Source of the DNA: an uncultured Acidimicrobiales bacterium
Lineage (GTDB): Bacteria; Actinomycetota; Geothermincolia; Fen-727; Anoxymicrobiaceae
Direction: 5' to 3'
Assembly: GCA_964512645.1 (NCBI GenBank)
Contig: CAZEJS010000001.1
Location: 825-64,824, forward strand
Length of the DNA stretch: 64,000 nt
Of this stretch, positions 1 through 64,000 are shown piece by piece. Numbering within the stretch: position 1 is the stretch's first letter; each line of letters opens with the position of its first letter. The position numbers and the translations under genes were made by a program. The notes beneath the pieces were generated by a model. That model did no database searches. It had not been told where the DNA came from and worked only from the letters and a program-made list of their open reading frames with translations.

Positions 1-1957
1 GGTCCGGCCCGATGGCTTCCTCTCGCGGTGAAGAAGTCGTCGAGTGCAGAAACCCTTCGACGCCGTCGAGGAATATACGCTGGTTGTTGTGCTCGTCCAC
101 CGTGGCGATCACGACGTGGTCGGTGCCGGCCGCCCAGTTCGAGGCGTTGCACTCGATCGCCGTCCAGACCGCTGAGCCGTGAGACCAGGTTCCGATGGCG
201 ACCAGCCCGTAGGCGGTCTTGAGGAGTTCCCACCCGTAAGTGGACGCGACCCCGTCCCGGTTCATGAGCATCAGGTGGGGCATGCCGTCGTCATAAGGCG
301 CGGAGGAGTTGACGACGCAGACGGCGGTGAACGGCATGCCGGGGGTCACCCCCAGGGACGCGCAGGGCCAGGAGCAGGAACCGTATGCGCCCGGGCCTAT
401 CACCGGCGCAACGGCGCCCTTCAGATGGGCGGTCCGCGGAGTGCCGGAAAGGGTCGCGGGGATGTCGTGCGCCAGGTCCCTGACCGAGGGTGTGCCGTCC
501 ATGTAGAGGACGTCGGGCGCCGTTCCGGGGACGGGATCAACACCGCCAGCGAGCGCGAACCCCGCAGCGTCGTGCCCGCCGGTCCAGGCGTTGTAGTCGA
601 AGTACATGGAGCGTTCGACGACGATCGGCCTGTCGGAGGACACCAGCGCGGAGACGTCCTGGCCCTCCCCGACGTCGCTGTTGACGCTCACGGTCAGCCT
701 GGAGTTGGCGCTCACCGTCTTCTGCCTGGCGATCACCCGGGCGCCCGCCGTGAGGTAGCTGACCGTGACCCGGGCTTCTGTGTCCCCGGGGTTCTGCAGG
801 CAGAGCCATTCCTCGAAGTCCACCCTGGTGGTCCCTTCCGCGAGAAACCAGGCGGTCGCGGCGGAGCTTATGCCCGGCACGCTGTGCCCCCCGGTCCAGG
901 CGTTGTGGTAGTCGAAGTACACGGGGCGCTCGGCAATGAAGCCCCGCGGCGACTCGAGGTGGATGCCGCAGTCCCTGTCCGGCCCCACCTCCCGGTTCAC
1001 CGATATCGTGACGCGCTCCCTGGCGGGGACGGAATATTTCCTGGAAACGGGGCCGCCCTGGCCGACCGCCGTCTGGTACGTGGCGGTCACCACCAGGGGA
1101 ACGGCGCCCGGGTTCTGCAGACAGAGCCACTGCTCGAAAGCGCCGTCCACGGGGTTCCTCCTGGTGGTGCCCTCTGCGAAGTACCACTCTCGGCCCGGGG
1201 AGTTTGCCCCCAGCACGTCGTGGCCGCCGGTCCAGTTGTTCCCCGCGAGACCCCGGTAATCGAAATACATGGGACGCTCGGCCACCACCCCACGGGTGCT
1301 CTCGAGGAAAAGGCTCGCGTGTTTCCCGGCCCCGATCTGGTCCCTGGTCTTGAACGTGGCCCGGGAACGTGGCCCCACTTTCCCCGGCACGTTCTTCTCT
1401 CCTTCACCTTCCACCATGTAGTGGAACACCAGGCCGGCCTCCTCGGGGCCGGGGTTGAGAACGGTGACGTACTGGTCGAACTCGGGCAGGGTATTGCCCT
1501 CGGCGAAGTACCAGCGGGTGTCGGGCGCGACCGCTCCCGGGGCGCAGGAGCCGCCGGTCCATGCCCCGTTGTAGTTGAAGTAGATGGGCCTTTCCGCGAC
1601 CAGGCCCGGGGTGCCGGACCGGATCCTTACGGACACGTCCTTCCCCGGCCCCACCTCGCCGTTCACGTCCACGGTGCAACGTGAGTTCGCGGGCACGGGG
1701 TAACTCGCCTCCCTGGTGCCGCCGTCGGTGAACATGTAGGTGGCCCGGGCGACGGTGTCCCGGCTGCCGGGGTTGCCCAGGCACAGGTACTCCTGGAAGC
1801 CGGCGCGAGTGGTGCCTTCGGCGAAATAGAACGTAGCCGGCGGCGTCGAACCCGCGCCTGCCGCCTGAAGCGACAACAGCGGGATGCAGCCGGCTGCGAA
1901 CATGACGATGACAACCGGCATTGTCCCGTATCTCTTGATCTTTCTTGCGCCGTCCAT
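1..1957 (-). CDS. Secreted tandem-repeat protein, 3' end truncated by window edge. N-terminal signal peptide, four ~110-aa repeats, then a distinct C-terminal domain continuing past position 1
   Basis: ATG at 1957 (MDGARKIKRYGTMPVVIVMFAAGCIPLLSLQAAGA...) opens a frame with no stop down to position 1, so it is absent from the ORF track. My own translation shows the repeated unit (W)YFAEGTT..F.EWLCLQNPG...ERP.YFDY.AWTGG four times. The sense-frame signal peptide and domain order contrast with the junk-like 501-aa plus-strand ORF 179..1684. Confidence 0.75.
   Translation of the reverse strand, partial: MDGARKIKRYGTMPVVIVMFAAGCIPLLSLQAAGAGSTPPATFYFAEGTTRAGFQEYLCLGNPGSRDTVARATYMFTDGGTREASYPVPANSRCTVDVNGEVGPGKDVSVRIRSGTPGLVAERPIYFNYNGAWTGGSCAPGAVAPDTRWYFAEGNTLPEFDQYVTVLNPGPEEAGLVFHYMVEGEGEKNVPGKVGPRSRATFKTRDQIGAGKHASLFLESTRGVVAERPMYFDYRGLAGNNWTGGHDVLGANSPGREWYFAEGTTRRNPVDGAFEQWLCLQNPGAVPLVVTATYQTAVGQGGPVSRKYSVPARERVTISVNREVGPDRDCGIHLESPRGFIAERPVYFDYHNAWTGGHSVPGISSAATAWFLAEGTTRVDFEEWLCLQNPGDTEARVTVSYLTAGARVIARQKTVSANSRLTVSVNSDVGEGQDVSALVSSDRPIVVERSMYFDYNAWTGGHDAAGFALAGGVDPVPGTAPDVLYMDGTPSVRDLAHDIPATLSGTPRTAHLKGAVAPVIGPGAYGSCSWPCASLGVTPGMPFTAVCVVNSSAPYDDGMPHLMLMNRDGVASTYGWELLKTAYGLVAIGTWSHGSAVWTAIECNASNWAAGTDHVVIATVDEHNNQRIFLDGVEGFLHSTTSSPREEAIGPD
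560..1885 (-). repeat. Four tandem ~330-bp coding repeats inside the secreted repeat-protein gene
   Basis: Nucleotide-level recurrence of ccggtccaggcgttgtagtcgaagtacatgg-like blocks near 580-640, 890-960, 1225-1305 and 1550-1620. They translate to the YFDY..WTGG / YFAEGTT motif in each unit. Confidence 0.7.
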
Positions 1958-2520
1958 GTCTCACCAGCCGCTTCCGTGCCTGCGGTGCGCGCTCGAACGG
2001 TCCTCCACGCCGGGACCTGCTATGACAAGCATACAAGACCCTGCTGCCGGGGTGACCCTCGCTCTCACGTGTTTTCCAGAAGCCAGGTCCGCGGGCCGTT
2101 TGCCAGTGTGGCGCCCTCCTGGTTGACTTCTGTCGTGTCCTGACAACCGGAGGGCAAGCCGGGACGAGGAGATTGACATGGCATCCCTTGACCAGGGGAT
2201 ATATCGCCGAATGTTGTCTTCGGGGCTTTCCTCCCGATCCGCGTCAGGTGCATATGCTCCACAGGAGCCTGGTCTTCCCGCCTTCGACCAAAGTCAAATG
2301 TTCTGACTTTCGATGCTGCGCCCTGCGGCTCGATCCGTGAGGCGCATGCGTGAAACAGCGCGGAACAATGCCCGAGCTCGTCTCTTTGCCCCGAAGCACC
2401 TCGGAGGGCGGCGCGCGGCGCATCACAATGTCGTCCTTCTCCGTTATCATTGAGTGTCACCGAGCGACGGGGGCCGGTGCGAGAGAACCGCGCCGACCAA
2501 CGACCGAACACCCCTGGGAG

Positions 2521-3351
2521 ATGTTCCTGATGGGCGATACGGGCGAATACAGCGTTCAGAAGATCTCCAGCAGCAGGACTGTAGCTATCGACATGATGCA
2601 CGAGACCGTCAGGAGACATCATGTCAAAGCGCTGGTGGAGGTTGACGTTACTGGCGCCCGAGCATCACTCCGGAGATCCCGGACGGAAAACGGTCCCAAC
2701 ATATCTTTCACCGCCTGGCTCATGAAGTGCATCAGCATCGCCGCGGGGGAATTCCCCGAGGCCTGCGCCTTGAGACGAGGAAAGAAGCTCTACCTTTTCA
2801 AAGATATCGACATATCGACGATGATCGAGTTGCGCCACAAGGGCGTGGTAATGCCTCTCCCGTACGTCGTGCGCCGGACCAACGAGAAGAGCGTCGAACA
2901 GATCAGCGCGGAGATAGACGTCTTCAAGCGCTCACGCGAAGCGGAGGGCGAGATGGTGCTGGGCGACGAGAAGAGCTCCAGGTGGGTAGACCTGTACCTG
3001 CACCTGCCGACTTTCGTCCGAAGGGCCGTCTGGCGCCAGCTCGTGCGCATGCCGAAGACCCTCAAACGCTTTGGCGGCACCATTATCGTCACCTCGGTAG
3101 GCATGTTCGGCAAAAGCGGAGGATGGGCCATCACCTTCGGGCTCCAGTCGCTGGCTTTCGCCATAGGAGGAATCGCTCACAAGCCTTCCGTGACACCTGG
3201 TGGCATCGTACCGAGAGAACTTCTGAGCATGACCATTCTTATCGACCACGACGTCATCGACGGGGCACCTGCGGCGCGGTTCGTAGCGAGGCTTATCGAA
3301 CTCATCGAAAACTCTCACGGCCTGGAGTCGTACGCGGAACCCGGGGGTTGA
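2521..3351 (+). CDS. Stand-alone 2-oxoacid dehydrogenase acyltransferase (E2) catalytic domain protein; no lipoyl or subunit-binding domains
   Basis: ORF 2350..3351. The region from MGDTGEYSVQKISSSRTVAIDMMHETV... onward matches the E2 catalytic-domain pattern, including the catalytic DHDVIDG (DHRxxDG-type) motif near the C-terminus. The upstream 57 codons are Arg/GC-rich and junk-like. ATG 2521 or 2530 follows a GGGAG box. Confidence 0.7.
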   Translation: MFLMGDTGEYSVQKISSSRTVAIDMMHETVRRHHVKALVEVDVTGARASLRRSRTENGPNISFTAWLMKCISIAAGEFPEACALRRGKKLYLFKDIDISTMIELRHKGVVMPLPYVVRRTNEKSVEQISAEIDVFKRSREAEGEMVLGDEKSSRWVDLYLHLPTFVRRAVWRQLVRMPKTLKRFGGTIIVTSVGMFGKSGGWAITFGLQSLAFAIGGIAHKPSVTPGGIVPRELLSMTILIDHDVIDGAPAARFVARLIELIENSHGLESYAEPGG

Positions 3352-3364
3352 TAGGCAGCCGGGC

Positions 3365-4288
3365 TCACTGCCTCAAGTCGATGAACGTCAGTGTCCACAT
3401 CGCGCTCGCGGTGATGCTGAATATGCCCGCGCAGGCGGATGCCGCGGCCCAGGCCGCCGCCAGGGCCAGGATGCTCAGCGCTATCAGAAAGGCGTTGTGG
3501 TGCCGGTCGGCGACGGTGAATATCCAGGAAAGCGGCACACTGAGCACGGTTATGACGATTGCCATCGTAACCGCCCCGAAGATGGTTACCGCCAGAGCGT
3601 AAAACCAGGTCAGCACCACCTCCCTCCAGAAATCCCTGAACAGGATTCCCGCCATCTGGACAGCCTCCACGACTCCCATGCCCTCCAGCACCAGGCACCT
3701 CGCGGCGAGCTCGAAGATGATGCCCGACAAAACCGCAACAAGCACGAACGCAAGCCCCAGCGTCAGGGCGCCCAGGCACGGGAAGATAAATCCCTTCCTC
3801 CCGAGAGCCCACCAGAACAGGTAGGAAGGCGCGGCGAAGACGGCCAGGACCACCAGGTAAGCCAGGACCAGCACCAGGAACCGGGGAAAGCATCTCGCTC
3901 CCCAGCGGAACGCCCCGCCCGGGCCGGAAGGCCGGCCGTGGTCGATGTCGGAGACAGCGCCTATCGCGCACGCCTGGGCGAAGGCGCCCGCGGCGAGGGC
4001 GGCCAACCCCACGAACGCCCCCACGACGAGAAACAGCGCGAGGAAAACGGGATTTCGGTGGGCAAAGTCGCTGATGGCTGTGGCGACGCGGGAGACCGGG
4101 CTGAGACCGGTAAGCCCCCTGGGGAGCGGGCTCTGGACCCACAGGCTGAAGCCCTGGGCGCCGCCGCCGCCCAGAGCGATAACGAAAGCGATGACCCAGA
4201 GGTACCGGTGCCCGCGTACGTGCAGCCACGACCGCTTCAGCGTCTCGAACGCCTCGTTCATCGTCTCCGGGTGTTGCGGATATCCCAT
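3365..4288 (-). CDS. Polytopic integral membrane protein, function unknown
   Basis: 307-aa ORF, strongly hydrophobic with about 8 predicted TM segments (LWVIAFVIALGGG..., FLALFLVVGAFVGLAALAAGAF...). Convergent with the E2-like gene. Confidence 0.65.
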   Translation of the reverse strand: MGYPQHPETMNEAFETLKRSWLHVRGHRYLWVIAFVIALGGGGAQGFSLWVQSPLPRGLTGLSPVSRVATAISDFAHRNPVFLALFLVVGAFVGLAALAAGAFAQACAIGAVSDIDHGRPSGPGGAFRWGARCFPRFLVLVLAYLVVLAVFAAPSYLFWWALGRKGFIFPCLGALTLGLAFVLVAVLSGIIFELAARCLVLEGMGVVEAVQMAGILFRDFWREVVLTWFYALAVTIFGAVTMAIVITVLSVPLSWIFTVADRHHNAFLIALSILALAAAWAAASACAGIFSITASAMWTLTFIDLRQ

Positions 4289-4394
4289 CCTTCTCCCGAC
4301 CGGCTCTTATCACGCCGGCCCCTGTCCGGGCCTGCCCGGCCGTTCCACCAACAGGCCCGCCCGGGCACCGCGCAGGCGCCGTGCCCGCGGTCCT

Positions 4395-5147
4395 TCAAGC
4401 GACTTCCACCTCGAGCGTCCCTATCCCTTCGATCGTCATCGCCACGGCGTCTCCCGGTGAGATCGAGCCGATGCCCGAGGGCGTTCCGGTGAGGATCACG
4501 TCACCGGGACAGAGGGTCATGACCGACGAGACGAACGACACCAGCCGGGGAACGTCGAATATCATCATCGAGGTGTTCGATCTCTGGCGGACCTCGCCGT
4601 TCAGGCTGAGGGATATGTCCAGCGCGCCGGGATCCAGCTCGGTCTCTGCCCAGGGCCCCAGCGGGCAGAAAGTGTCGAACCCCTTCGCTCGCGTCCACTG
4701 TCCGTCCTCGAACTGGAGATCGCGGGCGGTGATGTCCATTCCGCAGGTATAGCCGAAAACGTAAGAGAGCGCGTCCTCGACCGGCACTCGCCTGGCCTCG
4801 ACACCGATGATGACGGCAAGCTCTCCCTCGTAATCGACCTGCCCCGACCTCGCGGGCAGCAGTATCGACCCGCCAGGATCGAGCACCGAACTGGGGGGTT
4901 TCAGGAAGACCGTCGGCTCGGAAGGGGTCTCCATGCCCACCTCGTCGGCGTGCTCCCTGTAGTTGAGGCCGATGCCCACTATCTTGGTCGGGACCACCGG
5001 GGCGAGGAGAGCCGCGTCGGACAGGGGAATTCCCCCGGGAGCGGCCGCCGGCTCTTCGTACGGCTCCCAGGCCACAGGCAGGACGGCCTCGCCGGATAGT
5101 ATCCCGTAGCCGGTGCTGCCCTCGTTAAGAAACCTGACCATCTTCAT
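4395..5147 (-). CDS. Fumarylacetoacetate hydrolase (FAH) family protein (2-keto-4-pentenoate hydratase / HpcE-like)
   Basis: ORF 4395..5216. Internal ATG at 5147 (MKMVRFLNEG...) is preceded by GAGGGGGA. FAH-fold motifs are present (KIVGIGLNYREHA, GEVRQRSNTSMMIFDVPRLVSFVSSVMTLCPGDVILTGTP). Confidence 0.8.
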   Translation of the reverse strand: MKMVRFLNEGSTGYGILSGEAVLPVAWEPYEEPAAAPGGIPLSDAALLAPVVPTKIVGIGLNYREHADEVGMETPSEPTVFLKPPSSVLDPGGSILLPARSGQVDYEGELAVIIGVEARRVPVEDALSYVFGYTCGMDITARDLQFEDGQWTRAKGFDTFCPLGPWAETELDPGALDISLSLNGEVRQRSNTSMMIFDVPRLVSFVSSVMTLCPGDVILTGTPSGIGSISPGDAVAMTIEGIGTLEVEVA

Positions 5148-5414
5148 GCCTGTCCCCCTCGTTTGACACCAGCGGCGCGGCCGCGCCCGGCTGCGGCTGC
5201 GCCAATAAGTAAACACGAAAACGTCCGAACCGACGACCCCCCGAGAAACCGGTCCGGAAGGCTCATTACGGAAGGTATCGCCCGGAACGTCCCCCGGAGC
5301 GCCTCCTCCGGCGCCTTGTGAAGAGCAGGCAACGGGGGTTCTCCAACGGTTGACCGCAGGCGGCTCTCCACGACAAATAACCGGAGTACAGATACGACGC
5401 GGACGGCGCCTGTT

Positions 5415-6983
5415 CTATTGCTGGGGCTTGTGGCTGAGGCCGTATTCGAGGCTGTCGACCAGGGCCTGCCAGGAGGCTTCGATGATATTTTCGTTCACCC
5501 CGATGGTGCCCCACGACTTCTCGCCGTCGCTGGTCTCGATGAGGACCCGGGTCACGGCGGCGGTGCCCTTCTTCTCGTCGAGCACCCGCACCTTGTAGTC
5601 GGTGAGCTCGATGTCCTTGAGTGCGGGATAGCTCCTGCCGATAGCGATCCTTATCGCCCGGTCCAGGGCGTTGACGGGGCCGTTCCCCTCGGCGGTTGCT
5701 ATCAGGCGGCGGCCCCCGACGTGGATCTTCACCGTAGCCTCGGTCATCACTTTGCCGTCCTCGCGCTTCTCCATGATGACACGGAACGACTCCAGCTTGA
5801 AGAACTGCTTGTGGGTCCCCATGGCCTTGCGGACCAGTATCTCGAACGAGCCGTCGGCGGCCTCGAACTGGTAGCCCACGTGCTCGAGGTCCTTTATCTG
5901 GCTGACGATGTCCCTGAGCCGCTCCGGCTCGGCGTCGAGATCGAACCCCATCTCCCTGGCTTTGAGCGTTATCGTGGATTTGCCCGATAGCTCCGAAACC
6001 ACGATCCGCTGTATGTTTCCGACCAGCTCAGGCCTTATGTGCTCGTAAGTCTTCGACTCGCTCTTCACGCCGCTGGCGTGGATGCCGCCTTTGTGGGCGA
6101 ACGCGCTCATCCCCACGAAAGGCTGGTGGGCGTCCGGGTGAATGTTGGCCAGCTCGCTCACGTAGTGGGCCAGGTCGGTGAGGCCTGCCAGCCGGTCCCG
6201 CGGCAGGCAGTCCACGTCCATCTTCAGCACGAGGTTCGGGATCACCGAGCACAGGTTGGCGTTCCCGCAGCGCTCCCCGTAGCCGTTCACGGTGCCGTGG
6301 ACCATCTTCACGCCCTCCCGCACCGCCGCCAGCGTGTTCGCCACGGCGCAGTCGCTGTCGTTATGGGCGTGGATCGCCAGCTTCACCGGGACCCTGCTCC
6401 TCACCTCGCCGACGATGCCGGCCACCTCGTGCGGGAGCGTCCCGCCGTTGGTGTCGCAGAGCGATACCCAGTCCACGCCCCCTTCGGCGGCGGCCTCGAC
6501 CGCCCGCAGCGCGTAGGCGGGGTTGTCCTTGTAAGCGTCAAAGAAATGCTCGGCGTCGAAAACGACCTCGAGCCCCTTCTTCTTGAGGTATTTTACCGAC
6601 TCGGCGATCATGAAGATGTTCTCGTCCAGGGAAATCTTCAGGGCGGTCTCGACGTGGAAATCCCACGCCTTTCCGACAATGCACGCCACCGGCGCGCCCG
6701 AGGCCACCAGCGCCTTCATCTCCTTGTCGCGCGATGCGGAAGTAAGCGCGCGACGGGTCGAACCGAACGCGACCAGCTTCGCGTTCTTCAGTTCCACATC
6801 CCGCGCCGCGGCGAAGAATTCTCTGTCCTTGGGGTTGGACGCGGGATAGCCGCCCTCGACGTAATGCATCCCGAAGGCGTCCAGGCGCTTCAGTATCTTG
6901 ATCTTGTCCTCGAGGGAGAAGGCCACTCCCTCGCGGGCCGCCCCGTCCCTGAGCGTCGTATCGTAGATGACAACGTCCGGCAC
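5415..6983 (-). CDS. cimA: (R)-citramalate synthase
   Basis: ORF 5415..7256. GTG at 6983 is preceded by GGAGG and gives (M)PDVVIYDTTLRDGAAREGVAFSLEDKIKILKRLDAFGMHYVEGGYPASNPKDREFF. This closely matches the Geobacter/Leptospira CimA N-terminus (YDTTLRDGTQAE..ISF..EDKI..LD..GI.YIEGGWPGSNPKD..FF). A C-terminal LeuA-dimer regulatory domain is present; the protein is about 523 aa. Confidence 0.85.
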   Translation of the reverse strand: MPDVVIYDTTLRDGAAREGVAFSLEDKIKILKRLDAFGMHYVEGGYPASNPKDREFFAAARDVELKNAKLVAFGSTRRALTSASRDKEMKALVASGAPVACIVGKAWDFHVETALKISLDENIFMIAESVKYLKKKGLEVVFDAEHFFDAYKDNPAYALRAVEAAAEGGVDWVSLCDTNGGTLPHEVAGIVGEVRSRVPVKLAIHAHNDSDCAVANTLAAVREGVKMVHGTVNGYGERCGNANLCSVIPNLVLKMDVDCLPRDRLAGLTDLAHYVSELANIHPDAHQPFVGMSAFAHKGGIHASGVKSESKTYEHIRPELVGNIQRIVVSELSGKSTITLKAREMGFDLDAEPERLRDIVSQIKDLEHVGYQFEAADGSFEILVRKAMGTHKQFFKLESFRVIMEKREDGKVMTEATVKIHVGGRRLIATAEGNGPVNALDRAIRIAIGRSYPALKDIELTDYKVRVLDEKKGTAAVTRVLIETSDGEKSWGTIGVNENIIEASWQALVDSLEYGLSHKPQQ

Positions 6984-7036
6984 CCTGTGCCTCCAGTCTC
7001 CGGCTCCCGGGCCCCGGCCCGCCGGGCCCCGGTCGG

Positions 7037-7912
7037 TCAGTAGGCCACCCTGCCGTGGCCCCTGGTAAACTCCCCGAACTCCTTCATCAGCCTGGCGGTG
7101 ACGGGCCCGGGCCGCCCGTCGGCGATCGGCCTCTGGTCGATGTACGTCACCGGAGCGATCTCCGCCGCGGTGCCGGTGAGGAAACACTCGTCGGAAGTGT
7201 AGCACTCCACCAGCGACAACTGCTCCTCGCGTATCGGCACGCCCAGCTCCCCGCATAACGCGAACACCACCTGCCTGGTGATACCGTTCAGGGCGCCGCT
7301 GTTCGTCGGGGGAGTGAGCACCACCCCGTCCACGACGATGAAGAAGTTATCAACGACGCACTCGGTTACGTAACCGCTGTCGTTGAGCACCAGCCCCTCG
7401 TCCGCCCCCGCGTGAAGCACCTCGAGGTGGGCGAGTATATGGTTCAGGTAGTTGAGCGATTTGATCTGGGGGCTGAGCGCGTCCGGGTTGCTGCGGCGCG
7501 TCGAGACGGTGACCAGCTTGAGGCCGTGCTCGTACACCTCGTCGGGATATATCTTGATGGTGGAGGCTATGATGATGACGCCGGGGTTCGCGCACTTGGA
7601 CGGGCTCAGGCCCAGGTCTCCCCTGCCCCTGGTGATCACCAGGCGCACGTAGCCGTCGGTGATGCCGTTGCGTTTGACGGTCTCGCACACCGCGTCGGCG
7701 AGATCCTCAGGCTCCATGGGTATTTCCAGGCGTATGACCCTGGCACCCCTGTAGAGCCTCTTGAGGTGCGCGTCCAGCATGAACACGTTCCGGTCGTACA
7801 CCCGTATGCCTTCGAATACTCCGTCCCCGTAGAGCAGCCCGTGGTCGAACACGGACACTTTCGCCTCCTCTTCGGGCACGAACGCGCCGTCTACGTATAC
7901 GGTGAGCCCCAT
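7037..7912 (-). CDS. ilvE: Branched-chain amino acid aminotransferase (class IV)
   Basis: 291 aa. Fold-type IV aminotransferase signature region (LLYGDGVFEGIRVY, ...FLTGTAAEIAPV). Confidence 0.9.
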   Translation of the reverse strand: MGLTVYVDGAFVPEEEAKVSVFDHGLLYGDGVFEGIRVYDRNVFMLDAHLKRLYRGARVIRLEIPMEPEDLADAVCETVKRNGITDGYVRLVITRGRGDLGLSPSKCANPGVIIIASTIKIYPDEVYEHGLKLVTVSTRRSNPDALSPQIKSLNYLNHILAHLEVLHAGADEGLVLNDSGYVTECVVDNFFIVVDGVVLTPPTNSGALNGITRQVVFALCGELGVPIREEQLSLVECYTSDECFLTGTAAEIAPVTYIDQRPIADGRPGPVTARLMKEFGEFTRGHGRVAY

Positions 7913-7921
7913 GTCTCGCCC

Positions 7922-8986
7922 TCAACTCCCCTCTCGGACGTACCCGGCTATCAGGTCGCCCACTTCGTCCGTCCCCATCCCCATCTTCCCGGCGGAGAGG
8001 CTCTTGATCCTGCCCGAGCCCAGCGCACGGACGATCGCCTCCTCCACGCGCACCGCGGCATCGTTCTCGCCCAGGAAATCGAGCATCATCTGGACGGCGG
8101 CGATGGCTGCCAGCGGGTTGATCACGTTCTTGCCGGTGTATTTTGGCGCTGACCCCCCGATCGGCTCGAACATCGACGTACCCTCGGGGTTGATGTTGCC
8201 GCCCGCGGCTATGCCCATCCCGCCCTGTATCATCGCGCCCAGATCGGTGATGATGTCGCCGAACATGTTATCGGTAACGATCACGTCGAACCATTCCGGG
8301 TTTTTCACCATCCACATGCAGGTGGCGTCAACGTGCGCGTAGTCGGTGGTTATGTCGGGATACTCCAGTGCCACCTCGTTGAACGTCCTCTCCCAGAGGT
8401 CGTGCGCGTAGGTCAGCACGTTCGTCTTGCCGCAGAGGGTAACCTTGCGTTCCATGTCCCTCTTCCTGCAGGCCTCGAACGCGTACCTCACGCAGCGCTC
8501 GACGCCCATCCTGGTGTTCACCGATTCCTGCACGGCCACCTCCTGGGGGGTGCCCTTGCGGGTGAAACCTCCGGAACCTACGTACAGGCCTTCGGTGTTC
8601 TCGCGGACGACCACCATGTCTATGTCCTCGGGACCCTTGTCCTTGAGCGGGCAGTCCACCCCCGGATAGAGCTTCACCGGCCGGAGATTCACGTACTGGT
8701 CGAGATCGAACCTCAGCCTGAGGAGTATCCCCTGCTCTAGGATGCCCGGCTTGACGTCCGGGTGCCCTATCGCCCCGAGGTAGATGGCCTTGAACCCTTT
8801 GAGCTCCTCGACGTCTTCGGGGGTTAGAGTCACCCCGGTGGCCAGCCAGCGGTCGCCGCCGTAGTCGAACGTCCTGGCCTGGTAATCGAACCCGCAGGCG
8901 TCCGCCGCCGCCTCGAGGACCTTGAGGCCCTCCCGCACGACCTCTGCCCCGGTGCCGTCCCCTGGTATTACAGCGATCTCGTACAT
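7922..8986 (-). CDS. leuB: 3-isopropylmalate dehydrogenase
   Basis: 354 aa. IPMDH/IDH-family motifs ([31 protein letters not shown]). Confidence 0.9.
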   Translation of the reverse strand: MYEIAVIPGDGTGAEVVREGLKVLEAAADACGFDYQARTFDYGGDRWLATGVTLTPEDVEELKGFKAIYLGAIGHPDVKPGILEQGILLRLRFDLDQYVNLRPVKLYPGVDCPLKDKGPEDIDMVVVRENTEGLYVGSGGFTRKGTPQEVAVQESVNTRMGVERCVRYAFEACRKRDMERKVTLCGKTNVLTYAHDLWERTFNEVALEYPDITTDYAHVDATCMWMVKNPEWFDVIVTDNMFGDIITDLGAMIQGGMGIAAGGNINPEGTSMFEPIGGSAPKYTGKNVINPLAAIAAVQMMLDFLGENDAAVRVEEAIVRALGSGRIKSLSAGKMGMGTDEVGDLIAGYVREGS

Positions 8987-9016
8987 CAGTCTCCCGTCCG
9001 CGCGCCCGGCGCGCTT

Positions 9017-9520
9017 TCAAGTCTGCCGGTTCACGTACTCAATGAGCCCCCCCGCGTCCATAATCCGCCGCATGAACTCCGGGTAGGGGGCCACATCGAA
9101 GGTCAGCCCCGTGGCCAGGTCCTCTATCCTGCCGTTCGCGAGGTCGACCCTCACCCGGTCACCGTCTGAGATGGCCCCGGCGGCCTCCGGCGACTCCACC
9201 AGCGGCAGCCCCACGTTCAGGGCGTTCCGGTAGAAGATGCGGGCAAACGACTTCGCGATGACGCATGATATCCCGCCTCCCTTGATAGCCAGCGGGGCAT
9301 GCTCCCGCGAGGAGCCGGAGCCGAAGTTCTCCCCGCCGACGATGACATCCCCGGGCTCGACCCTGTCCGCGAAATCCGGGTCCTCCCCGGCCATCAAGTG
9401 CCTGCCGAGGACCGCGGGGTCGTTGGACACCAGGTAGGTGGCGGGGATGATTATGTCGGTGTTCACGTGGTCGCCGAACTTGAAGGCCCTTCCCTCGAGC
9501 ACCACTTCCCTGTCGCTCAT
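9017..9520 (-). CDS. leuD: 3-isopropylmalate dehydratase small subunit (short, archaeal-type LeuD)
   Basis: 167 aa, GSGSSREHAPLA motif. Overlaps the leuC stop by 4 nt. Confidence 0.9.
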   Translation of the reverse strand: MSDREVVLEGRAFKFGDHVNTDIIIPATYLVSNDPAVLGRHLMAGEDPDFADRVEPGDVIVGGENFGSGSSREHAPLAIKGGGISCVIAKSFARIFYRNALNVGLPLVESPEAAGAISDGDRVRVDLANGRIEDLATGLTFDVAPYPEFMRRIMDAGGLIEYVNRQT

Positions 9521-10773
9521 ACTATCTCTCCCGGGTCGGTGATCGTGCCGGTGAGGGCCGACGCGGCCGCCACGGCGGGGTTGGAGAGGTACACCTCGCT
9601 GGTCCTGTGTCCCATTCTGCCCACGAAGTTGCGGTTGGTCGTGGAGATCGCCTTCTCACCCGCGGCCAGCACTCCCATGTGCCCGCCCAGGCACGGCCCG
9701 CAGGTCGGCGGCGCGATGACGGCCCCCGCTTCCAGGAACGTGCCGAGAAGCCCTTCGTCCATCGCCCGCCGGTACACATGAGGGCTTCCCGGAATGACAA
9801 TCAGCCTTACACCTGCAGCGGCTTTCTTTCCACTCAGGACTTCGGCGGCCTGGCGCAGATCTTCCATCCGCCCGTTGGTGCACGAGCCGATGACGACCTG
9901 GTCCAGCTTCACGCGCGGCGCTGCGGCCACCGGGACCGCGTTGCTGGGCAGTGACGGAAGGGCCACCTGCGGCTCCAGCGCCGCGAGATCCGTATCGATC
10001 CTGCGCGCGTAGCCGTACTCGTCGGGGACCACCGGCATCGCCTGCGCGGCTACCCCGGCTCCCTCCAGGTACTCGAGGGCGAGGCGGTCGGCCGGGAACA
10101 GCCCGTTCTTCGCGCCGGCCTCGATGGCCATGTTCGCAGCGGTCAGCCTGCCCTCGACGCTCAGGGCCCCGACCCCGTCACCGGTGAACTCCAGCGAGGC
10201 GTAAGTGGCGCCGTCCACGCCCAGCAGTCCGATGAGGTGGACGATGAGGTCCTTGCCGCCCACCCACTTCCGGGGCCTCCCGCTCAGGGCGACCTCTATC
10301 GCCTCCGGGACCTTGAGCCAGGTCCTGCCGGTGGCCATCGCCGCGGCTATGTCCGTAGAACCCATCCCCGTGGCGAAAGCCCCCAGTCCCCCGTACGTGC
10401 AGGTGTGGCTGTCGGCCCCGATTATCACCATGCCCGGGCGCACCAGGCCCTGCTCCGGGAGCAGCACGTGCTCGATGCCGACTTCGCCCCCGTCGTAGAA
10501 GTGGCTGAGCCCCTGCTCGAGCGCGAAGCGCCTCACGAAGGCGCACTGGTCCGCCGAGGCGACGTCCCTGTTGGGGGTGAAGTGGTCGAGCACGAGAACG
10601 ACCCTGTCCCTGTCGAACACCGATTCCCGCCCCAGCTTGCCGAACTCCTCTATGGCCAGCGGAGCGGTTATGTCGTTTGCGAGCACCAGGTCCACCGGGA
10701 TCTCGATGAACTCCCCGGGCTTCACCGAGGCGCGGCCGGAGTGCTCCGCAAGTATTCTTCTGGTCTGACTCAT
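9517..10773 (-). CDS. leuC: 3-isopropylmalate dehydratase large subunit
   Basis: 418 aa. Aconitase-family Fe-S ligand context (GADSHTCTYGGLGAFATGMGSTD, GSCTNGR, CGPCLG). Confidence 0.9.
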   Translation of the reverse strand: MSQTRRILAEHSGRASVKPGEFIEIPVDLVLANDITAPLAIEEFGKLGRESVFDRDRVVLVLDHFTPNRDVASADQCAFVRRFALEQGLSHFYDGGEVGIEHVLLPEQGLVRPGMVIIGADSHTCTYGGLGAFATGMGSTDIAAAMATGRTWLKVPEAIEVALSGRPRKWVGGKDLIVHLIGLLGVDGATYASLEFTGDGVGALSVEGRLTAANMAIEAGAKNGLFPADRLALEYLEGAGVAAQAMPVVPDEYGYARRIDTDLAALEPQVALPSLPSNAVPVAAAPRVKLDQVVIGSCTNGRMEDLRQAAEVLSGKKAAAGVRLIVIPGSPHVYRRAMDEGLLGTFLEAGAVIAPPTCGPCLGGHMGVLAAGEKAISTTNRNFVGRMGHRTSEVYLSNPAVAAASALTGTITDPGEIV

Positions 10774-10856
10774 CTCTTCTCCCGTTGAAACACAGAGCGC
10801 CGGCCGGGCCCTGTTCCATCTGCGAACAACGCGGGGGCGCCTCCGCCGCCGGCCGG

Positions 10857-12365
10857 TTACCTGCGCAGAACCTTGTTCACCGCGTTGAGGTAGGCGCGCG
10901 CGCTGGCCTCGACAATGTCGGTGGAGACGCCCCGTCCCACGACGCGCTCATCGCCAACATCGAGCTGGACCGTGACGTCCCCCAGGGCGTCCAGGCCGCC
11001 GGTTATCGCCTCGACCGTGAACGCGTGAAGCCTGGCGTCGATGTGCAGCGCCTCCCTTATCGCCTTGCACACCGCGTCGACCATCCCGTCGCCGATAGCC
11101 CTCTCGGTGATGCGCTCCCCTTCGCGTTCGATGGTTATAGTGGCGCTCGGCGGCGCCTCCTGCCCGCCACTGTGGACCTCGTAACCTGTCAGCTTCCACT
11201 GCTGCCCCTCGGTGCGTATGTATTCGAGCGCGACAGCCTCGATGTCTTCCCCGGTCAGCGAACTCTTCTTGTCGGCAAGCTCCTTGAACCTGACGAAGGC
11301 CTGGTTCAGCTCTTCTTCTCCCAGGTAGTACCCCAGCCGCTCCAGCTGCTCTTTGAGGGCGTGGCGGCCGGAGTGCTTTCCCAGCACTATGTCGCTCTCG
11401 ATCAGCCCCACCGCGGCGGCGTCCATTATTTCGTAAGTGGCCCGCTCCTTGAGCACCCCGTCCTGGTGTATGCCGGACTCGTGGGCGAAGGCGTTCCTCC
11501 CGACAATGGCCTTGTTCGGCTGAACCGGGTAACCGGTAAGCAGGCTCACCAGGCGGCTGGTGCGGCTTATCTCGGTGGAATCGATGTTGGTCCTCAAGCC
11601 CATGAGGTCGTGCCTGACCTTCAGGGTCATCACGATCTCCTCCATGCTGGCGTTCCCCGCACGCTCTCCCAGCCCGTTGACCGCGCACTCGACCTGCCTG
11701 GCGCCGGCCTTGCACGCCGCCAGCGAGTTCGCGACCGCCAGGCCGAGGTCGTTGTGGCAGTGAACGCTGATCACCACCCCCTCGACACCCTTCACGTTCT
11801 CGCGTATCCCGCGGATCAGGGCGGCGAATTCCTCCGGTATGGCGTATCCCACGGTATCGGGGATGTTGAGCACCCCGGCGCCCTCTTCGATGGCGGCTTC
11901 CAGCACCGCGTACAGGAAGGCGGGGTCGCTCCGGGTAGCGTCCATCGGCGAGAACTCCACGTCCGGGCAGTACCCCCTCGCCCGGCGAACCGACACGCGG
12001 GCCATCTCCAGGACCTGCTCGCGCGTCTTGTGGAGCTGGTGCTCCAGGTGAATGTCGGAGGTGCTTACGAACGTGTGAATACGCGGATGAGCGGCGCCCT
12101 TGACCGCCTCCCACGCCCTGTCGATGTCATCCGGTCGCGCCCTGGCAAGCGCGCACACGGTCGACCTGTCGATCCTGGCGGCAATTCGCTCCACGGCGGT
12201 GAAATCGCCGGGACTGGTCGCCGGGAAACCCGCCTCGATGACGTCTACACCCAGGCGCTGGAGCTGCTCGGCTATCTCCAGCTTTTCCCGCACGCCCAGT
12301 CGTATCCCGGGCGACTGCTCCCCGTCTCGCAACGTGGTATCGAATATGCCGACTACGTCTTCCAT
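10857..12365 (-). CDS. leuA: 2-isopropylmalate synthase
   Basis: 502 aa. FDTTLRDGEQSPG N-terminal motif, HCHNDLGLAVANSLAA, C-terminal LeuA dimerisation domain. Confidence 0.9.
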   Translation of the reverse strand: MEDVVGIFDTTLRDGEQSPGIRLGVREKLEIAEQLQRLGVDVIEAGFPATSPGDFTAVERIAARIDRSTVCALARARPDDIDRAWEAVKGAAHPRIHTFVSTSDIHLEHQLHKTREQVLEMARVSVRRARGYCPDVEFSPMDATRSDPAFLYAVLEAAIEEGAGVLNIPDTVGYAIPEEFAALIRGIRENVKGVEGVVISVHCHNDLGLAVANSLAACKAGARQVECAVNGLGERAGNASMEEIVMTLKVRHDLMGLRTNIDSTEISRTSRLVSLLTGYPVQPNKAIVGRNAFAHESGIHQDGVLKERATYEIMDAAAVGLIESDIVLGKHSGRHALKEQLERLGYYLGEEELNQAFVRFKELADKKSSLTGEDIEAVALEYIRTEGQQWKLTGYEVHSGGQEAPPSATITIEREGERITERAIGDGMVDAVCKAIREALHIDARLHAFTVEAITGGLDALGDVTVQLDVGDERVVGRGVSTDIVEASARAYLNAVNKVLRR

Positions 12366-12380
12366 CGAGAGCGTCTCCTC

Positions 12381-13979
12381 TTACAGGACCAGAAACTCCG
12401 CGGATTCTATGCCTTCCCGCGACCTCAGGTCTTGCAACACTTCCTCGCTCAGCGGGACGTCCAGGTTGAGCCCCATGCCGGCCACACCGCCAATGGACCT
12501 GCGCCCTACCTGCAAACCGCTTATGTTTATGTCACGCTCGCCCAGCACCGTCCCGACCTCTCCGATCATCCCCGGGCGGTCCTGGTAAGTGACGAACGCC
12601 ATGTACTGACTGGGTGCGATCACTATGTCGAAGTCGCGTACGTTGACGAACATCTCCTGGTTGACTCCTACCAGGGTGGCGCCGGCGGTCACCTTGGAGT
12701 CGCCCCCGCCGGCGGTCACACGTATCAAGTTCACGTAATCCAGGGACCTGTTGCTCCTGGCCTCCCTGACATTTATGCCGCGCTCGCCGGCGATAATGGG
12801 GGCATTCACGTAAGTGACGGCGTCCATGGAAACCTTCTCGAAAAACCCCTTGAGAAACGCTACCGTCAGCAGCGAGGTCTCGTGTTCGCTTATCTCGCCG
12901 AGGACCTCGAACTCGATCTCGCTCACCGCGCCTTTTATGAGGTTCACGAACAACCTCCCGAGCTTCTCGCACAGCGGCATGTAGGGCCTGAGCGTCTCCA
13001 CCACTTCCTTCTGGGGCATGGCGATGTTCACCGCCCCGCTGACGAAACCGCCGGTGAGCGCCGCGACAACCTGATCGGCGATCGCTACGCCCGCCTTGTA
13101 CTGCGCCTCCCGGGTGCTCGCCCCCAGGTGCGGGGTCACGATCACCTCCGGCATGCTGCACATCGGGTTGCCCTCTTCTGGGGGCTCGCACTCGAACACG
13201 TCGATGGCCGCGCCGGCGACCTTGCCGTTCGATATCGCCCTTGCCAGCGCGTGTTCGTCTATCACCCCGCCCCGCGAGACGTTGACGAACCTGACACCCG
13301 GTTTCACGATCTCGAATTGACTGTCGGACACCAGGTGGAGCGTGTCCTTGGTCCTGGGAACGTGGAGCGTCACGAAGTCCGCTTCCCGCAGCAGCTCTTC
13401 CATCGACGGCTTCATCTCGATGCCGATCGCATTCGCCCTCTGGGTCGAGATGTACGGGTCGAAGCCGATCAGCTTCATGCCGAAGGCGCCGGCCCGCTCC
13501 GCCACCAGCGCGCCTATTCTCCCGACACCGATGATCCCCAGCGTCTTGCCGTAAAGCTCGACACCCTGGTAGGCGGAGCGCTTCCACTCCCCCTTCTCCA
13601 TCGAGGCGTTGGCGGCGGGGATGTTGCGCGCGACGGCCATTAACATCGCCATGGTGTGCTCGGCCGCGGAGATGATGTTGCTCTCCGGAACGTTCGCCAC
13701 CATGATCCCTTTCATGGTCGCGGCTTCCACATCGATGTTGTCGACGCCTATGCCCGCGCGCCCGACAACCTTGAGCCGCCTGGCCCTGCAGATCGCCTCG
13801 GCGTCGACCATGGTGCCGCTGCGCACGACGAGCCCGTCGTACTCCTCGAGCTTTTCCAGGAATTCCTCCCTGGACATGGCGTCGTACGCGTCCACGAGGA
13901 AATGCTCTTCAAGCCTGGCCAGGCCCTCCGGAGAAATCTTCTCCGCCACGAGCACCCTGTATGGGGATTGTTCTCCCAT
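12381..13979 (-). CDS. serA: D-3-phosphoglycerate dehydrogenase with C-terminal ACT domain
   Basis: 532 aa. GxGxxG NAD-binding fold (GIIGVGRIGALVAERA), D-isomer 2-hydroxyacid dehydrogenase catalytic region, ACT domain at the C-terminus. Confidence 0.9.
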   Translation of the reverse strand: MGEQSPYRVLVAEKISPEGLARLEEHFLVDAYDAMSREEFLEKLEEYDGLVVRSGTMVDAEAICRARRLKVVGRAGIGVDNIDVEAATMKGIMVANVPESNIISAAEHTMAMLMAVARNIPAANASMEKGEWKRSAYQGVELYGKTLGIIGVGRIGALVAERAGAFGMKLIGFDPYISTQRANAIGIEMKPSMEELLREADFVTLHVPRTKDTLHLVSDSQFEIVKPGVRFVNVSRGGVIDEHALARAISNGKVAGAAIDVFECEPPEEGNPMCSMPEVIVTPHLGASTREAQYKAGVAIADQVVAALTGGFVSGAVNIAMPQKEVVETLRPYMPLCEKLGRLFVNLIKGAVSEIEFEVLGEISEHETSLLTVAFLKGFFEKVSMDAVTYVNAPIIAGERGINVREARSNRSLDYVNLIRVTAGGGDSKVTAGATLVGVNQEMFVNVRDFDIVIAPSQYMAFVTYQDRPGMIGEVGTVLGERDINISGLQVGRRSIGGVAGMGLNLDVPLSEEVLQDLRSREGIESAEFLVL

Positions 13980-14057
13980 GACCTCTCCCGTCGGTTGATA
14001 CAGGCGACCCGATTACTACGATACACGAACGGCCGCGAGCCTCAAGGCGCAGGCGGG

Positions 14058-15212
14058 CTATCCCGCGAGAACCCTGAGCGCGGCACCCACCCCCCTGCCG
14101 GGCTCCACGTCGCACCCAAGCCTGGCCAGCGTTATCTCCAGTGCGGCCACCTGGGTGACGATGTCATACTCGTCGAAGTAGCCGACGTGCCCCAGGCGGA
14201 ACACCTTCCCTTTGAGCCTGCCCTGACCGCCGGCGATGAAGATGCCGAAATCGTCCCGCATCTTCCTGGTGATGTCGCCGGCGCCGATACCCTCCGGCGC
14301 CCACACCGAGGTGGTTACGAACGCCCGGCTCCTGTCTCTGGCCAGGAAGCGCAACCCCAAAGCCTCGACGGCGGCCTGCGTCGCCCGGGCGAGCTTCTCA
14401 TGCCTGGCGAAGACCGCTTCCAGCCCTTCCTCGCGGATCATCGACAGGGCGGCGTCCAGCCCCTGGAGTAGCGTGATCGCCGGCGTGTACGGCGTCTCGG
14501 GAGGAACTTTCGACTGCGACTTGCGCGCGGCCTCGAAGGAGAAGTAGTAGGAAGGGCACTTCGCGGACTCCGCCGCTTCCCAGGCCTTTCCGCTAACCGC
14601 GCAGAAAGCAAGGCCGGGGGGAGTCATCAGCGCCTTCTGGGATCCGCTGATGCACAGGTCCACCCCCCACTCGTCCGTCCTCAAGTCGACGGCGCCCAGC
14701 CCGCTGATGGCGTCCACCAGAAACAACGCGTCGGTCCCGGCCACCACGCGCCCGAACGCCTCGACGTCGTTCACCACACCCGTGGACGTCTCGCTCTGGG
14801 TGAGCATCACGCACCTGGCGTCCGGGTTGGCTTCAAGGGCGCTCTCGAGCTGTTCCGGCCTGGCACACTCACCCCACTCGTACTCGACGGTAACGCAATC
14901 GAGGCCGAATGCCCGGCTTATCTCGACCAGCCTCTCGCCGAACTTGCCCCCGGCGAACGCTATGACCTTGTCTCCGGGCGAGAAGCAACTGGAGATAGCC
15001 CCCTCCATTGCGCCGGTTCCGCTGGAGGTGAACAGCAGCACCTCGTTGGAGGTCTGGTAGACGTACTTCAACCCGTCCAGGACCCTGGCCAGCAGCTCGC
15101 CGAACTCGGAGGACCTGTGGTGAATCATCTTCACCTGGGAGAGCCCGACCTTGGTGGGCACGGGCGTCGGACCCGGTGTGAAGATATAATCCTTCTTCAA
15201 CTCGACCTCCAT
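14058..15212 (-). CDS. serC: Class-V aminotransferase, probable phosphoserine aminotransferase (AGXT/archaeal SerC type)
   Basis: ORF 14058..15239; internal ATG 15212 (MEVELKKDYIFTPGPTPVP...). Class-V PLP fold (SGSQKALMTPPGLAF). Sits immediately upstream of serA. Confidence 0.75.
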   Translation of the reverse strand: MEVELKKDYIFTPGPTPVPTKVGLSQVKMIHHRSSEFGELLARVLDGLKYVYQTSNEVLLFTSSGTGAMEGAISSCFSPGDKVIAFAGGKFGERLVEISRAFGLDCVTVEYEWGECARPEQLESALEANPDARCVMLTQSETSTGVVNDVEAFGRVVAGTDALFLVDAISGLGAVDLRTDEWGVDLCISGSQKALMTPPGLAFCAVSGKAWEAAESAKCPSYYFSFEAARKSQSKVPPETPYTPAITLLQGLDAALSMIREEGLEAVFARHEKLARATQAAVEALGLRFLARDRSRAFVTTSVWAPEGIGAGDITRKMRDDFGIFIAGGQGRLKGKVFRLGHVGYFDEYDIVTQVAALEITLARLGCDVEPGRGVGAALRVLAG

Positions 15213-15284
15213 ATGTCGCGCCGCCCCGGGAGCGTGCAACCGCTCCCCGGACCGCTTCCGCCGGCGCCGGTGAAGCGCCCGGCA

Positions 15285-16277
15285 CTACTCGTTCAGCCAG
15301 CTCATCATCGAACGCAGCTTCTTCCCCAGGGGCTCGAGCGGATGCTCCGCCTCCGCCTTTCGCATCGTCGCGAACGACGCCCTGTTCGCCTGGTTCTCGA
15401 GCACCCACTCGGTGGCGAACCCGCCGCTCTGTATCTCCTCGAGTATCTTCTTCATCTCCCCCCGGACCTCCGGGCTGATGACCCTCGGGCCCCTGGTGAG
15501 GTCGCCGTATTCGGCGGTATCGCTCACCGCGGAGCGCATCCCGCTTATCCCGTGGCTGTATATGAGGTCAACGATCAGCTTCAGCTCGTGAAGACATTCG
15601 AAGTAGGCGACCTCGGGCTGGTACCCGGCCTCGACAAGGGTGTCGAAACCAGCCTTGATGAGCTCGGCGGTGCCTCCGCAAAGGACCACCTGTTCACCGA
15701 AGAGGTCCGTCTCCGTCTCTTCCTTGAACGTGGTCTCGAGGACGCCGGCCCTCGCGGCGCCGATCCCCGCGGCGTACGCCAGCCCCCTCTGCAGCGCCTT
15801 GCCGGTGTAGTCACGCTCGATGGCGATCAGCGCCGGGACCCCGCCGCCCTCGAGGAACACCTGCCGGACCATGCGGCCCGGGCCTTTCGGCGCCACCATG
15901 ATGACGTCCACGTCATCGGGCGGGATTATCTGGTTGAAGTGGATGTTGAACCCGTGGGCGAAGAACAGGGCGTTTCCTTCCTTCAGGCCGGGCTTAATGC
16001 ACTCCTCGTAAACGGCCGCCTGCCTGTCGTCCGGGATAAGGACCATGATAACGTCGGCTGCCGCGGCTGCTTCGGAGGGCGTGGCCACGGCCAGGCCGGC
16101 CTCCCCGGCCGTCCCTGCCGACGAGCTGCCCTCGCGGAGCCCAACCACCACGTCCATCCCGCTGTCCTTGAGGTTCAAGGCGTGGGCGTGGCCCTGGCTG
16201 CCGTATCCGATGACCGCTATCTTCCGGCCCTCGAGGATGCCTTTGTCCGCGTCTTTCTCGTAGTACATCGTCGCCAT
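15285..16277 (-). CDS. ilvC: Ketol-acid reductoisomerase
   Basis: 330 aa. N-terminal [21 protein letters not shown] Rossmann motif, class-I KARI length. Confidence 0.95.
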
Positions 16278-16340
16278 TTCAGACCTCCAGTCTGCCTCGG
16301 TCCCCGCCTCGATGCGGCCGCGCGGGCCACGGGTCCTCCG

Positions 16341-16814
16341 TTAACCGCGCGGCAGCGCTATCATGCCCGTCCGCACTACCTCCACGACGCCGTAGGGGCG
16401 CATCAGCTCCTCGAAGGCCCTCAGCTTCGAGGCCGGACCGGTGACCTCGACGCTCAGAGTCCCTTTTCCGACGTCCACGATCTTCCCCCTGAAGATCTCC
16501 ACTATTCCGGCGACGTCCGCCCTGTTCGAGGGCTCGGCCTTGACCTTGACCAGCACCAGCTCACGCTGGACGCTGTTCTCGTCAGGGAGGTCGATCACCT
16601 TGATCACGTTGATGAGCTTGTTGAGCTGCTTGTAGACCTGCTCAAGCGAGTGTTCCTCGACGTCCACTACCACGGTCATGCGGCTAATCTCCGGCTTGTC
16701 TGTCACCCCGACCGCCAGGCTGTCGATGTTGAATCCCCTGCGCGAAAACAGCCCCGCCACCCTCGCCAGGACGCCGGGCTTGTTCTCCACCAGAACCGAA
16801 AGGGTATGCTTCAC
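16341..16814 (-). CDS. ilvN: Acetolactate synthase small (regulatory) subunit
   Basis: C-terminal 157 codons of ORF 16341..18311. (V/M)KHTLSVLVENKPGVLARVAGLFSRRGFNIDSL is the canonical ACT-domain N-terminus. Putative GTG start lies 2 nt after the ilvB stop (translational coupling). Confidence 0.85.
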   Translation of the reverse strand: MKHTLSVLVENKPGVLARVAGLFSRRGFNIDSLAVGVTDKPEISRMTVVVDVEEHSLEQVYKQLNKLINVIKVIDLPDENSVQRELVLVKVKAEPSNRADVAGIVEIFRGKIVDVGKGTLSVEVTGPASKLRAFEELMRPYGVVEVVRTGMIALPRG

Positions 16815-16816
16815 CG

Positions 16817-18514
16817 CTAACCCCCTATCATGTCGTCGAGCGACGCCCCGGGCGCCACCATCGGGAACACGTTCTCCTCCTGCTCGACAATGAAATCTAT
16901 GAGGACCGGCACCTTTTTCTCCTTGAACGCCTCCCTGAGCGCCGGTTCGACCTCGTCCTTCCCGCTTACCCTGAGGCCTTTGGCCCCGTAGGCCTCGGCA
17001 AGCAGCACGAAGTCCGGGGACTCGCCGCGGCGCAGGTGCGTGTGAGAGTAACGCCTGTCGAAGAACATCTCCTGCCACTGCCTGACCATGCCGAGGTAAC
17101 CGTTGTTGATGACGGCTATGACGACCGGGATCTCCTCGAGAACGGCCGTGGCCAGCTCCTGGGAGTTCATCTGCATCGAGCCGTCCCCGGCGATGTTCAC
17201 CACCTGCGCGTCCGGCCTTCCTACCTTCGCCCCGATGGAGGCGGGGAGCCCGAACCCCATCGTGCCCAGACCCCCGGACGAGATGAACCGCCGCGGGCGG
17301 TCGGACTTGTAGAACTGGGCCGCCCACATCTGGTGCTGGCCCACGTCCGTGACCACGGTAGCCTTGCCCCTGGTCACCCGGTAGATCTCGTCGACGACAA
17401 ACTGCGGCCGCAGGGTTTCGCCGGCCGGCACCGTCAGCGGGTATTCTTTCTTCCACTCCCTTATCTGCCGGTGCCAGGGCTTGAGGTCGGGGTACGCGGC
17501 GTCCTGCGTTTTTTCTTTCAGAAAACCGAGCAGCTCCTTCAAGACCGCCCTGGCGTCGCCGACGATCGGAACGGTGACCGGCACGTTCTTGCCTATCTCC
17601 GCCGGGTCCACGTCGATGTGGATGATCTTCGCGTGAGGGGCGAACGCGTCCAGCCTCCCGGTGATGCGGTCGTCGAACCGCGCCCCGATCGCGATGATGA
17701 GGTCGGTCTCCATCATCACGTAATTGGCGTAGGACGTGCCGTGCATCCCCAGCATCCCCAGGGACAGCCTGGAGGTCTCCGGGTAGGCCCCCTTCGCCAT
17801 CAGGGTGGTGGTCACCGGCAGGTCGAGCATGTCCGCAAGCTCCCTCAGTTCGACCGACGCACCGGAGGAGACGACCCCGCCGCCGGCGTAGATGACCGGT
17901 CTCTTCGCCGCGGCCATGAGGCGCGCGGCCTCTTTGATCTGCCTGAGGTGGCCCTTCGTGGTTGGCTTGTACCCGGGAAGCGCCGCGCGCCTCTCCGGGT
18001 ACTTGAAGTCGAACACCGCCCGCTGCACGTCCGAGGGCAGGTCGATGAGGACCGCTCCCGGCCTGCCGGTGGAGGCTATGAGGAACGCCTCCTGCACAGT
18101 GGGGGCGATATCCCGGGGGTCTTTGATGAGGTAGTTGTGCTTTACCACGGGCAGGGTGATTCCGGTGGTGTCGGCCTCCTGGAACGCGTCGGTGCCTATC
18201 ACGTGAGTGGCGACCTGTCCGGAAATCGCCACAAGGGGGACCGAGTCCATGTTGGCGGTAGCGATGCCGGTCACCAGGTTGGTGGCCCCCGGCCCGCTGG
18301 TGGACATGCATACGCCGACCTTGCCGGTGGCTCGCGCGTATCCGTCGGCGGCGTGCGCGGCGCCCTGTTCGTGCCTGGTGAGCACGTGCCGTATCGGGAA
18401 GTCGAGCAGCACGTCATAAGTGGGCATTATGGAACCGCCCGGGTATCCGAAGATGACCTCGACGTCCTCCTTCTCCACGCTCTTCAGGAGCGCCGCCGCG
18501 CCGCTCATCTTCAT
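16817..18514 (-). CDS. ilvB: Acetolactate synthase large subunit
   Basis: ORF 16817..18529; ATG 18514 gives MKMSGAAALLKSVEKEDVEVIFGYPGG (typical AHAS N-terminus). TPP-binding GDGSMQMNSQEL motif. Overlaps ilvD stop region. Confidence 0.9.
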   Translation of the reverse strand: MKMSGAAALLKSVEKEDVEVIFGYPGGSIMPTYDVLLDFPIRHVLTRHEQGAAHAADGYARATGKVGVCMSTSGPGATNLVTGIATANMDSVPLVAISGQVATHVIGTDAFQEADTTGITLPVVKHNYLIKDPRDIAPTVQEAFLIASTGRPGAVLIDLPSDVQRAVFDFKYPERRAALPGYKPTTKGHLRQIKEAARLMAAAKRPVIYAGGGVVSSGASVELRELADMLDLPVTTTLMAKGAYPETSRLSLGMLGMHGTSYANYVMMETDLIIAIGARFDDRITGRLDAFAPHAKIIHIDVDPAEIGKNVPVTVPIVGDARAVLKELLGFLKEKTQDAAYPDLKPWHRQIREWKKEYPLTVPAGETLRPQFVVDEIYRVTRGKATVVTDVGQHQMWAAQFYKSDRPRRFISSGGLGTMGFGLPASIGAKVGRPDAQVVNIAGDGSMQMNSQELATAVLEEIPVVIAVINNGYLGMVRQWQEMFFDRRYSHTHLRRGESPDFVLLAEAYGAKGLRVSGKDEVEPALREAFKEKKVPVLIDFIVEQEENVFPMVAPGASLDDMIGG

Positions 18515-20196
18515 GTCGCCGACCTCCAATCCGCCTCGATGTTCTCCGGGTCCACTACCGCTCCCCCCGCGGCGCTGCCTACCATGCTCTCGTAAACCGA
18601 CAAGACTCCGCGCCTTGCCCCCGGAGCCGGTGTCTTACACGCTGCACGCCTTCTGTCGAGCTCGGCGTCGTCTACCAGGAGGTCCAGGCGCCTGGCGTCC
18701 ATGTCGACCTCGACGGTGTCACCGTCGCGCACCAGCGCTATCGGCCCGCCCGCGGCGGCTTCGGGCGAGACGTGCCCTATCGCGCCGCCCCTGGTCCCCC
18801 CGGAGAAACGTCCGTCGGTGACGAGCAGGACATCGTCGGCCAGCCCCATCCCGGCGATGGCCGAGGTGGGCATCAACATCTCGCGCATGCCGGGACCGCC
18901 TCTCGGGCCTTCGTACCTGATGACCACGACGTCTCCGGGCCGGATCGAGCCCGCCCTTATCGCGGCTATCCCGGCTTCCTCGCCGTCGAAGACGCGCGCC
19001 GGTCCGGCGTGGCGGCGCATCTTCTCTCCCACCGCGGCCTCTTTAACCACGGCGCCCCCGGGAGCGAGGTTCCCCCGCAGCACCGCGAGCCCTCCCCGGG
19101 GAGAGTACGGGTCGCCAGCCGGGCGGATGACGTCGGCGTCGAGGCTCCGGGCCCCGGAGATGTTCTCCCCAAGCGTCCGTCCAGACACGGTGGCCGCATC
19201 CAGGTCCAGCCCGCCGGTCGGAACGAGCTCCGCGAGAACGGCGCTCACCCCGCCGGCCTCGTGCAAGTCCTGCATATGGTACGGCCCCGAGGGGGCGATC
19301 CTGCAGAGGTTGGGCGTCGCCGAACAGATGCGATCCACGTGCTCCAGGTCGAAGAAGATGCCCAGTTCGCGCGCTATCGCCGGCAGGTGCAGCAGCGAGT
19401 TCGTCGAGCCGCCGATGGCCATGTCCAGGGCGAGCGCGTTGTCGAAGGCCCCCGGCGTGAGAATAGCGTCAGGTGTCGTTCCCGCTTCCACCAGGTCCAC
19501 CAGCGCCTGTCCGGTCTCCCTGGCGAGCCGGAGCCGGTCCGGGCTCACCGCCGGGATGGTGCCGTTGCCGGGGAGCGCGATCCCCAGCGCCTCGGAGAGG
19601 CAGTTCATGCTGTTGGCGGTGAAGAGTCCCGAGCAGCACCCCGGGCCCGGGCAGGCGCACCTCTCGTAGGCGCCGAGCTCTTCATCGCTCACCGCGGCGG
19701 AAGCCGCGGCTTCCATCACTTTTATCAAGTCCAGATCGGTCTCCCCCAGCCTGCCGGTTGCCATCGGCCCGCCGGAAACCATGGCCGCGGGGACGTTCAT
19801 CCTGGCAACGGCCATGAGCATCCCCGGCACCACCTTGTCGCAGTTGGGGATTATCAGCACGCCGTCGAGGGCGTGGGCCATGACCATGATCTCCACCGTG
19901 TAGCTTATTATCTCCCGGGACGGCAGGGAGTACTTCATCCCTTCGTGCCCCATGGCGATCCCGTCACAGACTCCGATGGTGTTGAAGAGCATCGGCGTCG
20001 CCCCGGCAAGCCTGATGCCCTCGCACGCGGCTTCGTTGACCTCGCCGAGGTGGACGTGCCCCGGGACGAGCCCGTTCGCCGACCCCGCCACCCCGATCAG
20101 CGGGCGGGCGATTTCCTCGTCGGTAAGGCCAAGAGCGCGAAGAAGCGAGCGCTGGCCCGCTTTCTCCCGTCCCACCTTGATTATGTCACTGCGCAT
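18511..20196 (-). CDS. ilvD: Dihydroxy-acid dehydratase
   Basis: ORF 18511..20205, ATG 20196 (MRSDIIKVGREKAGQRSLLRALG...). ILVD/EDD family motifs (CDGIAMG, Fe-S cysteines CDKVVPG). Confidence 0.9.
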   Translation of the reverse strand: MRSDIIKVGREKAGQRSLLRALGLTDEEIARPLIGVAGSANGLVPGHVHLGEVNEAACEGIRLAGATPMLFNTIGVCDGIAMGHEGMKYSLPSREIISYTVEIMVMAHALDGVLIIPNCDKVVPGMLMAVARMNVPAAMVSGGPMATGRLGETDLDLIKVMEAAASAAVSDEELGAYERCACPGPGCCSGLFTANSMNCLSEALGIALPGNGTIPAVSPDRLRLARETGQALVDLVEAGTTPDAILTPGAFDNALALDMAIGGSTNSLLHLPAIARELGIFFDLEHVDRICSATPNLCRIAPSGPYHMQDLHEAGGVSAVLAELVPTGGLDLDAATVSGRTLGENISGARSLDADVIRPAGDPYSPRGGLAVLRGNLAPGGAVVKEAAVGEKMRRHAGPARVFDGEEAGIAAIRAGSIRPGDVVVIRYEGPRGGPGMREMLMPTSAIAGMGLADDVLLVTDGRFSGGTRGGAIGHVSPEAAAGGPIALVRDGDTVEVDMDARRLDLLVDDAELDRRRAACKTPAPGARRGVLSVYESMVGSAAGGAVVDPENIEADWRSAT

Positions 20197-20254
20197 CCGT
20201 CTCACCCGCCGGCGTTGCGGCGCACGGGTCCCCGGCCTGCCCGGTCCCGTCTCG

Positions 20255-21268
20255 CTAGAGGTTCTCTATCGCTTTCACCATGGCGTCAGCCATCTCGCTC
20301 GTCTTCGCGTCCCCGCCGATGTCGTAGGTTACCGTCTTCCCCTCGCCGATAACCGCGGAGACGCCCGCGAGCACCCGTTCGGCTGCCTCGTCCTGTCCGA
20401 TATGCTTCAGCATCAGGTAACCGGAGAGTATCTGCGCGGTGGGGTCGACCTTGTCCAGCCCCGTATACTTTGGCGCGCTGCCGTGGGCCGGCTCGAAGAC
20501 GGCCAGGTCGCCGTCCCCCAGGTTCGAGCTGGGCGCGATACCCAGCCCGCCAATGAGTCCGGCGCAGAGGTCGCTGAGCATGTCGCCGTAAAGATTGGCC
20601 ATGACCATCACGTCGTACAGATGGGGTTTCTGCACGAGCTGCATGCACATGTTGTCGACTATCCGTTCCTCGAACTCCACATCCGGATACTCCTCGGACA
20701 TCCGCCTCCCTACCTCCAGGAAAAGGCCGTCGGTCATCTTCATGATGTTGGCTTTGTGAACAATGGTGAGTTTCCTGCGTTTGTTGCGCCTCACGTACTC
20801 GAAGGCGAACCTGATGATCCTCTCGGAGCCCTGGCGGGTTATGACCTTGATGGACTCGGCAACGTCCGGCGTGACCATATGCTCGATGCCAGCGTAGAGG
20901 TCTTCCATGTTCTCGCGAACGACCACGAGGTCTATGTCCGTGTAAGGCGTCTTCACGCCGGGGATGTAGAACGCGGGGCGCACGCACGCGTAAAGGTCCA
21001 GTTCCTTGCGAAGGGCCACGTTTACGCTGCGGAAGCCGCTTCCCACGGGGGTGGTGATGGGCCCCTTGTAGGCAACCCGGTTCTCCCGGATGTTGTCCAG
21101 CACCGCTTCCGGGAGAGGGGTGCCGTACTTCTCCATTACGTCCGCGCCCGCCTCCTGGCGGTCCCACTCCACCCGGGCGCCCGCGGCGTCCATCACACGG
21201 AGCGCCGCCTCGACGAGCGAGGGCCCCACGCCGTCGCCGGGTATCAGGGTTACTCTTCTCCTGGTCAT
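20255..21268 (-). CDS. NAD-IDH-like beta-decarboxylating dehydrogenase (isocitrate/homoisocitrate/3-methylmalate dehydrogenase family)
   Basis: ORF 20255..21274 begins on GTG; ATG 21268 is preceded by [40 protein letters not shown] is near-identical in pattern to NAD-IDH subunits ([31 protein letters not shown]). Paralogous to the leuB at 7922..8986. Confidence 0.8.
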
Positions 21269-21292
21269 TTTCACCTTTCTCCGATCGGTCGT

Positions 21293-21787
21293 TCACTCAA
21301 CGGCAAGACGCCCGTGCTTCTTCATGTACTCCACCAGGCCGCCCTCGGAAAGGATGTCCAGCATCACCCCCGGGAGGGGAGGCGACTCGATCGTCACGTC
21401 TTTCGTCAGGTTCAGGATGACGCCGTTCTCCAGGTCGACCTCCAGGGTGTCCCCGTCGCCGATCCCCGACGTGTCGCACACAAGCGCGGGCAGCCCGTTG
21501 TTGATAGAGTTCCGGAAGTAGATCCTGGCGAACGACTCCGCCAGGACCGCCGCCACCCCCGCGCATTTGAGCGCCAGGGGAGCCTGTTCCCGGGAGGACC
21601 CGCAGCCGAAGTTCTTTCCGGCCACGATGAAGTCCCCCTCCTTGAGCCTCTTCACGAAATCCGGGTCGAGGTCCTCCATCACGTGGCAGGCGAGCTCGTC
21701 CATGTCCAGCGTCTTGAATTTGTGCCGGCCGGAGATGATGTAGTCGGTGTTGACGTCGTCTTCGAACCTGTGCGCTTCTCCTCGCAT
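21293..21787 (-). CDS. Second LeuD-like aconitase-family small subunit
   Basis: 164 aa, GCGSSREQAPLALK motif. Start is 1 nt after the stop of the upstream large subunit. Confidence 0.85.
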   Translation of the reverse strand: MRGEAHRFEDDVNTDYIISGRHKFKTLDMDELACHVMEDLDPDFVKRLKEGDFIVAGKNFGCGSSREQAPLALKCAGVAAVLAESFARIYFRNSINNGLPALVCDTSGIGDGDTLEVDLENGVILNLTKDVTIESPPLPGVMLDILSEGGLVEYMKKHGRLAVE

Positions 21788-21788
21788 G

Positions 21789-23042
21789 TCAGACGACCTT
21801 TCTCGGGTCGGTTATCTCCCCGGTCAAACAGCTCGCCGCCACCGTCGCCGGGGAAGCGAGGTAAATGAAGGCTTCGGGGTTGCCCATCCGCCCCTTGAAG
21901 TTGCGGTTGGCGGTCGAGATGACGTTCTCGCCGTCGGCGGGAACCCCCTGGTGCGTGCCCACGCAGGACGCGCAGCCCGGACACATCACAGACGCGCCCG
22001 CTTCAGTGAAGACCTCTATCAGGCCTTCACGCAGGGCCGCCAGCATGACCTCTCTCGAGGCGGGAGCGACTATCATCCTCACTCCCCTGGCCACGCTCTT
22101 GCCCCTGACTATCGAGGCCGCCGCCCGAAGGTCGTCGAGCCTCCCGTTGGTACAGGTGCCTATGAGCCCCTCGGCAATCTCGGTGCCCTCCACTTCGCCC
22201 ACCGGGCAGACGTTGTCGACGGCATGCGGCCGGGCTACCTGGGGCTCCAGGTCGCTTATGTCGTACCGGCGCTCTTCGACGTAGACCGCGTCGGCGTCGG
22301 GGTACACCGGCGTCACGGGCCCAGGAGCGCGCCCCTTCAGAAAAGCGAGCGTCTTCTCGTCCGCTTCCATGAGCCCCGCCTTCGCTCCCATCTCCACCGC
22401 CAGGTTGCTGATGGTCAGGCGGCCGTCGAGACTCAGCTCGGAGATCGCAGAACCGCCTATCTCCAGCGCCATGTAAGTAGCGCCGTCGGCGGTCACGTCA
22501 CCCACCATCATCAGCGCGATGTCCTTGGAGTGGACCCCCCGGGGCAGCTTACCCTCCACCGCCACCTTCATCGTCTCGGGCACCCGGAACCAGAGCGAGC
22601 CCGATAGGAGCCCCGCGGCCAGGTCGGTCGAACCCACGCCGGTGGCGAACGCGTTGACCGCCCCGTACGTGCAGGTGTGAGAGTCCGCTCCTATCACCAG
22701 GTTGCCCGGAAGAGCGTGCCCCCTGTCGAGCATCACCTGGTGGCACACGCCCTCACCGACGTCGTTCAACTCGAGCCCGTGCCTTTCCGCGAAGGCGCGC
22801 ATCAGCGCGTGCAGCTCGGAAATCGACCTCAGCGGGCTGGGGGCGCTGTGATCTATGCAGAACGCCGCCCTGCCGGCCATGGATATCCCCGCGCCTCCCA
22901 TGCCCTCGAAGGAGCGTATCGCCAGCGGCGCCGTGCCGTCCTGGGCCATCACGTAGTCGAGCTCGGCGATCACAATGTCACCAGCGGCGGCGTCCCGGCC
23001 GGAGTGCGCCGAGAAGATTTTCTCGGAAATCGTCTTTCCCAC
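21789..23042 (-). CDS. Second LeuC-like aconitase-family large subunit
   Basis: ORF 21789..23066. GTG at 23042 is preceded by GGAGG and gives (M)GKTISEKIFSAHSG, the canonical LeuC N-terminus. GADSHTCTYGAVNAFATGVGSTD, GTCTNGR, CPGCASCVG cysteine motifs. Confidence 0.85.
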   Translation of the reverse strand: MGKTISEKIFSAHSGRDAAAGDIVIAELDYVMAQDGTAPLAIRSFEGMGGAGISMAGRAAFCIDHSAPSPLRSISELHALMRAFAERHGLELNDVGEGVCHQVMLDRGHALPGNLVIGADSHTCTYGAVNAFATGVGSTDLAAGLLSGSLWFRVPETMKVAVEGKLPRGVHSKDIALMMVGDVTADGATYMALEIGGSAISELSLDGRLTISNLAVEMGAKAGLMEADEKTLAFLKGRAPGPVTPVYPDADAVYVEERRYDISDLEPQVARPHAVDNVCPVGEVEGTEIAEGLIGTCTNGRLDDLRAAASIVRGKSVARGVRMIVAPASREVMLAALREGLIEVFTEAGASVMCPGCASCVGTHQGVPADGENVISTANRNFKGRMGNPEAFIYLASPATVAASCLTGEITDPRKVV

Positions 23043-23116
23043 CGTGATATTTCCTCCAATAATCACTGTTCCCCCCTAAGGCTTCACGCCTTTGGTGGGG
23101 AACTGTTCGAAAGACC

Positions 23117-23144
23117 ATTTTATTTCTTTTGCCGCTCTTTTGAA
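23117..23144 (-). promoter_or_regulatory. Candidate sigma70-like promoter (TTCAAA-16-TAAAAT) heading the leuC2...cimA supercluster
   Basis: In the only AT-rich stretch of the 114-bp gap upstream of leuC2. Read on the minus strand: ttcaaaagagcggcaaaagaaaTAAAATggtc. Sequence match only. Confidence 0.35.
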
Positions 23145-23180
23145 AGATAACGGGATTCCAGCCGCTTTTTCGGCCTTGCC

Positions 23181-24260
23181 TCACGGGCCCCACGACAGGG
23201 GGGGCGACCAGCTCCCCGGACCCAGTTCCACCTTCCGGCTGAACCTGCCTCCCGCACCGTACACGAACACCGAGTCGCGTGATCCCGCCGCGGGGTCGGC
23301 TTCGAACAGCAACGCGAACCGTGACCCCGAAGGCGCGGCGCTGATGTCAGTGAACCGGCCGCCGGAAGGAGGCTCGACGGCAAGCCGCAGGCGGGCCGCG
23401 CCACCGGTGCCTGTCACGAAGTAAACGGCGGTCGGCCTCGAGGGCCCCGGCCTCTCAACCAGGACCGCGAGTACGTCCTCGCCTGTCCAGGCCATTGACC
23501 TCACCCGGCCTTCCACCACCTCGCCGTCGGCATCCCGCGTGCTGCCCGGCACCAGCACCGTCCTCTGCCGTATGGAGCTCTCGTTCCGGCCGGAGGCGAG
23601 ACCGGTCACTACCGTCGCTCCGCCTTTACGGGCATAGGCGAGCTTGCCGCTTACCGGCGAGAACGCCGCGCAGGTTACGAAATCGGGCGCCTGGACCTCT
23701 CCCCTGCCCTCCGGGCCTCGGAACGGAAGGTCCGATATCAGGCTGCTCTTGATGTCGATCTGCCGGAGCTTTCCGCCGGACAGGAACCAGATCTGGTTGT
23801 GCCTGGGAAGGAAGCCGAGCTGGCGGACCCGCGAATCGCCGGCCCGGACCGGTATGGTCCACTCCGCGTGCTGGCGCCCGCTGAACGCGCTCTTGCTCCG
23901 TATGCTGACTTCCTCGACCTTGCCGCCAGCCCTGCGGTACCAGCCCACGATCACCTCTTCGCGGCTCCCGGAGATTGCCCAGGAGGAGTACCCCTGAGAG
24001 CCGGCCGGGGCCGCTACGAACTCGCGAGAGGGTCCGCCCGACAGCGGCACCAGCCTTACCGCGCCGTTGTGACCGACCAGCGCCTCCGACGTCTTCACCG
24101 TCCCGGGGAGCAACCTGGGCACAAAGAACGCCGAGAGCGCCATGGCGGCCAGCATCACCGCGAGGTATTCGACCGTGCGACGCTGAGGGCGCCACCGCTT
24201 GTTCTTCTCGACGAACTTCTTCGCCTGCTCGTATCGCTGTTCGACAGGTGCATCGGGCAT
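23181..24260 (-). CDS. Membrane-anchored protein with a probable beta-propeller (TolB/PD40-like) ectodomain, function unknown
   Basis: 359 aa. Charged N-terminus, one TM helix (YLAVMLAAMALSAFFV), then a Gly/Ser/Arg-rich repeat-like soluble region. Confidence 0.6.
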   Translation of the reverse strand: MPDAPVEQRYEQAKKFVEKNKRWRPQRRTVEYLAVMLAAMALSAFFVPRLLPGTVKTSEALVGHNGAVRLVPLSGGPSREFVAAPAGSQGYSSWAISGSREEVIVGWYRRAGGKVEEVSIRSKSAFSGRQHAEWTIPVRAGDSRVRQLGFLPRHNQIWFLSGGKLRQIDIKSSLISDLPFRGPEGRGEVQAPDFVTCAAFSPVSGKLAYARKGGATVVTGLASGRNESSIRQRTVLVPGSTRDADGEVVEGRVRSMAWTGEDVLAVLVERPGPSRPTAVYFVTGTGGAARLRLAVEPPSGGRFTDISAAPSGSRFALLFEADPAAGSRDSVFVYGAGGRFSRKVELGPGSWSPPLSWGP

Positions 24261-24328
24261 GTGTCAATTATACAGGCAGCCGCGGGAGGCCGGCCCGTCG
24301 GTGCGCCGCCGGGCGGCGCACGATGGGT

Positions 24329-24357
24329 TTGAATTAGATATTTCCATTTGATATATT
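24329..24357 (+). promoter_or_regulatory. Candidate sigma70-like promoter for gcvH (TTGAAT-17-TATATT)
   Basis: tttGAATtagatatttccatttgaTATATTcc lies 24 nt upstream of the AGGAGGGAG RBS and ATG 24381, in an AT-rich island. Confidence 0.45.
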
Positions 24358-24380
24358 CCTCTGGGACTACTAGGAGGGAG

Positions 24381-24770
24381 ATGGCCATGGAAAACTTTCC
24401 TGAGGATCTGAAGTATCACAAAGAGCACATGTGGGTGCGCGGCGACGGCACCATTGGGATAACTTTCTACGCCCAGGACCAGCTGGGCGAGATCGTCTTC
24501 ATCGAAGTGCCCGAGCCCGGGGCCGACGTCGAGGCCGGGGAAGGCTTCGGGGAGATCGAGTCGCGCAAGTCGGTCTCGGACCTCATCGCCCCGGTGACGG
24601 GCACCATCAAAGAGGTCAACGCCGAAGTGCAGGACGCCCCCGAGATCATCAACGAAGACCCCTACGGCAAGGGATGGGTCGCCATTATCGACGTGGCCGA
24701 CGCCGCGGAGATCGAAGGCCTCATGACAGCGGCCGAGTACAACGAGCTCGTTTCCGGAGAGGAAGGCTGA
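24381..24770 (+). CDS. gcvH: Glycine cleavage system H protein (lipoyl carrier)
   Basis: ORF 24348..24770. ATG 24381 follows AGGAGGGAG. MAMENFPEDLKYHKEHMWVRGDGT...GEIESRKSVSDLIAPVTG contains the lipoyl-lysine context (ESVK-like SRKS). Confidence 0.9.
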   Translation: MAMENFPEDLKYHKEHMWVRGDGTIGITFYAQDQLGEIVFIEVPEPGADVEAGEGFGEIESRKSVSDLIAPVTGTIKEVNAEVQDAPEIINEDPYGKGWVAIIDVADAAEIEGLMTAAEYNELVSGEEG

Positions 24771-24790
24771 GCGCCGACAGGCAACAAACC

Positions 24791-24822
24791 AAAGGCGGGC
24801 GGCGACGCCCGCCTTTTTCTTT
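24791..24822. terminator. Rho-independent terminator after gcvH, possibly bidirectional (gatB converges)
   Basis: GGCGGGCG-gcga-CGCCCGCC stem followed by TTTTTCTTT on plus. The minus strand gives the same hairpin followed by UUUGGUUUGUU. Confidence 0.7.
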
Positions 24823-24914
24823 GCACGATCTCATCTGGCCGGGAGAACCCCGGCGCGGGTGAGGTGACCGCCCCCAGCCCACCCCCCCCGGGGGGGGTTG
24901 ACCTCGGAAACCGC

Positions 24915-26354
24915 TCAGGTGAGCTTCCTGCGGATGAGGTCTGAGGCCATCTCCGGGTTGGCTTTGCCGCGGGTCTTCTTCATGACCTGGCCCATCAGGA
25001 ACTTCAAAGCCTGCTCTTTGCCCTCGCGCAGGTCGCCGGCGGCCTCGGGGTTCTCGGAGATGACCTCTTCAACAACGGATTCGATCTCCGAGCCGTCGGA
25101 TATCTGGGCCAGGCCCTTCCCTTCGACTATCTCCTCGGGTCCCCTGCCGGAGTCGAACGCCTCGCGCAACACATCCTTGGCCATCTTCCCGGAGATCACC
25201 CCCCGGGTTACCAGGGACACCAGCTCCCCGAGTCCCCGGGGCTTGAGCGGGCAGGCGCTGATGGGAACGACGGCGTCCTTGAGCATCGCCGAGAGGTCCC
25301 CGGCGATCCACTTCGCGAGCGCCTTCGGGTCCTGGCCTGTCGACACCGCTTCCTCGAAATAGTCGGCCATCGCCTTCTCGCCGGTCAGCATCGAAGCGAT
25401 CTCGGGCTGGAGCCCGTACTCGGTCTCGAAGCGCCTGAGCCTCTCGGCGGGCAGTTCGGGCATCCTGGCCCTTAAGGATTCGAGCCACTCGCGGTCGGGT
25501 TCGATAGGCACGAGGTCGGGCTCCGGAAAATAGCGGTAGTCGAACGCCTCTTCCTTGCTGCGCAGGGGGCTGGTCATTCCCGCGTCGTCGTCCCAGTGTC
25601 TCGTCTCCTGCACGATCCGCTCGCCCCGGTCGAGCGCGGAGCGCTGGCGCCCCTCCTCGTAGATCAGCGCGCGATACAGCGCGCGGAACGAGTTCATGTT
25701 CTTGATCTCCACCTTGGTACCCGCGACCCCATCGACGGAGATAGAGATATTAGCGTCGCACCGCAGCGAGCCTTCCTCCATCTTGCAGTCGCTGATGTCC
25801 AGGTACTCGATAGTCGCACGCAGCAACTGCAGGAAGACACGCGCTTCCTCCGGGCTCCTCAGGTCGGGCTCGGTCACAATCTCCGCAAGCGGGATCCCGG
25901 CGCGATTGAAATCCTCGAGGCTGTGTTCCGCCCCATGGATGCGGCCGCTGGCGCCGACGTGGATGCTCTTGCCGGTATCCTCCTCGAGGTGGACGCGGGT
26001 GATCCCCACCCGGCGGCGGTAATCCCCCATCTCCACGTCGAGCCATCCGTCGTGGCTCAGGGGGCGGTCGTACTGCGATATCTGGAAGTGCTTGGGCATG
26101 TCGGGGTAGAAGTAGTTCTTGCGGTGGAATATCGAGCGGGCGGCTATCTCACAGTTCAACGCCAGCGCCAGCAGGATGGTGTCCCCCACCGCGCGGCGGT
26201 TCGTGACGGGAAGCGAGCCGGGGTGGCCCAGGCAGACCGGGCAGGTCTTGGTGTTGGGGTCACCGCCGAAAGACGCCTCGCAGCCGCAGAACATCTTCGA
26301 CCTGGTGCTGAGCTCGGTGTGTATCTCCAACCCGATTATCGTCTCTCGGTCCAT
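24915..26354 (-). CDS. gatB: Asp/Glu-tRNA(Asn/Gln) amidotransferase subunit B
   Basis: 479 aa, MDRETIIGLEIHTELSTRSKMFCGC... canonical GatB N-terminus. Confidence 0.95.
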   Translation of the reverse strand: MDRETIIGLEIHTELSTRSKMFCGCEASFGGDPNTKTCPVCLGHPGSLPVTNRRAVGDTILLALALNCEIAARSIFHRKNYFYPDMPKHFQISQYDRPLSHDGWLDVEMGDYRRRVGITRVHLEEDTGKSIHVGASGRIHGAEHSLEDFNRAGIPLAEIVTEPDLRSPEEARVFLQLLRATIEYLDISDCKMEEGSLRCDANISISVDGVAGTKVEIKNMNSFRALYRALIYEEGRQRSALDRGERIVQETRHWDDDAGMTSPLRSKEEAFDYRYFPEPDLVPIEPDREWLESLRARMPELPAERLRRFETEYGLQPEIASMLTGEKAMADYFEEAVSTGQDPKALAKWIAGDLSAMLKDAVVPISACPLKPRGLGELVSLVTRGVISGKMAKDVLREAFDSGRGPEEIVEGKGLAQISDGSEIESVVEEVISENPEAAGDLREGKEQALKFLMGQVMKKTRGKANPEMASDLIRRKLT

Positions 26355-26366
26355 CTCTCCACCCTC

Positions 26367-27836
26367 TCAGGCCGCCTCGAGGCCCGTGGGACGCGGGTCG
26401 AAGCCGACCGCGCGCTCGAGGGCCAGGGCGGCGTCCAGTATCTTCCGTTCCGAAAGGGGCGGGCCCATGAGCTGCAAGCCGACGGGCAGCCCTCCGGCGA
26501 GCCCGCAGGGCAGGCTCAGCGCCGGGATTCCGGCCAGATTGACCGGTATCGTGCATTTGTCGGACAGGTACATGGTCAGCGGGTCATCGACCTTCTCCCC
26601 GAGCTTGAACGCGGTTGTCGGGGACGTCGGGGATACCAGCAGGTCGTACTGGTCGAACGCCCGCCCGCAATCCCTGATGATAAGGGTGCGGACCTTCTGC
26701 GCTTTGGCGTAGTACTCGTCGTAGCAGCCCGCCGACAGCGCGTAAGTGCCGAGCATGATCCGGCGCTTGACCTCGGGGCCGAAGCCCCGGGCCCGCGTCT
26801 CGTCGTACATCTCCCATACGTCGCCGAACTCCCCCTCCGCGCGGAAGCCGTACCTCACCCCGTCGAACCTCGCGAGGTTGCTCGAGGCCTCGGCCGGGGC
26901 GATGAGGTAGAAGGAGGAGAGTCCGTACTCGAAGCTTGGGAGCGACACCTCGTCGCAGGACACCCCCATCCCCTCGAGGGCGTCCATGGCCTCCCGGACA
27001 CGCTGTAGCACCTCCGGGTCTATCCCCTCGCCGGACAACTCCTTGACGATGGCCACCTTCATCCCCTGGACCTCTCCGGTGAGCCCGTCGAGGTAATCGC
27101 GGGCGGGCTCTTCGATGGAGGTGGAGTCGCAAGGATCGTGACCCGCTATGACCCCCAGGAGGGCGGCGCAGTCGGTCACGTTCAGCGCCATCGGGCCGAC
27201 CTGGTCAAGAGAAGAGGCGAACGCCACCAGGCCATACCTCGAGACGAGCCCGTAGGTCGGCTTCATCCCCACTATTCCGCACAGCGAGGCCGGCTGGCGT
27301 ATGCTCCCCCCGGTGTCGGAACCCAGCGCCCAGGGGGCCTCACCCGCGGACACCGCCGCGGCGGAGCCTCCGCTGGAACCCCCGGGGACCCTCTCCAGGT
27401 CCCAGGGATTGGCGGTGTTCCCGAAAAAGGAGTTCTCGGTCGAAGAGCCCATGGCGAACTCGTCCATGTTCGTCTTTCCCAGCACAACCATGCCCGAACC
27501 CTTCACCCGCTCCACGACGGTCGCGTCCCATGTCGGCACGTAGTTCGCGAGCATGCGCGAAGCGCAGGTGGTACGTATGCCCTTCGTGGAGAGCGCGTCC
27601 TTGACGGCGATGGGAACGCCGGCGAACCGGCCCGCGTCCCGGCCCCGGGCGATATCCTCGTCTATCCGCCTGGCCTCCCTGAGGGCGCCTTCCGGGTCGG
27701 TGTTGATATAGGCCCCGACAACCTCCTCCAGGGACTCGATCCGCCGGAGGAACGCTTCGGTGACCTCCTGCGCCGAGACCTCCCGCCTGTCGATCAGCCG
27801 CGCCGTCTCGACGGCGCTTTTGTAGAGCATCTCCAT
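26367..27836 (-). CDS. gatA: Glutamyl-tRNA(Gln) amidotransferase subunit A
   Basis: 489 aa, amidase signature (GGSSGGSAAAVSAG). Confidence 0.95.
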   Translation of the reverse strand: MEMLYKSAVETARLIDRREVSAQEVTEAFLRRIESLEEVVGAYINTDPEGALREARRIDEDIARGRDAGRFAGVPIAVKDALSTKGIRTTCASRMLANYVPTWDATVVERVKGSGMVVLGKTNMDEFAMGSSTENSFFGNTANPWDLERVPGGSSGGSAAAVSAGEAPWALGSDTGGSIRQPASLCGIVGMKPTYGLVSRYGLVAFASSLDQVGPMALNVTDCAALLGVIAGHDPCDSTSIEEPARDYLDGLTGEVQGMKVAIVKELSGEGIDPEVLQRVREAMDALEGMGVSCDEVSLPSFEYGLSSFYLIAPAEASSNLARFDGVRYGFRAEGEFGDVWEMYDETRARGFGPEVKRRIMLGTYALSAGCYDEYYAKAQKVRTLIIRDCGRAFDQYDLLVSPTSPTTAFKLGEKVDDPLTMYLSDKCTIPVNLAGIPALSLPCGLAGGLPVGLQLMGPPLSERKILDAALALERAVGFDPRPTGLEAA

Positions 27837-27845
27837 CTCCCCCGC

Positions 27846-28130
27846 CTATACGATCCTCGGCACCTTGAAGGCGCCGCCCTCCGCGTCAGGCGCGCCGCCG
27901 GTGGCCTCCTCTACCGGAAGTGACGGGCGCACCTCGTCCTCACGGAATACGTTGACCACCGGCAGGGCATGACTGGTGGGCGGCACGCCCGCCGTGTCCA
28001 GTTCGCCGATGACCCTCGCATGCTCCAGTATCCCGGAGAGCTGGTCCCGGTAGGTCTCCTTTTCTTCGTCGTCCAGCCTGAGCCTCGCCAGCCTGGCCAC
28101 GTGTTCAACATCCTCGACGGTTATCGCCAT
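27846..28130 (-). CDS. gatC: Glutamyl-tRNA(Gln) amidotransferase subunit C
   Basis: 94 aa, MAITVEDVEHVARLARLRLDDEE typical GatC. Confidence 0.9.
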   Translation of the reverse strand: MAITVEDVEHVARLARLRLDDEEKETYRDQLSGILEHARVIGELDTAGVPPTSHALPVVNVFREDEVRPSLPVEEATGGAPDAEGGAFKVPRIV

Positions 28131-28154
28131 CCTTGCCCCCTCCAGGTCCGCGCC

Positions 28155-30865
<2,711 letters not shown>

Positions 30866-30933
30866 CTGCGAACCCCCGAGCTCGTGGAAGGTTTGTGGCG
30901 CCCTCTCTCGGGCGCCTGTGCTGACTGCCCTGA

Positions 30934-31686
30934 TTATAGCAGCGTGCGGTGACCATGCCCCCCGCCGACTACCCGGAGGCTTCCCCAGATGCCCAGCGAA
31001 CCCTCCACCTGTATTACCGCGCCCAGCACCGATTCGTGGCCCCTCGCCACCTCCAGCCCCGCCTCTATGTCACCCGGAACCAGGACCCTGTTCCCGATCG
31101 CTGAAGCGGCGGCGTCGGCGCAGGAGGCCGTCCTCGCCAGCACGGTGACCGCGTCCGCCGCTCCCAGGGACAGCGACGGGCCTACCTTAGCGCTGCTGGT
31201 GCAGAGGCCGATTCCCTCCCGCTCCACGTTCACTGCCATGTCGAGGTCGACACCCCCCGTACCGGCGAATACCCTGACGGTCCTCTGTCCCGTCCCGGCC
31301 AGGAAGATATCGCCGCCGTTCTCGACTATCACCTCCGGCGAGAGCCCGAGCAGGTCCGTTCCCACGTGCTGGGCGATCGCCCCGGCCACCGCGGCCATCG
31401 GCCCCACGTCGAACTCCGCCGCGGCTTCGGCCATCGCCCTGACTATCGCGGGAGCTTCGCGGTCGACCGGGACCGGACGGAACGAGGTCCCGAAATCCAC
31501 GTGCCTGGAAAGGTAGGCCTCGAGGTCTTTCCTGTGGCGCTCAAGGGAACCGGCCGCGTCTTCGCGGAGGTCGCCGCGGGTGCATACGTAGAGGTCGCTT
31601 TCGCCGATGACGACCGTATAGCACTCCAGGCCCCGGGGCTCCATCACACCACGGTATGCTCGCTCCACCTGAACTTCGTCCCCCAT
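30934..31686 (-). CDS. UPF0280 / COG2122 ApbE-like family protein (start uncertain; alternative ATG 31644)
   Basis: ORF 30934..31860. Conserved-looking core (VVIGESDLYV..., GPMAAVAGAIAQHVGTDL, VIVENGGDIFL). The upstream third is Cys/Pro/Arg-rich, probably non-coding read-through. Confidence 0.55.
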   Translation of the reverse strand: MGDEVQVERAYRGVMEPRGLECYTVVIGESDLYVCTRGDLREDAAGSLERHRKDLEAYLSRHVDFGTSFRPVPVDREAPAIVRAMAEAAAEFDVGPMAAVAGAIAQHVGTDLLGLSPEVIVENGGDIFLAGTGQRTVRVFAGTGGVDLDMAVNVEREGIGLCTSSAKVGPSLSLGAADAVTVLARTASCADAAASAIGNRVLVPGDIEAGLEVARGHESVLGAVIQVEGSLGIWGSLRVVGGGHGHRTLL

Positions 31687-32053
31687 CCCTGACGGAGCGG
31701 CCCGACCGCGTCGGCCCGCGGGTCCCCCGGCCCCGGCGGGGCACGAAGGCCCGCAGATCGAGCACCGGGGCGGCCGGTCGCACGAAAAGGCACTTGCGAG
31801 TGGAGTATAATTGGCATGGATGGATCTGTCGACGAGACAGGGAGGGGACCCAACGGGCAATCCCCGCCGCCTGCCGAACGCTCGCCGCCATCCCGGTCAC
31901 CTCCGGCCGCCGGTGCCTTGACCGGTCCCCCGAAGGACCGGCTTCACCCGGGCTCGTTCGCTCATCGACCGTGCGCGCCGGATGTGATAGAAACTCCGTG
32001 AGGCGCATGGAAAGCGCGGGGCCCTGGGAAGGGCCCCGACACGAGGGGGGACG

Positions 32054-32575
32054 ATGGAGAACGAGTGCACCTGTGCCAACAGGTTCGCGGACGTAGACGA
32101 CCTGGGCCCCATAGAGGAGATACTCGAGAGGTACGGCAGGGAAAAAGGTGCCCTGATACCTCTCCTCCAGGAGGCCCAGGACGCCTACGGCTACCTGGAC
32201 GAGAAGATCATGCGCGAGATATCCCGCGGGGCGGGATACCAGATGAGCCAGGTCTATGGGGTGGCGACCTTTTTCGCGCAGTTCAGGTTGAAACCGGTCG
32301 GCGAGCACCTGATCAAAGTCTGCCACGGGACCGCCTGCCACGTGGCGGGGGCCACCCAGATCACCGACGAGATCGCCAACCAGCTCGGAATCAAGGAGGG
32401 CGAGACCACCCCGGACAATAAATTCACCCTCGAATCGGTGATGTGCCTGGGAGCCTGCGCGCTCGCCCCGATCATGGTGGTCGGGGACGACACCCACGGC
32501 AAGCTCAAGCCCACCGGCATCAAGAAAATCCTCAAGAAATACTCCGGCGACGGCTCGCGGGAAGAGGAAGAGTGA
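32054..32575 (+). CDS. NuoE-like [2Fe-2S] thioredoxin-fold subunit (24-kDa / HndA-type)
   Basis: 173 aa. Cys motif CHGTAC...CLGACALAP typical of NuoE/HoxF-N. Confidence 0.85.
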   Translation: MENECTCANRFADVDDLGPIEEILERYGREKGALIPLLQEAQDAYGYLDEKIMREISRGAGYQMSQVYGVATFFAQFRLKPVGEHLIKVCHGTACHVAGATQITDEIANQLGIKEGETTPDNKFTLESVMCLGACALAPIMVVGDDTHGKLKPTGIKKILKKYSGDGSREEEE

Positions 32576-32577
32576 CA

Positions 32578-34368
32578 ATGAGCGGCAACGGAAAGAAACA
32601 CAAGGTGGTCCTGGGCTACGGCACCTGCGGCATCGCGGCGGGGGCCACCGCCGTAAAGGAAGCGCTTGAAGAAGAGGTCAGGGCCGGCGGCTACGACGTC
32701 GACCTGGATATCGCCGGCTGCATGGGCCTCTGTTTCAAGGAACCGGTCGTCGAGATATTCGACCGGGACGGCGGCTCGGTCATCTACGGGGACATCACGC
32801 CCAAGAAAGTCGGCCGGCTCCTGGCGGAGCACGTCGGGAAGGGCGAGCTCGTCGAGGAGTGGATTATCAGGAAGAGCTCCGACCCGGAGTCCATCGAGGG
32901 CGATTTCCTGGAGAACCAGCACCGGATAGTCCTGCGCAACTGCGGCAAGATCAACCCCGAGAGCATCGAGGAGTACATCGAGGCTGGCGGCTACGAGGCG
33001 GCCGGGAAGGCGCTTTCCTCGATGACGCCGGAGGATGTGATCGAGGAGGTCTCCGGCTCCGGCATCAGGGGCAGGGGCGGCGCCGGGTTCCCCACCGGCA
33101 CCAAGTGGGGTTTCGCGCGCAAGTCGCCCGGGGAGGAGAAGTACCTCATATGCAACGCCGACGAGGGCGACCCCGGGGCGTTCATGGACCGGAGCGTCCT
33201 CGAGGGCGACCCTCATTCTGTCATCGAGGGAATGATACTCGCGGGCTACGCGATCGGTGCGAAGTACGGGCTGATCTACTGCCGCGCGGAGTACCCTCTC
33301 GCCCTTAAGCGCCTGGACATCGCGATAGAGGCGTGCCACCGGAAGGGGTACCTCGGGGAGAACATCTTCGGCAGCGGCTGGGATTTCGACCTCAAGGTCA
33401 AGAAAGGCGCCGGCGCGTTCGTCTGCGGGGAGGAGACCGCGATGATGGCCTCCATCGAGGGAATGCGCGGCATGCCGCGTCCGCGTCCCCCGTTCCCGGC
33501 GAACTCGGGCCTGTGGGGCAAGCCGACGAACATCAACAACGTCGAGACCCTTGCGGCCATCCCCTGGATCGTCTCCAACGGAGGCGCCGCCTACGCGGCC
33601 GTCGGCACTGAGAAAAGCAAGGGGACGAAGGTGTTCTGCCTGGCCGGCAAGGTGAGGCGGACGGGCCTGGCCGAAGTCCCGATGGGCTACACGCTCAAGC
33701 AGGTCATCTTCGACGTCGGCGGAGGCATCGCCGGCGGCAAGGAGTTCAAGGCGGTCCAGATGGGCGGCCCTTCCGGGGGCTGCCTCCCCGCCGAGAAGCT
33801 GGACACGCAGGTCGACTACGACCAGATCACCGCCGCCGGGGCCATCATCGGTTCGGGCGGGATGATAGTGGCGGACGACCGCACGTGCATGGTCGACCTG
33901 GCGCGCTACTTCCTCTCGTTCACCCAGGACGAGTCCTGCGGCAAGTGCACGCCCTGCCGCATCGGGACCAAGCGCATGCTGGAGATACTCGAGCGCATAT
34001 GCGAGGGCAGGGGGAAGCCCGACGATATCGAGCGCCTGCTGGCGCTGGCCGAAGATATCAAGGCGGCGAGCCTCTGCGCGCTCGGGGGCACCGCGCCCAA
34101 CCCGGTCCTCACCACCCTGCGGTACTTCCGTAACGAGTACGAGGACCACATCTTCAACCACAGGTGCACCGCCGGGGCGTGCCCGGCGCTGATAACCCTG
34201 TCGATAGACCCGGAGACGTGCACCGGCTGCGGCGCCTGCGTCAAGGTCTGCCCGGTCGACGCCATCTCCGGCGAGAAGAAAGAGGCGCACATCATCGACG
34301 AAGACGCCTGCATCAGGTGCAAGATGTGCCTGTCCAGGTGCCCGTCCGAATCGATAATCGCACGGTAG
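32578..34368 (+). CDS. NuoF-like FMN/NAD(P)H-binding subunit with N-terminal [2Fe-2S] domain and C-terminal 2x[4Fe-4S] ferredoxin domain (HndC/HylB-type)
   Basis: Internal ATG 32578 (MSGNGKKHKVVLGYGTCGIAAG...) follows the AGGAAGAG RBS right after the nuoE-like stop. GRGGAGFPTGTKW FMN site, CxxCxxC NuoF cluster, then CTGCGACVKVCP / CIRCKMCLSRCP. Confidence 0.85.
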   Translation: MSGNGKKHKVVLGYGTCGIAAGATAVKEALEEEVRAGGYDVDLDIAGCMGLCFKEPVVEIFDRDGGSVIYGDITPKKVGRLLAEHVGKGELVEEWIIRKSSDPESIEGDFLENQHRIVLRNCGKINPESIEEYIEAGGYEAAGKALSSMTPEDVIEEVSGSGIRGRGGAGFPTGTKWGFARKSPGEEKYLICNADEGDPGAFMDRSVLEGDPHSVIEGMILAGYAIGAKYGLIYCRAEYPLALKRLDIAIEACHRKGYLGENIFGSGWDFDLKVKKGAGAFVCGEETAMMASIEGMRGMPRPRPPFPANSGLWGKPTNINNVETLAAIPWIVSNGGAAYAAVGTEKSKGTKVFCLAGKVRRTGLAEVPMGYTLKQVIFDVGGGIAGGKEFKAVQMGGPSGGCLPAEKLDTQVDYDQITAAGAIIGSGGMIVADDRTCMVDLARYFLSFTQDESCGKCTPCRIGTKRMLEILERICEGRGKPDDIERLLALAEDIKAASLCALGGTAPNPVLTTLRYFRNEYEDHIFNHRCTAGACPALITLSIDPETCTGCGACVKVCPVDAISGEKKEAHIIDEDACIRCKMCLSRCPSESIIAR

Positions 34369-34407
34369 GAGGCCCGCTGACCACCGTTGCCCTACGGGAG
34401 GTTCGAG

Positions 34408-37185
34408 TTGGAAGAGATCACGGTCCGGATCGACGGGACTGAGGTGGTCGGGCCGAAAGGCTCGACGATACTGGACATGGCGAAAGCCGGCGGGATTGAC
34501 ATACCGACGCTGTGCTACGACCCGAGGCTGTCGCCTTACGGGGCCTGCAGGCTCTGCCTGGTGGAGGTCGAGGGCGCGCGGGGCCTGCTGCCGGCGTGCT
34601 ACGCCGAGGCTACCGACGGCATGGTCGTCCGGACCGCCACCGAGCAGCTAGAGCGCATCAGGAAGACCCTGGTCGAGCTCCTGGTTTCGGACCACCCCAT
34701 GGAGTGCCAGGGTTGCACGAAATCGGGACGCTGCGAACTGCAGAGACTGGCCGACCGGTACGGGGTCACCGACGACTCCGCCTTCGAGGGAGAGGTGCAC
34801 GAGTACGATCTCCTGCAGGAGAACCCTTTCATCATCCGGGACTACAACAAGTGCGTCATGTGCGGCCGCTGCATCCGGATATGCCGCGAAGTCCAGGGGG
34901 TCGGGGTTTACGACTTCGTCAACCGGGGATTCAAGGCGGTTCCCGGCACCCCCTACTCCAACCCGATGACCGAGACTCCGTGCGAGTTCTGCGGGCAGTG
35001 CATCTCGACCTGCCCGACAGGCGCGCTCAAGGCGCGCCCGTACGAGGCCGAGGGGCGCGTGGCCGCGCGGGACCTGCTGCGCAACGCCTGCGCCTTCTTC
35101 AAGATGAGCGAGGACGAGATGATGGAGGCGCTGGGCCTCGAAGGCTGGAAGGTCCGTACGACCTGCGCCTACTGCGGCTGCGGCTGCCAGCTCGACCTCC
35201 ACGTCATCGACAACAAGGTCGTCGAGGTGACCTCCCCCCTGATGGTGGGTCCCGGGCAGGGCAACCTCTGCGTCAAGGGACGGTTCGGCTACGACTTCAT
35301 CGACAGCGACGACAGGCTGACCAGGCCGCTGATCCGCAAGGAGGGGCGTTTCGTCGAGGCCGGATGGGACGAGGCCCTCGACCTTATCGCCGCCAGGCTG
35401 GGGGAGGTGAAGGCGAAGAGCGGCCCCGACTCCATCGGCATCCTGTCCTCGGCGAGGGCCACCAACGAGGACAACTACGTGGTGCAGAAGTTCGCCCGGG
35501 CCTGCGTCGGCACCAACAACGTCGACCACTGCGCACGTTTGTGACACGCTCCAACCGTCGCCGGTCTGGCGAAAACGTTCGGAAGCGGAGCGATGACCAA
35601 CACCATCGATGACCTCGAGGAAGCCGGGGCGATACTGGTCATCGGGTCCAACACCACCGAGGCCCACCCCATCATAGGCCTGCGGATCAAGAAAGCGGTA
35701 ATGCAGAACGACTGCAAGCTGATCGTCGCCGAGCCGAGGCGCATCAGGCTCTCGCACTACGCCGACAGGGTCCTGCAGCACAGACCCGGCACCGACGTCG
35801 CCCTGCTCAACGGGTTCATGAACGTCATCATAGAGGAAGGCCTTTACGACGAGGCGTTCGTGGCGGAAAGGTGCGAAGGTTTCGAGGAGCTCAAGGAGCT
35901 CGTGAAGGAGTACCCCCCCGAAAAGGTGGCGGAGATCTGCGAGGTGGAGGCGGAAGAGATACGCCAGGCCGCGCGGACCTTTGCCGCCGCCGACAGCGCC
36001 GCCATCCTGTACGCCATGGGCATCACCCAGCACACCACCGGCACCGACAACGTCGTTACCGTGGCCAACCTGTCGATGCTCACCGGCAACATCGGCAAGC
36101 GCGGCGCGGGCGTCAACCCATTGAGGGGACAGAACAACGTCCAGGGCGCCTGCGACATGGGGGCGCTTCCCAACGTGTTCACCGGCTACCGCCCTGTGAG
36201 CGACGAGGAGACGCGCCGGAAGTTCGAGGAGGCCTGGGGCGTCGAACTGCCCTCCGAACCGGGGATGACCGCCACCGCGATGATGGAGGCCGCCGCGGAG
36301 GGCGGAATCAAGGCGATGTATATCGTCGGTGAGAACCCCATGGTCAGCGACCCCAACCTCCGCCACGCCGAGAGCGCCCTGGGGAACCTCGATTTCCTGG
36401 TGGTCCAGGACATATTCATGACCGAGACCGCGGCCCTTGCCGACGTGGTGCTGCCGTCGGCCTCCTTCGCGGAGAAGGAGGGCACCTTCAGCGCCACCGA
36501 CCGGCGCGTGCAGAGGGTGCGCAAGGCGGTGGAGCCGCCCGGCGAAGCCCGGGCCGACTTCGAGATAGTCGCGGACCTCTCGAGGAGAATGGGTTACGAC
36601 ATGGGCACTCCGGAGCCCGCGGAGATCATGGAAGAGGCGGCGTCTCTTACGCCGCATTACGGCGGCATCAGCCACGCCCGGCTCGATTCCCTGCCGGAGA
36701 ACGAGGCGCTGCACTGGCCTTGTCCGGACCCCGGGCACCCTGGGACACCCATACTGCACACCGCGCAGTTCACCCGCGGCAAGGGCTGGTTCTGCCCGGT
36801 GCTCTACCGGGCGCCGGCGGAGCTGCCGGACGCGGAGTACCCGCTGGTCCTCACCACCGGGCGCGTCCTCTGGCAGTACCATACCGGTACGATGACCCGC
36901 CGAGTCGACGGCATCAACGAACTCGACCCCCACGGGAAGGCCTGGATCAACCCCGAGGACGCCGAGGAGGCCGGCATCGAGATCGGCGGGGACGTGCGCA
37001 TAGCCACCCGCAGGGGAGAGATCGAGATGGAGGCGCTGGTCACCAGGCGCATACCGAAGGGAATGATCTTCGTTCCGTTCCATTACTCCGAGGCGGCCGC
37101 CAACGTCCTCACCAACGACGCCCTCGACCCGGTAAGCCGGGTCCCGGAATTCAAGGTCAGCGCCGCCAGGATCAGCGCGAAATGA
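34408..37185 (+). CDS. fdhA: Formate dehydrogenase catalytic subunit, probably a selenoprotein (in-frame UGA at 35542..35544 read as Sec). N-terminal [2Fe-2S]/[4Fe-4S] NuoG-like domain fused to a Mo/W-bis-PGD domain
   Basis: Track ORFs 34387..35544 and 35593..37185 are in the same frame. The sequence across the TGA reads [36 protein letters not shown]..., which aligns with the E. coli FdhF active-site region (VDNCARV-U-HGPSVAGL...). The rest matches FdhF along its length. Probable TTG start at 34408 is 6 nt after GGGAGG. Confidence 0.85.
35548..35580 (+). ncRNA. SECIS-like mRNA hairpin directing Sec insertion at the fdhA UGA
   Basis: CGCC-GGUCU-GGCG hairpin about 15-30 nt 3' of the UGA, with the GGUCU apical loop as in the E. 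coli fdhF SECIS. Sequence match only. Confidence 0.6.
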
Positions 37186-37212
37186 GCCGCACCCCGATAC
37201 CAGGAGCTTGAG

Positions 37213-38601
37213 ATGGAAGACACCCTAGTCGAAACGGAAGCCAAGACGGAGGCGGGGTCAGCGGACGTGCAGGACGTCAGGATCCTCGCGTTCCTGTGCA
37301 ACTGGTGCTCTTACGCCGGGGCGGACCTGGCGGGCGTCTCCCGGATGCAGTACCCCTCCAACGTGATCGACATACGTGTGATGTGTACCGGGACGATCTC
37401 CCCGTACTACGTGCTGAAGGCGTTTCAGGAGGGTATCGACGGCGTCCTCATCGCCGGGTGTCACATCGGGGACTGCCACTACGACAAGGGCAACTACGCC
37501 ACTGCCAGGAGGTTCCGGGTCATCAAGGACATCCTCACCGGCGTAGGAATAGACCCGAGGCGCCTTCGGCTGGAGTGGGTAAGCGCCGCTGAGGGCGCCA
37601 AGTTCCAGGACGTCATAACTTCGTTCACCGAGCAGGTGCGCGAGGCCGGCAGGTCCCCGCTGATGAGCGGCTCATCGAAAGGCCTGGCCGACACGGCCGC
37701 CGGGCCCGCGGTAGCCCCAGAGAGACTCCTCGACGTGAAGGCCGGCGACTGGCGCCCCGGGCCCACCGAGGAGGCCGTGGCGCGGGCGCTGCGGGGAGCG
37801 ATCGAAAGCGGTGAGGCTTCCGCCGCTGTATTGCTGACGGAAAGCGACGGGCTGCTGGTGCCGCGGGTGGCCAGAAGCGCGGACGACCCCGCGTTCGAGC
37901 GGTTGTACGCCGGAGATTCCCGTTACCCCATGGCCTCCTTCGCGCTGATGGTCCTCCCGCTGGTCGAGGGAAGGCTGGCCCTCCCGGTGCGGGAGTGCGA
38001 CAGGCGCATGATAGTCGAGCTGAAGAAGCACAACCAGGTGGATCCCGACAGGCTGCTGCTGCTGGGGGTGCCCTGCTCCCAGGAGCGCGCCGACACCTGC
38101 GGATGCGATCACCCGTTCACCTCCGCGGAGATCGCCGTGGCCCCGGCGCTGGCCGAGCCCGTGCTTCAGGAGACGGCGGACGGCGAACTGCCGGAGACGC
38201 CGGGGGAACTCCTCGAATACTGGATGGGCCACTTCTCGCGCTGCATCAAGTGCATGGGCTGCCGGAACGTTTGCCCGCTGTGCTACTGCAGCGAGTGCGC
38301 GCTGGACGACCCGGACCTCGTGGGACCGGACTCCAAACCTCCCGACATCCCGATATTCCACCTGATCCGCGCCGCGGATATGTCGGACCGATGCGTGGAT
38401 TGCGGCATGTGCGAGGAGATCTGCCCGGCAGGCATACCCCTGCGCCGCCTCTACCGGCAGGCCCGCGACGTGGTCAGAGAAGCGTTCGGGTACGACCCGG
38501 GCGTCGACCCCGACGCCAGCAGCCCGGTCAAGATGCTGGGCGAGCCCGCCGACCTGGGCGGCATGAGGGATGGGTACCGGGCCTCCGATCAGGAGCGGTA
38601 G
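37213..38601 (+). CDS. MvhD-domain / 2x[4Fe-4S] ferredoxin fusion protein (FlpD-like electron-transfer subunit)
   Basis: N-terminal MvhD/FlpD pattern (ILAFLCNWCSYAGADLAG...MCTGTISPYYVLKAFQEGIDGVLIAGCHIGDCHY). C-terminal CIKCMGCRNVCP and CVDCGMCEEICP motifs. Confidence 0.8.
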   Translation: MEDTLVETEAKTEAGSADVQDVRILAFLCNWCSYAGADLAGVSRMQYPSNVIDIRVMCTGTISPYYVLKAFQEGIDGVLIAGCHIGDCHYDKGNYATARRFRVIKDILTGVGIDPRRLRLEWVSAAEGAKFQDVITSFTEQVREAGRSPLMSGSSKGLADTAAGPAVAPERLLDVKAGDWRPGPTEEAVARALRGAIESGEASAAVLLTESDGLLVPRVARSADDPAFERLYAGDSRYPMASFALMVLPLVEGRLALPVRECDRRMIVELKKHNQVDPDRLLLLGVPCSQERADTCGCDHPFTSAEIAVAPALAEPVLQETADGELPETPGELLEYWMGHFSRCIKCMGCRNVCPLCYCSECALDDPDLVGPDSKPPDIPIFHLIRAADMSDRCVDCGMCEEICPAGIPLRRLYRQARDVVREAFGYDPGVDPDASSPVKMLGEPADLGGMRDGYRASDQER

Positions 38602-38679
38602 TCGAAGAGCATCTCGATCATGCCGCAGTCGAGCGAGGCATCCCCTTTTCCTTCGATAGCGGCACGAACCCCGGGCGTC

Positions 38680-38713
38680 CGTAATAAAACGAGGGCGGAC
38701 AACGCCCGCCCTC
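38680..38713 (-). terminator. Rho-independent terminator ending the Wood-Ljungdahl operon after acsE (convergent junction with the fdh block)
   Basis: GAGGGCGG-acaacgc-CCGCCCTC stem. The U-rich tract GUUUUAUUA follows only on the minus-strand reading. Confidence 0.65.
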
Positions 38714-38777
38714 GCCGTCTTCAATCAGAGCACGGGCGCCGGCGGGACGCTGCAAAGTCCCCGCACCCGCATTCGCT

Positions 38778-39659
38778 TTAGAGCTCGAGGTAGGAGGCCG
38801 CGAAGAGGGTCTCCTCGTGGAAGAGCTTGACGGTCTTCTTGATCGCCAGCTGCAGCGGGTCGCTCAGGTCGAGCTCGCCCTCCTTGAGCCCCTCGGCGAT
38901 CTGCACCAGGTCGTACTCCGGGCTCTCCATGCGCGCGACCGCCATCAGTTTCTCGTCATTGGGGTCGACGATCGCCGCGTCCATGCCGTGGCCCATCAGG
39001 GCCGCAAGGTAGATACGGTTGACGAACTCGGCGTTCTCGGTGGTGAGCCCACACTTGTTGCTGACGTTGGACAGGCCGCAAACGAGGTGCGGCTTGTCCG
39101 GGAGCTCGGAGAACATCTGGGTCGCCACCAGGAGGGCGTGCACCTGGTCCTGGGCTACCCCAATGGGGAGCACGATCGGGTCGATCCAGTAATCGTCGTG
39201 CCCGATCCCCGCCGCCTCGAACGCCATCATCAGGTTGTAGCCGTTGGTGACACGCTCCTCGGCGTCACGGGGCACACCGGCCTCGCTTGTGCACAGTCCC
39301 ACCACCTTGGCGTTGTACTCCAGGGCCAGCGGGATGAGACGGTCCATCCGCTCCTGGACGTTGGAGATCGAGTTGATTATCTTGGGGTTCTTGCCCACCT
39401 TGAGGCCGGCTTCCATCGCGTCCATGTTCATCGTGTCCAGCGACAGCGGCAGGTCGGTGACCTCCTCTATCGTCTCCACCATCCACTGCATGAGCTCGGG
39501 GCCGTTCTTGGTGGCCGGCCCGAGGTTGATGTCTATGCAGTCGGGCTTGCCCTCGAGCTGGATCGTCACCATGTCCTGGATGGGGCCCTTTTCGCGGGCG
39601 TTCATGGCCTCCTTGATCTTCGTGGTGATCACGTTGACCTTCTCGGCGATGATGTACAT
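38778..39659 (-). CDS. acsE: Methyltetrahydrofolate:corrinoid iron-sulfur protein methyltransferase (pterin-binding / DHPS-like fold)
   Basis: 293 aa pterin-binding TIM barrel. Last gene of the acs operon. Confidence 0.85.
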   Translation of the reverse strand: MYIIAEKVNVITTKIKEAMNAREKGPIQDMVTIQLEGKPDCIDINLGPATKNGPELMQWMVETIEEVTDLPLSLDTMNMDAMEAGLKVGKNPKIINSISNVQERMDRLIPLALEYNAKVVGLCTSEAGVPRDAEERVTNGYNLMMAFEAAGIGHDDYWIDPIVLPIGVAQDQVHALLVATQMFSELPDKPHLVCGLSNVSNKCGLTTENAEFVNRIYLAALMGHGMDAAIVDPNDEKLMAVARMESPEYDLVQIAEGLKEGELDLSDPLQLAIKKTVKLFHEETLFAASYLEL

Positions 39660-39712
39660 CTCTACCTCCTTGCCATCTCCCTGTTCATACGTCCGTCGTA
39701 TGCGCCATCGCG

Positions 39713-40543
39713 CTATTCCAACATCCTGTGGGCGAAGTACGAACTCCGCACCAGGGGCCCGGCGGCAACCGCCTCGAACCCCATCGCCAGCGCAGCCTCC
39801 TCGAGCGAAGCGAACTCCTCCGGTTCCCAGTAGCGCTCCACCGGCACGTTCGCCGCGCCCGGCCTGAGGTACTGTCCGACGGTCAGGAGCCTGCAGCCGG
39901 ACTCCAGCAGGTCCTGCATCAGGGCGAGGACCTCGTCCCGGCTCTCCCCGAGCCCGACCATCAGTCCGCTCTTGGTCCGGAACCCCGCCCCGGCGGCCCT
40001 GGATAGCACCCCCAGTGACCTGGAGTAGGCGGCCTGCGGCCTTGCCGTGGCGTAGAGCCTCTCCACCGTCTCCACGTTGTGGTTGAAGACGTCGGGCCCG
40101 GCGGCCAGCACCGTGTCCACGTCGCCGCTCCGCCCGGCGAAATCGGGTACCAGCACCTCGGTCGTCACCCCGGGCGCCGCGTCCCTGACGGCCTCCACCA
40201 CGGCGGCGAAATGCCCCGCCCCCCCGTCGGGCAGGTCGTCCCTGGTCACCGACGTCACCACGACGTGCCTCAGGCCCATCTCCGCGGCCGCTTTCGCCAC
40301 CCTCTCAGGCTCGTCTTCCTCGAGCGGACCGGGCGTCCCCCCGGGGACCGCGCAGAACCCGCAGTCCCTGGTGCACCTGTCGCCCATTATCATGAACGTC
40401 GCGGTCCCCGCTTCGAAGCATTCCCCGCGGTTCGGGCACTTGGCCCCTTCACAGACCGTGTTCAGGCGTTGCTCCGCGAGGACTCCTTCAACCCTGGACA
40501 CCTGCGGCCCGCACCTGACAGGCCTCAGCAGCCAGCGGGGCAT
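39713..40543 (-). CDS. lipA: Lipoyl synthase
   Basis: ORF 39713..40573. ATG 40543 gives MPRWLLRPV... (compare E. coli KPEWMKIKLP). CEGAKCPNRGEC auxiliary-cluster cysteines and radical-SAM CTRDCGFC motif. Confidence 0.85.
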   Translation of the reverse strand: MPRWLLRPVRCGPQVSRVEGVLAEQRLNTVCEGAKCPNRGECFEAGTATFMIMGDRCTRDCGFCAVPGGTPGPLEEDEPERVAKAAAEMGLRHVVVTSVTRDDLPDGGAGHFAAVVEAVRDAAPGVTTEVLVPDFAGRSGDVDTVLAAGPDVFNHNVETVERLYATARPQAAYSRSLGVLSRAAGAGFRTKSGLMVGLGESRDEVLALMQDLLESGCRLLTVGQYLRPGAANVPVERYWEPEEFASLEEAALAMGFEAVAAGPLVRSSYFAHRMLE

Positions 40544-40573
40544 CCGGTCCCTGGAGCGAGGCTCCGACAGCAT

Positions 40574-41626
40574 CTACGAGTACCTCGCCCGCATCGCCTC
40601 CGAGACCTCCCGGGTCAGCACCAGCGCCCTCTCGGCGACCTCCATGCTCGCGGGCCCCAGCCCGCAGGACGGTGAGACCAGCGACCTTGCCGCGACAAGG
40701 CCCCTGTCGATCCCCTGCCCCTCCAGCACGTCGAACCCGCTCTCCAGCATCGAGACCAGCTCGGCAGATGTGATGCTGGTAACGCTCTCGTCCTTGGGGA
40801 TGACCCCCCAGGCCAGAGAGCCACCGCGCTCGAGGTGCCTGGCGATGTCGGGACCGTACGCAACGAACGGCTCCATGTACTCGAACGCATCGAAGTGGAC
40901 CACGTCCACCCCAGTGGCGAACACGAGCGACCAGTCCGTGTTCCCGCAACAGTGCACGCCCGTGATATCCGCGCCGCACCCCGCGAGGCACTCGGTGATG
41001 TCGTTGACGACCTGCTCCCTGCTGACGCTTATGAGCGCAGAGCCCACTGAATGCAGGTAAGGCTCGTCGTAGAACATCACCACTTTCGCCCCGGGCGCGG
41101 CCTTTCTCAGCTCTCGGCTCTGCCACGCGCCCTTGAGCGCGAGCCCCTTCACTATCGCCTGCTCCAGGTCAGGATGGTAGATGCTCGCCTTCCTGTTCTG
41201 GTCGGTGACGGTGAGCCCGAACGAGGCAGGGCCCGTAACGTGGCCTTTCACATATGGCCTGCTCTCGAGGTCGCTCGCGAAAGCTCCCCCGAGGAACGCC
41301 GCAAGCCCGTGTGCGTACTCGCCCGATATCGCGAACCTGTCCAGGTCTTCGGCGATGACGGCCTCGTAGAAACTCTCGAGCTCCTCCGGAAGCGCGTCGT
41401 CCACCTGGAACCACAAGCGCTTGGCGGCCTCGTCAACCCTGATCCCCGGAAGGCCCTGCGAGTACTGGGCGTACATGTTCTCGAGGAAGCCTATCTTCGG
41501 CAGCTGCGGCCAGGCCGCTACCTCGCCGAAGGCTTCCAACATGAGCTTCACGGCCTGCTCAGCATCCGTGTGCGGCAGGCTACCGATAGCTATCATCGCG
41601 AACCACGGTTCGAAATCACCAGTCAT
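40574..41626 (-). CDS. Core-MetE-like protein: stand-alone cobalamin-independent-methionine-synthase catalytic (C-terminal) domain of the URO-D/CIMS fold. Candidate methylcorrinoid:homocysteine methyltransferase
   Basis: 350 aa. Motifs parallel the MetE C-terminal domain: VKGHVTGPASF (MetE ...GP.T.), VVMFYDEPYL (IQIDEPA), GVHCCGNTDW (HMCYS Zn ligands), SPSCGLGP (PDCGLK). No N-terminal folate-binding half. Confidence 0.7.
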   Translation of the reverse strand: MTGDFEPWFAMIAIGSLPHTDAEQAVKLMLEAFGEVAAWPQLPKIGFLENMYAQYSQGLPGIRVDEAAKRLWFQVDDALPEELESFYEAVIAEDLDRFAISGEYAHGLAAFLGGAFASDLESRPYVKGHVTGPASFGLTVTDQNRKASIYHPDLEQAIVKGLALKGAWQSRELRKAAPGAKVVMFYDEPYLHSVGSALISVSREQVVNDITECLAGCGADITGVHCCGNTDWSLVFATGVDVVHFDAFEYMEPFVAYGPDIARHLERGGSLAWGVIPKDESVTSITSAELVSMLESGFDVLEGQGIDRGLVAARSLVSPSCGLGPASMEVAERALVLTREVSEAMRARYS

Positions 41627-41718
41627 AGGGCCCGGCCCCTTCCCGCCTTCTGACCACTCTGCATCACCAGATGTCTGCTATGCGCAAAGGGGTCTGACCC
41701 CGACTGCGATCAGTGCCC

Positions 41719-42669
41719 TTAAAGGGCGTTGATATCCAGCTCTGCCTCTTCGAGGATCCTCGGTACGACGTCCTCCTTGCCGATGGCCATGATGTGCACG
41801 CCGTCAGCGAGGTTCTCTTCGCGGATCCGCTTGATGTGCCGCGCCATGATCTTGATGCCAACATCGATGCCTTTGCCCTTCTCGGCAGCCGACATCTCTT
41901 CGATGAGGTCATCGGGCACGAAGACGCCAGGTACGTTCTTGTTCATGTACTTGGCCATGCCCGCCGACGTGAGCAGAACCAGGCCCGCCTGCATCTTGAT
42001 CGGGTACTGGCGCGCGATCTTCATGAACTTGGCGAAGTTGTCCATGTCGTAGATCGCCTGGGTCTGGAACCACTCGGCTCCGGCCTCGACCTTCTTCTCG
42101 AACTTGATGAGCTGCGGCTCGATGGGCACGGCCTCGGGCGTCACGATGGCGCCCTTGTAGAACTTGACGGGAGCGTTCATCTCGTTCCCGCCGAGGTCCT
42201 TGCCCTCCTCCATCAGGCGGATCATGTTCAGGAGCTGGACCGACTCGAGGTCGAATACCGCCTTGCACTCCTTGTGGTCGCCCGTGGGGACGCTGTCGCC
42301 GGTGAGGCACAGCACGCTGCGGACGCCCCGGGTGTAGGCGAAGAGCATCTCGTTCTCCAGCGACATGCGGTTGCGGTCACGGCAGGTGACCTGCAGGTTC
42401 GGCTCGCCGCCTCTCTCGAGGATTATCAGCGCGGTAGCCAGCGACGGGTAGCGCATCACCGAGCTCTGGTTGTCGGTGATGTTCATCGCGTGCACCTTGT
42501 CCTTGAGGAGGTCGACGTGCTCGATGACCTCCTCGATGTCAGGTCCCTTGGGGGGCCCGATCTCGCCGGAGACCAGGAACTTGCCGGACTCCAGAACCTC
42601 CTGAATGGAAGGCTTAGAGTTCTTGACCTTGAGTTCTTCCCATACCTTCTCTACGCTCATCCTATTCAC
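41719..42669 (-). CDS. metF: Methylenetetrahydrofolate reductase, acetogen-type large subunit (alternative ATG start 42660)
   Basis: MTHFR TIM-barrel (AEWFQTQAIYD, ...LVLLTSAGMAKYMNKNVPGVFVP). Overlaps the metV stop. Confidence 0.85.
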   Translation of the reverse strand: MNRMSVEKVWEELKVKNSKPSIQEVLESGKFLVSGEIGPPKGPDIEEVIEHVDLLKDKVHAMNITDNQSSVMRYPSLATALIILERGGEPNLQVTCRDRNRMSLENEMLFAYTRGVRSVLCLTGDSVPTGDHKECKAVFDLESVQLLNMIRLMEEGKDLGGNEMNAPVKFYKGAIVTPEAVPIEPQLIKFEKKVEAGAEWFQTQAIYDMDNFAKFMKIARQYPIKMQAGLVLLTSAGMAKYMNKNVPGVFVPDDLIEEMSAAEKGKGIDVGIKIMARHIKRIREENLADGVHIMAIGKEDVVPRILEEAELDINAL

Positions 42670-43324
42670 CGCCCTTCACGCGCTCGATCACCAGGCGGCC
42701 CGGCTTCATGACCGGGTTCCAGTTCTTGGGCGGCTGGTATTCCTTCATCTTGGACAGCTTGCCCTCCCGCTCGAGCTGCTGATAAATGAGGGTCCACGCG
42801 CAGTCCTTCTCGGGGTCCACCTCGCACTTCCCGTCGTTGGTTCCGCCGCACGGCCCGTTGAGGATGCCCTTGTGGCAGCGGGTCACCGGGCATATCGCGC
42901 CGGTCATCTCCAGCACGCAGTCTCCGCACAACTGGCACTTCTCCTCGAACTGGCCGACCCGCATCACGTTGCCGAGGAACAACGTATCGTTGGAAGGAAA
43001 CACGGGTTTGTCCGTGGCGTTCCTCGCCGCCTGGGTACCCGCCCCGCAGGACATGACAAGGAAGGCGTCGGCCTTCTCGACCTCGTCCTTGTGGGCGCGG
43101 AACTCCTTCTTGATGTCCAGCTCCTGGCAGCCGGTCTCGGGGACGAAGCCGCCGGTAACGACCTTGCCCTCGGCCGTGAGCTTCTCGGTCATCTCCTTAA
43201 TCTGGTCTTCGCCACCGGTCTGGCACGCGGTGGCACAGTCGCCGCAGCCGATCAGGAAAACGCTCTTGGCGTCTTCAAGCTCTTTGAGGATGGCCTCAAA
43301 GGCTTTCTGCTTGGTTATGATCAC
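42662..43324 (-). CDS. metV: Methylenetetrahydrofolate reductase small Fe-S subunit
   Basis: 220 aa, Cys-rich (CGDCATAC, CQLCGDCVLEMTGAICPVTRC, CGGTNDGKCEV). GTG start preceded by AAGGAGGAG. Confidence 0.85.
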   Translation of the reverse strand: MIITKQKAFEAILKELEDAKSVFLIGCGDCATACQTGGEDQIKEMTEKLTAEGKVVTGGFVPETGCQELDIKKEFRAHKDEVEKADAFLVMSCGAGTQAARNATDKPVFPSNDTLFLGNVMRVGQFEEKCQLCGDCVLEMTGAICPVTRCHKGILNGPCGGTNDGKCEVDPEKDCAWTLIYQQLEREGKLSKMKEYQPPKNWNPVMKPGRLVIERVKGGE

Positions 43325-43360
43325 CTGCTCCTCCTTTCAATGTCCGCTCCTTCGAACGCT

Positions 43361-44713
43361 CTATGAGCTCGCCACGTAGTTGCGCAGGTAAGAGGAAATG
43401 TCCGCCGCCTCGCGCGGCCCTATCAGTATCTCCCAGTCGGCGAGCTCCTCGTCGAGCTCTCCGGATATCTGCGCCACGTACCCGGGGATGATCAGCTTCC
43501 GGTGGCCGACCTTCTCGGCGATCCCCGAGGTGTTGACGAACTTGGCAATTATGTCCGGCACGAACTTGCCGGCGGCCCAGGCGGTAAGCACCGACTGCCC
43601 CTCGGAATCGACCACGCCGAGCCAGGCGTCGACCTTGGAGGCCTCGATCTCCCCGGAGACGATGAAGTACGTCAGCGAGAAGTTGGTGGTGACCATCACC
43701 GGCGAATCGGGACCGGGGCTGCCGATCTCGTAGAACTTGGCGTCGACCGCCATCGGCTTCTGGGGGTCGGTGTACACGTTCTGGATCTCCACCTGCAGCG
43801 GGTACTGCAGCCACGCCTCGGCGCTGGAGAGCACCACGATGTCCGCGTACTTGGCGATGTAGACCCCGGCGTACGCGCCCTGGAGGAACTCGTCGTCGGT
43901 CTCCTCCGCCGGGAGCGTGATGATCGGGAACCCGAACGGCTTGAACTTGGCGGTAAGGGCGCCCTTCCTTATCTGGATAACGGCCTCGAAAGTCTCCTTG
44001 AGGGTCCTGGTGCCGGGGTCGAGGACCAGGTCCTTGAGCTCCATGCCGGCCGCCTTCTCGGACAGGTCGGCCAGGTCGTCCAGGGAAGCCCCTTTCAGCA
44101 CCAGCGGCAAGCCCTTCTCCTTCGCCAGCGCGCCCATGGCGTCAATGTTTGCCGCCGTCGCGCAGTACATCAGCGGGTTCTTGTCGCCGATCTTCTCCAG
44201 CGCGGCCTTCATGACCCCGGCGTCCTCGGTCATGGGCATCAGCGCGCAGTCGGTCATGCCCGCGACCTTTCCGGCGAAGTCGGCGAACTTCCCGGCGTCC
44301 CCGGACTCGCACTTCAGCGCCACCAGCTTGACCTCGAGGTGCTGGCCCACGCGGTCCCAGGAGTCCGCGTTCACCGCTTCGATCTTGACCTTGAGCTCGT
44401 CCTCGGACATCGCGTCCGAGACCAGCACTCCCATGCCCGGAGGGTTCATGAACCGCTTCTCGTGCCTGAAGAGCACCAGCTCCTCGCCTGTGGTGAACTC
44501 CTTGGCCCCCTGTCCGATTATTACTCCCCTCACCGGCGGGGCGGCCGCGTCGGCCAGGGCCGCCTTCGCCTCGTCCGAGACGTGCGGGCAGTCTTCGAGC
44601 TTCGCCTGGCCGCCCGCGAGCTTCATCGCGAACGCGAGACAGGTGGGTAGCTTGCACTCACCGCAGTTCGTCTTCGGGAGCAGCTTGAAAATATCGAGAC
44701 CGCTCAGTGCCAT
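43361..44713 (-). CDS. acsC: Corrinoid iron-sulfur protein large subunit
   Basis: 450 aa. N-terminal [4Fe-4S] motif CGECKLPTC, cobalamin-binding C-terminal Rossmann region. Confidence 0.9.
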   Translation of the reverse strand: MALSGLDIFKLLPKTNCGECKLPTCLAFAMKLAGGQAKLEDCPHVSDEAKAALADAAAPPVRGVIIGQGAKEFTTGEELVLFRHEKRFMNPPGMGVLVSDAMSEDELKVKIEAVNADSWDRVGQHLEVKLVALKCESGDAGKFADFAGKVAGMTDCALMPMTEDAGVMKAALEKIGDKNPLMYCATAANIDAMGALAKEKGLPLVLKGASLDDLADLSEKAAGMELKDLVLDPGTRTLKETFEAVIQIRKGALTAKFKPFGFPIITLPAEETDDEFLQGAYAGVYIAKYADIVVLSSAEAWLQYPLQVEIQNVYTDPQKPMAVDAKFYEIGSPGPDSPVMVTTNFSLTYFIVSGEIEASKVDAWLGVVDSEGQSVLTAWAAGKFVPDIIAKFVNTSGIAEKVGHRKLIIPGYVAQISGELDEELADWEILIGPREAADISSYLRNYVASS

Positions 44714-44819
44714 CTCCCTACTCCTTTCGTCCCATCTTTACCGGTCCTATTCGTTTTGCGTACCATCCCGCTCGCCCTCCCCCCCGTGGGGGAGGGCCGG
44801 CGGGGGTGTTCCATATCGC

Positions 44820-47006
44820 TTACGCGAGCATCGGGTCCATCGTGAGCGCGGGGTGCTCCTTCTCCGTCAGGAACGGCAGGATCTCCTCCTCGGTCACCCC
44901 GACGGTCTCGTCGGCGATCTTGTCGATGAAGTCGGGAGTTCCCAGCTCCTCGGCCCGCCTGTCGAGCTGCTCGCGCAGTGTCTCCTTGAGCTCCTTCGGC
45001 ATCCAGACGATGCGGTGGAAGCCGCCGTCGGCGCTGATGAACTTCTTGGAGGTTATGTAAACTTTGCCGATGCCGACGAATCCCGGGGTGACGTTCCCTC
45101 CGCCAACCGAGCCGGCGAGCGTCGAGAAGGACATGCCGCATGGAGTCTCCTTGCCGGTGAACTCCCTGTTGACGATCATGACCCCGTTGCATATCGGCAG
45201 GAACGCCACAATGCACTCGAAGCAGCCGCACGACGTCATCGGATCTTCCATCATCGTGTAGGCGTTGAACTTGTCCAGCTTCTGCCCGGAGTTATCGTAA
45301 ACGAACTTGTTGACGTTGACCCACTGGCCCTTGTCCTCGTCGATAGCGTCGCCCTTGGGGATGGGCTGGTTGGGTCCGGTGGGGTCGATCTCGTAGGCCG
45401 CCTTGCAGTCGAGCCAGTTGTAGGCTCCGCAGAGCCCGAGGCGCTCGGGCGTGACCACGCAAACGTGGGTGGGCGCGAACGACTGGCAAAGCGTGCACGA
45501 GTAGTAGATGTCCGTGGTCTCGTCGGTCATGCCGGCGGTGCGCTCGTCGCGCTCCGCGTACTTGGCGCGCGCATTGGCCAGCCACTCTTTGCACGGAGCC
45601 TCCTCTGTGTAGAGAGTGACCTCGACCTTGTCGACTATCGCCGGGAACTCGCCCAGCAGCTTGGCGTGGAGTATCTCGCCGTAGTCCTTGATCTTGAAGC
45701 CCTTGGACTGGGCCTTCTTGCTGATGCGCGTCCAGACGATATCGCGCTGGCCCATGTGCCAGATGCCCTCGGCCCCGTTGATGAGGTGGTGGCACTGGCG
45801 CTCGAGGATCGACTCGAAATCCTCCTGCATCTTCCGGCCGGCCACGTGGATCACGATTCCCAGCGGAAGGGCCGCGCCGGCCTCGATGTCGTCGATCTCC
45901 GGCCCGACCACGGTGATCTTGCCGTCCTCGACCTCGTCCATCTCCTTCATCTCCACGAACTCGAACGCCGGAGTGATGTTGCCTCCGAACTGGCAGTACA
46001 TGTCCTCCTTGCGGATGCGCTCGCCCTCGAAGGCCGGCCCGTAGGCCATGGGGATGGGGACCTTGGTGACCTGTATCTTCAGACCGCGAACCTCGACCGC
46101 CTTCTGGACGATCTGGTCGTGGGGTATGTTGGAAACCACGTGCTCGTAGGTGCAGACTCCCGTTGGCAGGATCTCCGGTATGGGCGTGTCGGCGATCGTC
46201 GGGAAGCCGTAGTTGATAGCGCCCGCGGCGTTCGCGTACCACTCGTCGGTGACCTCGCCCAGCGCCATGACAAACGCGAATATCCGGTTCTTGTTGTAGA
46301 GCAGGACCTTGCGGTAGTCGCCCGGCTGCGCGCCCCCGAAGCTCATCGCCGCGCGGGCGGCGAACCCCAGCGAGTACACCGCGGAGCCTATCTCGCGCCC
46401 GTAGGGCACGATGCGGGTCTCCCAGCCGAGCTGGACCCCGATGCTGTCGAGCTGCTCGGCCACCGTGGTGCCGTTGAAATTGCCGCTCGTCCAGACGTAG
46501 AGGTTCTTCTCCTGGAGTTCCTTGACTATGCTCTCGGCGGTCTGGGGATCGGGCGCCGAACCTGCGAGCGCGCAGAAACCGGGCGCCGATCCGTCGACGA
46601 ACTCGACGCCCCTCTCGCGCATTATCACGTCGTCGGCGGCGCCCAGCCATATCCCGTCGACCGGGTTGGGGCCGTCGATGTACTTGATGGCCTCTTCGAG
46701 CTCCTCCATGAACAGGGTCGCCATCCCCGCGTCCAGCCCCGGCCCCAGGTAAGGGGTCCAGAGGCCGTCCCTGGGGAGAGGGGGGATCAGGTCCTCGGCG
46801 ATCTTCATGACCTTGCCGAAATCACCGAGTTTCTCGACCTTCTCGCCGGTCATGGCGTAGATTATCGGGAGGTAGTAGGCGGTGTTGGGAAACGCCACCT
46901 CCTGGTTCTCCCCGTGCTTCTGCAGGGCCTCGTCGATCCGCGCAGCTACCCTGTCGTGGATGGCGTGCGCTCCTCTGATCGCGGCACTTAGAATTATCTT
47001 GGACAT
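44820..47006 (-). CDS. acsB: Acetyl-CoA synthase (A-cluster subunit)
   Basis: 728 aa, collinear with Moorella AcsB along its whole length (AYYLP..., CTLCQSFAPTHVCVVTPERLGLCGA, MTSCGCFECIVAFLP, FIDKIADETVG). RBS AAGGAGGAG. Confidence 0.95.
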   Translation of the reverse strand: MSKIILSAAIRGAHAIHDRVAARIDEALQKHGENQEVAFPNTAYYLPIIYAMTGEKVEKLGDFGKVMKIAEDLIPPLPRDGLWTPYLGPGLDAGMATLFMEELEEAIKYIDGPNPVDGIWLGAADDVIMRERGVEFVDGSAPGFCALAGSAPDPQTAESIVKELQEKNLYVWTSGNFNGTTVAEQLDSIGVQLGWETRIVPYGREIGSAVYSLGFAARAAMSFGGAQPGDYRKVLLYNKNRIFAFVMALGEVTDEWYANAAGAINYGFPTIADTPIPEILPTGVCTYEHVVSNIPHDQIVQKAVEVRGLKIQVTKVPIPMAYGPAFEGERIRKEDMYCQFGGNITPAFEFVEMKEMDEVEDGKITVVGPEIDDIEAGAALPLGIVIHVAGRKMQEDFESILERQCHHLINGAEGIWHMGQRDIVWTRISKKAQSKGFKIKDYGEILHAKLLGEFPAIVDKVEVTLYTEEAPCKEWLANARAKYAERDERTAGMTDETTDIYYSCTLCQSFAPTHVCVVTPERLGLCGAYNWLDCKAAYEIDPTGPNQPIPKGDAIDEDKGQWVNVNKFVYDNSGQKLDKFNAYTMMEDPMTSCGCFECIVAFLPICNGVMIVNREFTGKETPCGMSFSTLAGSVGGGNVTPGFVGIGKVYITSKKFISADGGFHRIVWMPKELKETLREQLDRRAEELGTPDFIDKIADETVGVTEEEILPFLTEKEHPALTMDPMLA

Positions 47007-47045
47007 GTAAACTCCTCCTTTTCTTTCTCGTCAGTGCCTCAGAGG

Positions 47046-48998
47046 CTATTCGATCGACAGTTCGCGTCTCATGGCCATGTCGTAAAGCACGCGTTCGCGC
47101 TTGCCCAGTATTCCAAGCGCATCCCGCTTCATGTCGATAAGGCTCAGCAGCTTCCCGACCATCTTGTCGGGGTCGGGCTCGTAGTGCCAGGAGTTGCCGT
47201 ACTGCTCGAACATGCCCTCGAACAGGTAATCGGTCAGCTCGCTGCTGCCGGTGGTCGGCCAGGTGGTCCCGAACACGACCGCCGCGCCCGAAGCCACGAA
47301 GTACTGCCCGATGGATATCGCCTTCTCGCTCATCCACTCGGGCGCGCACCCCACGGCGGGCAGGTCCGATATGTCGTCGCCCAGGCCACCCTCGTTGACC
47401 ATCGCGGTAAGAGCCACCAGGATGCGGCTGTTGTCCACGCAGGAACCGACGTGGAGCACCGGAGGTATGCCCACGGCCTCACAGATTTCCCGAAGGCCCT
47501 GGGGCATTACGCCCTCCTTGTACGCGATCTCCGGCGTCATGAGTCCGGTCTTGGCCACCGCCTGCGCCGCGCAGCCGGTCATGACCACCAGGCAGCCGTT
47601 GGCCACCAGCTCACTGACAACCCTCACGTGCACGGCGTCATGCGCGACCCTGGGGTTGTTGCACCCTACCACACCCACGACCCCGCGTATGCGGCCGTCG
47701 ATGATCCCGTCGTTGAGGGGCCTGTAGGAGGCGCGGAACTTGCCGCCCAGCATGTAGTTGATGTACTCGTGATCGTACCCGGCGATGAAATCGCTGGTCA
47801 CGTCGGGGATGTCCACCTTTCCCCTGTTGGGGAAATTGTCGATGGCCATCTCGACGATCTTCTTGGCGCTGGAGAGCCCTGTTTCCTCGTGGAACTCGAT
47901 GTGCTCCGCCAGCGGCATCCTGCCCTTGGGGCTGGTGGTGATGACCTTGGTATGGAAGCACTTGGACAGTTCCCCGATCGCCTGGTAGATGCACTGCACG
48001 TCCACCACCATGGCGTCGATCGCGCCGGTCATGATGGCAAGCTCCTGCTGGAGGACGTTCCCGGCCACGGGAATGCCGTGCCTGGAGAGGATCTCGTTGG
48101 CCGTGCAGCAGATCCCGGCGATGTTGATGCCCTTGGCGCCCTTCTCCTCGGCCCTCTTGAGCAGACTCCCGTCCTGGGAGGCCAGGAGTATCATCTCCGA
48201 GAGGAGAGGCTCGTGGCCGTGGACGATTATGTTCACCTGGTCCTCGGAGAGCACCCCCAGGTTGATCTTCGCCTGGAGGGGCGTCGGCGTCCCGAACATG
48301 ATGTCCTGGAGCTCCGTCCCTATCATCGAGCCGCCCCAGCCGTCAGCCAGCGCCGTGCGGGAGCCCTGGCGCATGATGTTCTCCATCTCCTGGTCGACCC
48401 CGATATGGGTACGGTGCATGACCTCGACGACCTCGCGGTCGATTCCGCGGGGGAATATGCCCAGCTTCCTCCATATCTCCTTGCGCTTCTCGGGGGCGCG
48501 CAACCCGAAAGCGAGTTCGCCCTCCTGCTGGCCGAACATCGCCAGGCACTTCTCTCCGACCTCGAGCGCTATCTCCTCCACCGGCCGGTCGCCGACCTCG
48601 ACGTCCAGGTCCGCCGCCACTTCCAGCAGCTTGATCCGGTCCTTGATCTGGTACCCCTCGGCTTCTCCCTTCGCGGCCATGATGAACGTGTGCGCCACCG
48701 CCCTGCCGTGGTCGGAGTGGGCCGCCGCGCCGGCGGCGATCATCCGGCAGAAGTTGCGCGCCGCCACCACACCCGCTGTCGCGCCGCAGATTCCCCGCTT
48801 CTCCTCTTCGCCCTCCTTCTTGGGGGGCGTGAGCCTGCATGGCCCCATAGCGCAGTTCTTGCAGCAGATACCGCTCGCGCCGATCGTGCAGACCTTCATC
48901 GACTCCGTCCGGCTGAAGGCGGTTGACCGTTTTTCCGCCTCAGCCTTCTTGAGCATCTCGACCGACGCTTCACAGGCCGTCCTTTCTTCAAAATCCAA
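47046..48998 (-). CDS. acsA: Carbon monoxide dehydrogenase catalytic subunit (Ni-Fe C-cluster)
   Basis: 650 aa. B/D-cluster N-terminus GICCKNCAMGPCR...GICGATAGVVAARN and C-cluster motifs (GICCTANE, HVGSCVDNSR). The ORF starts on TTG. Confidence 0.9.
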   Translation of the reverse strand: MDFEERTACEASVEMLKKAEAEKRSTAFSRTESMKVCTIGASGICCKNCAMGPCRLTPPKKEGEEEKRGICGATAGVVAARNFCRMIAAGAAAHSDHGRAVAHTFIMAAKGEAEGYQIKDRIKLLEVAADLDVEVGDRPVEEIALEVGEKCLAMFGQQEGELAFGLRAPEKRKEIWRKLGIFPRGIDREVVEVMHRTHIGVDQEMENIMRQGSRTALADGWGGSMIGTELQDIMFGTPTPLQAKINLGVLSEDQVNIIVHGHEPLLSEMILLASQDGSLLKRAEEKGAKGINIAGICCTANEILSRHGIPVAGNVLQQELAIMTGAIDAMVVDVQCIYQAIGELSKCFHTKVITTSPKGRMPLAEHIEFHEETGLSSAKKIVEMAIDNFPNRGKVDIPDVTSDFIAGYDHEYINYMLGGKFRASYRPLNDGIIDGRIRGVVGVVGCNNPRVAHDAVHVRVVSELVANGCLVVMTGCAAQAVAKTGLMTPEIAYKEGVMPQGLREICEAVGIPPVLHVGSCVDNSRILVALTAMVNEGGLGDDISDLPAVGCAPEWMSEKAISIGQYFVASGAAVVFGTTWPTTGSSELTDYLFEGMFEQYGNSWHYEPDPDKMVGKLLSLIDMKRDALGILGKRERVLYDMAMRRELSIE

Positions 48999-49046
48999 CT
49001 GTCCTCAACTCCTCGCTCTTCGTGAGCTTCCGTGGCCTCGTCGGGC

Positions 49047-49985
49047 CTATCCCTTCAGTTCGTCGATGACCTTCCTTACCGTCCTGATGGCATCCGGGTG
49101 CCTCATGATGATCACATCGGCGCCGGCCACGAGAAGGGTGGTCGCGGTGAGTATCTCCCACATGACCCCGCGCTTCTTCTCGTCGCCCCACTGCGGCTCG
49201 TCGGCCGCGGGGGCCTTCGCTTCCTTCGCCTTCCACGCCTCGGGACCGACGTCCGCCAGAAGCGGCATCTGGGTCATGCCGTCGTCCTGGCGCAGTGCGG
49301 CGATCTTGAACCGCTCCATGATGGAGTAGGTGTACTCCAGGCCGTAACCGAGGGCGCCGGTGGTGGGATCGACGAGGATCTTCCCTACGTCCACGCCGAG
49401 GTTGGAGAGAAGGATGTTCAGCTGCTTCGCCAGGTTGACGTCGATGGGCGACTTGGCCGCCACCGTCTGGTTGTATCCGAGCGCCGCCGCTCCGATGGTC
49501 TTGAAGTTGTCCTCCTTCGCCGGCCCCATGACCACGTTCAGCCCTTCGCAGGCCGTCGCCACCGCCTTGAGCACCTCTCCGTCCTTCTCGACGTCCTCCG
49601 AACCGTAGACTATCACCGGTATGCTCACGGCTTCGGCGACCGCCCTGGTGGTCTGCGCGGCGTCGGCGGCGGGCCTGTCGGCGCCCTTGGGATCGGTGCT
49701 CTGCAGACGGAGCGCTATAACGTCGGCCCCCCACTCGTCCTGAGCCTTCTTCGCCCAGGCGACGGGGTCCGACAGGACGTCCTTGAGGGGCTCGGTGACC
49801 GCTTCGGGCCACTCCTCGGGGTTGTCGTCGTAAACCTCGACGGCGATGAGCGGCCGCCTCGGCATGTCGCCTTCCCAGAGATAGAACGGCAGGATGTTCT
49901 CCCCGCCCGCCTTCACATCACCGGTCCCCAGCACGACCTCGCGTATTCTCGAGTCGCTGGTTTCCTTGATCGCCTCAAACGCCAT
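49047..49985 (-). CDS. acsD: Corrinoid iron-sulfur protein small subunit
   Basis: 312 aa TIM-barrel CFeSP small subunit, adjacent to acsA/acsB/acsC. Confidence 0.85.
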   Translation of the reverse strand: MAFEAIKETSDSRIREVVLGTGDVKAGGENILPFYLWEGDMPRRPLIAVEVYDDNPEEWPEAVTEPLKDVLSDPVAWAKKAQDEWGADVIALRLQSTDPKGADRPAADAAQTTRAVAEAVSIPVIVYGSEDVEKDGEVLKAVATACEGLNVVMGPAKEDNFKTIGAAALGYNQTVAAKSPIDVNLAKQLNILLSNLGVDVGKILVDPTTGALGYGLEYTYSIMERFKIAALRQDDGMTQMPLLADVGPEAWKAKEAKAPAADEPQWGDEKKRGVMWEILTATTLLVAGADVIIMRHPDAIRTVRKVIDELKG

Positions 49986-50065
49986 GTGATTCCACTTCCT
50001 TTCTACGGTTCAACCACCGTGCGCCGCATTGATATATGTCAAACACGCTCGGCGCGCGCGCCTCG

Positions 50066-50974
50066 TCAGTCCCCCGCCTGCATCTTGCAGGCGGTCAGCG
50101 CGTTCTTGAGCAGCATCATGTTGGTTACCGCCCCGACCCCGCCGGGGACGGGGGTGATCGCCCTGGCCTTCTCCTTCACGTTGTCGAAGTCCACGTCTCC
50201 GACCGTCCTTGTCTTCGGCTTGCCCTTGTCGTTCAAAACGGGGTTGCCCTCGTCGTCGAGCACCTTGACCCGGTTGATGCCGACGTCGATGACCACGGCG
50301 CCCTCCTTCACCAGGTCGGCGGTGACCAGCCCCGCCTTGCCGGCGGCGACTATCAGGATGTCCGCGCCGGTGGTGTGCCTGGCCAGGTTGCCCGCCTGGG
50401 AAGTGAAGATATGGGTAACCGTGACGGTTGCGTTGCGGTTCAGGGCGAGCATCGCGACCGGCTTTCCGACTATGTTCGAGTGCCCGACGACGACAATCTC
50501 GGCGCCCTCGAACTCGACGCCCACCCTGTCCAGCAGCTCGATGCATGCCGACGGGGTTGCCGGGGCCAGCGTGGGCTCGCCCAGCAGCAGGCGTCCCATG
50601 TTGGCCGGGTGGAAGCAGTCGATGTCCTTGTCCTCGCGGATGTTGCGGATTACCGCCGAGTCGCTGATGTGCTCGGGGTACGGGCGGAGCGGCAATATCC
50701 CGCTGACGGCGGGGTCCCCGTTCAATTCCTTGACGATATCGATGACCTGCTCTTCGGTGGTCTCCGCGGGCAGCGTCTTCTCGATGTAGTTGAAGCCTAC
50801 CAGCTCGCAGTTCTTCTCCACCTGGCCCCGGTACATCTTCGACCCGAAGTCGTCGCCCACCAGCAGCGTCGCTATCCCGGGGGCGAGCCCTTTGGCCTTG
50901 AGGCTCTCGGTCTCGGACACTATCTCCGCTTTGATCTCGTCCGCTATGGCATTCCCGTCTATGATCTCCGCCAT
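50066..50974 (-). CDS. folD: Bifunctional methylene-THF dehydrogenase / methenyl-THF cyclohydrolase
   Basis: 302 aa (ATPSACIELLDRVGVEFEGAEIVVVGHSNIVGKP..., TPVPGGVGAVT). Confidence 0.9.
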   Translation of the reverse strand: MAEIIDGNAIADEIKAEIVSETESLKAKGLAPGIATLLVGDDFGSKMYRGQVEKNCELVGFNYIEKTLPAETTEEQVIDIVKELNGDPAVSGILPLRPYPEHISDSAVIRNIREDKDIDCFHPANMGRLLLGEPTLAPATPSACIELLDRVGVEFEGAEIVVVGHSNIVGKPVAMLALNRNATVTVTHIFTSQAGNLARHTTGADILIVAAGKAGLVTADLVKEGAVVIDVGINRVKVLDDEGNPVLNDKGKPKTRTVGDVDFDNVKEKARAITPVPGGVGAVTNMMLLKNALTACKMQAGD

Positions 50975-50984
50975 TCCATACCTC

Positions 50985-51623
50985 CTAGCCGAGTTTCTCG
51001 TAGGTCACTCTGACAACCCTGTCCTTGAGCTCGAGCGCCCGTGCAAGTATATCTTGAACGCCCGTCCATTTCTCCTCGTTGAAAGCGCCGTCCTTGATGG
51101 TCCCGAGGTTGATCTTCACGTTGAGGGCGGCGCACTGCGCGCACGCCTCCGCCAGCAGGGCTGCCACACCCGCGTCGCTCACCGCGTTGACGTTTCCTAT
51201 CTCCGCCGCGACCTCCGATAGTTTCGCGACCTCCAGGCACTGCTCCACGATGGCGTAGGGGACCATGGTGGCTTCTTTGCAGGCCGCCTGGACGGCTTCG
51301 TCCCTCTTCCGCTTCTCCTCCTCGGTTCCGCGCGGCATCTTGAAAGCTTTCGCCAGGACGGCGTACACCTCGGTGTCCTCCTGCACCAGCTCCTGGAGCC
51401 GGGCGCGCACCCTCTCCGAATCCGCGAGCAGCTCCTCGATGCGGTCCTGGACGCCTGAGTACTTCTCCTTGCCCACGGTCAGGTTCGCCACCATGCCAAC
51501 CAGGGCCGCCCCGACGGCCGCGGCAAGCGCGCTGGCCGAGCCGCCCCCGGGCTCCGGCGCGCCGGAAGCCAGCCTGTCGAGGTAGTCCACCATCGGACCT
51601 TTCACGTACATCCTGCCCTTCAC
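50985..51623 (-). CDS. fchA: Methenyl-THF cyclohydrolase (formiminotransferase-cyclodeaminase family). ORF starts on GTG 51623; ATGs at 51611 and 51593 are alternatives
   Basis: MVDYLDRLASGAPEPGGGSASALAAAVGAALVGMV matches the cyclodeaminase-domain N-terminus. Confidence 0.85.
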   Translation of the reverse strand: MKGRMYVKGPMVDYLDRLASGAPEPGGGSASALAAAVGAALVGMVANLTVGKEKYSGVQDRIEELLADSERVRARLQELVQEDTEVYAVLAKAFKMPRGTEEEKRKRDEAVQAACKEATMVPYAIVEQCLEVAKLSEVAAEIGNVNAVSDAGVAALLAEACAQCAALNVKINLGTIKDGAFNEEKWTGVQDILARALELKDRVVRVTYEKLG

Positions 51624-51661
51624 CCCCTGTAGCGCCCCCGTTCGAGGCGGCAGTCAGCTCT

Positions 51662-52426
51662 TCAACGTTCCAGCAAGCCGTCCATCATCCGCCGTACCGC
51701 CTGGAGGGCGGCCGAATCGGCGCCGATTTCCACCAGCGGTCTCCCCAGCTCGTCCAGCTCGGACACCTCCGGGTCGTCCGGCACTATCCCCGCCAGGTCG
51801 ATGTCGAGTCCCGCCACCTCCGCTGCCACCGCCTCCGACAGCTCGCCCCTCACCCGCGAGAGCACCAGGCGGTAGCGCCCGACACCGATGTCCATCTCCC
51901 GGGCGAGGTCCCTTATCCTCATCGCCGTGGCCAGCCCCCTGTGCGATGGGTCGCTCACTATGAACAGCACATCGACACCGCGGGTGGTGCGCCGGCTGAG
52001 GTGCTCCATTCCCGCCTCGTTATCAATTACCAGATACTGGTAGTTCTTGTTGAGCCTTTCCAGGAACACCCTGAGCATGTTGTTGATCGCGCAGTAACAC
52101 CCCGGGCCTTCGGGCCTGCCCATGCTTATGAGGTCGACGTCCGGCGTCTCGATGAGCGCCTGTTCGATCTGCATTTCCAGGATGTCCTGCTTGGCCATTC
52201 CGGCCGGTATCTGGCCCTTCCGGGTCTTCTCGCTCATCTCTTCGCGGACGGACCCTACCGTACTCTCCAGGCTGAGGCCCAGGGCGAGGTCGAGGTTGCT
52301 GTTGGAGTCCGCGTCGACGGCGAGCACCGGCCCGAGCCCTTTTTCGACCAGGTACTTGACGACCAGGGAAGCGAAGGTGGTCTTGCCCACTCCGCCCTTG
52401 CCGCTGACGGCGAGCACCGTGGTCAA
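51662..52426 (-). CDS. cooC: CODH nickel-insertion accessory ATPase (CooC/AcsF). TTG start overlaps the RACo stop; GTG 52417 is an alternative
   Basis: P-loop AVSGKGGVGKTT, MinD/ParA-type ATPase, 254 aa. Confidence 0.85.
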   Translation of the reverse strand: MTTVLAVSGKGGVGKTTFASLVVKYLVEKGLGPVLAVDADSNSNLDLALGLSLESTVGSVREEMSEKTRKGQIPAGMAKQDILEMQIEQALIETPDVDLISMGRPEGPGCYCAINNMLRVFLERLNKNYQYLVIDNEAGMEHLSRRTTRGVDVLFIVSDPSHRGLATAMRIRDLAREMDIGVGRYRLVLSRVRGELSEAVAAEVAGLDIDLAGIVPDDPEVSELDELGRPLVEIGADSAALQAVRRMMDGLLER

Positions 52427-54399
52427 GCGGTCTCACCCCCGCCGTCCCGGCCCAGCTTCGCGCGCTCTCGCGACTCGGCCAGCCTCTCCATGACCGTCGG
52501 GAACTCCCGCGTATGGGTGTGCGGGAAGAACATCGCCGCCATGTACTGGTCCATGAACTTGGAGCTGGTCGAGAGCTCCAGGTAAGTCATCATCTTGGCT
52601 ATGCGGTCGGCCTCGCCTATCAGGCTCTTGGAGAGGGCCATCAGGTAGCTGCCGAGCAGCGACCCGTTCCCAACGAACTTGATCTTCTCGACGTCGACGT
52701 CCGGGAGCAGCCCGATGATTATCGCCTTGTCTATCTCGAGGTAGCGCCCGAAGGCCCCGGCTATGAGGATCTCCTCCACCATGTCGATGGTCATGCCGAC
52801 TTCCTCCAGGAGGATGTTGATGCCGGCGAAGATCGCGGCCTTGGCCCTCATCAGGTTGTCGATGTCCACGTCGGTTATGACGATGTCACGGTTGGTGCCG
52901 CTCTCGTCGGCCCACGCGAGCACGTACTCCCCGCCAGAATCGCTCCCACGGACCCTGGGCGTGTCCAGCTCGGTGTCGATCTTGCCCCTCTCGTCCATGA
53001 TGCCGGTGAGGAACAGCTCGGCCAGGGTGTCGATCAGCCCGGAGCCGCAGATGCCGATAGGCCGGCGGTTCCCTACGGTGATGATCATCGGCTCGAGCGT
53101 GACCTCGTTGATCCGCACCTGCTCGATCGCCCCCCTGGTGGCCCGCATCCCGTGCTTGACCCCCGCGCCCTCGAACGCCGGGCCGGCGGAGCACGAGCAG
53201 GTCATCAGCCAGTCCTTGTTGCCGAGGGCCATCTCGCCGTTGGTGCCGATGTCGATATAGAGAGTCACTTTCTCGGAATTGAACATCCCCGAGGCCAGCA
53301 CCCCGGCGACTATGTCCCCTCCAACGTAAGAGGCCACGCACGGGGTGCACCGCATGTAGACACCGGAGGCGATGCGGATGCCGATGTTGGAGGCCTTGAT
53401 CCACGGGAAGAACTGGGCCACCGGGATATAGGGGTCAACCCTGATGTAGCGGGGGTCCAGCCCCAGCAGGAGGTGGATCATGGTGGTGTTGCCCGAGATC
53501 ACCAGGTCGGTAATGCTGCAGAACTGCGTGTTCGTCTTCTCCACGACCTGCTGGATCAGGTTCCAGATGGTCTGAACCGCCGCCGACTGGAGCTTCGCCA
53601 GGCCGGTGGAACGCGTGGAATATATTATCCGGCTGATGATGTCCTCGCCGTAAGAGATCTGGCCGTTGTAGTCCGACGCCTCCGCGGTAACCTCGCCGGT
53701 CTGGAGGTCCACGAGCTGGACCGAGACCGTGGTGGTCCCCAGGTCCACTGCGAGCGCCGCCTGGCGCGGGGACGTGTCTCCCTTCTCGATTCGCACCGCC
53801 CTGAGCTCCTGGCCGCGGTCGAGCACCGTCACGGTGACGTCGAAGCTCGAGGCCCTGATGAGCCCGGGCAGCGCCTGGAGCATCGGGAAATCGATAACGA
53901 CGTCCTTCAGGCCGGCCAGGCGAGACAGCTCCCGCTTGATCCTCTCGGAGTCGCTGAGGTTATCTTCCAGTGTCGGCGGATCCATCACCAGGTGGAACTT
54001 GGTGGTGGGAGGGTTGAGCTCCCACTGGGGGAGCCTCTCCGCCCAGTCCTCCGCGGAGAGCGTGTACCCCTTGAGCGGTATCGGGGGACGGCGGGTGAGG
54101 GCGCTCTTGTCGCCCAACTGGGTCTCTATGGGCACCCGGACGTCGGCGTCGCTCTCGATGGTCGCGGAGCAGGCAAGCACGTAACCGCGCTTCACCTCCT
54201 CCTCGGAGAGCTTGGCCGCGAGCTTCTGCTTGACCTCGCCCTTCTCGACGATGACCCTGCACTTGCCGCAGTAGCCCTCGCCCCCGCAGGAAGCGTTGAT
54301 GTGCACGTCCGCCTTCATCGCCGCCCGGAGCAGGTTCTCGCCCTTGTCGACTTCTATGCACCTGTTCTCCGGGTAGAAGCAGACCCTCACTTTTTCCAT
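52423..54399 (-). CDS. Corrinoid-FeSP reductive activase (RACo-like, COG3894): [2Fe-2S] ferredoxin domain + ASKHA ATPase domain
   Basis: ORF 52423..54444. ATG 54399 (MEKVRVCFYPENRC...) is preceded by GGGAGGACGG. Plant-type ferredoxin cysteines (CGGEGYCGKCRV) then an actin-like ATPase core (AVDLGTTTV...). Located inside the acs operon. Confidence 0.8.
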   Translation of the reverse strand: MEKVRVCFYPENRCIEVDKGENLLRAAMKADVHINASCGGEGYCGKCRVIVEKGEVKQKLAAKLSEEEVKRGYVLACSATIESDADVRVPIETQLGDKSALTRRPPIPLKGYTLSAEDWAERLPQWELNPPTTKFHLVMDPPTLEDNLSDSERIKRELSRLAGLKDVVIDFPMLQALPGLIRASSFDVTVTVLDRGQELRAVRIEKGDTSPRQAALAVDLGTTTVSVQLVDLQTGEVTAEASDYNGQISYGEDIISRIIYSTRSTGLAKLQSAAVQTIWNLIQQVVEKTNTQFCSITDLVISGNTTMIHLLLGLDPRYIRVDPYIPVAQFFPWIKASNIGIRIASGVYMRCTPCVASYVGGDIVAGVLASGMFNSEKVTLYIDIGTNGEMALGNKDWLMTCSCSAGPAFEGAGVKHGMRATRGAIEQVRINEVTLEPMIITVGNRRPIGICGSGLIDTLAELFLTGIMDERGKIDTELDTPRVRGSDSGGEYVLAWADESGTNRDIVITDVDIDNLMRAKAAIFAGINILLEEVGMTIDMVEEILIAGAFGRYLEIDKAIIIGLLPDVDVEKIKFVGNGSLLGSYLMALSKSLIGEADRIAKMMTYLELSTSSKFMDQYMAAMFFPHTHTREFPTVMERLAESRERAKLGRDGGGETA

Positions 54400-54552
54400 A
54401 CTGTCACGTCCGTCCTCCCGGCCCGCAGGTGCGCCACCCCGCAACTCGGCAGGTGGCGCACCCTGGCAACGCTCTTCTTCGAAGGCCCCTGCGCCACCAT
54501 GGTCGCGGCCCGATGGCGCATGGCCGCCTGCATCGGTAAGCCTGCGTACCGC

Positions 54553-56268
54553 CTAGAACAGGCCGACAACGCGGCCGCCCTCGACCAGGTCCACCTTGTT
54601 CCCGGCGGGCTCGCTGGGAAGCCCGGGCATGGTCTTCATCTCACCGCAGAGCGGGTAGAGGAAGCCCGCGCCCACCGAGGGCCTGATCTCCCTGATGGGC
54701 AGGCGCCACCCCGTCGGACGCCCCTTCAGGTTGGGATCGTGCGAGAGCGAGAGGTGGGTCTTGGCCATGCACAGGGGCAGGTTGTCGTACCCGGCCTCGG
54801 TGAAACGCTTGATGTCGGCTTCGGCGACCGGCGAGTAATCCACCCCGTCCGCCCCGTATATCTTGGTTGCCACGGTCTCGATCTTCTCCTTGATGGAGCT
54901 GCCGAGGTCGTACAGGTACTTGAAATCTTTGGGCATGTCGCACGCCTTGACGATCGCTTCGGCGGCTTCCTTGCCACCCTCGCCACCCTTCGCCCAGACC
55001 TCGATGGGCTCGCAGAAGTCGGCCCCGGCCTTCAAGGCCAGGTCCTGCACCATCGCGACCTCCTTGTCGGTGTCGGTCGTGCGGCGGTTGACGGTGACCA
55101 CGACCGGCAGCCCGAAGAGCTTCATGTTCTCGATGTGCTTCACCAGGTTCTGGCAGCCGTCCTCGAGGGCGGGCATGTTCTCGGCGGCCTGGAGCTTCTC
55201 GTCGATCTTCTTGCCGGGCTTGGCCTCGAACGCGCCGCCGTGCATCTTGAGCGCCCTCACCGTGCTGGTGATGACCACGCAGTCGGGGGTGATGCCGTAC
55301 TTCTCCAGCACCCTGACCTTGATGTCCATCATCTTCTCGGCGCCGCAGTCCGCCCCGAACCCGCTCTCGGTGAACACGTAGTCGCACAGCTTCACCGCTA
55401 TGAGGTCCTCGACCACCGAGTTATTGCCCTGGGCTATGTTGGCGAACGGGCCGCCGTGCATGAAGCAGGCGTTGCCCTCGAGGGTCTGGATGAGGTTGGG
55501 CATGATCGCGTCCTTCAGCAGGACGGCCATGGAGCCCGCGCACTTGAGGTCGGAGGTGGTCACCGGCTTGCCGTCGTACGTCTGGGCGACGACGATGCGT
55601 GACAGCCTCTCCTTCAGGTCGTCGAGGTTCTCGGCAAGCGCCAGGATGGCCATGACCTCGGAGGCCACGGTGATGTCGAAGCCGGTCTGGCGAGGATAGC
55701 CGTTCTGCTTGCCCCCCAGCCCTACCACGATGTCGCGCAGCGCGCGGTCGCTTATATCGACCACCCTCCGCCAGGAGATCGTCATCGGGTCTATGTTCAA
55801 GGGGTTACCCAGCAGAATGCTGGTGTCTATATACGCCGCGCAGAGGTTGTTCGCCGCGCCTACCGCGTGTATGTCGCCGGTGAAATGCAGGTTCAGGTCC
55901 TCCATGGGCACCACCTGGCTGTATCCGCCCCCGGCGGCGCCTCCCTTGATCCCGAACACCGGGCCCATGCTCGGCTCCCGGATGTTGATGATCGAGCTCC
56001 TCCCGATCTTGTTCATTGCCTCCGTGAGCCCGATCGAGGTGACGGTCTTACCCTCGCCCAGGGGCGTAGGAGTTATCGCCGTGACATCGATGTACTTGGC
56101 GTTCGGGCGGTCTTTCAACCGCTCGATGACGTCGAGGTGGACCTTCGCCTTGTAGTTGCCGTAAAGCTCGAGGTCGTCCTCCTCCAGCCCGATCTTTTTG
56201 GCGATCTCGACAATCGGCTTCATCTTCGCAGCCTGCGCGATTTCGAGGTCACTTGGAACTGCTGCCAT
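54553..56268 (-). CDS. fhs: Formate--tetrahydrofolate ligase
   Basis: 571 aa (SDLEIAQAAKMKPIVEIA, PLGEGKTVTSIGL P-loop). RBS AAGGAGGGG. Confidence 0.95.
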   Translation of the reverse strand: MAAVPSDLEIAQAAKMKPIVEIAKKIGLEEDDLELYGNYKAKVHLDVIERLKDRPNAKYIDVTAITPTPLGEGKTVTSIGLTEAMNKIGRSSIINIREPSMGPVFGIKGGAAGGGYSQVVPMEDLNLHFTGDIHAVGAANNLCAAYIDTSILLGNPLNIDPMTISWRRVVDISDRALRDIVVGLGGKQNGYPRQTGFDITVASEVMAILALAENLDDLKERLSRIVVAQTYDGKPVTTSDLKCAGSMAVLLKDAIMPNLIQTLEGNACFMHGGPFANIAQGNNSVVEDLIAVKLCDYVFTESGFGADCGAEKMMDIKVRVLEKYGITPDCVVITSTVRALKMHGGAFEAKPGKKIDEKLQAAENMPALEDGCQNLVKHIENMKLFGLPVVVTVNRRTTDTDKEVAMVQDLALKAGADFCEPIEVWAKGGEGGKEAAEAIVKACDMPKDFKYLYDLGSSIKEKIETVATKIYGADGVDYSPVAEADIKRFTEAGYDNLPLCMAKTHLSLSHDPNLKGRPTGWRLPIREIRPSVGAGFLYPLCGEMKTMPGLPSEPAGNKVDLVEGGRVVGLF

Positions 56269-56420
56269 TGCCCCTCCTTAAATCCTTGCCATCAGCCCTG
56301 AAAAACCCCCGCCAGGGGGTCGTATCCAACCATGTCGGTCTGTTACCCCGGATTTCTTGTGCGCACCAACCCCTTTCGGTACTGATTCCTCATGGTATGT
56401 AACCTGCGATTTTGCCTGCC

Positions 56421-56449
56421 CACACAAATAAAGCCTCCATGATGGAGGC
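56421..56449 (-). promoter_or_regulatory. Intrinsic-terminator-like hairpin + U-tract inside the fhs 5' leader: candidate riboswitch expression platform / attenuator
   Basis: Minus strand reads GCCUCCAUCAUGGAGGC followed by UUUAUUUGUGUG, about 150 nt upstream of fhs. The AU-rich segment immediately 5' (TTGCAA-N19-TATAAT) could instead be a promoter. Confidence 0.4.
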
Positions 56450-56740
56450 ACAGGCGAGATTATATAGTGTCCATCCATCTTATTGCAAGGGAACCAGGGC
56501 AGGCCCGGAGCCGTTCCCGGCACCGTGCCACGGGGCGCCCCCGGCGATGATCCCGCAGGGGTCCCGCCGGGCGCGGGCGCGACGCCTGGCCCGGCCGAAG
56601 CGGGACGGATTCGGGGCTTCGCGCGAAGGCGTAACCGGGGGGAAGGGGCTCGTTGACTGGGAGGGCCGCCATGTGATTGAGTGGTTGGCGCTGATTTCGC
56701 GTACTTACACTCCGGTGAGACCAAACAGGGGGGCTGAAAA

Positions 56741-58150
56741 ATGGCAGAAGAAGGGAAGTTCGACGTAGTGGTCATCGGGGCCGGTCCAGGCGGGTACCCC
56801 GCCGCGATCAGGGCGGCGCAGCGCGGCGCCAGGGTAGCCATCGTCGAGAAGGAGAAGGTGGGAGGCACATGCCTCAACTGGGGATGCATTCCCACCAAGA
56901 CCCTGCTCGCTTCCACCGAGCTCATCTCCCAGGCAAGGGAGGCCGAGAAGTTCGGCGTCAAGATCACCGGCGTAGAGGCGGACTGGCCGGCGATAATCGA
57001 GCGCAAGCAGAGCGTGACCGACACCCTCGTCGGCGGGATACTCCAGCTGCTCAAGGCGAACGGCATCGAGCTCGTCAACGGCAGCGGACGCATCGGCGCC
57101 GACAGGAGCGTCGTGGTCAAGACCCCCGAGGGGGAGCGGGTCCTGAGCGCGGACAAGATCATCATCGCCACCGGTTCCGACCCCGCGGAGCTGCCTGCGT
57201 TCGACTTCTCGCAGGCGGCGGTCATGACCTCGACCGACGCCCTGGCGCTCGACCACGTCCCGAAAAGCCTCATCATCGTCGGGAGCGGCGTCATCGGCAG
57301 CGAGTTCGCCTGCATCTTCTCCACCCTCGGCACGGAGATAGTCATGCTCGAGCTGATGGACCGAATGCTGCCGACCGAGGACAGCCGGGTCGCAAAACAG
57401 ATGAAGAGCACCTTCCGCAAACAGGGCATAGACGTCCGCACCAAGACGACGGTGGAGGAGGTCCTGGAGTACCGGCCCGACGGCATCCGGGTCAAGCTCT
57501 CCACCGGTGACGAACTGGAGGCGGAGAAGCTGCTCGTCTCCATCGGGAGGAAGTTCAACTCCGCCGGTCTCGGCCTGGACGAACTCGGGGTCGAAACCGA
57601 CGAGCGCGGCCGCATCGTTGTTGACCAGACGATGGAGACCACCGTTGACGGCATATACGGCGTGGGAGACGTGGTTGGCGGCATCCTGCTTGCCCACACC
57701 GCGACGTTCGAAGGCCTGGTGGCGGCGGAAAACGCCACCGGGGGCAACGCCACGATGAACTACCACGTGGTGCCCGCGTGTATTTTCACCACGCCGGAGA
57801 TCGGCAGCGTCGGCATCAACTCCGACAAGGCGGCCGAACAGGGCATCGACGTCAATATCAGCAGGTTCTCCTTCGGAGCCCTGGGCAAGGCCCTGGCCAT
57901 GGGAGAGGACTACGGGTTCGTCCAACTGGTCATAGACGCCAAGACCGACAGGGTCCTGGGCGCCCAGATCATGGGGCCGCACGCGTCGGACCTGGTGCAC
58001 GAGGTGGCCGTCGCGATGCACATGGGCGCTACCGCAGGTGACATCGCCGGGACCATACACGCCCACCCTTCGCTCCCCGAGGCGATCATGGAAGCGGCGG
58101 AGGCGGCCCACGGCAAGGCGATACACGTGGCGCCCCCCAGGAAGAAGTAA
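56741..58150 (+). CDS. lpdA: Dihydrolipoyl dehydrogenase (E3)
   Basis: 469 aa (GGTCLNWGCIPTK redox disulfide, HAHPSLPE dimer-interface His-Pro-Glu). Divergent from fhs. Confidence 0.9.
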   Translation: MAEEGKFDVVVIGAGPGGYPAAIRAAQRGARVAIVEKEKVGGTCLNWGCIPTKTLLASTELISQAREAEKFGVKITGVEADWPAIIERKQSVTDTLVGGILQLLKANGIELVNGSGRIGADRSVVVKTPEGERVLSADKIIIATGSDPAELPAFDFSQAAVMTSTDALALDHVPKSLIIVGSGVIGSEFACIFSTLGTEIVMLELMDRMLPTEDSRVAKQMKSTFRKQGIDVRTKTTVEEVLEYRPDGIRVKLSTGDELEAEKLLVSIGRKFNSAGLGLDELGVETDERGRIVVDQTMETTVDGIYGVGDVVGGILLAHTATFEGLVAAENATGGNATMNYHVVPACIFTTPEIGSVGINSDKAAEQGIDVNISRFSFGALGKALAMGEDYGFVQLVIDAKTDRVLGAQIMGPHASDLVHEVAVAMHMGATAGDIAGTIHAHPSLPEAIMEAAEAAHGKAIHVAPPRKK

Positions 58151-58213
58151 GCCGGCCTCTACCAGGACCGGCCAGACAAGGAAACGCGGGCCGCGGGGGC
58201 CGGCCGTGACGGC

Positions 58214-58939
58214 TCAGGAAGCGGTAAGGCCGTCTTCGCCGGTCCCGCCGTCGCCGTCCCGGGCCGCCCCGGAGGTCCGGGAGGAAGCCTCGGCGAACTC
58301 CACGGTCAGTTCGGACACCATCTCTTCCCGCCCGGCGAGGAAGTGGTCCGTCGAGGGCAGTACCATCGTGTTCGCTGAGTCGCGCTCGCCGGCGGCGCCG
58401 GTGAAAGCCCGGAGGGATTCGAGCGGGCAGAGGCGATCATCGGCGCCCGCTATGTAATGCCGCTCGACGGTCGAGGCGGCGATGGCTGGCGCCGCGCTTC
58501 GCCAGTCGTAGAGCGCCAGGGGCGGGGAAACGGCGACGCAACATGCGGCTTCAAGCCCCTCCCCCAGGGCCAGCAACGCCATCCATGCGCCGAACGACCA
58601 CCCGGCAACGGCCAACTTCGACGGGTCGACCTCCCCCAGTCCCCGCACGAACCCGCACGCGGCGGCCACGTCGCACGGCTCATCGAGGCCGTCGGTAAAG
58701 GCGCCGGAACTCCTCCCGACGCCGGCGAAGTCGAAGCGCAGGACCGCGAATCCCGCCCTTGACGCCCTGGTCTCCATCGTCTCCAGCAGGCCGACATCCA
58801 TGGAACCCCCGCCCGCGGGGTGGGGGTGGCACAGGACCAGACTCCTCCCGCCGGCACACCTGTCCGGCAGCGCCAGCAGTCCCCGGAGCTCCACCGCTCC
58901 GCCGGGTCTCGGGGATTCGAACCTCACCTCATAACGCAT
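58214..58939 (-). CDS. Alpha/beta-hydrolase fold protein (dienelactone-hydrolase-like)
   Basis: 241 aa with nucleophile elbow GWSFG. Catalytic Asp/His candidates are present near the C-terminus. Confidence 0.6.
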   Translation of the reverse strand: MRYEVRFESPRPGGAVELRGLLALPDRCAGGRSLVLCHPHPAGGGSMDVGLLETMETRASRAGFAVLRFDFAGVGRSSGAFTDGLDEPCDVAAACGFVRGLGEVDPSKLAVAGWSFGAWMALLALGEGLEAACCVAVSPPLALYDWRSAAPAIAASTVERHYIAGADDRLCPLESLRAFTGAAGERDSANTMVLPSTDHFLAGREEMVSELTVEFAEASSRTSGAARDGDGGTGEDGLTAS

Positions 58940-58997
58940 CCGTCCACCTTTCGACCGCGGGGACCGCCCCGGTCGAGCGCCTTCCGACGGCCACAGC

Positions 58998-59405
58998 TCA
59001 GAACTTCACCTTGATGAGCTGCAGGGGGCAGGCGTCCACGCAGAAACCGCACAGGATGCAGCGGTCCCTGTCGAGCACCAGTTCCCAGTCCGGCGCCCCG
59101 ACCTTGAGCGCCCGGGGCTGGCAGACGGCGGTGCAGGCGCCGCACGAGATACAGAGCTTGTCGTCGAGCTCGATGTCCCTTATGGCATCCTCGACCTGGA
59201 CCCCCAGCTCCTGGAGGTGCCGCACCCCCGCCTTGATGCGCGCCGCCGGCCCCTCCAGCTCGACCAGCATGCGCCCTATCTCGCCCTCGCTTATCTCCGC
59301 GCGCAGGATGTTGGTGATCACGTCGTAGTCCCTGACCATCATCGCCACCACCGGCCTCTCCACGACCTCGGGAGGGAATGTCAGCACGAGCCTCTTCTTC
59401 GCCAT
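58998..59405 (-). CDS. NIL-domain / 2x[4Fe-4S] ferredoxin protein (homocysteine-biosynthesis partner, MA1822-like)
   Basis: 135 aa. N-terminal NIL-like region, then CISCGACTAVCQP and CILCGFCVDACP. Start abuts the stop of the DUF39 gene. Confidence 0.75.
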   Translation of the reverse strand: MAKKRLVLTFPPEVVERPVVAMMVRDYDVITNILRAEISEGEIGRMLVELEGPAARIKAGVRHLQELGVQVEDAIRDIELDDKLCISCGACTAVCQPRALKVGAPDWELVLDRDRCILCGFCVDACPLQLIKVKF

Positions 59406-60572
59406 CTACTCCCCCTCCCCGGTCCGAATCTCCAGCGGGAGCGTAACCCCACCGGACGGGAGCGGCTCCACAGGCGCGGTCAGCAGGAACGCGCCTTCCC
59501 GGATCCAGGCCTTCAGGTTCGCCGCTATCTGCCGGGCCACCTTGTAGCTGGAGAGCGGCGCCGTGGGGACTTTCCTGTCCCCCAGCCGCACCGACCCGCT
59601 CCGGAGTTCCGCGTAACTGACCCGCCGCAGCGGCTCGCGAGCCCTCGTCGGCTGGCTGTAGTCGAAGACCGAGGTCTCGATTTCGGAATCGGCCACCCCG
59701 GTAAACGCCGCCATCTCTTCGTCGAGCACCGGTATGGGGATTCCCACCCCGACGTAAAGCGTCACGCCGTAGCGGTGAAACCTGGCACCTCTGATGAACC
59801 TGGAATCCATCTGCTTGAGGTCGCCGATGAGGGCGAGGCTCGCGGCGGGGCCAACCGGGGTGCCCCCCGGCGAACGCTCCACGCTTCCCTTGTGCTGGGT
59901 CCCCTGCCAGGCCACGTACCCCGCGGTTCCGCCGAGGAATATCCTGGTGCCGACACCGACGGCCCTGTACAGCGGGTCGTTGAGCAGAGGGCTCATCTGG
60001 CCCGCGCTGCAGTAGGTGACGCTGCCGAAGTTCGGCAGCAGGACTCCCATGTAAGTGTAGATCGTCCGCTGTGAGCCGTTGGTAGCGGAGGCGTAGTTCT
60101 GGTAGGCGTTGCGCGGATTGAACAGGTAAGCCTGGTTCACGGTATCTTTGCTCACCAGGGTCTCTATCTCCTTGCGGGGATAGCAATCCGTGCCGTAGGC
60201 AGAGGCCCGCAGCCTTATGCTCTTTCCCTCCACCAGGTCCTGTATCACGTGCGCGCCGCCGTAGGCGATCCCCTCGGTCTCGGAGCTGGCGGTGGCCCCT
60301 ACGTACGCGTCGACGGCGGCGAGGTCGGCGCAGACGGGGACGTCGTTCAGCCAGACCCTCGACATCTTGATCGGGGGCTCGCTGTGGCCGAAGTTGATGA
60401 ACGCCCCCGAGGAACACATGGGCCCGAACGTCCCGGTAGTCACGACGTCCACCCGGCGCGCGGCCTTCCGTGCGCCCTCGGACTTCACGATCTCCGTCAT
60501 CTCGTCGGCGGTGACGACGACGGCCTCGCCTTTCCTGATCCTCTCGTTTATCTCCTCGTACGTCTTGACCAC
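59406..60572 (-). CDS. DUF39 / COG1900 family protein (sulfide-dependent homocysteine biosynthesis, MA1821-like)
   Basis: ORF 59406..60773. Probable GTG start at 60572, 6 nt after the strong SD GGAGGGAGGTGGG, gives (M)VKTYEEINERIRKGEAVVVTADEM, the canonical COG1900 N-terminus. The upstream 60 codons are junk-like. Confidence 0.75.
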   Translation of the reverse strand: MVKTYEEINERIRKGEAVVVTADEMTEIVKSEGARKAARRVDVVTTGTFGPMCSSGAFINFGHSEPPIKMSRVWLNDVPVCADLAAVDAYVGATASSETEGIAYGGAHVIQDLVEGKSIRLRASAYGTDCYPRKEIETLVSKDTVNQAYLFNPRNAYQNYASATNGSQRTIYTYMGVLLPNFGSVTYCSAGQMSPLLNDPLYRAVGVGTRIFLGGTAGYVAWQGTQHKGSVERSPGGTPVGPAASLALIGDLKQMDSRFIRGARFHRYGVTLYVGVGIPIPVLDEEMAAFTGVADSEIETSVFDYSQPTRAREPLRRVSYAELRSGSVRLGDRKVPTAPLSSYKVARQIAANLKAWIREGAFLLTAPVEPLPSGGVTLPLEIRTGEGE

Positions 60573-60669
60573 GAGCCCACCTCCCTCCGGCGGTGTTGAT
60601 GTGTCCATTCTAGCCGAACCGGCCCGGCCGCCGGAGGCTCCCGGGTACGACTCGGCGGAGGGCCCGCAT

Positions 60670-60724
60670 AAAAAAGGCCTTCCGTCCTCATGGGGACGAA
60701 AGGCACGCTTCCGTGGTACCACCC
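60670..60724 (-). promoter_or_regulatory. Leader element upstream of the DUF39 gene: T-box-like sequence (GGGUGGUACCACGG) immediately followed by an intrinsic terminator
   Basis: Minus strand: GAAGUGGGGUGGUACCACGGAAGCGUG-CCUUUCGUCC-CCAUGA-GGACGGAAGG-CC-UUUUUU. The stem is 10 bp with one G-U, U6 tract, about 100 nt before the GTG start. 12/13 match to the T-box consensus GGGUGGNACCGCG. A candidate TTGACA-17-TAGGTT promoter lies at 60997..61025. Confidence 0.4.
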
Positions 60725-61082
60725 CACTTCGCCCGCGCCTCGCGGCGCCGGGCCTCACCGGGTACGCCCCCACGTGCAGGGAATATACCCCGGCCCTGTT
60801 ACGGGGGCGTCCGCCCGGTTCTACTCGCCCGGCGGCGCCGGGTTTTCTTCCGGGAGCTCGGGGGCCATGTTCGAGGAGCGCCCGCGGCGCCGGCTCCCAC
60901 CGTCCCGGCTCGCTTCGGCCCGGCTTCCACCTCTACTCTTCCCCTTCAAAGCCTTTCACTGGTGTTCAGTTGTAAAGCGTCACTGCGTTCACCATGAACC
61001 TACCCATGCCCGGTGGATCTGTCAAGGAAAGCCCCGACAGCGCACGGAGGTAGGCGGGCCCGGCGGTCGAATTCCAGAACAG

Positions 61083-62621
61083 ATGAACGTCGAAAAAACA
61101 CCCGGCCCGATGGCGACAAGCGCGGTACTGGCATGCCTAGGGGTGGCTTCGGGTCTCCTCTACTGGACGCTGATCTCGATATCTCTGGACCCCGCGCTGG
61201 GCATTGTCCACGGAATGCGGGACGCGACCTGCACTGGCCCGCTCACCTGGCCGGCCAGCTTTCTCCGCGTCACCGGCACCGGGCCGGAGATGGCCCAGGC
61301 TGCCTATATCATTCTGATCGTCCTGCTGTCCGGCCTCTGGTACGCCGGCATCCACATCGTGAAGCGCGAGCGAGGCCACGCGGCCACGGCGGTGATCGCC
61401 TGCGGCTTCGCGGTCTTCGCTACGCTGCTGGTGCTGGCCCCGGTCTTCCAGTCGTCCGACATCTTCAACTACGTGTTCGGAGGCCGGGCGATGTCGGTCT
61501 ACCGCTCCAACCCCTATACGCTCCTCCCGTCCATGCGACCGCACGACCCGTTCTACGGGTTGATCGCCTGGAAAGACGCCGCAAGCGTCTACGGCCCTAT
61601 TTTCAGTTACCTCTCCTGCCTGCTCACCAGGATCGCCGGGAACAGCGTCACCGCCAACGTCATCTGTTTCAAGGTTATGGCGGCGCTGTCCTACGCGGCG
61701 TGTCTGCCCCTGGTCTACCACCTGGCGCGCAGGGTCTCTCCCGGACGTGAGAACCAGGCGCTGATGCTCGGCGCCTGGTGCCCGCTCCTGCTGCTGCACA
61801 TCCCCGGGGGAGCGCACAACGACATGTTGGCAGTCACGCTGGTCCTCGGGGGCTACCTGCTGTACCGGAAAGGCCACCTGCTGTGGGGCCTGGCGCTGGT
61901 GGCGCTGGCGCTGGACGTGAAGCTGACCGCGGGGCTCGCCCTGGTGCCGCTTCTCGTCCTGTACATCAGGGACAGGTGCGGCGTCCCGCTGAATAGACTG
62001 GCGCTCGGAAGCCTCACCTGCGCCGCGGCCGTCGCCGTCCCGTACGCGGGCCTGTGGCGGGGGAGCCGCACCTTCGAGAGCACCGGGAAGGTGGCTTCGC
62101 TGTACTCCGCCTCGTCTGTTCCCGACCTCTTCAGGCAGCCCCTGGAACGCCTGCTCACCGCGAAAGGCGTCTCCCCGGCGACGGCCGACACCATCGCGAG
62201 GGGCTCGATTCGCCTGGTCTTCCTCGTGGTCTTTCTCGTCGGAGCGTTCGTCCTGCTCCGCCGGGTCACCGACTTCGGCTCCATGGCCCGCGCCGCCGCC
62301 GCGCTGGCCCTGCTGTGGCTCCTCACATCGACTTACGTCCTTCCGTGGTACGCGACCCTCGGGGTAATGCTGGTGTCCTTCTCCGCCTGGAACCTCACCA
62401 CCGTCATGACGCTCGGCGCGGCGACGGTACTGCTGCTGTACAGGTTGCCGCTCAGCGGCGAACCCGGCGGTGGCGCGACACTCTATATCGCGCTCCCGCT
62501 CCTGCTGATTGCCGCGGGCTGGGCCCTGCTGGGCGCATTGACGCGCGCGACGCGCGCGCGAAGCGCCTTCAACGGTACCGATGGCCGGAGAATCGCCCCC
62601 TCCGCGCCGGGTGGCGGGTGA
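61083..62621 (+). CDS. Polytopic membrane glycosyltransferase-like protein (GT87 / DUF2029 mannosyltransferase-like)
   Basis: Tail of ORF 60690..62621, starting at ATG 61083 or 61110 (MATSAVLACLG...). About 12 TM helices, conserved-looking loop motifs (DIFNYVFGGRA, HNDMLAV). The preceding 130 codons of the ORF overlap the divergent leader and look non-coding. Confidence 0.6.
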   Translation: MNVEKTPGPMATSAVLACLGVASGLLYWTLISISLDPALGIVHGMRDATCTGPLTWPASFLRVTGTGPEMAQAAYIILIVLLSGLWYAGIHIVKRERGHAATAVIACGFAVFATLLVLAPVFQSSDIFNYVFGGRAMSVYRSNPYTLLPSMRPHDPFYGLIAWKDAASVYGPIFSYLSCLLTRIAGNSVTANVICFKVMAALSYAACLPLVYHLARRVSPGRENQALMLGAWCPLLLLHIPGGAHNDMLAVTLVLGGYLLYRKGHLLWGLALVALALDVKLTAGLALVPLLVLYIRDRCGVPLNRLALGSLTCAAAVAVPYAGLWRGSRTFESTGKVASLYSASSVPDLFRQPLERLLTAKGVSPATADTIARGSIRLVFLVVFLVGAFVLLRRVTDFGSMARAAAALALLWLLTSTYVLPWYATLGVMLVSFSAWNLTTVMTLGAATVLLLYRLPLSGEPGGGATLYIALPLLLIAAGWALLGALTRATRARSAFNGTDGRRIAPSAPGGG

Positions 62622-62695
62622 CACGCGCGGGCCGCAATCAGATATGATAACTGGGCGCCTGGTCGAACCCGGGGAATATGCAAGGAGGGCCGGTC

Positions 62696-63874
62696 ATGGG
62701 AATGGTCGAGTGGTTCGAGTTCCAGATTCCGGGAAAGGTGATCTGCGCGGAACACTGCGTCGACAGCATCGGCACGGAACTCGAGAAGGTCGGAGCGTCG
62801 AAGGTGCTCATCGTCACCGACCGGGGGGTCGAGGACGCCGGCCTCTGCGAAACGGTCAAAGAGGGGCTCGAGAGCGGGACGGCTCAGCTCGTCGGCACTT
62901 TCGCGGATGTGCCCCCGAACTCCGAGATTAAGGTGGTCCAGAACTGCTATGAGACCGCGAAGGAAGCGGGCGCGGACGCGCTCGTCTCGGTGGGCGGCGG
63001 CAGCGTCATCGACACCGCCAAGGGGACGACCATACTGATGGTCGAGGGCGGAGACCTGCTCGACCACCAGAGCGCGGTTTACACGCCGTCGGGCCCGATG
63101 CCGCCGCACATCGCGGTGCCGACAACGGCGGGAACCGGTTCTGAATCGACGTTCGCCGCGGTCATCGCCGACCACGAGCAGATGATGAAGCTCATCTTCC
63201 AGGGGCCCGAGCTGGCCCCCACCGTCGCCATGCTCGATCCGGTCATGACCAGGACCCTGCCTCCCGGGCTGTCCGCGTCCACCGGAATGGACGCGCTGAC
63301 CCACTGCGTTGAGGCGCTCCATTCGGAGATGCACGAGCCGATATGCGACGGGCTGGCCCTGCACGCCATAAGGCTCATCGCCGAGTACCTGCCGCGCGCC
63401 GTCAAGGACGGCGGCGACATGGAAGCGAGGACGATGATGCTGATCGCCGCCAACATGGGCGGTGTGGCGTTCGCCAACGCGTTCGTCGGGATAGTCCACG
63501 CGATGGCGCACTCGGTCGGCGGCAAGTTCGGGATACCTCACGGCGTTGCTAACGCCATACTCCTGCCTTACGGGATGGAGTTCAACCTCCGCTACGTCGA
63601 GGAGGGCGTCCCGGGCAAGTACAGGATGGTCGCGGAAGCCATGGGCATCGACGTCAGAGGTGACGACGACGAGGCCGCGGCGCGCAAGGCCATAGCCCGC
63701 CTCAAGGACCTGACCGCCGAGCTCGGCCTGCCCACCCGGCTGGGAGAGGTGGGACTTCCCGAGGACGGCCTGGAGGCGGTAACCGATGACGCGATGATCG
63801 ACGGTTCCATGTTCAACAACCCCGGGGAACCGGAGTTCGAAGAAGTGCTGGAGCTGTTCAAGCGGGCCCTCTAG
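62696..63874 (+). CDS. Iron-containing alcohol dehydrogenase
   Basis: ORF 62678..63874. ATG 62696 follows AGGAGGG. Fe-ADH motifs (GGGSVIDTAKG, metal-binding His cluster HAMAHSVGGKFGIPHGVANA). Confidence 0.85.
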   Translation: MGMVEWFEFQIPGKVICAEHCVDSIGTELEKVGASKVLIVTDRGVEDAGLCETVKEGLESGTAQLVGTFADVPPNSEIKVVQNCYETAKEAGADALVSVGGGSVIDTAKGTTILMVEGGDLLDHQSAVYTPSGPMPPHIAVPTTAGTGSESTFAAVIADHEQMMKLIFQGPELAPTVAMLDPVMTRTLPPGLSASTGMDALTHCVEALHSEMHEPICDGLALHAIRLIAEYLPRAVKDGGDMEARTMMLIAANMGGVAFANAFVGIVHAMAHSVGGKFGIPHGVANAILLPYGMEFNLRYVEEGVPGKYRMVAEAMGIDVRGDDDEAAARKAIARLKDLTAELGLPTRLGEVGLPEDGLEAVTDDAMIDGSMFNNPGEPEFEEVLELFKRAL

Positions 63875-64000
63875 GGAAACGCGCCGGAAGTACCCGGACC
63901 ACGGGCCGCCGACGGCTCGACAGTGGAGTGCCCGGCGGTCGGGGCTGTGTCGGTCTCTCGCGGGAGCGGTTGCCGGCGTTCGGAGGTGATGCTCTGTGAC

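What the first reader, a model, noticed from the sequence alone, without database searches (positions are those of the whole stretch)
40574..41626. Core-MetE-like stand-alone methionine-synthase catalytic domain
The protein has the Zn-site pattern of the MetE C-terminal barrel (His-x-Cys...Glu...Cys: GVHCCGNTDW, DEPYL, SPSCGLGP) and the VKGxxTGP homocysteine-binding loop, but lacks the N-terminal folate-binding barrel. Such core-MetE enzymes use methylcobalamin rather than methyl-THF. Its position inside a CFeSP/MeTr operon suggests the corrinoid protein could be the physiological methyl donor.
Basis: partly seen in the sequence, partly recalled or inferred. Interest (0 to 1): 0.7.

Follow-up and report, generated by a model that had tools for sequence, protein, structure and literature searches.

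The report
MesB-type core methionine synthase gene
This gene encodes a short, folate-independent methionine synthase of the already described MesB ("core-MetE") family, sitting inside a carbon-fixation (Wood-Ljungdahl) operon next to the vitamin-B12 protein that is predicted, but not yet shown, to hand it methyl groups.

Summary
The ORF at 40574..41626 (minus strand, 350 aa) is real and belongs to a conserved family. It is a member of the published MesB / bacterial core-MetE family. It scores 257 bits (38% identity) against the Dehalococcoides mccartyi enzyme recovered here, above the published family cut-offs. It also keeps the family's zinc tetrad (His225, Cys227, Asp246, Cys321) and the homocysteine-binding Ser16 and Asp187.

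One detail was wrong: the "DEPYL" motif does not supply the fourth zinc ligand. Asp246 does; DEPYL carries the homocysteine-binding Asp187.

The gene lies in a complete Wood-Ljungdahl operon: fhs, RACo, cooC, fchA, folD, acsD, CODH, ACS, acsC, metV, metF, mesB, lipA, acsE.

The idea that the corrinoid iron-sulfur protein (CoFeSP) is the methyl donor was already published (Deobald 2020; Price 2021). It remains untested.

This analysis adds:
- mesB is linked to Wood-Ljungdahl genes in 20 of 81 bacterial loci across several phyla.
- It is linked to SAM-cycle genes in 27 loci, all Chloroflexota.
- It is linked to homocysteine-synthesis genes (HcyBio) in two loci and in this window.

Verdict: a new member of a known kind, of modest interest.

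The parts
40574..41626 (-). mesB: MesB-type core methionine synthase, 350 aa. Zinc ligands H225, C227, D246, C321. Homocysteine-binding S16 and D187. Conserved VKGHVTGP at 126-133.
   Evidence: ORF. 257 bits and 38% identity to the D. mccartyi MesB ORF in L082. Residue conservation. AF2 model with pLDDT 95.2. Fold matches to MesD and MetE. Identical gene calls on other contigs.
43361..44713 (-). acsC: large, corrinoid- and [4Fe-4S]-binding subunit of CoFeSP. Predicted methyl donor to MesB.
   Evidence: Pfam CdhD 2e-95 plus FeS. NCBIfam NF003195, 580 bits against a cut-off of 306.
49047..49985 (-). acsD: small subunit of CoFeSP.
   Evidence: Pfam CdhD 1e-42. NCBIfam NF003376, 409 bits against a cut-off of 280.
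38778..39659 (-). acsE-like methyl-THF:CoFeSP methyltransferase (divergent). Last gene of the operon. Would load CoFeSP with methyl groups.
   Evidence: Pfam Pterin_bind 2e-15. NCBIfam NF005719, 218 bits, below the cut-off of 259. Conserved about 0.9 kb downstream of mesB in 8 loci.
41719..42669 (-). metF: methylene-THF reductase, immediately upstream of mesB with a 92-nt spacer.
   Evidence: Pfam MTHFR 8e-36. Conserved upstream of mesB in 10 loci.
42662..43324 (-). metV: zinc-ribbon partner subunit of MetF.
   Evidence: Pfam DUF5981 (methylene-THF reductase C-terminal) 2e-36.
52423..54444 (-). RACo/AcsV: reductive activator of the corrinoid protein. Would repair oxidised Co(II) CoFeSP.
   Evidence: Pfam RACo_C_ter, Raco_middle, RACo_linker and Fer2. 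NCBIfam AcsV at 712 bits, below the model's cut-off of 800.
44820..47006 (-). acsB: acetyl-CoA synthase. The competing consumer (or, by acetyl-CoA cleavage, a source) of methyl-CoFeSP.
   Evidence: Pfam ACS_CODH_B_C 4e-124, CdhC, CODH_A_N.
47046..48998 (-). acsA: Ni-CO dehydrogenase.
   Evidence: Pfam Prismane/CODH 1e-164.
39713..40573 (-). lipA: lipoyl synthase. Its start codon directly abuts the mesB stop (TAG|ATG). The pairing is conserved, but its relation to MesB is unexplained.
   Evidence: NCBIfam TIGR00510, 332 bits against a cut-off of 310. Junction sequence. Found immediately downstream of mesB in 7 of the 9 loci that carry it, window included.
59406..60773 (-). HcyBio-family homocysteine biosynthesis enzyme (sulfur incorporation). 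Supplies MesB's substrate.
   Evidence: Pfam HcyBio PF01837 3e-152. The same gene lies directly upstream of mesB in L009 and L040.
58998..59405 (-). NIL-domain/4Fe-4S ferredoxin partner of HcyBio.
   Evidence: Pfam NIL 5e-17 plus Fer4. Paired with HcyBio upstream of mesB in L009 and L040.
38693..38707 (-). Terminator-like hairpin with a T-run, after the acsE-like gene. Probable end of the operon.
   Evidence: Consensus scan only. The number of hits in the region is not above the shuffle expectation, so this is weak evidence.

Best explanation
The gene encodes a MesB-type (bacterial 'core-MetE') methionine synthase. It is a single (beta/alpha)8 barrel homologous to the C-terminal catalytic barrel of MetE.

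Proposed mechanism:
1. A zinc ion held by His225, Cys227, Asp246 and Cys321 binds the homocysteine thiol and turns it into a thiolate. Ser16 and Asp187 hold the amino-acid end.
2. The thiolate attacks the methyl group of a methyl-Co(III) corrinoid, giving methionine and Co(I).
3. The enzyme has no folate-binding barrel, so it cannot take the methyl group from methyl-THF itself.
4. [quoted passage not shown]
5. CoFeSP is loaded from methyl-THF by the AcsE-like methyltransferase. MetF/MetV make the methyl-THF. RACo re-reduces CoFeSP if it is oxidised.
6. Homocysteine comes from the nearby HcyBio/NIL-ferredoxin system.

Together the operon acts like a MetH split into separate proteins, and methionine synthesis taps the methyl pool of the Wood-Ljungdahl pathway directly.

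Shown here: family membership, conserved catalytic residues, fold, operon organisation and recurrent gene linkage. Inferred from the characterised homologue: homocysteine methylation with a methyl-corrinoid donor. Predicted only: CoFeSP as the direct donor.
For: **Membership**
- The cbdbA481-type ORF was recovered from metagenome locus L082 using the published cloning primer. It matches the published descriptors: 343 aa, MTKTDF...KHGTV, His215/Cys217/Asp236/Cys312.
- The target scores 257 bits by phmmer and 38% identity over 328 aa against it. The family cut-offs in Price 2021 are 173 and 130 bits.

**Catalytic residues**
- The HCDC tetrad aligns residue for residue with the D. mccartyi enzyme. 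It is present in 81 of 82 members. D187 is invariant and S16 is in 77 of 82.
- These residues map to E. coli MetE S433, D599, H641, C643, E665 and C726.

**Fold**
- AF2 model pLDDT 95.2.

**Biochemistry of the homologue**
- D. mccartyi core-MetE methylates homocysteine with methylcobalamin (kcat about 60 per s). It does not use methyl-THF and does not complement an E. coli metE mutant.

**Gene context**
- The whole CoFeSP system is in the same operon.
- 20 of 81 loci link mesB to Wood-Ljungdahl genes, in several separate clades: Actinomycetota, Bryobacterales/Acidobacteria, Clostridia, Planctomycetia.
- 27 of 81 link it to SAM-cycle genes identified by sequence and not Pfam-checked (MtnA, MTAP, AhcY, MetK). 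These form one Chloroflexota clade with D. mccartyi MesB branching beside it.
- HcyBio and the NIL-ferredoxin gene lie directly upstream of mesB in L009 and L040, and 14 kb from it in this window.
Against: - No MesB has been shown to accept methyl groups from CoFeSP. In the held literature no paper other than Price 2021 itself mentions MesB together with methionine synthase and corrinoid.
- Sequence similarity to MetE is very weak. Pfam Meth_synt_2 gives only 11.8 bits against a cut-off of 21, there is no PDB sequence or profile hit, and hhalign E is 0.023. The MetE link therefore rests on fold, motif alignment and the intermediate MesB homologue.
- Unlike D. mccartyi, this organism has MetF and AcsE. 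It could also carry MetH or MetE elsewhere in its genome, which would make this MesB redundant or specialised. Price et al. note that some MesB paralogues may use other corrinoid proteins.
- 34 of 81 loci show neither context within the available flanks.
Confidence: 0.75

Rival explanations
1. It is a MesB-type homocysteine methyltransferase, but the physiological donor is a different, dedicated corrinoid protein or a free methyl-cobamide. On this reading the operon position reflects only co-regulation of one-carbon metabolism, not a direct CoFeSP-MesB hand-off.
For: - The D. mccartyi enzyme works with free methylcobalamin in vitro, though with a high KM of about 240 uM.
- Price et al. note that paralogues may bind other corrinoid proteins.
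- In 27 Chloroflexota loci mesB is not next to acs genes at all.
Against: - No other corrinoid-binding protein was found among the window's ORFs.
- Linkage to acsC, acsD, acsB or CODH recurs in several phyla. In methanogens mesB forms an apparent operon with acsCD.
- All 123 MesB-containing reference proteomes encode AcsC or AcsD.
- The high KM for the free cofactor argues for a protein-bound donor.
Confidence: 0.15
2. It works mainly in the opposite, catabolic direction or on another methylated sulfur compound. As an MT-I-like enzyme (similar to MtsA or MtaA) it would move methyl groups from methionine, methanethiol or DMS onto CoFeSP, feeding them into acetyl-CoA synthesis.
For: - The gene sits in an operon whose main flux is methyl-CoFeSP to acetyl-CoA.
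Against: - The residues that hold the amino-acid end of homocysteine (S16, D187) are conserved as in MetE and MesB.
- mesB is linked to SAM-cycle genes and to HcyBio, the homocysteine-forming enzyme.
- Labelling in D. mccartyi shows acetate methyl going into methionine methyl.
- From general chemistry: removing a methyl group from an unactivated thioether onto Co(I) is thermodynamically unfavourable.
- There is no Pfam URO-D match.
Confidence: 0.05
3. It is a uroporphyrinogen decarboxylase or a catalytically inactive MesB-like protein with a non-enzymatic role, like the Chloroflexales MesB-like proteins that have lost the zinc ligands.
For: - One public record names a close homologue a 'uroporphyrinogen decarboxylase/cobalamin-independent methionine synthase family protein'.
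- Price et al. describe an inactive MesB-like subfamily.
Against: - All four zinc ligands are present and conserved. The inactive subfamily has FSHG, YCDQ or YREQ instead.
- URO-D needs no metal (general knowledge).
- Methionine synthases outrank URO-D in both fold searches.
- There is no Pfam or NCBIfam URO-D hit.
Confidence: 0.03

Closest known systems
MesB / bacterial core-MetE of Dehalococcoides mccartyi (cbdbA481, DET0516; Deobald et al. 2020, PMC7005905; family defined by Price et al. 2021, PMC7857596)
   Same: - Single-barrel protein of about 345 aa: 38% identity, 257 bits.
- Identical His/Cys/Asp/Cys zinc tetrad with the same spacing (+2, +21, +96 or +97).
- The same Ser and Asp homocysteine-binding residues.
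- Shared WPQLP, KGxxTGP, DEP, HCCGNTDW and PxCGLG motifs.
- The organism encodes CoFeSP.
   Different: - The D. mccartyi gene sits with SAM-cycle genes (MTAP, SAM synthetase, SAH hydrolase), in an organism that lacks MetF, AcsE and CODH.
- The gene here is inside a complete Wood-Ljungdahl operon that has MetF/MetV, an AcsE-like gene, CODH/ACS and RACo, in an Actinomycetota-like lineage.
- About 9 extra residues lie between the N-terminal motif and the zinc site.
- It has not been characterised biochemically.
Methanogen mesB-acsC-acsD operons (Price et al. 2021, Fig 3B)
   Same: mesB is physically clustered with the genes for the two CoFeSP subunits, which supports direct methyl hand-off.
   Different: Those operons are archaeal. 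Here the linkage is bacterial and sits within a 14-gene operon, with mesB between metF and lipA rather than directly beside acsCD. This analysis found Wood-Ljungdahl linkage in 20 of 81 bacterial loci.
Canonical cobalamin-independent methionine synthase MetE (E. coli b3829; PDB 1t7l, 3ppc, 4ztx)
   Same: - Equivalent residues for zinc (H641, C643, C726) and homocysteine (S433, D599).
- Shared VKGxxTGP motif.
   Different: - No N-terminal folate-binding barrel (Meth_synt_1).
- Asp replaces the zinc ligand Glu665.
- 13-18% identity only, and the Pfam Meth_synt_2 score is below threshold.
- The methyl donor is expected to be a corrinoid, not methyl-THF polyglutamate.
MesD core methionine synthase (Shewanella 3rpd; ACIAD3523) and archaeal MesA/MesC
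   Different: - MesD needs MesX (DUF1852) and oxygen, and occurs in aerobes. No DUF1852 was found in the window.
- MesA and MesC are archaeal and less than 30% identical to MesB.
- The target does not match the NCBIfam methionine synthase model NF002119, which the D. mccartyi MesB ORF matches only weakly (39 bits).
Cobalamin-dependent methionine synthase MetH (functional analogy only)
   Same: The operon carries the same four functions as the MetH modules:
- zinc-dependent homocysteine activation (MesB);
- pterin-binding methyl-THF methyltransferase (the AcsE-like protein matches the MetH folate domain, TIGR02082, 73 bits);
- corrinoid carrier (AcsCD);
- reductive reactivation (RACo).
   Different: - The functions sit on separate polypeptides.
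- Reactivation uses ATP and a reductant (RACo), not SAM.

Membership tests
MesB (bacterial core-MetE) family, Price et al. 2021 | phmmer score of at least 173 bits (profiling cut-off), or at least 130 bits, to D. mccartyi MesB (DET0516/cbdbA481) | tested here: met
   257.4 bits and 38% identity over 328 aa against the L082 ORF. That ORF matches the published cbdbA481 descriptors (343 aa, primer-defined ends, H215/C217/D236/C312). Caveat: the reference came from a metagenome contig, not from the UniProt entry itself.
MesB (bacterial core-MetE) family, Price et al. 2021 | Zinc-coordinating tetrad His-Cys-(Asp/Glu)-Cys, which is lost in the non-enzymatic Chloroflexales relatives | tested here: met
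   H225, C227, D246 and C321 align with H215, C217, D236 and C312. HCDC is present in 81 of 82 family members.
MesB (bacterial core-MetE) family, Price et al. 2021 | Homocysteine-binding residues equivalent to MetE Ser433 and Asp599 (Glu484 is not conserved in MesB) | tested here: met
   S16 (IGSLPH, matching IGSFPQT at 431) and D187 (YDEPYL, matching IQIDEPA, D599). D187 is in 82 of 82 members and S16 in 77 of 82. The Glu484-equivalent position is variable (W72 column), as published.
MesB (bacterial core-MetE) family, Price et al. 2021 | Single catalytic barrel with no folate-binding N-terminal domain | tested here: met
   350 aa. No Meth_synt_1 match. One (beta/alpha)8 domain in the AF2 model. 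Aligns only to the C-terminal half of MetE.
MesB (bacterial core-MetE) family, Price et al. 2021 | The organism encodes CoFeSP (AcsC and AcsD) of the Wood-Ljungdahl pathway | tested here: met
   acsC at 43361..44713 and acsD at 49047..49985, in the same operon.
MesB (bacterial core-MetE) family, Price et al. 2021 | Methylates homocysteine with methylcobalamin but not with methyl-THF, and does not complement an E. coli metE mutant | not testable with these tools
   Biochemical and genetic property, known only for the D. mccartyi enzyme.
Canonical MetE (two-barrel, TIGR01371; Pfam Meth_synt_1 plus Meth_synt_2) | N-terminal folate-binding barrel plus a C-terminal catalytic barrel that scores above the curated thresholds | tested here: not met
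   No Meth_synt_1 match. Meth_synt_2 scores 11.8 bits against a cut-off of 21. No NCBIfam hit. No PDB sequence or profile hit.
Uroporphyrinogen decarboxylase (URO-D) and MtaA/MtbA-type methylcobamide:CoM methyltransferases (Pfam URO-D) | Sequence match to the URO-D family, and these structures being the best fold matches | tested here: not met
   [not shown]
MesD/MesX oxygen-dependent core methionine synthase | Adjacent MesX (DUF1852) gene; aerobic host | tested here: not met
   No DUF1852 among the window's ORFs. The context is a strictly anaerobic Wood-Ljungdahl operon. MesD is nevertheless the best structural match.

The most novel reading that the evidence does not exclude
In these Wood-Ljungdahl bacteria MesB may be more than a housekeeping methionine synthase. 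It could be an integral, co-translated part of the CoFeSP machinery. Two points raise this possibility: the strictly conserved stop/start-abutting mesB-lipA pair placed between metF and acsE, and lpdA and gcvH nearby. MesB, and possibly the lipoyl-protein system, might then act as a regulated branch point or relief valve for the methyl-CoFeSP pool. Alternatively, it might let methyl groups from methionine or methylated sulfur compounds enter acetyl-CoA synthesis. Either would be a role not yet described for any core methionine synthase.
Probability: 0.08. Interest if true: 0.6.

Novelty: new member of a known kind. Interest (0 to 1): 0.3.

Why it matters
Core methionine synthases show how strict anaerobes make methionine without MetE or MetH, and they are discussed as relics of pre-folate methyl transfer. 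The physiological methyl donor of MesB is still only a prediction.

This locus puts every proposed partner in one operon or its immediate surroundings: MesB, both CoFeSP subunits, the methyl-THF:CoFeSP methyltransferase, MetF/MetV, the reductive activator, and a nearby homocysteine-forming system. That makes it a convenient gene set for an in vitro reconstitution that could settle the question.

It also extends operon-level mesB-Wood-Ljungdahl linkage from methanogens to several bacterial phyla, and places MesB in Actinomycetota and Acidobacteriota lineages that the 2021 survey did not list.

On the practical side, public records carry this protein unnamed, as hypothetical, or under loose names such as 'methionine synthase II' or 'URO-D family'. 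It has no Pfam or NCBIfam model above threshold, so a dedicated family model is warranted.

Tried and rejected
1. Direct sequence and profile searches against PDB chains returned only noise. Membership had to go through the MesB homologue and fold comparison.
2. Pfam and NCBIfam do not classify the protein. Only 12 of 34 family members touch Meth_synt_2, with a best E of 1.7e-4.
3. The papers' supplements contain no cbdbA481 sequence. Only the primer sequences were usable. One of the two 20-mer hits (L081) was a chance match inside an unrelated membrane protein.
4. The AFDB Foldseek library was unavailable.
5. I looked for a riboswitch or other regulatory RNA, such as a SAM riboswitch, in the 92-nt metF-mesB spacer and across the whole window. 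There were no Rfam hits. The spacer folds moderately better than shuffles (z -2.76) and a short GC hairpin is retained in L001. Two sequences are too few to claim an element.
6. The URO-D and inactive-paralogue readings were considered and rejected on the conserved zinc tetrad and the fold ranking.
7. The hhalign comparison with E. coli MetE is not significant on its own (probability 2%, E 0.023). I used it only for residue correspondence, which agrees with the published MesB-MetE mapping.
The lineage is inferred only from homologues at 77% identity labelled Candidatus Anoxymicrobiaceae, class Geothermincolia.
Full report
**Observation.** Third-position GC is 0.85, like the surrounding genes. 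The identical 350-aa product has been called independently on six metagenome contigs, including NCBI assembly GCA_029546925.1, with the same gene order metV-metF-ORF-lipA-acsE. The quoted motifs are all present: IGSLPH 14, WPQLP 39, VKGHVTGP 126, YDEPYL 186, HCCGN 225, HFDAF 244, PSCGLG 319.

**Surroundings.** The gene is the third-last of a long minus-strand Wood-Ljungdahl operon:

| Gene | Coordinates |
|---|---|
| fhs | 54553-56268 |
| RACo/acsV | 52423-54444 |
| cooC | 51662-52426 |
| fchA | 50985-51623 |
| folD | 50066-50974 |
| acsD | 49047-49985 |
| CODH | 47046-48998 |
| ACS | 44820-47006 |
| acsC | 43361-44713 |
| metV | 42662-43324 |
| metF | 41719-42669 |
| target | 40574-41626 |
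| lipA | 39713-40573 |
| acsE-like | 38778-39659 |

- The target's TAG stop directly abuts the lipA ATG.
- A terminator-like hairpin follows the acsE-like gene at 38707-38693. None was detected between metF and the target.
- No Rfam family matches anywhere in the window.

**Standard classifiers fail.**
- Pfam gives only a sub-threshold Meth_synt_2 match (E 0.14, 11.8 bits, cut-off 21).
- NCBIfam gives nothing.
- Single-sequence and profile searches of PDB sequences give only noise.
- Yet the protein has 1698 homologues in the large protein collection. None has a precomputed Pfam domain, and their names vary: 'methionine synthase II (cobalamin-independent)', 'URO-D/cobalamin-independent methionine synthase family', 'hypothetical'.
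- It has relatives in at least 594 species-level genomes.

**Family membership.**
- Deobald et al. 2020 (PMC7005905) characterised the D. mccartyi core-MetE, cbdbA481. It is 343 aa, has zinc ligands His215/Cys217/Asp236/Cys312, uses methylcobalamin and not methyl-THF, and does not complement an E. coli metE mutant.
- Price et al. 2021 (PMC7857596) named its family MesB, set bit-score cut-offs of 173 and 130 bits, and predicted CoFeSP as the donor.
- The papers carry no sequence. I therefore used the published cloning primer (ATGACTAAGACCGATTTTTA) for an exact scan of metagenome contigs.
- Locus L082 holds a 343-aa ORF running from MTKTDF to KHGTV, with H215, C217, D236 and C312 exactly as published. 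An MTAP gene lies upstream.
- Against it the target scores 257 bits by phmmer and 38% identity over 328 residues by BLASTP. H225/C227/D246/C321 align to the four zinc ligands, and S16/D187 to the homocysteine-binding Ser and Asp.
- In an 82-sequence alignment the HCDC tetrad is present in 81 members and D187 is invariant.

The target is therefore a MesB.

- The 'Glu' of the zinc site is not in DEPYL. That motif precedes the HxC, and its Asp187 corresponds to the homocysteine-binding Asp599 of E. coli MetE.
- The equivalent of the MetE zinc ligand Glu665 is Asp246, as in the D. mccartyi enzyme.
- VKGHVTGP does match MetE VKGMLTGP (548-555). Its assignment as a homocysteine-binding loop is not supported by the published residue list.

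**Fold.**
- The AlphaFold2 model from the 34-sequence alignment is confident (pLDDT 95.2, pTM 0.93) and forms a single beta/alpha barrel.
- In Foldseek against PDB the top 27 hits are all MetE structures (E about 1e-9 to 3e-7), followed by URO-D, MesD and MtaA.

**Comparative context.** I clustered all ORFs from 80 related genome loci plus the window and placed the contexts on a neighbour-joining tree. The SAM-cycle neighbours were identified by inspecting cluster sequences, not by a Pfam scan.
- 27 loci carry methionine-salvage or SAM-cycle genes next to mesB (MtnA, MTAP, SAH hydrolase, SAM synthetase). They form one Chloroflexota clade with the D. mccartyi enzyme branching beside it. This is the published context of cbdbA481.
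- 20 loci carry Wood-Ljungdahl genes (ACS, CODH, acsC, acsD, metF, metV, acsE-like). They are spread over several separate clades: Actinomycetota, Bryobacterales/Acidobacteria, Clostridia, Planctomycetia and unclassified bacteria.
- No locus has both contexts, and 34 show neither within the available flanks.
- The window also encodes a HcyBio-family homocysteine-forming enzyme with its NIL/4Fe-4S partner (59406-60773, 58998-59405). In two other Actinomycetota loci (L009, L040) the same pair lies directly upstream of mesB.

All three contexts point to homocysteine methylation.

**Mechanism.**
1. The zinc site (H225, C227, D246, C321) activates homocysteine as a thiolate, with S16 and D187 holding the amino-acid end.
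2. The thiolate takes the methyl group from a methyl-Co(III) corrinoid.
3. Without a folate barrel the enzyme cannot use methyl-THF directly.
4. The co-encoded CoFeSP is the most likely donor. It is loaded from methyl-THF by the AcsE-like protein, supplied by MetF/MetV, and repaired by RACo.

Steps 1 to 3 are inferred from conserved residues and from the characterised homologue at 38% identity. Step 4 is a published prediction that remains untested; in the held literature no paper other than Price 2021 itself mentions MesB together with methionine synthase and corrinoid.

**Novelty.**
- The family, its biochemistry and the CoFeSP-donor hypothesis are all published.
- Price et al. report operon linkage only in methanogens (mesB-acsC-acsD) and argue from co-occurrence for bacteria. 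Their order-level table lists no MesB in Actinobacteria.
- The increment here is bacterial, multi-phylum operon linkage, including a Geothermincolia-like Actinomycetota lineage (homologues at 77% identity labelled Candidatus Anoxymicrobiaceae), plus linkage to HcyBio.

This is a new member of a known kind, and its interest is modest (0.3). The locus would suit a reconstitution experiment to test the donor.

Noticed in passing
window 59406-60773 (-) and 58998-59405 (-); also L009 8241-9893 and L040 8150-9724: A HcyBio-family (PF01837) enzyme with its NIL-domain/4Fe-4S ferredoxin partner lies about 3 kb upstream of fhs. By my recollection this is the homocysteine-forming system first described in methanogens, which uses sulfide. 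In two other Actinomycetota loci the same pair sits directly upstream of the mesB homologue. This suggests an archaeal-style route from sulfide via homocysteine to methionine in these bacteria.
   Followed up: partly
window 39713-40573 (-); cluster 19 loci L001, L002, L006, L020, L031, L040, L047, L054: A genuine lipoyl synthase (TIGR00510, 332 bits, above the cut-off of 310) starts directly after the mesB stop (TAG|ATG). It lies within 22 nt downstream of mesB in 7 of the 9 loci that carry it, window included. An LpdA-like gene (56741-58150, + strand) lies beside fhs, and gcvH is at 24348-24770 (+). Why lipoylation genes are embedded in this Wood-Ljungdahl operon is unexplained.
   Followed up: partly
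window 34387-37185 (+), TGA at 35542-35544: The formate-dehydrogenase-like molybdopterin oxidoreductase appears as two in-frame ORFs split by a TGA inside the motif HCARL-U-HAPTV. It is very likely a selenocysteine-containing FdhA. It is flanked by a NuoF-like subunit (32443-34368) and an MvhD/4Fe-4S protein (37213-38601). No SECIS element was sought.
   Followed up: partly
window 41627-41718 (-), the metF-mesB spacer: The 92-nt spacer folds more stably than shuffled sequence (MFE -50.7 kcal/mol, z -2.76), and the fold pairs across the ribosome-binding region. A short GGGG/CCCC hairpin followed by U residues after metF is retained in L001. No Rfam family matches, and there are too few homologous spacers to judge.
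   Followed up: partly
window 38778-39659 (-): The AcsE-like methyltransferase is divergent. Its Pfam Pterin_bind score is only 57 bits. It scores 218 bits against a cut-off of 259 on the NCBIfam methyl-THF:CoFeSP methyltransferase model, and 168 bits against a cut-off of 370 on the CODH/ACS methyltransferase model. Its position is conserved in 8 loci.
   Followed up: no
window 5415-23066 (-): The window holds two full sets of LeuA/CimA-like synthase, LeuC/LeuD-like aconitase-family subunits and an isopropylmalate/isocitrate dehydrogenase-family gene: 5415-10773 plus 10857-12365, and 20255-23066. IlvB, IlvC, IlvD and SerA are also present. The duplication suggests parallel leucine and citramalate or homocitrate-type chain-elongation pathways.
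   Followed up: no
loci L021, L025, L033, L043, L049 (Chloroflexota clade without Wood-Ljungdahl or SAM-cycle neighbours): A second Chloroflexota clade of MesB homologues keeps the HCDC zinc tetrad. Instead of acs or SAM-cycle genes, its members have one or two CooC/ParA-like P-loop ATPase genes adjacent. Their methyl donor and context were not examined.
   Followed up: no
family-wide: This large family (1698 clusters at 90% identity, at least 594 species) has no Pfam or NCBIfam model that reaches threshold. Public records name it inconsistently: hypothetical, methionine synthase II, URO-D family.
   Followed up: yes

Follow-up and report, generated by a model that had tools for sequence, protein, structure and literature searches.

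Within the window (the whole 64-kb stretch of DNA that was analysed), a DUF39/COG1900a gene and a NIL-ferredoxin gene lie together behind a T-box leader, with a hydrolase gene behind them and a Wood-Ljungdahl cluster and a probable COG2122 gene further off. The features are as follows:

60689..60958, minus strand: T-box leader RNA, a full-length match to the RF00230 model, directly upstream of the DUF39 gene
60677..60704, minus strand: intrinsic terminator (a hairpin, then a U-run) belonging to the T-box expression platform, from a terminator scan and the MFE fold
59406..60572, minus strand: DUF39/COG1900a protein, predicted catalytic subunit of L-aspartate-semialdehyde sulfurtransferase (388 aa, GTG start, no CBS domains)
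58998..59405, minus strand: NIL domain plus 2x[4Fe-4S] ferredoxin, predicted electron-supply subunit (135 aa, PF09383 and Fer4 families)
58214..58939, minus strand: alpha/beta hydrolase with a GWSFG nucleophile elbow (241 aa, weak Pfam alpha/beta-hydrolase matches)
38778..56268, minus strand: Wood-Ljungdahl cluster, from Pfam and NCBIfam assignments
40574..41626, minus strand: candidate MesB-like "core MetE" methionine synthase (~350 aa, single-barrel), between metF and lipA/acsE
38778..39659, minus strand: acsE, in the Wood-Ljungdahl cluster
30934..31686, minus strand: probable COG2122/UPF0280 protein (ApbE-like), a family that genetics defined as the pathway's third component, unlinked and 27 kb from the pair

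The first-pass annotation had taken the two central genes for a DUF39/COG1900 and NIL-ferredoxin pair, and both profile models that it named were matched on the two minus-strand reading frames. PF01837 (HcyBio) spans the DUF39 protein over its full length (profile positions 1-349 of 349, E 3.4e-152), and in the Pfam search the partner protein carries PF09383 (NIL, E 5.4e-17) and, as its two Fer4 motifs, CISCGACTAVCQP and CILCGFCVDACP. The N-terminus quoted for the COG1900 protein, VKTYEEINERIRKGEAVVVTADEM, was found in the translation. The DUF39 reading frame is open from 60773; its start was placed at GTG 60572, with GGAGGGAGG ahead of it at 60588..60580, which gives a protein of 388 aa, as in most homologues. 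Longer gene calls of 450-455 aa were ruled out, since they would run across the T-box terminator and most homologues have 388 aa. The ATG of the NIL-ferredoxin gene comes immediately after the DUF39 stop codon TAG. In the Pfam search the DUF39 protein contains no CBS domain, whereas its Methanolobus orthologue has two; this absence marks the bacterial form, whose members are generally ~388 aa long, and does not exclude the protein from the COG1900a family.

The protein is 55% identical (E 4e-157) to the DUF39+CBS protein of Methanolobus (Methanosarcinaceae), an L-ASST (L-aspartate-semialdehyde sulfurtransferase). The signature of COG1900a consists of two near-universal cysteines, Cys54 and Cys131 of MA1821, the former of which is essential (PMC12068725). 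Cys53 (GPMCSSG) and Cys130 (GTDCYP) of the window protein are invariant across 34 sequences and align with C54 and C131 of the Methanolobus orthologue. Homologues already bear names such as "L-aspartate semialdehyde sulfurtransferase" or "homocysteine biosynthesis protein," and a PDB sequence search with the DUF39 profile returned no structure. The nearest named homologues, ~80% identical, come from Ca. Anoxymicrobium/Anoxymicrobiaceae. On this basis, the host is probably a member of the Actinomycetota close to Ca. Anoxymicrobiaceae that lives anaerobically and has the Wood-Ljungdahl pathway.

The COG1900 family is broader than this one activity, and the pair might instead be a paralogue that makes another thiol from another aldehyde, e.g., a ComF/MMP16-type coenzyme M synthase or an enzyme for an uncharacterised thiol cofactor. 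COG1900 members run analogous aldehyde-to-thiol reactions, and L-ASST itself may moonlight in coenzyme M synthesis (PMC12068725); moreover, the DUF39 protein partly matches TIGR03287 (methanogenesis marker 16, MMP16) at E 4e-39. Such a function is nevertheless highly improbable. The TIGR03287 match is partial, reaching 134 bits against a cut-off of 364 bits. MMP16/ComF (COG1900d), the coenzyme M synthase, is alike in fold family, in its aldehyde-to-thiol chemistry, and in its Fe-S electron input, but unlike the window protein it carries a ferredoxin domain as an insertion within COG1900 and has its conserved cysteines elsewhere (PMC12068725). A Pfam search found no Fer4 domain inside the DUF39 protein, and its cysteines occupy COG1900a, not COG1900d, positions. 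Further, no coenzyme M-using metabolism is evident within the window, and both the Met-specific T-box in the leader and the operon fusions to MetH, MetF, or MesB genes in relatives speak against another product.

A scan of genome contigs placed the DUF39 pathway in at least 600 species from many phyla. For comparison, 80 loci were drawn from these at least 600 stretches, with DUF39 proteins at most 64% identical to that of the window; close relatives were taken from a metagenome scan. In 61 of 72 testable loci, from many phyla, the gene immediately downstream of DUF39, on the same strand, encodes a NIL-ferredoxin homologue; delta-proteobacterial loci in the set are without an adjacent one. A COG2122 gene occurs no more than 2.5 kb away in 42 of 65 testable loci. 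The order conserved in relatives is DUF39, NIL-ferredoxin, COG2122, including a Methanosarcinaceae locus of DUF39+CBS, ferredoxin, and COG2122 genes. In one operon (L039), a T-box is followed by DUF39, NIL-ferredoxin, MetH, MetV, and MetF; in another (L113), the pair is followed by a MesB-like gene; and in the Clostridia loci L031 and L017, SAM-I riboswitches stand upstream of the same operon. The pathway was genetically proven in Desulfovibrio (PMC5764234) and has been proposed for Dehalococcoides. The description of the pair as archaeal-type and known from methanogens falls short of present knowledge: the pathway is not specifically archaeal, given the Desulfovibrio proof and the at least 600 species.

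The element ahead of the pair has not been noted before and is an addition to a known enzyme pair. Over the full length of the Rfam model RF00230, the leader scores 58.5 bits (E 2.3e-11), below the gathering score of 93. Its Stem I specifier loop, GAACAUGG at 60872..60865, is flanked by covarying helices and presents the specifier AUG (Met) at 60868..60866; the T-box sequence, GGGGUGGUACCACGG, occupies 60725..60711, and its UGGU fits the discriminator A73 found in tRNA-Met. According to the terminator scan, the terminator hairpin has 11 pairs and is followed by CTTTTTTATG; the same hairpin appears in the MFE fold. Hairpin and antiterminator overlap, the former with its 5' arm and the latter with its 3' arm; in the cmscan alignment, UUCGUCCCC is also part of the antiterminator helix. 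The leader of DUF39 is the only T-box in the 64-kb window, which contains no tRNA genes.

The AUG specifier is invariant in 12 related leaders, in which the preceding base varies (C, a gap in L122, G in L053), and it lies 2-4 nt from the 3' end of the specifier bulge, a position that corresponds to the "+0" frame of TBDB (PMC7778990). A His (CAU) register was ruled out on account of the variable preceding base and the +0 frame. T-boxes described for Actinomycetota are mostly translational (PMC7583486). A helix sequestering the SD between the terminator and the start codon was also considered and rejected, its stability being no better than that of shuffled sequence (z = -0.07).

Because the score falls under the Rfam gathering threshold, the match could be due to chance or could represent a decayed element, leaving an operon without tRNA regulation. 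The T-box is absent from about a third of close relatives; in several of them the intergenic region is too short or yields no match, and the leader of L098 carries the variants GAACAUGC and UGGC. We regard this as very unlikely, however, in view of the E-value over the full model, the canonical T-box sequence, and the overlapping terminator and antiterminator. In addition, 11 related loci, including different Actinomycetota classes, have a match at the corresponding position, with E-values of 1e-10 to 1e-16 and scores of 59-83 bits that likewise fall short of the gathering score of 93, and compensatory changes are seen in 12 of the 27 pairs of Stem I. The Met-specifier T-box before the pair provides independent regulatory evidence for a role in the methionine pathway. 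For comparison, Met T-boxes of Bacillota, e.g., that of Staphylococcus aureus metICFE-mdh, are transcription-attenuating, read tRNA-Met, and control genes for de novo methionine synthesis (PMC3771891, PMC7913692). Unlike those elements, the window T-box precedes DUF39 pathway genes, not trans-sulfuration or MetE genes, and belongs to an Actinomycetota host.

Taken from the sequence, the pair is very probably a bacterial counterpart of the enzyme pair already described as forming homocysteine, the precursor of methionine, out of aspartate semialdehyde and sulfide, placed in a tRNA-Met-controlled operon. This reading of the pair, already given by the first-pass annotation, draws support from the profile memberships, the identity and shared cysteines with the Methanolobus enzyme, the conserved gene order, and the Met T-box. 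When methionine is scarce, the CAU anticodon of uncharged tRNA-Met would pair with the AUG specifier of Stem I, and its free NCCA end would pair with the UGGU bulge of the T-box. Such pairing would shift the balance from the terminator at 60704..60677 to the antiterminator, and RNA polymerase could proceed into the operon. By analogy, the DUF39 cysteines would then transfer sulfide-derived sulfur to the aldehyde carbon of aspartate semialdehyde, and the 2x[4Fe-4S] domain of the NIL-ferredoxin would supply two or four electrons for reduction of the thio-intermediate to homocysteine. The NIL domain probably serves methionine feedback, making the NIL-ferredoxin probably a methionine-sensing subunit; the unlinked COG2122 protein probably helps in sulfur activation. 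Finally, homocysteine would probably be methylated by the MesB-like enzyme of the Wood-Ljungdahl cluster with methyl-CoFeSP. The regulatory step is deduced from sequence and comparison among relatives, the steps from sulfur transfer to methylation from published work on homologues.

Among characterised systems, the L-ASST of Methanosarcina acetivorans (MA1821, DUF39/COG1900a; MA1822, NIL-ferredoxin; MA1715, COG2122) is alike in architecture and gene order (PMC12068725). The equivalents of Cys54 and Cys131 are kept, the genome holds a probable COG2122 gene, and the COG1900 domain is ~55% identical to that of the Methanosarcinaceae orthologue. Unlike the M. acetivorans protein, the window DUF39 protein is without the C-terminal, SAM-sensing CBS domains; a T-box leader is present instead, COG2122 is unlinked, and the host is a bacterium. 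Desulfovibrio vulgaris Miyazaki F (DvMF_1464/DvMF_0262/DvMF_0044) and Dehalococcoides (DET0921:DET0919) likewise possess the bacterial combination of a CBS-less DUF39 protein, a NIL/ferredoxin protein, and COG2122. Mutant fitness data for D. vulgaris Miyazaki F showed that the pathway is needed for methionine synthesis and that it does not have homoserine as an intermediate (PMC5764234). In contrast to the three dispersed genes of Desulfovibrio, DUF39 and NIL-ferredoxin are here translationally abutted behind a T-box. Dehalococcoides pairs the DUF39 pathway with the core methionine synthase MesB, fed from CoFeSP (PMC7857596). Unlike D. mccartyi, the window organism also has metF and acsE, so methyl-THF is available to it as well.

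The COG2122/UPF0280 gene that the annotation had pointed out in the window is probably genuine. Its product matches NCBIfam NF003323 (PRK04334/UPF0280) at E 4.8e-72, although the 242 bits fall below the cut-off of 271, and it has no Pfam match. The protein is 28-47% identical to the product of the gene directly after NIL-ferredoxin in 46 other loci.

The Wood-Ljungdahl cluster has the gene order acsE, lipA, mesB-like, metF, metV, acsC, acsB, CODH, acsD, folD, fchA, cooC, RACo, fhs. A core-MetE gene and acsE had been placed about 18 kb from the pair, which agrees with the MesB-like reading frame and acsE found in this cluster. The MesB-like protein matched no entry in Pfam (PF01717 included), NCBIfam, or the PDB sequences, but its AlphaFold model (pLDDT 94) finds MetE structures as its best Foldseek matches (top 26 all MetE, E to 8e-11). 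MesB has been defined by a MetE-type barrel, H-C-(D/E)-C zinc ligands, a length of ~340-390 aa, and an organism with AcsC/AcsD (PMC7857596). The product of 40574..41626 has a MetE-like predicted fold and HCDC ligands, with acsC and acsD in the same cluster; its residues H225, C227, D246, and C321 are invariant and fit the HCDC zinc signature of MesB (PMC7857596). In size, barrel, HCDC signature, and location, it resembles the MesB (core-MetE) synthases clustered with Wood-Ljungdahl genes (PMC7857596, PMC7005905), from which it differs in having no detectable PF01717 match. JGI and NCBI annotate homologues as methionine synthase, the closest Dehalococcoidia homologue noted being 45% identical. 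Coupling of MesB to the Wood-Ljungdahl corrinoid protein is a published prediction (PMC7857596), and the cluster is here proposed as the methyl-group source; the 18-kb spacing of the pair from mesB/acsE is in itself no evidence of coupling.

Another possibility is that the pair makes homocysteine but is redundant or conditional, the genome having elsewhere the genes of a canonical pathway through O-acyl- or O-phospho-homoserine, so that nothing is bypassed. In M. acetivorans, deletion of L-ASST gave no methionine phenotype because of redundancy with another route (PMC12068725), a T-box points to expression that is conditional and not constitutive, and the inspection covered 64 kb of the genome. 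Against this, metA, metX, metY, metB, and metC were not seen within the 64-kb window, and D. vulgaris uses the DUF39 pathway as its main route (PMC5764234). The 241-aa hydrolase behind the pair is not MetX-like by NCBIfam. We consider this arrangement rather unlikely.

With the pair read as a homocysteine synthase, this uncultured Wood-Ljungdahl-type Actinomycetota lineage probably makes homocysteine via the homoserine-independent DUF39 route, with a MesB-like synthase and the corrinoid protein encoded 18 kb off. Therefore, metabolic reconstructions should not call such MAGs methionine auxotrophs. For bacteria without genetics, the Met T-box, the SAM riboswitches, and the MetH/MetF/MesB fusions in relatives offer an inexpensive, regulon-based confirmation of the pathway's role, and the Met T-box provides a natural reporter with which the pathway can be tested. 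The pathway already has names in Pfam, NCBI, and JGI; the enzyme family, its partners, and the link to Wood-Ljungdahl organisms are published and named by standard annotation, and no new question is opened. The additions to the described pair are limited to the T-box in front and the hydrolase gene behind.

The latter encodes a protein whose nearest solved structures are the uncharacterised hydrolases 2i3d, 3trd, and 2fuk. A MetX-type homoserine acyltransferase was ruled out on the basis of its length, the lack of a MetX model match in NCBIfam, and these nearest structures. The terminator scan found no terminator-like site between NIL-ferredoxin and the hydrolase gene, which is probably the third operon gene in this lineage. 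A broader proposal, that the operon was rewired in this Actinomycetota lineage, with a terminating Met T-box replacing the archaeal CBS/SAM control and a conserved COG2945-type hydrolase holding the third position of COG2122, appears improbable. Under this proposal, the hydrolase may be an accessory enzyme new to the homocysteine pathway; one possibility is that it recycles homocysteine thiolactone formed as homocysteine rises in methionine starvation. Among close relatives, the hydrolase gene follows NIL-ferredoxin on the same strand in 21 of the 23 testable cases.

The two minus-strand genes that the first-pass annotation had read as a sulfide-dependent homocysteine pair are confirmed, far beyond chance, as DUF39 and NIL-ferredoxin genes at 59406..60572 and 58998..59405. 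Profile searches of the kind it had proposed bore out both domain assignments: in Pfam, PF01837 spans the DUF39 protein end to end (E 3.4e-152), no CBS domain is found in this protein, and PF09383 matches the NIL domain of the 135-aa partner (E 5.4e-17), which also carries two copies of a CX2CX2CX3C motif. The ATG of the NIL-ferredoxin gene directly abuts the TAG stop of the DUF39 gene, and the pair recurs at 100% identity on seven short metagenome contigs.

Features of the window (coordinates, strand, description)
60689..60958, minus, T-box leader (full-length Rfam match, 58.5 bits, E 2.3e-11)
60725..60711, minus, T-box sequence GGGGUGGUACCACGG
60704..60677, minus, terminator hairpin of 11 bp with U-run
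59406..60572, minus, DUF39 protein, 388 aa, PF01837 (HcyBio, formerly DUF39)
58998..59405, minus, NIL-ferredoxin, 135 aa, PF09383 and two CX2CX2CX3C motifs
58214..58939, minus, alpha/beta hydrolase, 241 aa, GWSFG motif
56741..58150, plus, dihydrolipoyl dehydrogenase, convergent, downstream of the pair
54553..56268, minus, fhs
40574..41626, minus, MesB-like ORF, 350 aa
39713..40573, minus, lipoyl synthase (lipA), between the mesB-like gene and acsE
38778..39659, minus, acsE
30934..31686, minus, COG2122 gene (PRK04334/UPF0280 NCBIfam models)

The DUF39 reading frame extends back to 60773 without a stop. The preferred start codon is the GTG at 60572, because GGAGGGAGG lies ahead of it at 60588..60580, the 388-aa product has the length of most homologues, and the resulting N-terminus, VVKTYEEINERI, resembles the homologue consensus MAKTYEEINEKI. 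Gene calls of 450 aa from an upstream GTG (59406..60773; likewise in the related loci L001 and L003 and the homologous protein P0001) were rejected, as the extension crosses the T-box terminator; these longer automatic calls are almost surely annotation errors, and the real product has 388 aa.

The DUF39 family is very large, with at least 8000 homologues in the protein search. Among the matches listed, the closest named relatives are about 80% identical, come from Ca. Anoxymicrobium japonicum and Ca. Anoxymicrobiaceae (Actinomycetota, Ca. Geothermincolia), and already carry the name "L-aspartate semialdehyde sulfurtransferase" at JGI or "homocysteine biosynthesis protein" at NCBI. With one genome scanned per species, at least 599 stretches were confirmed as relatives, and the 80 loci retained cover Bacillota, Actinomycetota, Bacteroidota, Synergistia, Planctomycetia, Spirochaetota, Chloroflexota and delta-proteobacteria as well as the archaeal Thermoplasmata, Methanomassiliicoccales, Methanosarcinales and Hadarchaeota. 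Within this set, 61 of 72 testable loci have a NIL-ferredoxin homologue immediately after DUF39 in the same orientation, and 42 of 65 testable loci encode a relative of the window's COG2122 protein no more than 2.5 kb away. The COG2122 gene noted in the first pass is real, its product matching all four PRK04334/UPF0280 models (best NF003323, E 4.8e-72, 242 bits against a 271-bit cut-off). In some homologues, single proteins of 467-563 aa (P0089, P0101 and P0102), DUF39 is fused to 4Fe-4S ferredoxin domains, a Rosetta-stone link of the two subunits.

The homocysteine subfamily, COG1900a, is marked by two near-universal cysteines, the essential Cys54 and Cys131 (PMC12068725). At 55% identity (E 4e-157), the window protein matches one from Methanolobus that consists of DUF39 and two CBS domains and whose gene is followed by ferredoxin and COG2122-like genes, the layout described for M. 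acetivorans MA1821/MA1822 (PMC12068725). In the window protein, Cys53 and Cys130 align with C54 and C131 of this Methanolobus homologue and are invariant in a 34-sequence alignment. Identity as MMP16/ComF (COG1900d) was excluded: the TIGR03287 score is 134 bits where the cut-off is 364, and no ferredoxin domain is inserted. No DUF39 structure is present in the PDB.

The proposed function of the pair is supported, as already known biology; PF01837 itself is named for it (HcyBio), and all elements of the first-pass reading are in the literature. In methanogens, the DUF39/NIL-ferredoxin pair and COG2122 have been described; in Desulfovibrio vulgaris, all three genes are genetically required and homoserine was excluded as an intermediate, and the Dehalococcoides operon DET0921:DET0919 was also noted (PMC5764234). 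MesB with CoFeSP has been described as a short-cut that links the Wood-Ljungdahl (WL) pathway with methionine (PMC7857596, PMC7005905). The label "archaeal-type" is misleading, because the pathway is a pan-anaerobe one. Three modest points appear to be new: the instance of the pair in Ca. Geothermincolia-like Actinomycetota, a putative transcription-terminating, long-Stem-I, Met-specific T-box before it, and a lineage-specific third gene, the alpha/beta hydrolase.

The T-box leader, which the first pass did not mention, adjoins the DUF39 gene directly upstream and is the only one in the 64-kb window. Its score of 58.5 bits is below the Rfam gathering threshold of 93, and it was therefore examined by further features. 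The 3' arm of the antiterminator overlaps the 5' arm of the terminator hairpin. Rfam places T-boxes at the same position before DUF39 in 11 other loci. Four of these, with E 1e-13 to 1e-16, belong to species genomes (two Coriobacteriia MAGs, "Actinobacteria bacterium UBA7524" and Ca. Solincola tengchongensis); the other seven are metagenome relatives (E 3e-10 to 2e-15). By a strict motif search, the T-box sequence stands upstream of DUF39 in 21 of 31 close relatives and is missing in about a third. Of the 27 pairs predicted in an alignment of 12 Stem I regions, 12 show compensatory changes. The sequence of the specifier loop is GAACAUGG, bordered by covarying helices; the conserved triplet is AUG rather than CAU, because ATG is invariant across the aligned leaders while the preceding base is C, absent (GAAAUGG in the related locus L122) or G (GAAGAUGG in L053, from Ca. 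Solincola tengchongensis). The T-box bulge, UGGU, fits the discriminator base of tRNA-Met, A73. Within the specifier bulge, AUG takes positions 2-4 counted from the 3' end, with a purine next, the preferred frame of TBDB (PMC7778990; PMC7583486).

Two relatives depart from this pattern. In locus L098 (2638..2899), C replaces the purine after AUG (GAACAUGC) and the bulge is UGGC, not UGGU; this leader may represent a T-box in decay or one with a changed specificity. In L053 (198..820), some 370 nt of additional leader separate the T-box from the DUF39 start and might hold a second regulatory element.

In Clostridia MAGs, SAM-I riboswitches precede the DUF39 operon in place of the T-box, singly (L031, 1691..1802) or in tandem (L017, 2899..3003 and 3165..3267), and fill the role of the T-box in the Actinomycetota loci. 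Together, the Met T-boxes and SAM-I riboswitches place the DUF39 operon in the methionine regulon of at least two phyla. The Actinobacteria T-boxes described so far are mostly translational (PMC7583486), whereas that of the window is predicted to be transcription-terminating, with a long Stem I and Met specificity. In the literature searched, no paper named a T-box alongside DUF39 or COG1900, a weak negative.

Operon fusions in relatives link the pair directly to the final step in making methionine. In "Actinobacteria bacterium UBA7524" (L039, 6515..12518), a complete methionine operon stands behind the Met T-box in the order DUF39, NIL-ferredoxin, MetH, MetV, MetF; this MetH combines a homocysteine S-methyltransferase domain with domains for pterin and B12 binding and shows no match to a reactivation domain. 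Two further loci, L050 and L063, keep the same order as far as each extends. In L113 (604..3443), DUF39, NIL-ferredoxin and a protein 42% identical to that of window ORF 40574..41626 follow one another on one strand, a direct operon link from sulfide-dependent homocysteine synthesis to the core methionine synthase.

Of 23 testable relatives with DUF39 identity of at least 66%, 21 have the hydrolase gene next after NIL-ferredoxin in the same orientation, and the hydrolase itself is only 38-61% identical among them. Elsewhere, in 46 loci, the third gene is COG2122, which has this position in other phyla. A terminator scan found no terminator-like site between the NIL-ferredoxin and hydrolase genes, and the hydrolase is probably co-transcribed with the pair. 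Its nearest solved relatives (2i3d, 3trd and 2fuk) are all uncharacterised structural-genomics hydrolases. A MetX-like identity was ruled out by Pfam and NCBIfam searches; a function in, for example, hydrolysing homocysteine thiolactone is speculative.

Downstream of the pair, the WL genes run on the minus strand in the order fhs, RACo, cooC, fchA, folD, acsD, CODH, acsB, acsC, metV, metF, 40574..41626, lipA, acsE. The product of 40574..41626, taken in the first pass for a core-MetE near acsE, has no sequence match in Pfam, NCBIfam or the PDB, even as a profile. Its homologues, including a Dehalococcoidia protein of 45% identity, are named "methionine synthase (II)" by JGI and NCBI. A confident AlphaFold model built from 28 homologues (pLDDT 94, pTM 0.92) retrieved cobalamin-independent methionine synthases as its top 26 Foldseek matches (E down to 8e-11), followed by uroporphyrinogen decarboxylases. 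H225, C227, D246 and C321 are invariant, and H-C-D-C is the zinc signature reported for characterised MesB, a family confined to WL organisms whose genes are frequently clustered with those of the WL pathway (PMC7857596). The homologue names, the MetE-like model and the invariant residues support a putative MesB-like core methionine synthase, recognisable only by predicted fold and motif.

On the basis of sequence and comparison, uncharged tRNA-Met would stabilise the antiterminator, and the DUF39 - NIL-ferredoxin operon, probably with the hydrolase, would then be transcribed. By analogy with homologues (PMC5764234, PMC12068725), the conserved DUF39 cysteines would pass sulfide-derived sulfur to the aldehyde of L-aspartate semialdehyde, COG2122 would assist sulfur activation, and the two [4Fe-4S] clusters of NIL-ferredoxin would supply 2 or 4 electrons to yield homocysteine without homoserine as an intermediate; methionine feedback would probably act via the NIL domain. 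From gene context, the MesB-like enzyme could then methylate homocysteine with the corrinoid iron-sulfur protein AcsCD as methyl donor, loaded via the fhs/folD/metFV/acsE branch of the same 18-kb cluster.

The whole window was annotated with Pfam and NCBIfam, and no metA, metX, metY, metB or metC was found within its 64 kb. Divergent genes upstream of the pair encode an MptA/B-like mannosyltransferase and an Fe-alcohol dehydrogenase; other genes concern branched-chain amino acids, serine, gatCAB, ligA and formate dehydrogenase. Lipoyl genes lie around the WL cluster, with lipA inside and dihydrolipoyl dehydrogenase (56741..58150, plus) flanking, and a glycine-cleavage H protein (24333..24770, plus) is 15 kb away, which hints at a lipoyl-protein link to the C1 branch, possibly a glycine cleavage or reductive glycine connection. 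A large branched-chain amino acid cluster (5415..23075, minus) encodes several functions twice, with two LeuA/CimA-like synthases, two LeuC/LeuD pairs of the aconitase type and two Iso_dh dehydrogenases; these duplicates may act in isoleucine synthesis by way of citramalate. The cluster also includes ilvE, ilvC, ilvB, ilvD, serA and a class-V aminotransferase. Formate dehydrogenase has its catalytic subunit (34381..37185, plus) divided between two in-frame ORFs, the first ending at an in-frame stop (35542..35544) that is located at the 5' end of a match to SECIS_3 (35539..35597; 44.5 bits, E 6e-7, below the gathering score of 63). This split subunit is a selenocysteine FdhA, and its neighbours are NuoE/NuoF-like and MvhD/FlpD-like genes.

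Follow-up and report, generated by a model that had tools for sequence, protein, structure and literature searches.

A probable class-I tRNA-Met T-box riboswitch upstream of the DUF39/NIL-ferredoxin homocysteine genes in a deep-branching actinobacterium

T-box leaders have been documented in Firmicutes, Actinobacteria, Chloroflexi, Deinococcus-Thermus and Geobacter (PMC3766115), and those specific for methionine have been studied in detail in Staphylococcus and Lactobacillales (PMC3771891, PMC7913692, PMC3766115). Among the Actinobacteria, the leaders of ileS act on translation (PMC7778990, PMC11297988), and the his operon of Corynebacterium glutamicum is preceded by a transcriptional T-box (PMC9413887). 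An earlier note on the DNA studied here had called a T-box unusual outside Firmicutes, which this distribution shows to be overstated (PMC3766115, PMC9413887). The genes downstream of the leader described below encode DUF39 and NIL-ferredoxin proteins, which are genetically required for the synthesis of homocysteine, and hence of methionine, in Desulfovibrio and Methanosarcina (PMC5764234). A search of the accessible literature for T-box together with DUF39 or COG1900 found no paper linking them; its one apparent match concerned 'DUF3906'.

We analyzed a window of 64 kb, by which we mean the whole stretch of 64,000 nucleotides to which all positions refer; the features of the locus are collected in Table 1. 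The start of the DUF39 gene is shared with homologs of 388 residues, and the pair formed by this gene and the NIL/ferredoxin gene also occurs in a further locus (L001). The upstream neighbor, a gene of the MptA_B family with its start at 61083, is divergent, and the 510-nt intergenic region therefore belongs to the DUF39 leader. The closest named DUF39 homologs, with 79-81% identity, come from Ca. Anoxymicrobium japonicum, Ca. Anoxymicrobiaceae and metagenome-assembled genomes (MAGs) labeled 'Actinobacteria bacterium', and a placement in the Actinomycetota, class Ca. Geothermincolia, fits the G+C content of 65% and the neighboring Wood-Ljungdahl genes. In all relatives the Shine-Dalgarno sequence is GGAGGTG or GGGGGTG, located 5-7 nt before the start codon. 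An in-frame ATG at 60608..60606, which falls in the -10-like box of Table 1, was considered as an alternative start and rejected, as stop codons follow it in relatives and all homologs start at the GTG behind GGAGGTG. Also rejected was an anti-Shine-Dalgarno pairing by a 10-bp inverted repeat (CCUCCGGCGG/CCGCCGGAGG), which is not conserved in relatives.

Table 1 Features of the DUF39 locus and its leader (positions in the 64-kb window).
Feature	Position	Strand	Basis or remark
P1, -35 hexamer TTGACA	61020..61025	minus	read directly; conserved
P1, -10 hexamer TAGGTT, 17-nt spacer after -35	60997..61002	minus	TANNNT type
T-box leader, complete, class I (transcription-terminating)	60958..60670	minus	upstream of DUF39 gene
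Part of leader aligned to Rfam RF00230 (model positions 1-219)	60689..60958	minus	covariance model (CM)
Stem I: K-turn, specifier loop, AG bulge, distal loop	60855..60953	minus	CM alignment
K-turn, UUUGAA opposite CGA	60950..60945 opposite 60860..60858	minus	Stem I
AG bulge	60915..60910	minus	Stem I
Distal loop	60904..60894	minus	Stem I
Specifier codon AUG (Met), context GAAC-AUG-G then CCCC helix strand	60866..60868	minus	CM alignment
Stem II: base helix CCCGG/CCGGG, internal-loop motifs GAAGAAA and GAGUAGAA, variable apical hairpin	60814..60854	minus	CM alignment
Stem IIA/B pseudoknot, including F-box-like CCCGUAAC (60805..60798)	60793..60813	minus	helices 7 and 8
Lineage-specific extra hairpin GGGUA...UACCC, between pseudoknot and Stem III	60760..60790	minus	30-nt insertion relative to Rfam model
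Stem III, GCGA tetraloop	60731..60753	minus	CM alignment and RNAalifold
Antiterminator: A1 GGGG/CCCC, 7-nt bulge UGGUACC, A2 ACGGAAG/CUUUCGU	60692..60725	minus	CM alignment
Intrinsic terminator: stem 60704..60677, U6 60675..60670	60670..60704	minus	terminator scan
Candidate P2, -10-like box TAGAAT	60607..60612	minus	3' of terminator; conserved
Shine-Dalgarno GGAGGUG	60578..60584	minus	conserved in relatives
Gene 1, DUF39/HcyBio (L-aspartate-semialdehyde sulfurtransferase family), GTG start, 388 aa	59406..60572	minus	PF01837, E = 2e-152
Gene 2, NIL-domain/4Fe-4S ferredoxin protein, abuts DUF39 stop codon	58998..59405	minus	Pfam NIL and Fer4

The earlier note had proposed, from individual motifs, that a methionine-specific T-box, whose UGGU bulge suits a tRNA with discriminator A, controls termination upstream of the DUF39 gene, with a SAM-type riboswitch as the alternative, and had named a covariance-model search with the T-box and SAM families as one check. 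We carried out this search with Rfam in E-value mode. For the 701-nt region 60450..61150 the output at E ≤ 10 consisted of the T-box family RF00230 alone, which matched with 58.5 bits over positions 1-219 of the 219 in the model, with E = 4e-12 for the region and 3.6e-10 for the whole 64-kb window. At E ≤ 0.01 the window contains no T-box match besides this leader, and an nhmmer search with a clade profile of 17 leaders likewise found one copy there. The alignment to the model placed the full set of canonical T-box elements, from the K-turn through the 7-nt bulge. Run with its default gathering threshold, an Rfam scan of the 64-kb window gave no matches, because the leader scores 58.5 bits and the gathering score of RF00230, an operational annotation cut-off and no structural property, is 93. 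The low score is due to G+C-rich insertions (bias 26.3), of which the 30-nt insert is the extra hairpin. The earlier note had counted the lack of a covariance-model match among the grounds for giving up the T-box; at the gathering threshold (58.5 versus 93) this would have dismissed it wrongly.

Relatives of the locus were collected in two ways. A DUF39 protein scan of metagenomes gave 73 loci, including close relatives, and a scan of genome contigs with a DUF39 alignment gave listed matches of at most 64% identity (Bacillota, archaea and others), with no close clade. Most close relatives carry the T-box core motif upstream of DUF39, at a distance of 85-190 nt, and among the matches listed a T-box also precedes the gene in at least four distant loci with 55-57% protein identity, labeled Coriobacteriia, Actinobacteria or Eubacteriales. 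Within the fetched loci, nhmmer with the profile of 17 leaders identified homologous leaders before DUF39 in about 27 related loci. Seven T-box-bearing relatives compared with RF00230 in E-value mode scored 63-88 bits, all below 93. A whole clade of T-boxes thus scores at 58-88 bits, below 93, and automated annotation of G+C-rich MAGs therefore misses them; adding the leaders of this clade to the Rfam seed alignment would mend the omission.

Folding by energy is uninformative for the leader as a whole, since at 71% G+C its minimum free energy has a z-score of -0.57 relative to shuffles and the predicted fold is not T-box-like. The structure was accordingly taken from the covariance-model alignment and from covariation. 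We drew the canonical T-box structure with its pseudoknot on an alignment of 17 leaders (alignment A2), on which all counts of pairing and covariation below are based. Standard pairs fill 93.7% of the cells (sequence by pair) of the drawn structure versus 39-52% after a shift of the 3' partners by 1-3 columns, and compensatory changes occur in 24 of the 57 pairs (76 cells). Of the five measures, four had values that none of 500 shuffles reached, and on the fifth, further pair types, one shuffle reached the observed value. Without guidance, RNAalifold found Stem I, the IIB pairs, Stem III and the terminator.

The individual elements of the leader are supported along its length. Stem I, which RNAalifold also found independently, is paired at 84-100% in its helices 1-5, with compensatory changes in 9 of 20 pairs; helices 1-3 covary, the GAGUA and GAA of the specifier loop are invariant, and the AG bulge and distal loop are nearly so. 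Two short sequences had been put forward in the earlier note as Stem I elements. One of them, GAGUAGAGG, does contain the conserved AGUA of the specifier loop; the other, AGUGAAAGG, forms no Stem I element of its own, and the K-turn is the UUUGAA that follows it (60950..60945). The AGAGA and GGUG..A motifs of the model have their aligned counterparts in the distal platform, in AAGCGAG (distant relatives have AGAGAG) and in the loop GACGGUGGGAG; this platform would contact the tRNA elbow. The base helix of Stem II (helix 6) is 91% paired and shows a C-G to U-A exchange in six sequences. In the pseudoknot, IIA is invariant and IIB covaries (GCCC/GGGC, GUCC/GGAC and GCUC/GAGC), its pairs also being found by RNAalifold. 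The extra hairpin (helix 9) is 92.5% paired with compensatory change in two pairs, and Stem III (helix 10) shows compensatory change in six of its nine pairs.

The specifier codon reads AUG at 60868..60866, the canonical position in the full-length RF00230 match, which together with the covariation in relatives bears out the proposal of a methionine-specific T-box. AUG is invariant in all 17 aligned leaders; it stands in the contexts GAAC-AUG-G in the window, GAA-AUG-G in a relative with a 1-nt deletion (L117) and GAAG-AUG-G in Ca. Solincola (L053); since AUG is kept across these three contexts, the conserved triplet is AUG and not CAU. A specifier in the register GAA-CAU-G, that is, CAU for histidine, is extremely improbable. 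The GAA-CAU of the window does fit the spacing of glyQS-type leaders, in which the codon directly follows GAA, but the L117 and L053 leaders retain AUG and lose CAU, and the codon, defined as the three nucleotides ahead of a conserved purine next to the helix, comes out as AUG-G in the RF00230 alignment (one relative has a pyrimidine after AUG). The regulated genes, moreover, make homocysteine, the precursor of methionine (PMC5764234). With the methionine reading, the specifier and the downstream homocysteine genes belong to the same amino-acid metabolism.

Bacterial tRNA-Met carries A73. Searches for tRNA genes found none in the 64-kb window and none in 35 related loci, so the fit of anticodon and discriminator with the tRNA-Met of the host is assumed. 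The bulge starts with UGGU, as the earlier note had said in arguing for a discriminator A, and this UGGU would pair with the ACCA 3' end of tRNA-Met. All but three leaders begin the bulge with UGGU, two having UGGC and one UGGA.

The T-box sequence, the terminator and the TTGACA-17-TAGGTT promoter are all present on the minus strand where the earlier note had placed them. Immediately 5' of the terminator, the T-box sequence GGGUGGUACCACGG occupies 60724..60711 and agrees with the consensus GGGUGGNACCGCG in 12 of its 13 positions, as the earlier note had counted; read directly from the minus strand, the string at 60725..60711 is GGGGUGGUACCACGG. As GGGGUGGUACCACG, it forms the antiterminator with a UGGN-type bulge, in which UGGUACC occupies 60721..60715 and UGGU 60721..60718. 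The terminator scan gave a stem of 11 pairs (7 G-C) with a 6-nt loop, followed by T6, and the distance from the end of the T-run to the GTG start (60572) is 98 nt. Because the 3' strand of the antiterminator, CUUUCGUCCCC, is also the 5' arm of the terminator, the two structures are mutually exclusive, in agreement with the proposed control of termination upstream of DUF39. In the antiterminator, pairing reaches 100% in helix 11 and 94% in helix 12, with compensatory change in four pairs; when the terminator is drawn in place of the antiterminator, pairing is 98.4%, also with compensatory change in four pairs. As each is well supported, both alternative structures are under selection, the hallmark of a switch. 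The terminator hairpin alone has a folding energy of -19.2 kcal/mol (z = -5.25 relative to shuffles), and the antiterminator region is less stable, at -14.2 kcal/mol. The greater stability of the terminator is the pattern expected for an antiterminator stabilized by a ligand.

Three other readings of the leader, namely a metabolite riboswitch of the SAM or SAH type, a hairpin that merely ends an upstream small RNA, and a decaying relic of a T-box, are together very improbable. A metabolite riboswitch has a precedent in the SAM-I leaders that precede DUF39 in Bacillota and Bacteroidota, but no SAM or SAH aptamer family in Rfam matched the region 60450..61150 even at E ≤ 10, and the SAM-type alternative of the earlier note falls with this result. 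The 5' arm of the terminator is common to a canonical antiterminator, which speaks against a terminator that serves only a small RNA. A relic might be suspected because T-box remnants occur in some relatives (L097 and L107); the whole leader is under structural selection, with its 24 compensatory pairs, and this is not expected of a relic.

A translational T-box of class II, similar to those of actinobacterial ileS and sequestering the ribosome-binding site, is likewise highly unlikely. The host is an actinobacterium, and the ileS T-boxes of actinobacteria act on translation (PMC7778990, PMC11297988); in addition, the 10-bp inverted repeat mentioned above, found in the window only, could occlude part of the Shine-Dalgarno sequence. 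Against these points stands the alternative 3' helix, a G+C-rich hairpin followed by U6 and located about 85 nt from the Shine-Dalgarno sequence, as well as a Stem I that is of full length, with AG bulge and distal loop, rather than shortened. We therefore conclude that the leader is a genuine, canonical methionine T-box in an under-sampled lineage with an unusual target gene, T-boxes including transcriptional ones being already known in Actinobacteria, and that very probably it acts as a class-I tRNA-Met riboswitch controlling the DUF39/NIL-ferredoxin genes by transcription attenuation.

Its operation can be sketched by analogy with the established T-box mechanism, on which the proposed binding of tRNA and the read-through rest. 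Transcription from P1 (TTGACA-17-TAGGTT) would produce a leader transcript of ~420 nt, in which the AUG specifier on Stem I would face the CAU anticodon and the distal platform would meet the elbow of the tRNA. An uncharged tRNA would pair through its free ACCA-3' end with the UGGU of the 7-nt bulge and stabilize the weaker antiterminator, allowing read-through into the DUF39 and NIL/ferredoxin genes. With a charged tRNA, the more stable 11-bp/U6 terminator would form and transcription would stop about 98 nt before the start codon. Low charging of tRNA-Met would in this manner lead to read-through into both genes.

The promoter that the earlier note had located upstream of the leader is supported by its conservation. 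In alignment A3, each of 14 leaders carries TTGACA and G-N-TAGG-N-T unchanged and at the same distance, between flanks that diverge, so that TTGACA-17-TAGGTT holds in 14 of 14 relatives. A generic sigma-70 scan based on TATAAT did not list P1, because TAGGTT agrees with TATAAT at only three of six positions.

A second promoter, P2, may lie downstream of the terminator. Of 14 leaders, 12 have a hexamer there, before the ribosome-binding site, that agrees with TATAAT in five or more of its six positions, versus 1.18 expected from shuffles; the box reads TACAAT, TATGAT or TATAGT in relatives and is kept while the flanks diverge. Four close relatives without a T-box (L092, L094, L095 and L102) have a similar box at a similar distance, with the same ribosome-binding site. 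As judged from these patterns, a second promoter providing basal expression independent of the T-box is suggested as the most economical reading of the -10-like box. From its position between terminator and gene it follows that the T-box may not be the sole gate on expression.

This opens the possibility that the T-box is real but accessory, with most DUF39 mRNA arising from P2 and the riboswitch adding inducible transcription onto a basal level, a reading that we take seriously, although we lean somewhat against it. It draws on the frequency of the box (12 of 14 versus 1.18) and its conservation amid diverging flanks, and on the similar box in the four relatives lacking a T-box. These observations are offset by several others: no conserved -35 element accompanies the box, two leaders (L103 and L117) are without the box, and in the Coriobacteriia-type loci the T-run of the terminator is followed directly by GGAGGUG, leaving no room for a promoter. 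The leaders are also related, and the 12 of 14 do not represent 12 independent events. Finally, a strong constitutive P2 would leave a heavily conserved T-box pointless.

The distribution of the leader suggests a history for this arrangement. The T-box is absent from some close relatives and reduced in others, two of which (L097 and L107) retain a remnant of its 3' half only, and the module was therefore gained or lost within the clade. Tentatively, and with some doubt, we propose that the T-box together with P1 forms an inducible module complete in itself, set in front of an older, gene-proximal P2, which would combine constitutive basal transcription of DUF39 with a boost gated by tRNA-Met; the presence, absence and remnants of the T-box would then record gain or loss of the module, and the linkage of class-I leader and DUF39 would be old. 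If this is true, the four loci with no T-box and the two with remnants record gain or loss of the module as a whole. As the linkage of leader with DUF39 spans two actinobacterial lineages, at 55-57% protein identity, it would in that case argue that full-length transcriptional T-boxes are no peculiarity of Firmicutes and have a long history in deep Actinomycetota.

The leader leaves the understanding of how T-boxes work unchanged. Its interest lies in the genes that it would control, as it ties the recently discovered DUF39/NIL-ferredoxin route to homocysteine to the charging of tRNA-Met in uncultured Actinomycetota of the Wood-Ljungdahl type. This regulation also gives independent support for the view that the DUF39/NIL-ferredoxin genes serve methionine synthesis in this lineage.

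Among described systems, the leader most resembles the methionine T-boxes of Firmicutes, such as that of Staphylococcus aureus metICFE-mdh and those of the Met-T-box regulon of Lactobacillales, with which it shares the class-I architecture, the AUG specifier, the combination of UGGU and discriminator A, and a terminator/antiterminator switch over methionine biosynthesis genes (PMC3771891, PMC7913692, PMC3766115). It differs from them in its host, a deep-branching actinobacterium, and in its target, which is the DUF39/NIL-ferredoxin homocysteine route instead of metI/C/F/E. It further differs in the extra hairpin between the IIA/B pseudoknot and Stem III, in its G+C content of 71% and its score below the Rfam cut-off, and in the possible internal promoter after the terminator. 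With the his leader of C. glutamicum it has in common the phylum, the sensing of tRNA and transcription attenuation (PMC9413887). The ileS leaders of Mycobacterium and Nocardia, in contrast, have a shortened Stem I and act by sequestration of the ribosome-binding site (PMC7778990, PMC11297988), whereas here a long Stem I with a distal platform is joined to an intrinsic terminator; from both the ileS and the his T-boxes of actinobacteria the present one differs in specifier (Met) and target genes.

The same gene family is placed under another RNA elsewhere. Among the matches listed, SAM-I lies upstream of DUF39 in at least five loci of Bacillota and Bacteroidota (L002, L003, L010, L013 and L016), with scores of 51-93 bits and in tandem in three of them (L010, L013 and L016). 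The likeness to these SAM-I (S-box) leaders lies in the gene family and in the logic, feedback from the methionine branch. The SAM-I leaders belong to an unrelated RNA family and sense SAM directly, whereas the leader described here would respond to the charging of tRNA-Met. Control by SAM in Bacillota and by a T-box here is thus a clear case of the replacement of one regulator by a non-homologous one on a single gene family.

Between the T-box terminator and the ribosome-binding site of DUF39, the homocysteine-synthesis gene that this tRNA-sensing riboswitch leader precedes, lies a conserved -10-like hexamer, which takes the form TAGAAT, TACAAT, TATGAT or TATAGT across leaders. It is present in 12 of 14 leaders, against an expectation of 1.18, and may represent a second promoter, one that circumvents the riboswitch. 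Two further elements were located in the window leader. The first resembles TTGAAAA and occupies the 5′ part of the leader, flanked by the K-turn on one side and by the -10 box of the upstream promoter P1 on the other. The second is a 10-bp inverted repeat. Only in transcripts initiated upstream at P1 would it mask part of the Shine-Dalgarno sequence; no conservation of this repeat was found in the relatives, and folding of the region gave an energy no better than that of shuffled sequences.

Sequence features of the window and of loci carrying DUF39 homologues (L-numbers)
Feature	Location	Strand	Remarks
-10-like hexamer TAGAAT	window 60607..60612	-	conserved; equivalent positions in L083-L105
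TTGAAAA-like element	window 60965..60975	-	conserved; TTTACAA in the window; also in relatives
10-bp inverted repeat CCUCCGGCGG/CCGCCGGAGG	window about 60628..60637 and 60583..60592	-	
SECIS_3 match (RF01989)	window 35539..35597	+	44.5 bits, E = 6e-7; sub-threshold (gathering score 63)
In-frame TGA	window 35542..35544	+	within ORF spanning about 34387..37185
T-box	L053 198..470		Ca. Solincola tengchongensis; specifier GAAG-AUG-G
T-box leader	L108 95..610		contig ends inside leader
Long perfect inverted repeat ggggtcaggtcgtgcggtgcgttttgcacc ... ggtgcaaaacgcaacgcacgacctgacccc	L083 about 1870..1975		
T-box 3′-half remnant gcggaagcctttcgtccccgtggtggaaggctt	L097 and L107, each about 1880..1960		

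Elsewhere in the window, the SECIS_3 match begins at an in-frame TGA, where the encoded motif is NVDHCARL*HAPTVAGL. This TGA resembles a selenocysteine site in a formate-dehydrogenase-like molybdopterin enzyme, and because of this resemblance the ORFs at 34387..35544 and 35593..37185 probably constitute a single selenoprotein gene.

The T-box of L053 has a divergent 3′ domain with a UGGA bulge and a different terminator, and about 330 nt lie between it and DUF39. In L108, the T-box 3′ domain is separated from the downstream DUF39 by 472 nt that include AT-rich sequence and possible small ORFs. The inverted repeat of L083, inserted 3′ of the terminator and 5′ of the -10-like box, has the appearance of a small mobile or palindromic element. 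L097 and L107 retain just a 3′-half remnant of the T-box, with the T-run gone and a TTGACA promoter in front; some close relatives appear to hold the riboswitch in a decayed state.

In Bacillota and Bacteroidota, SAM-I riboswitches were identified upstream of DUF39 homologues (L002, L003, L010, L013 and L016); those of L010, L013 and L016 are tandem arrangements. Between phyla, one regulator of the DUF39 family has therefore taken the place of another.
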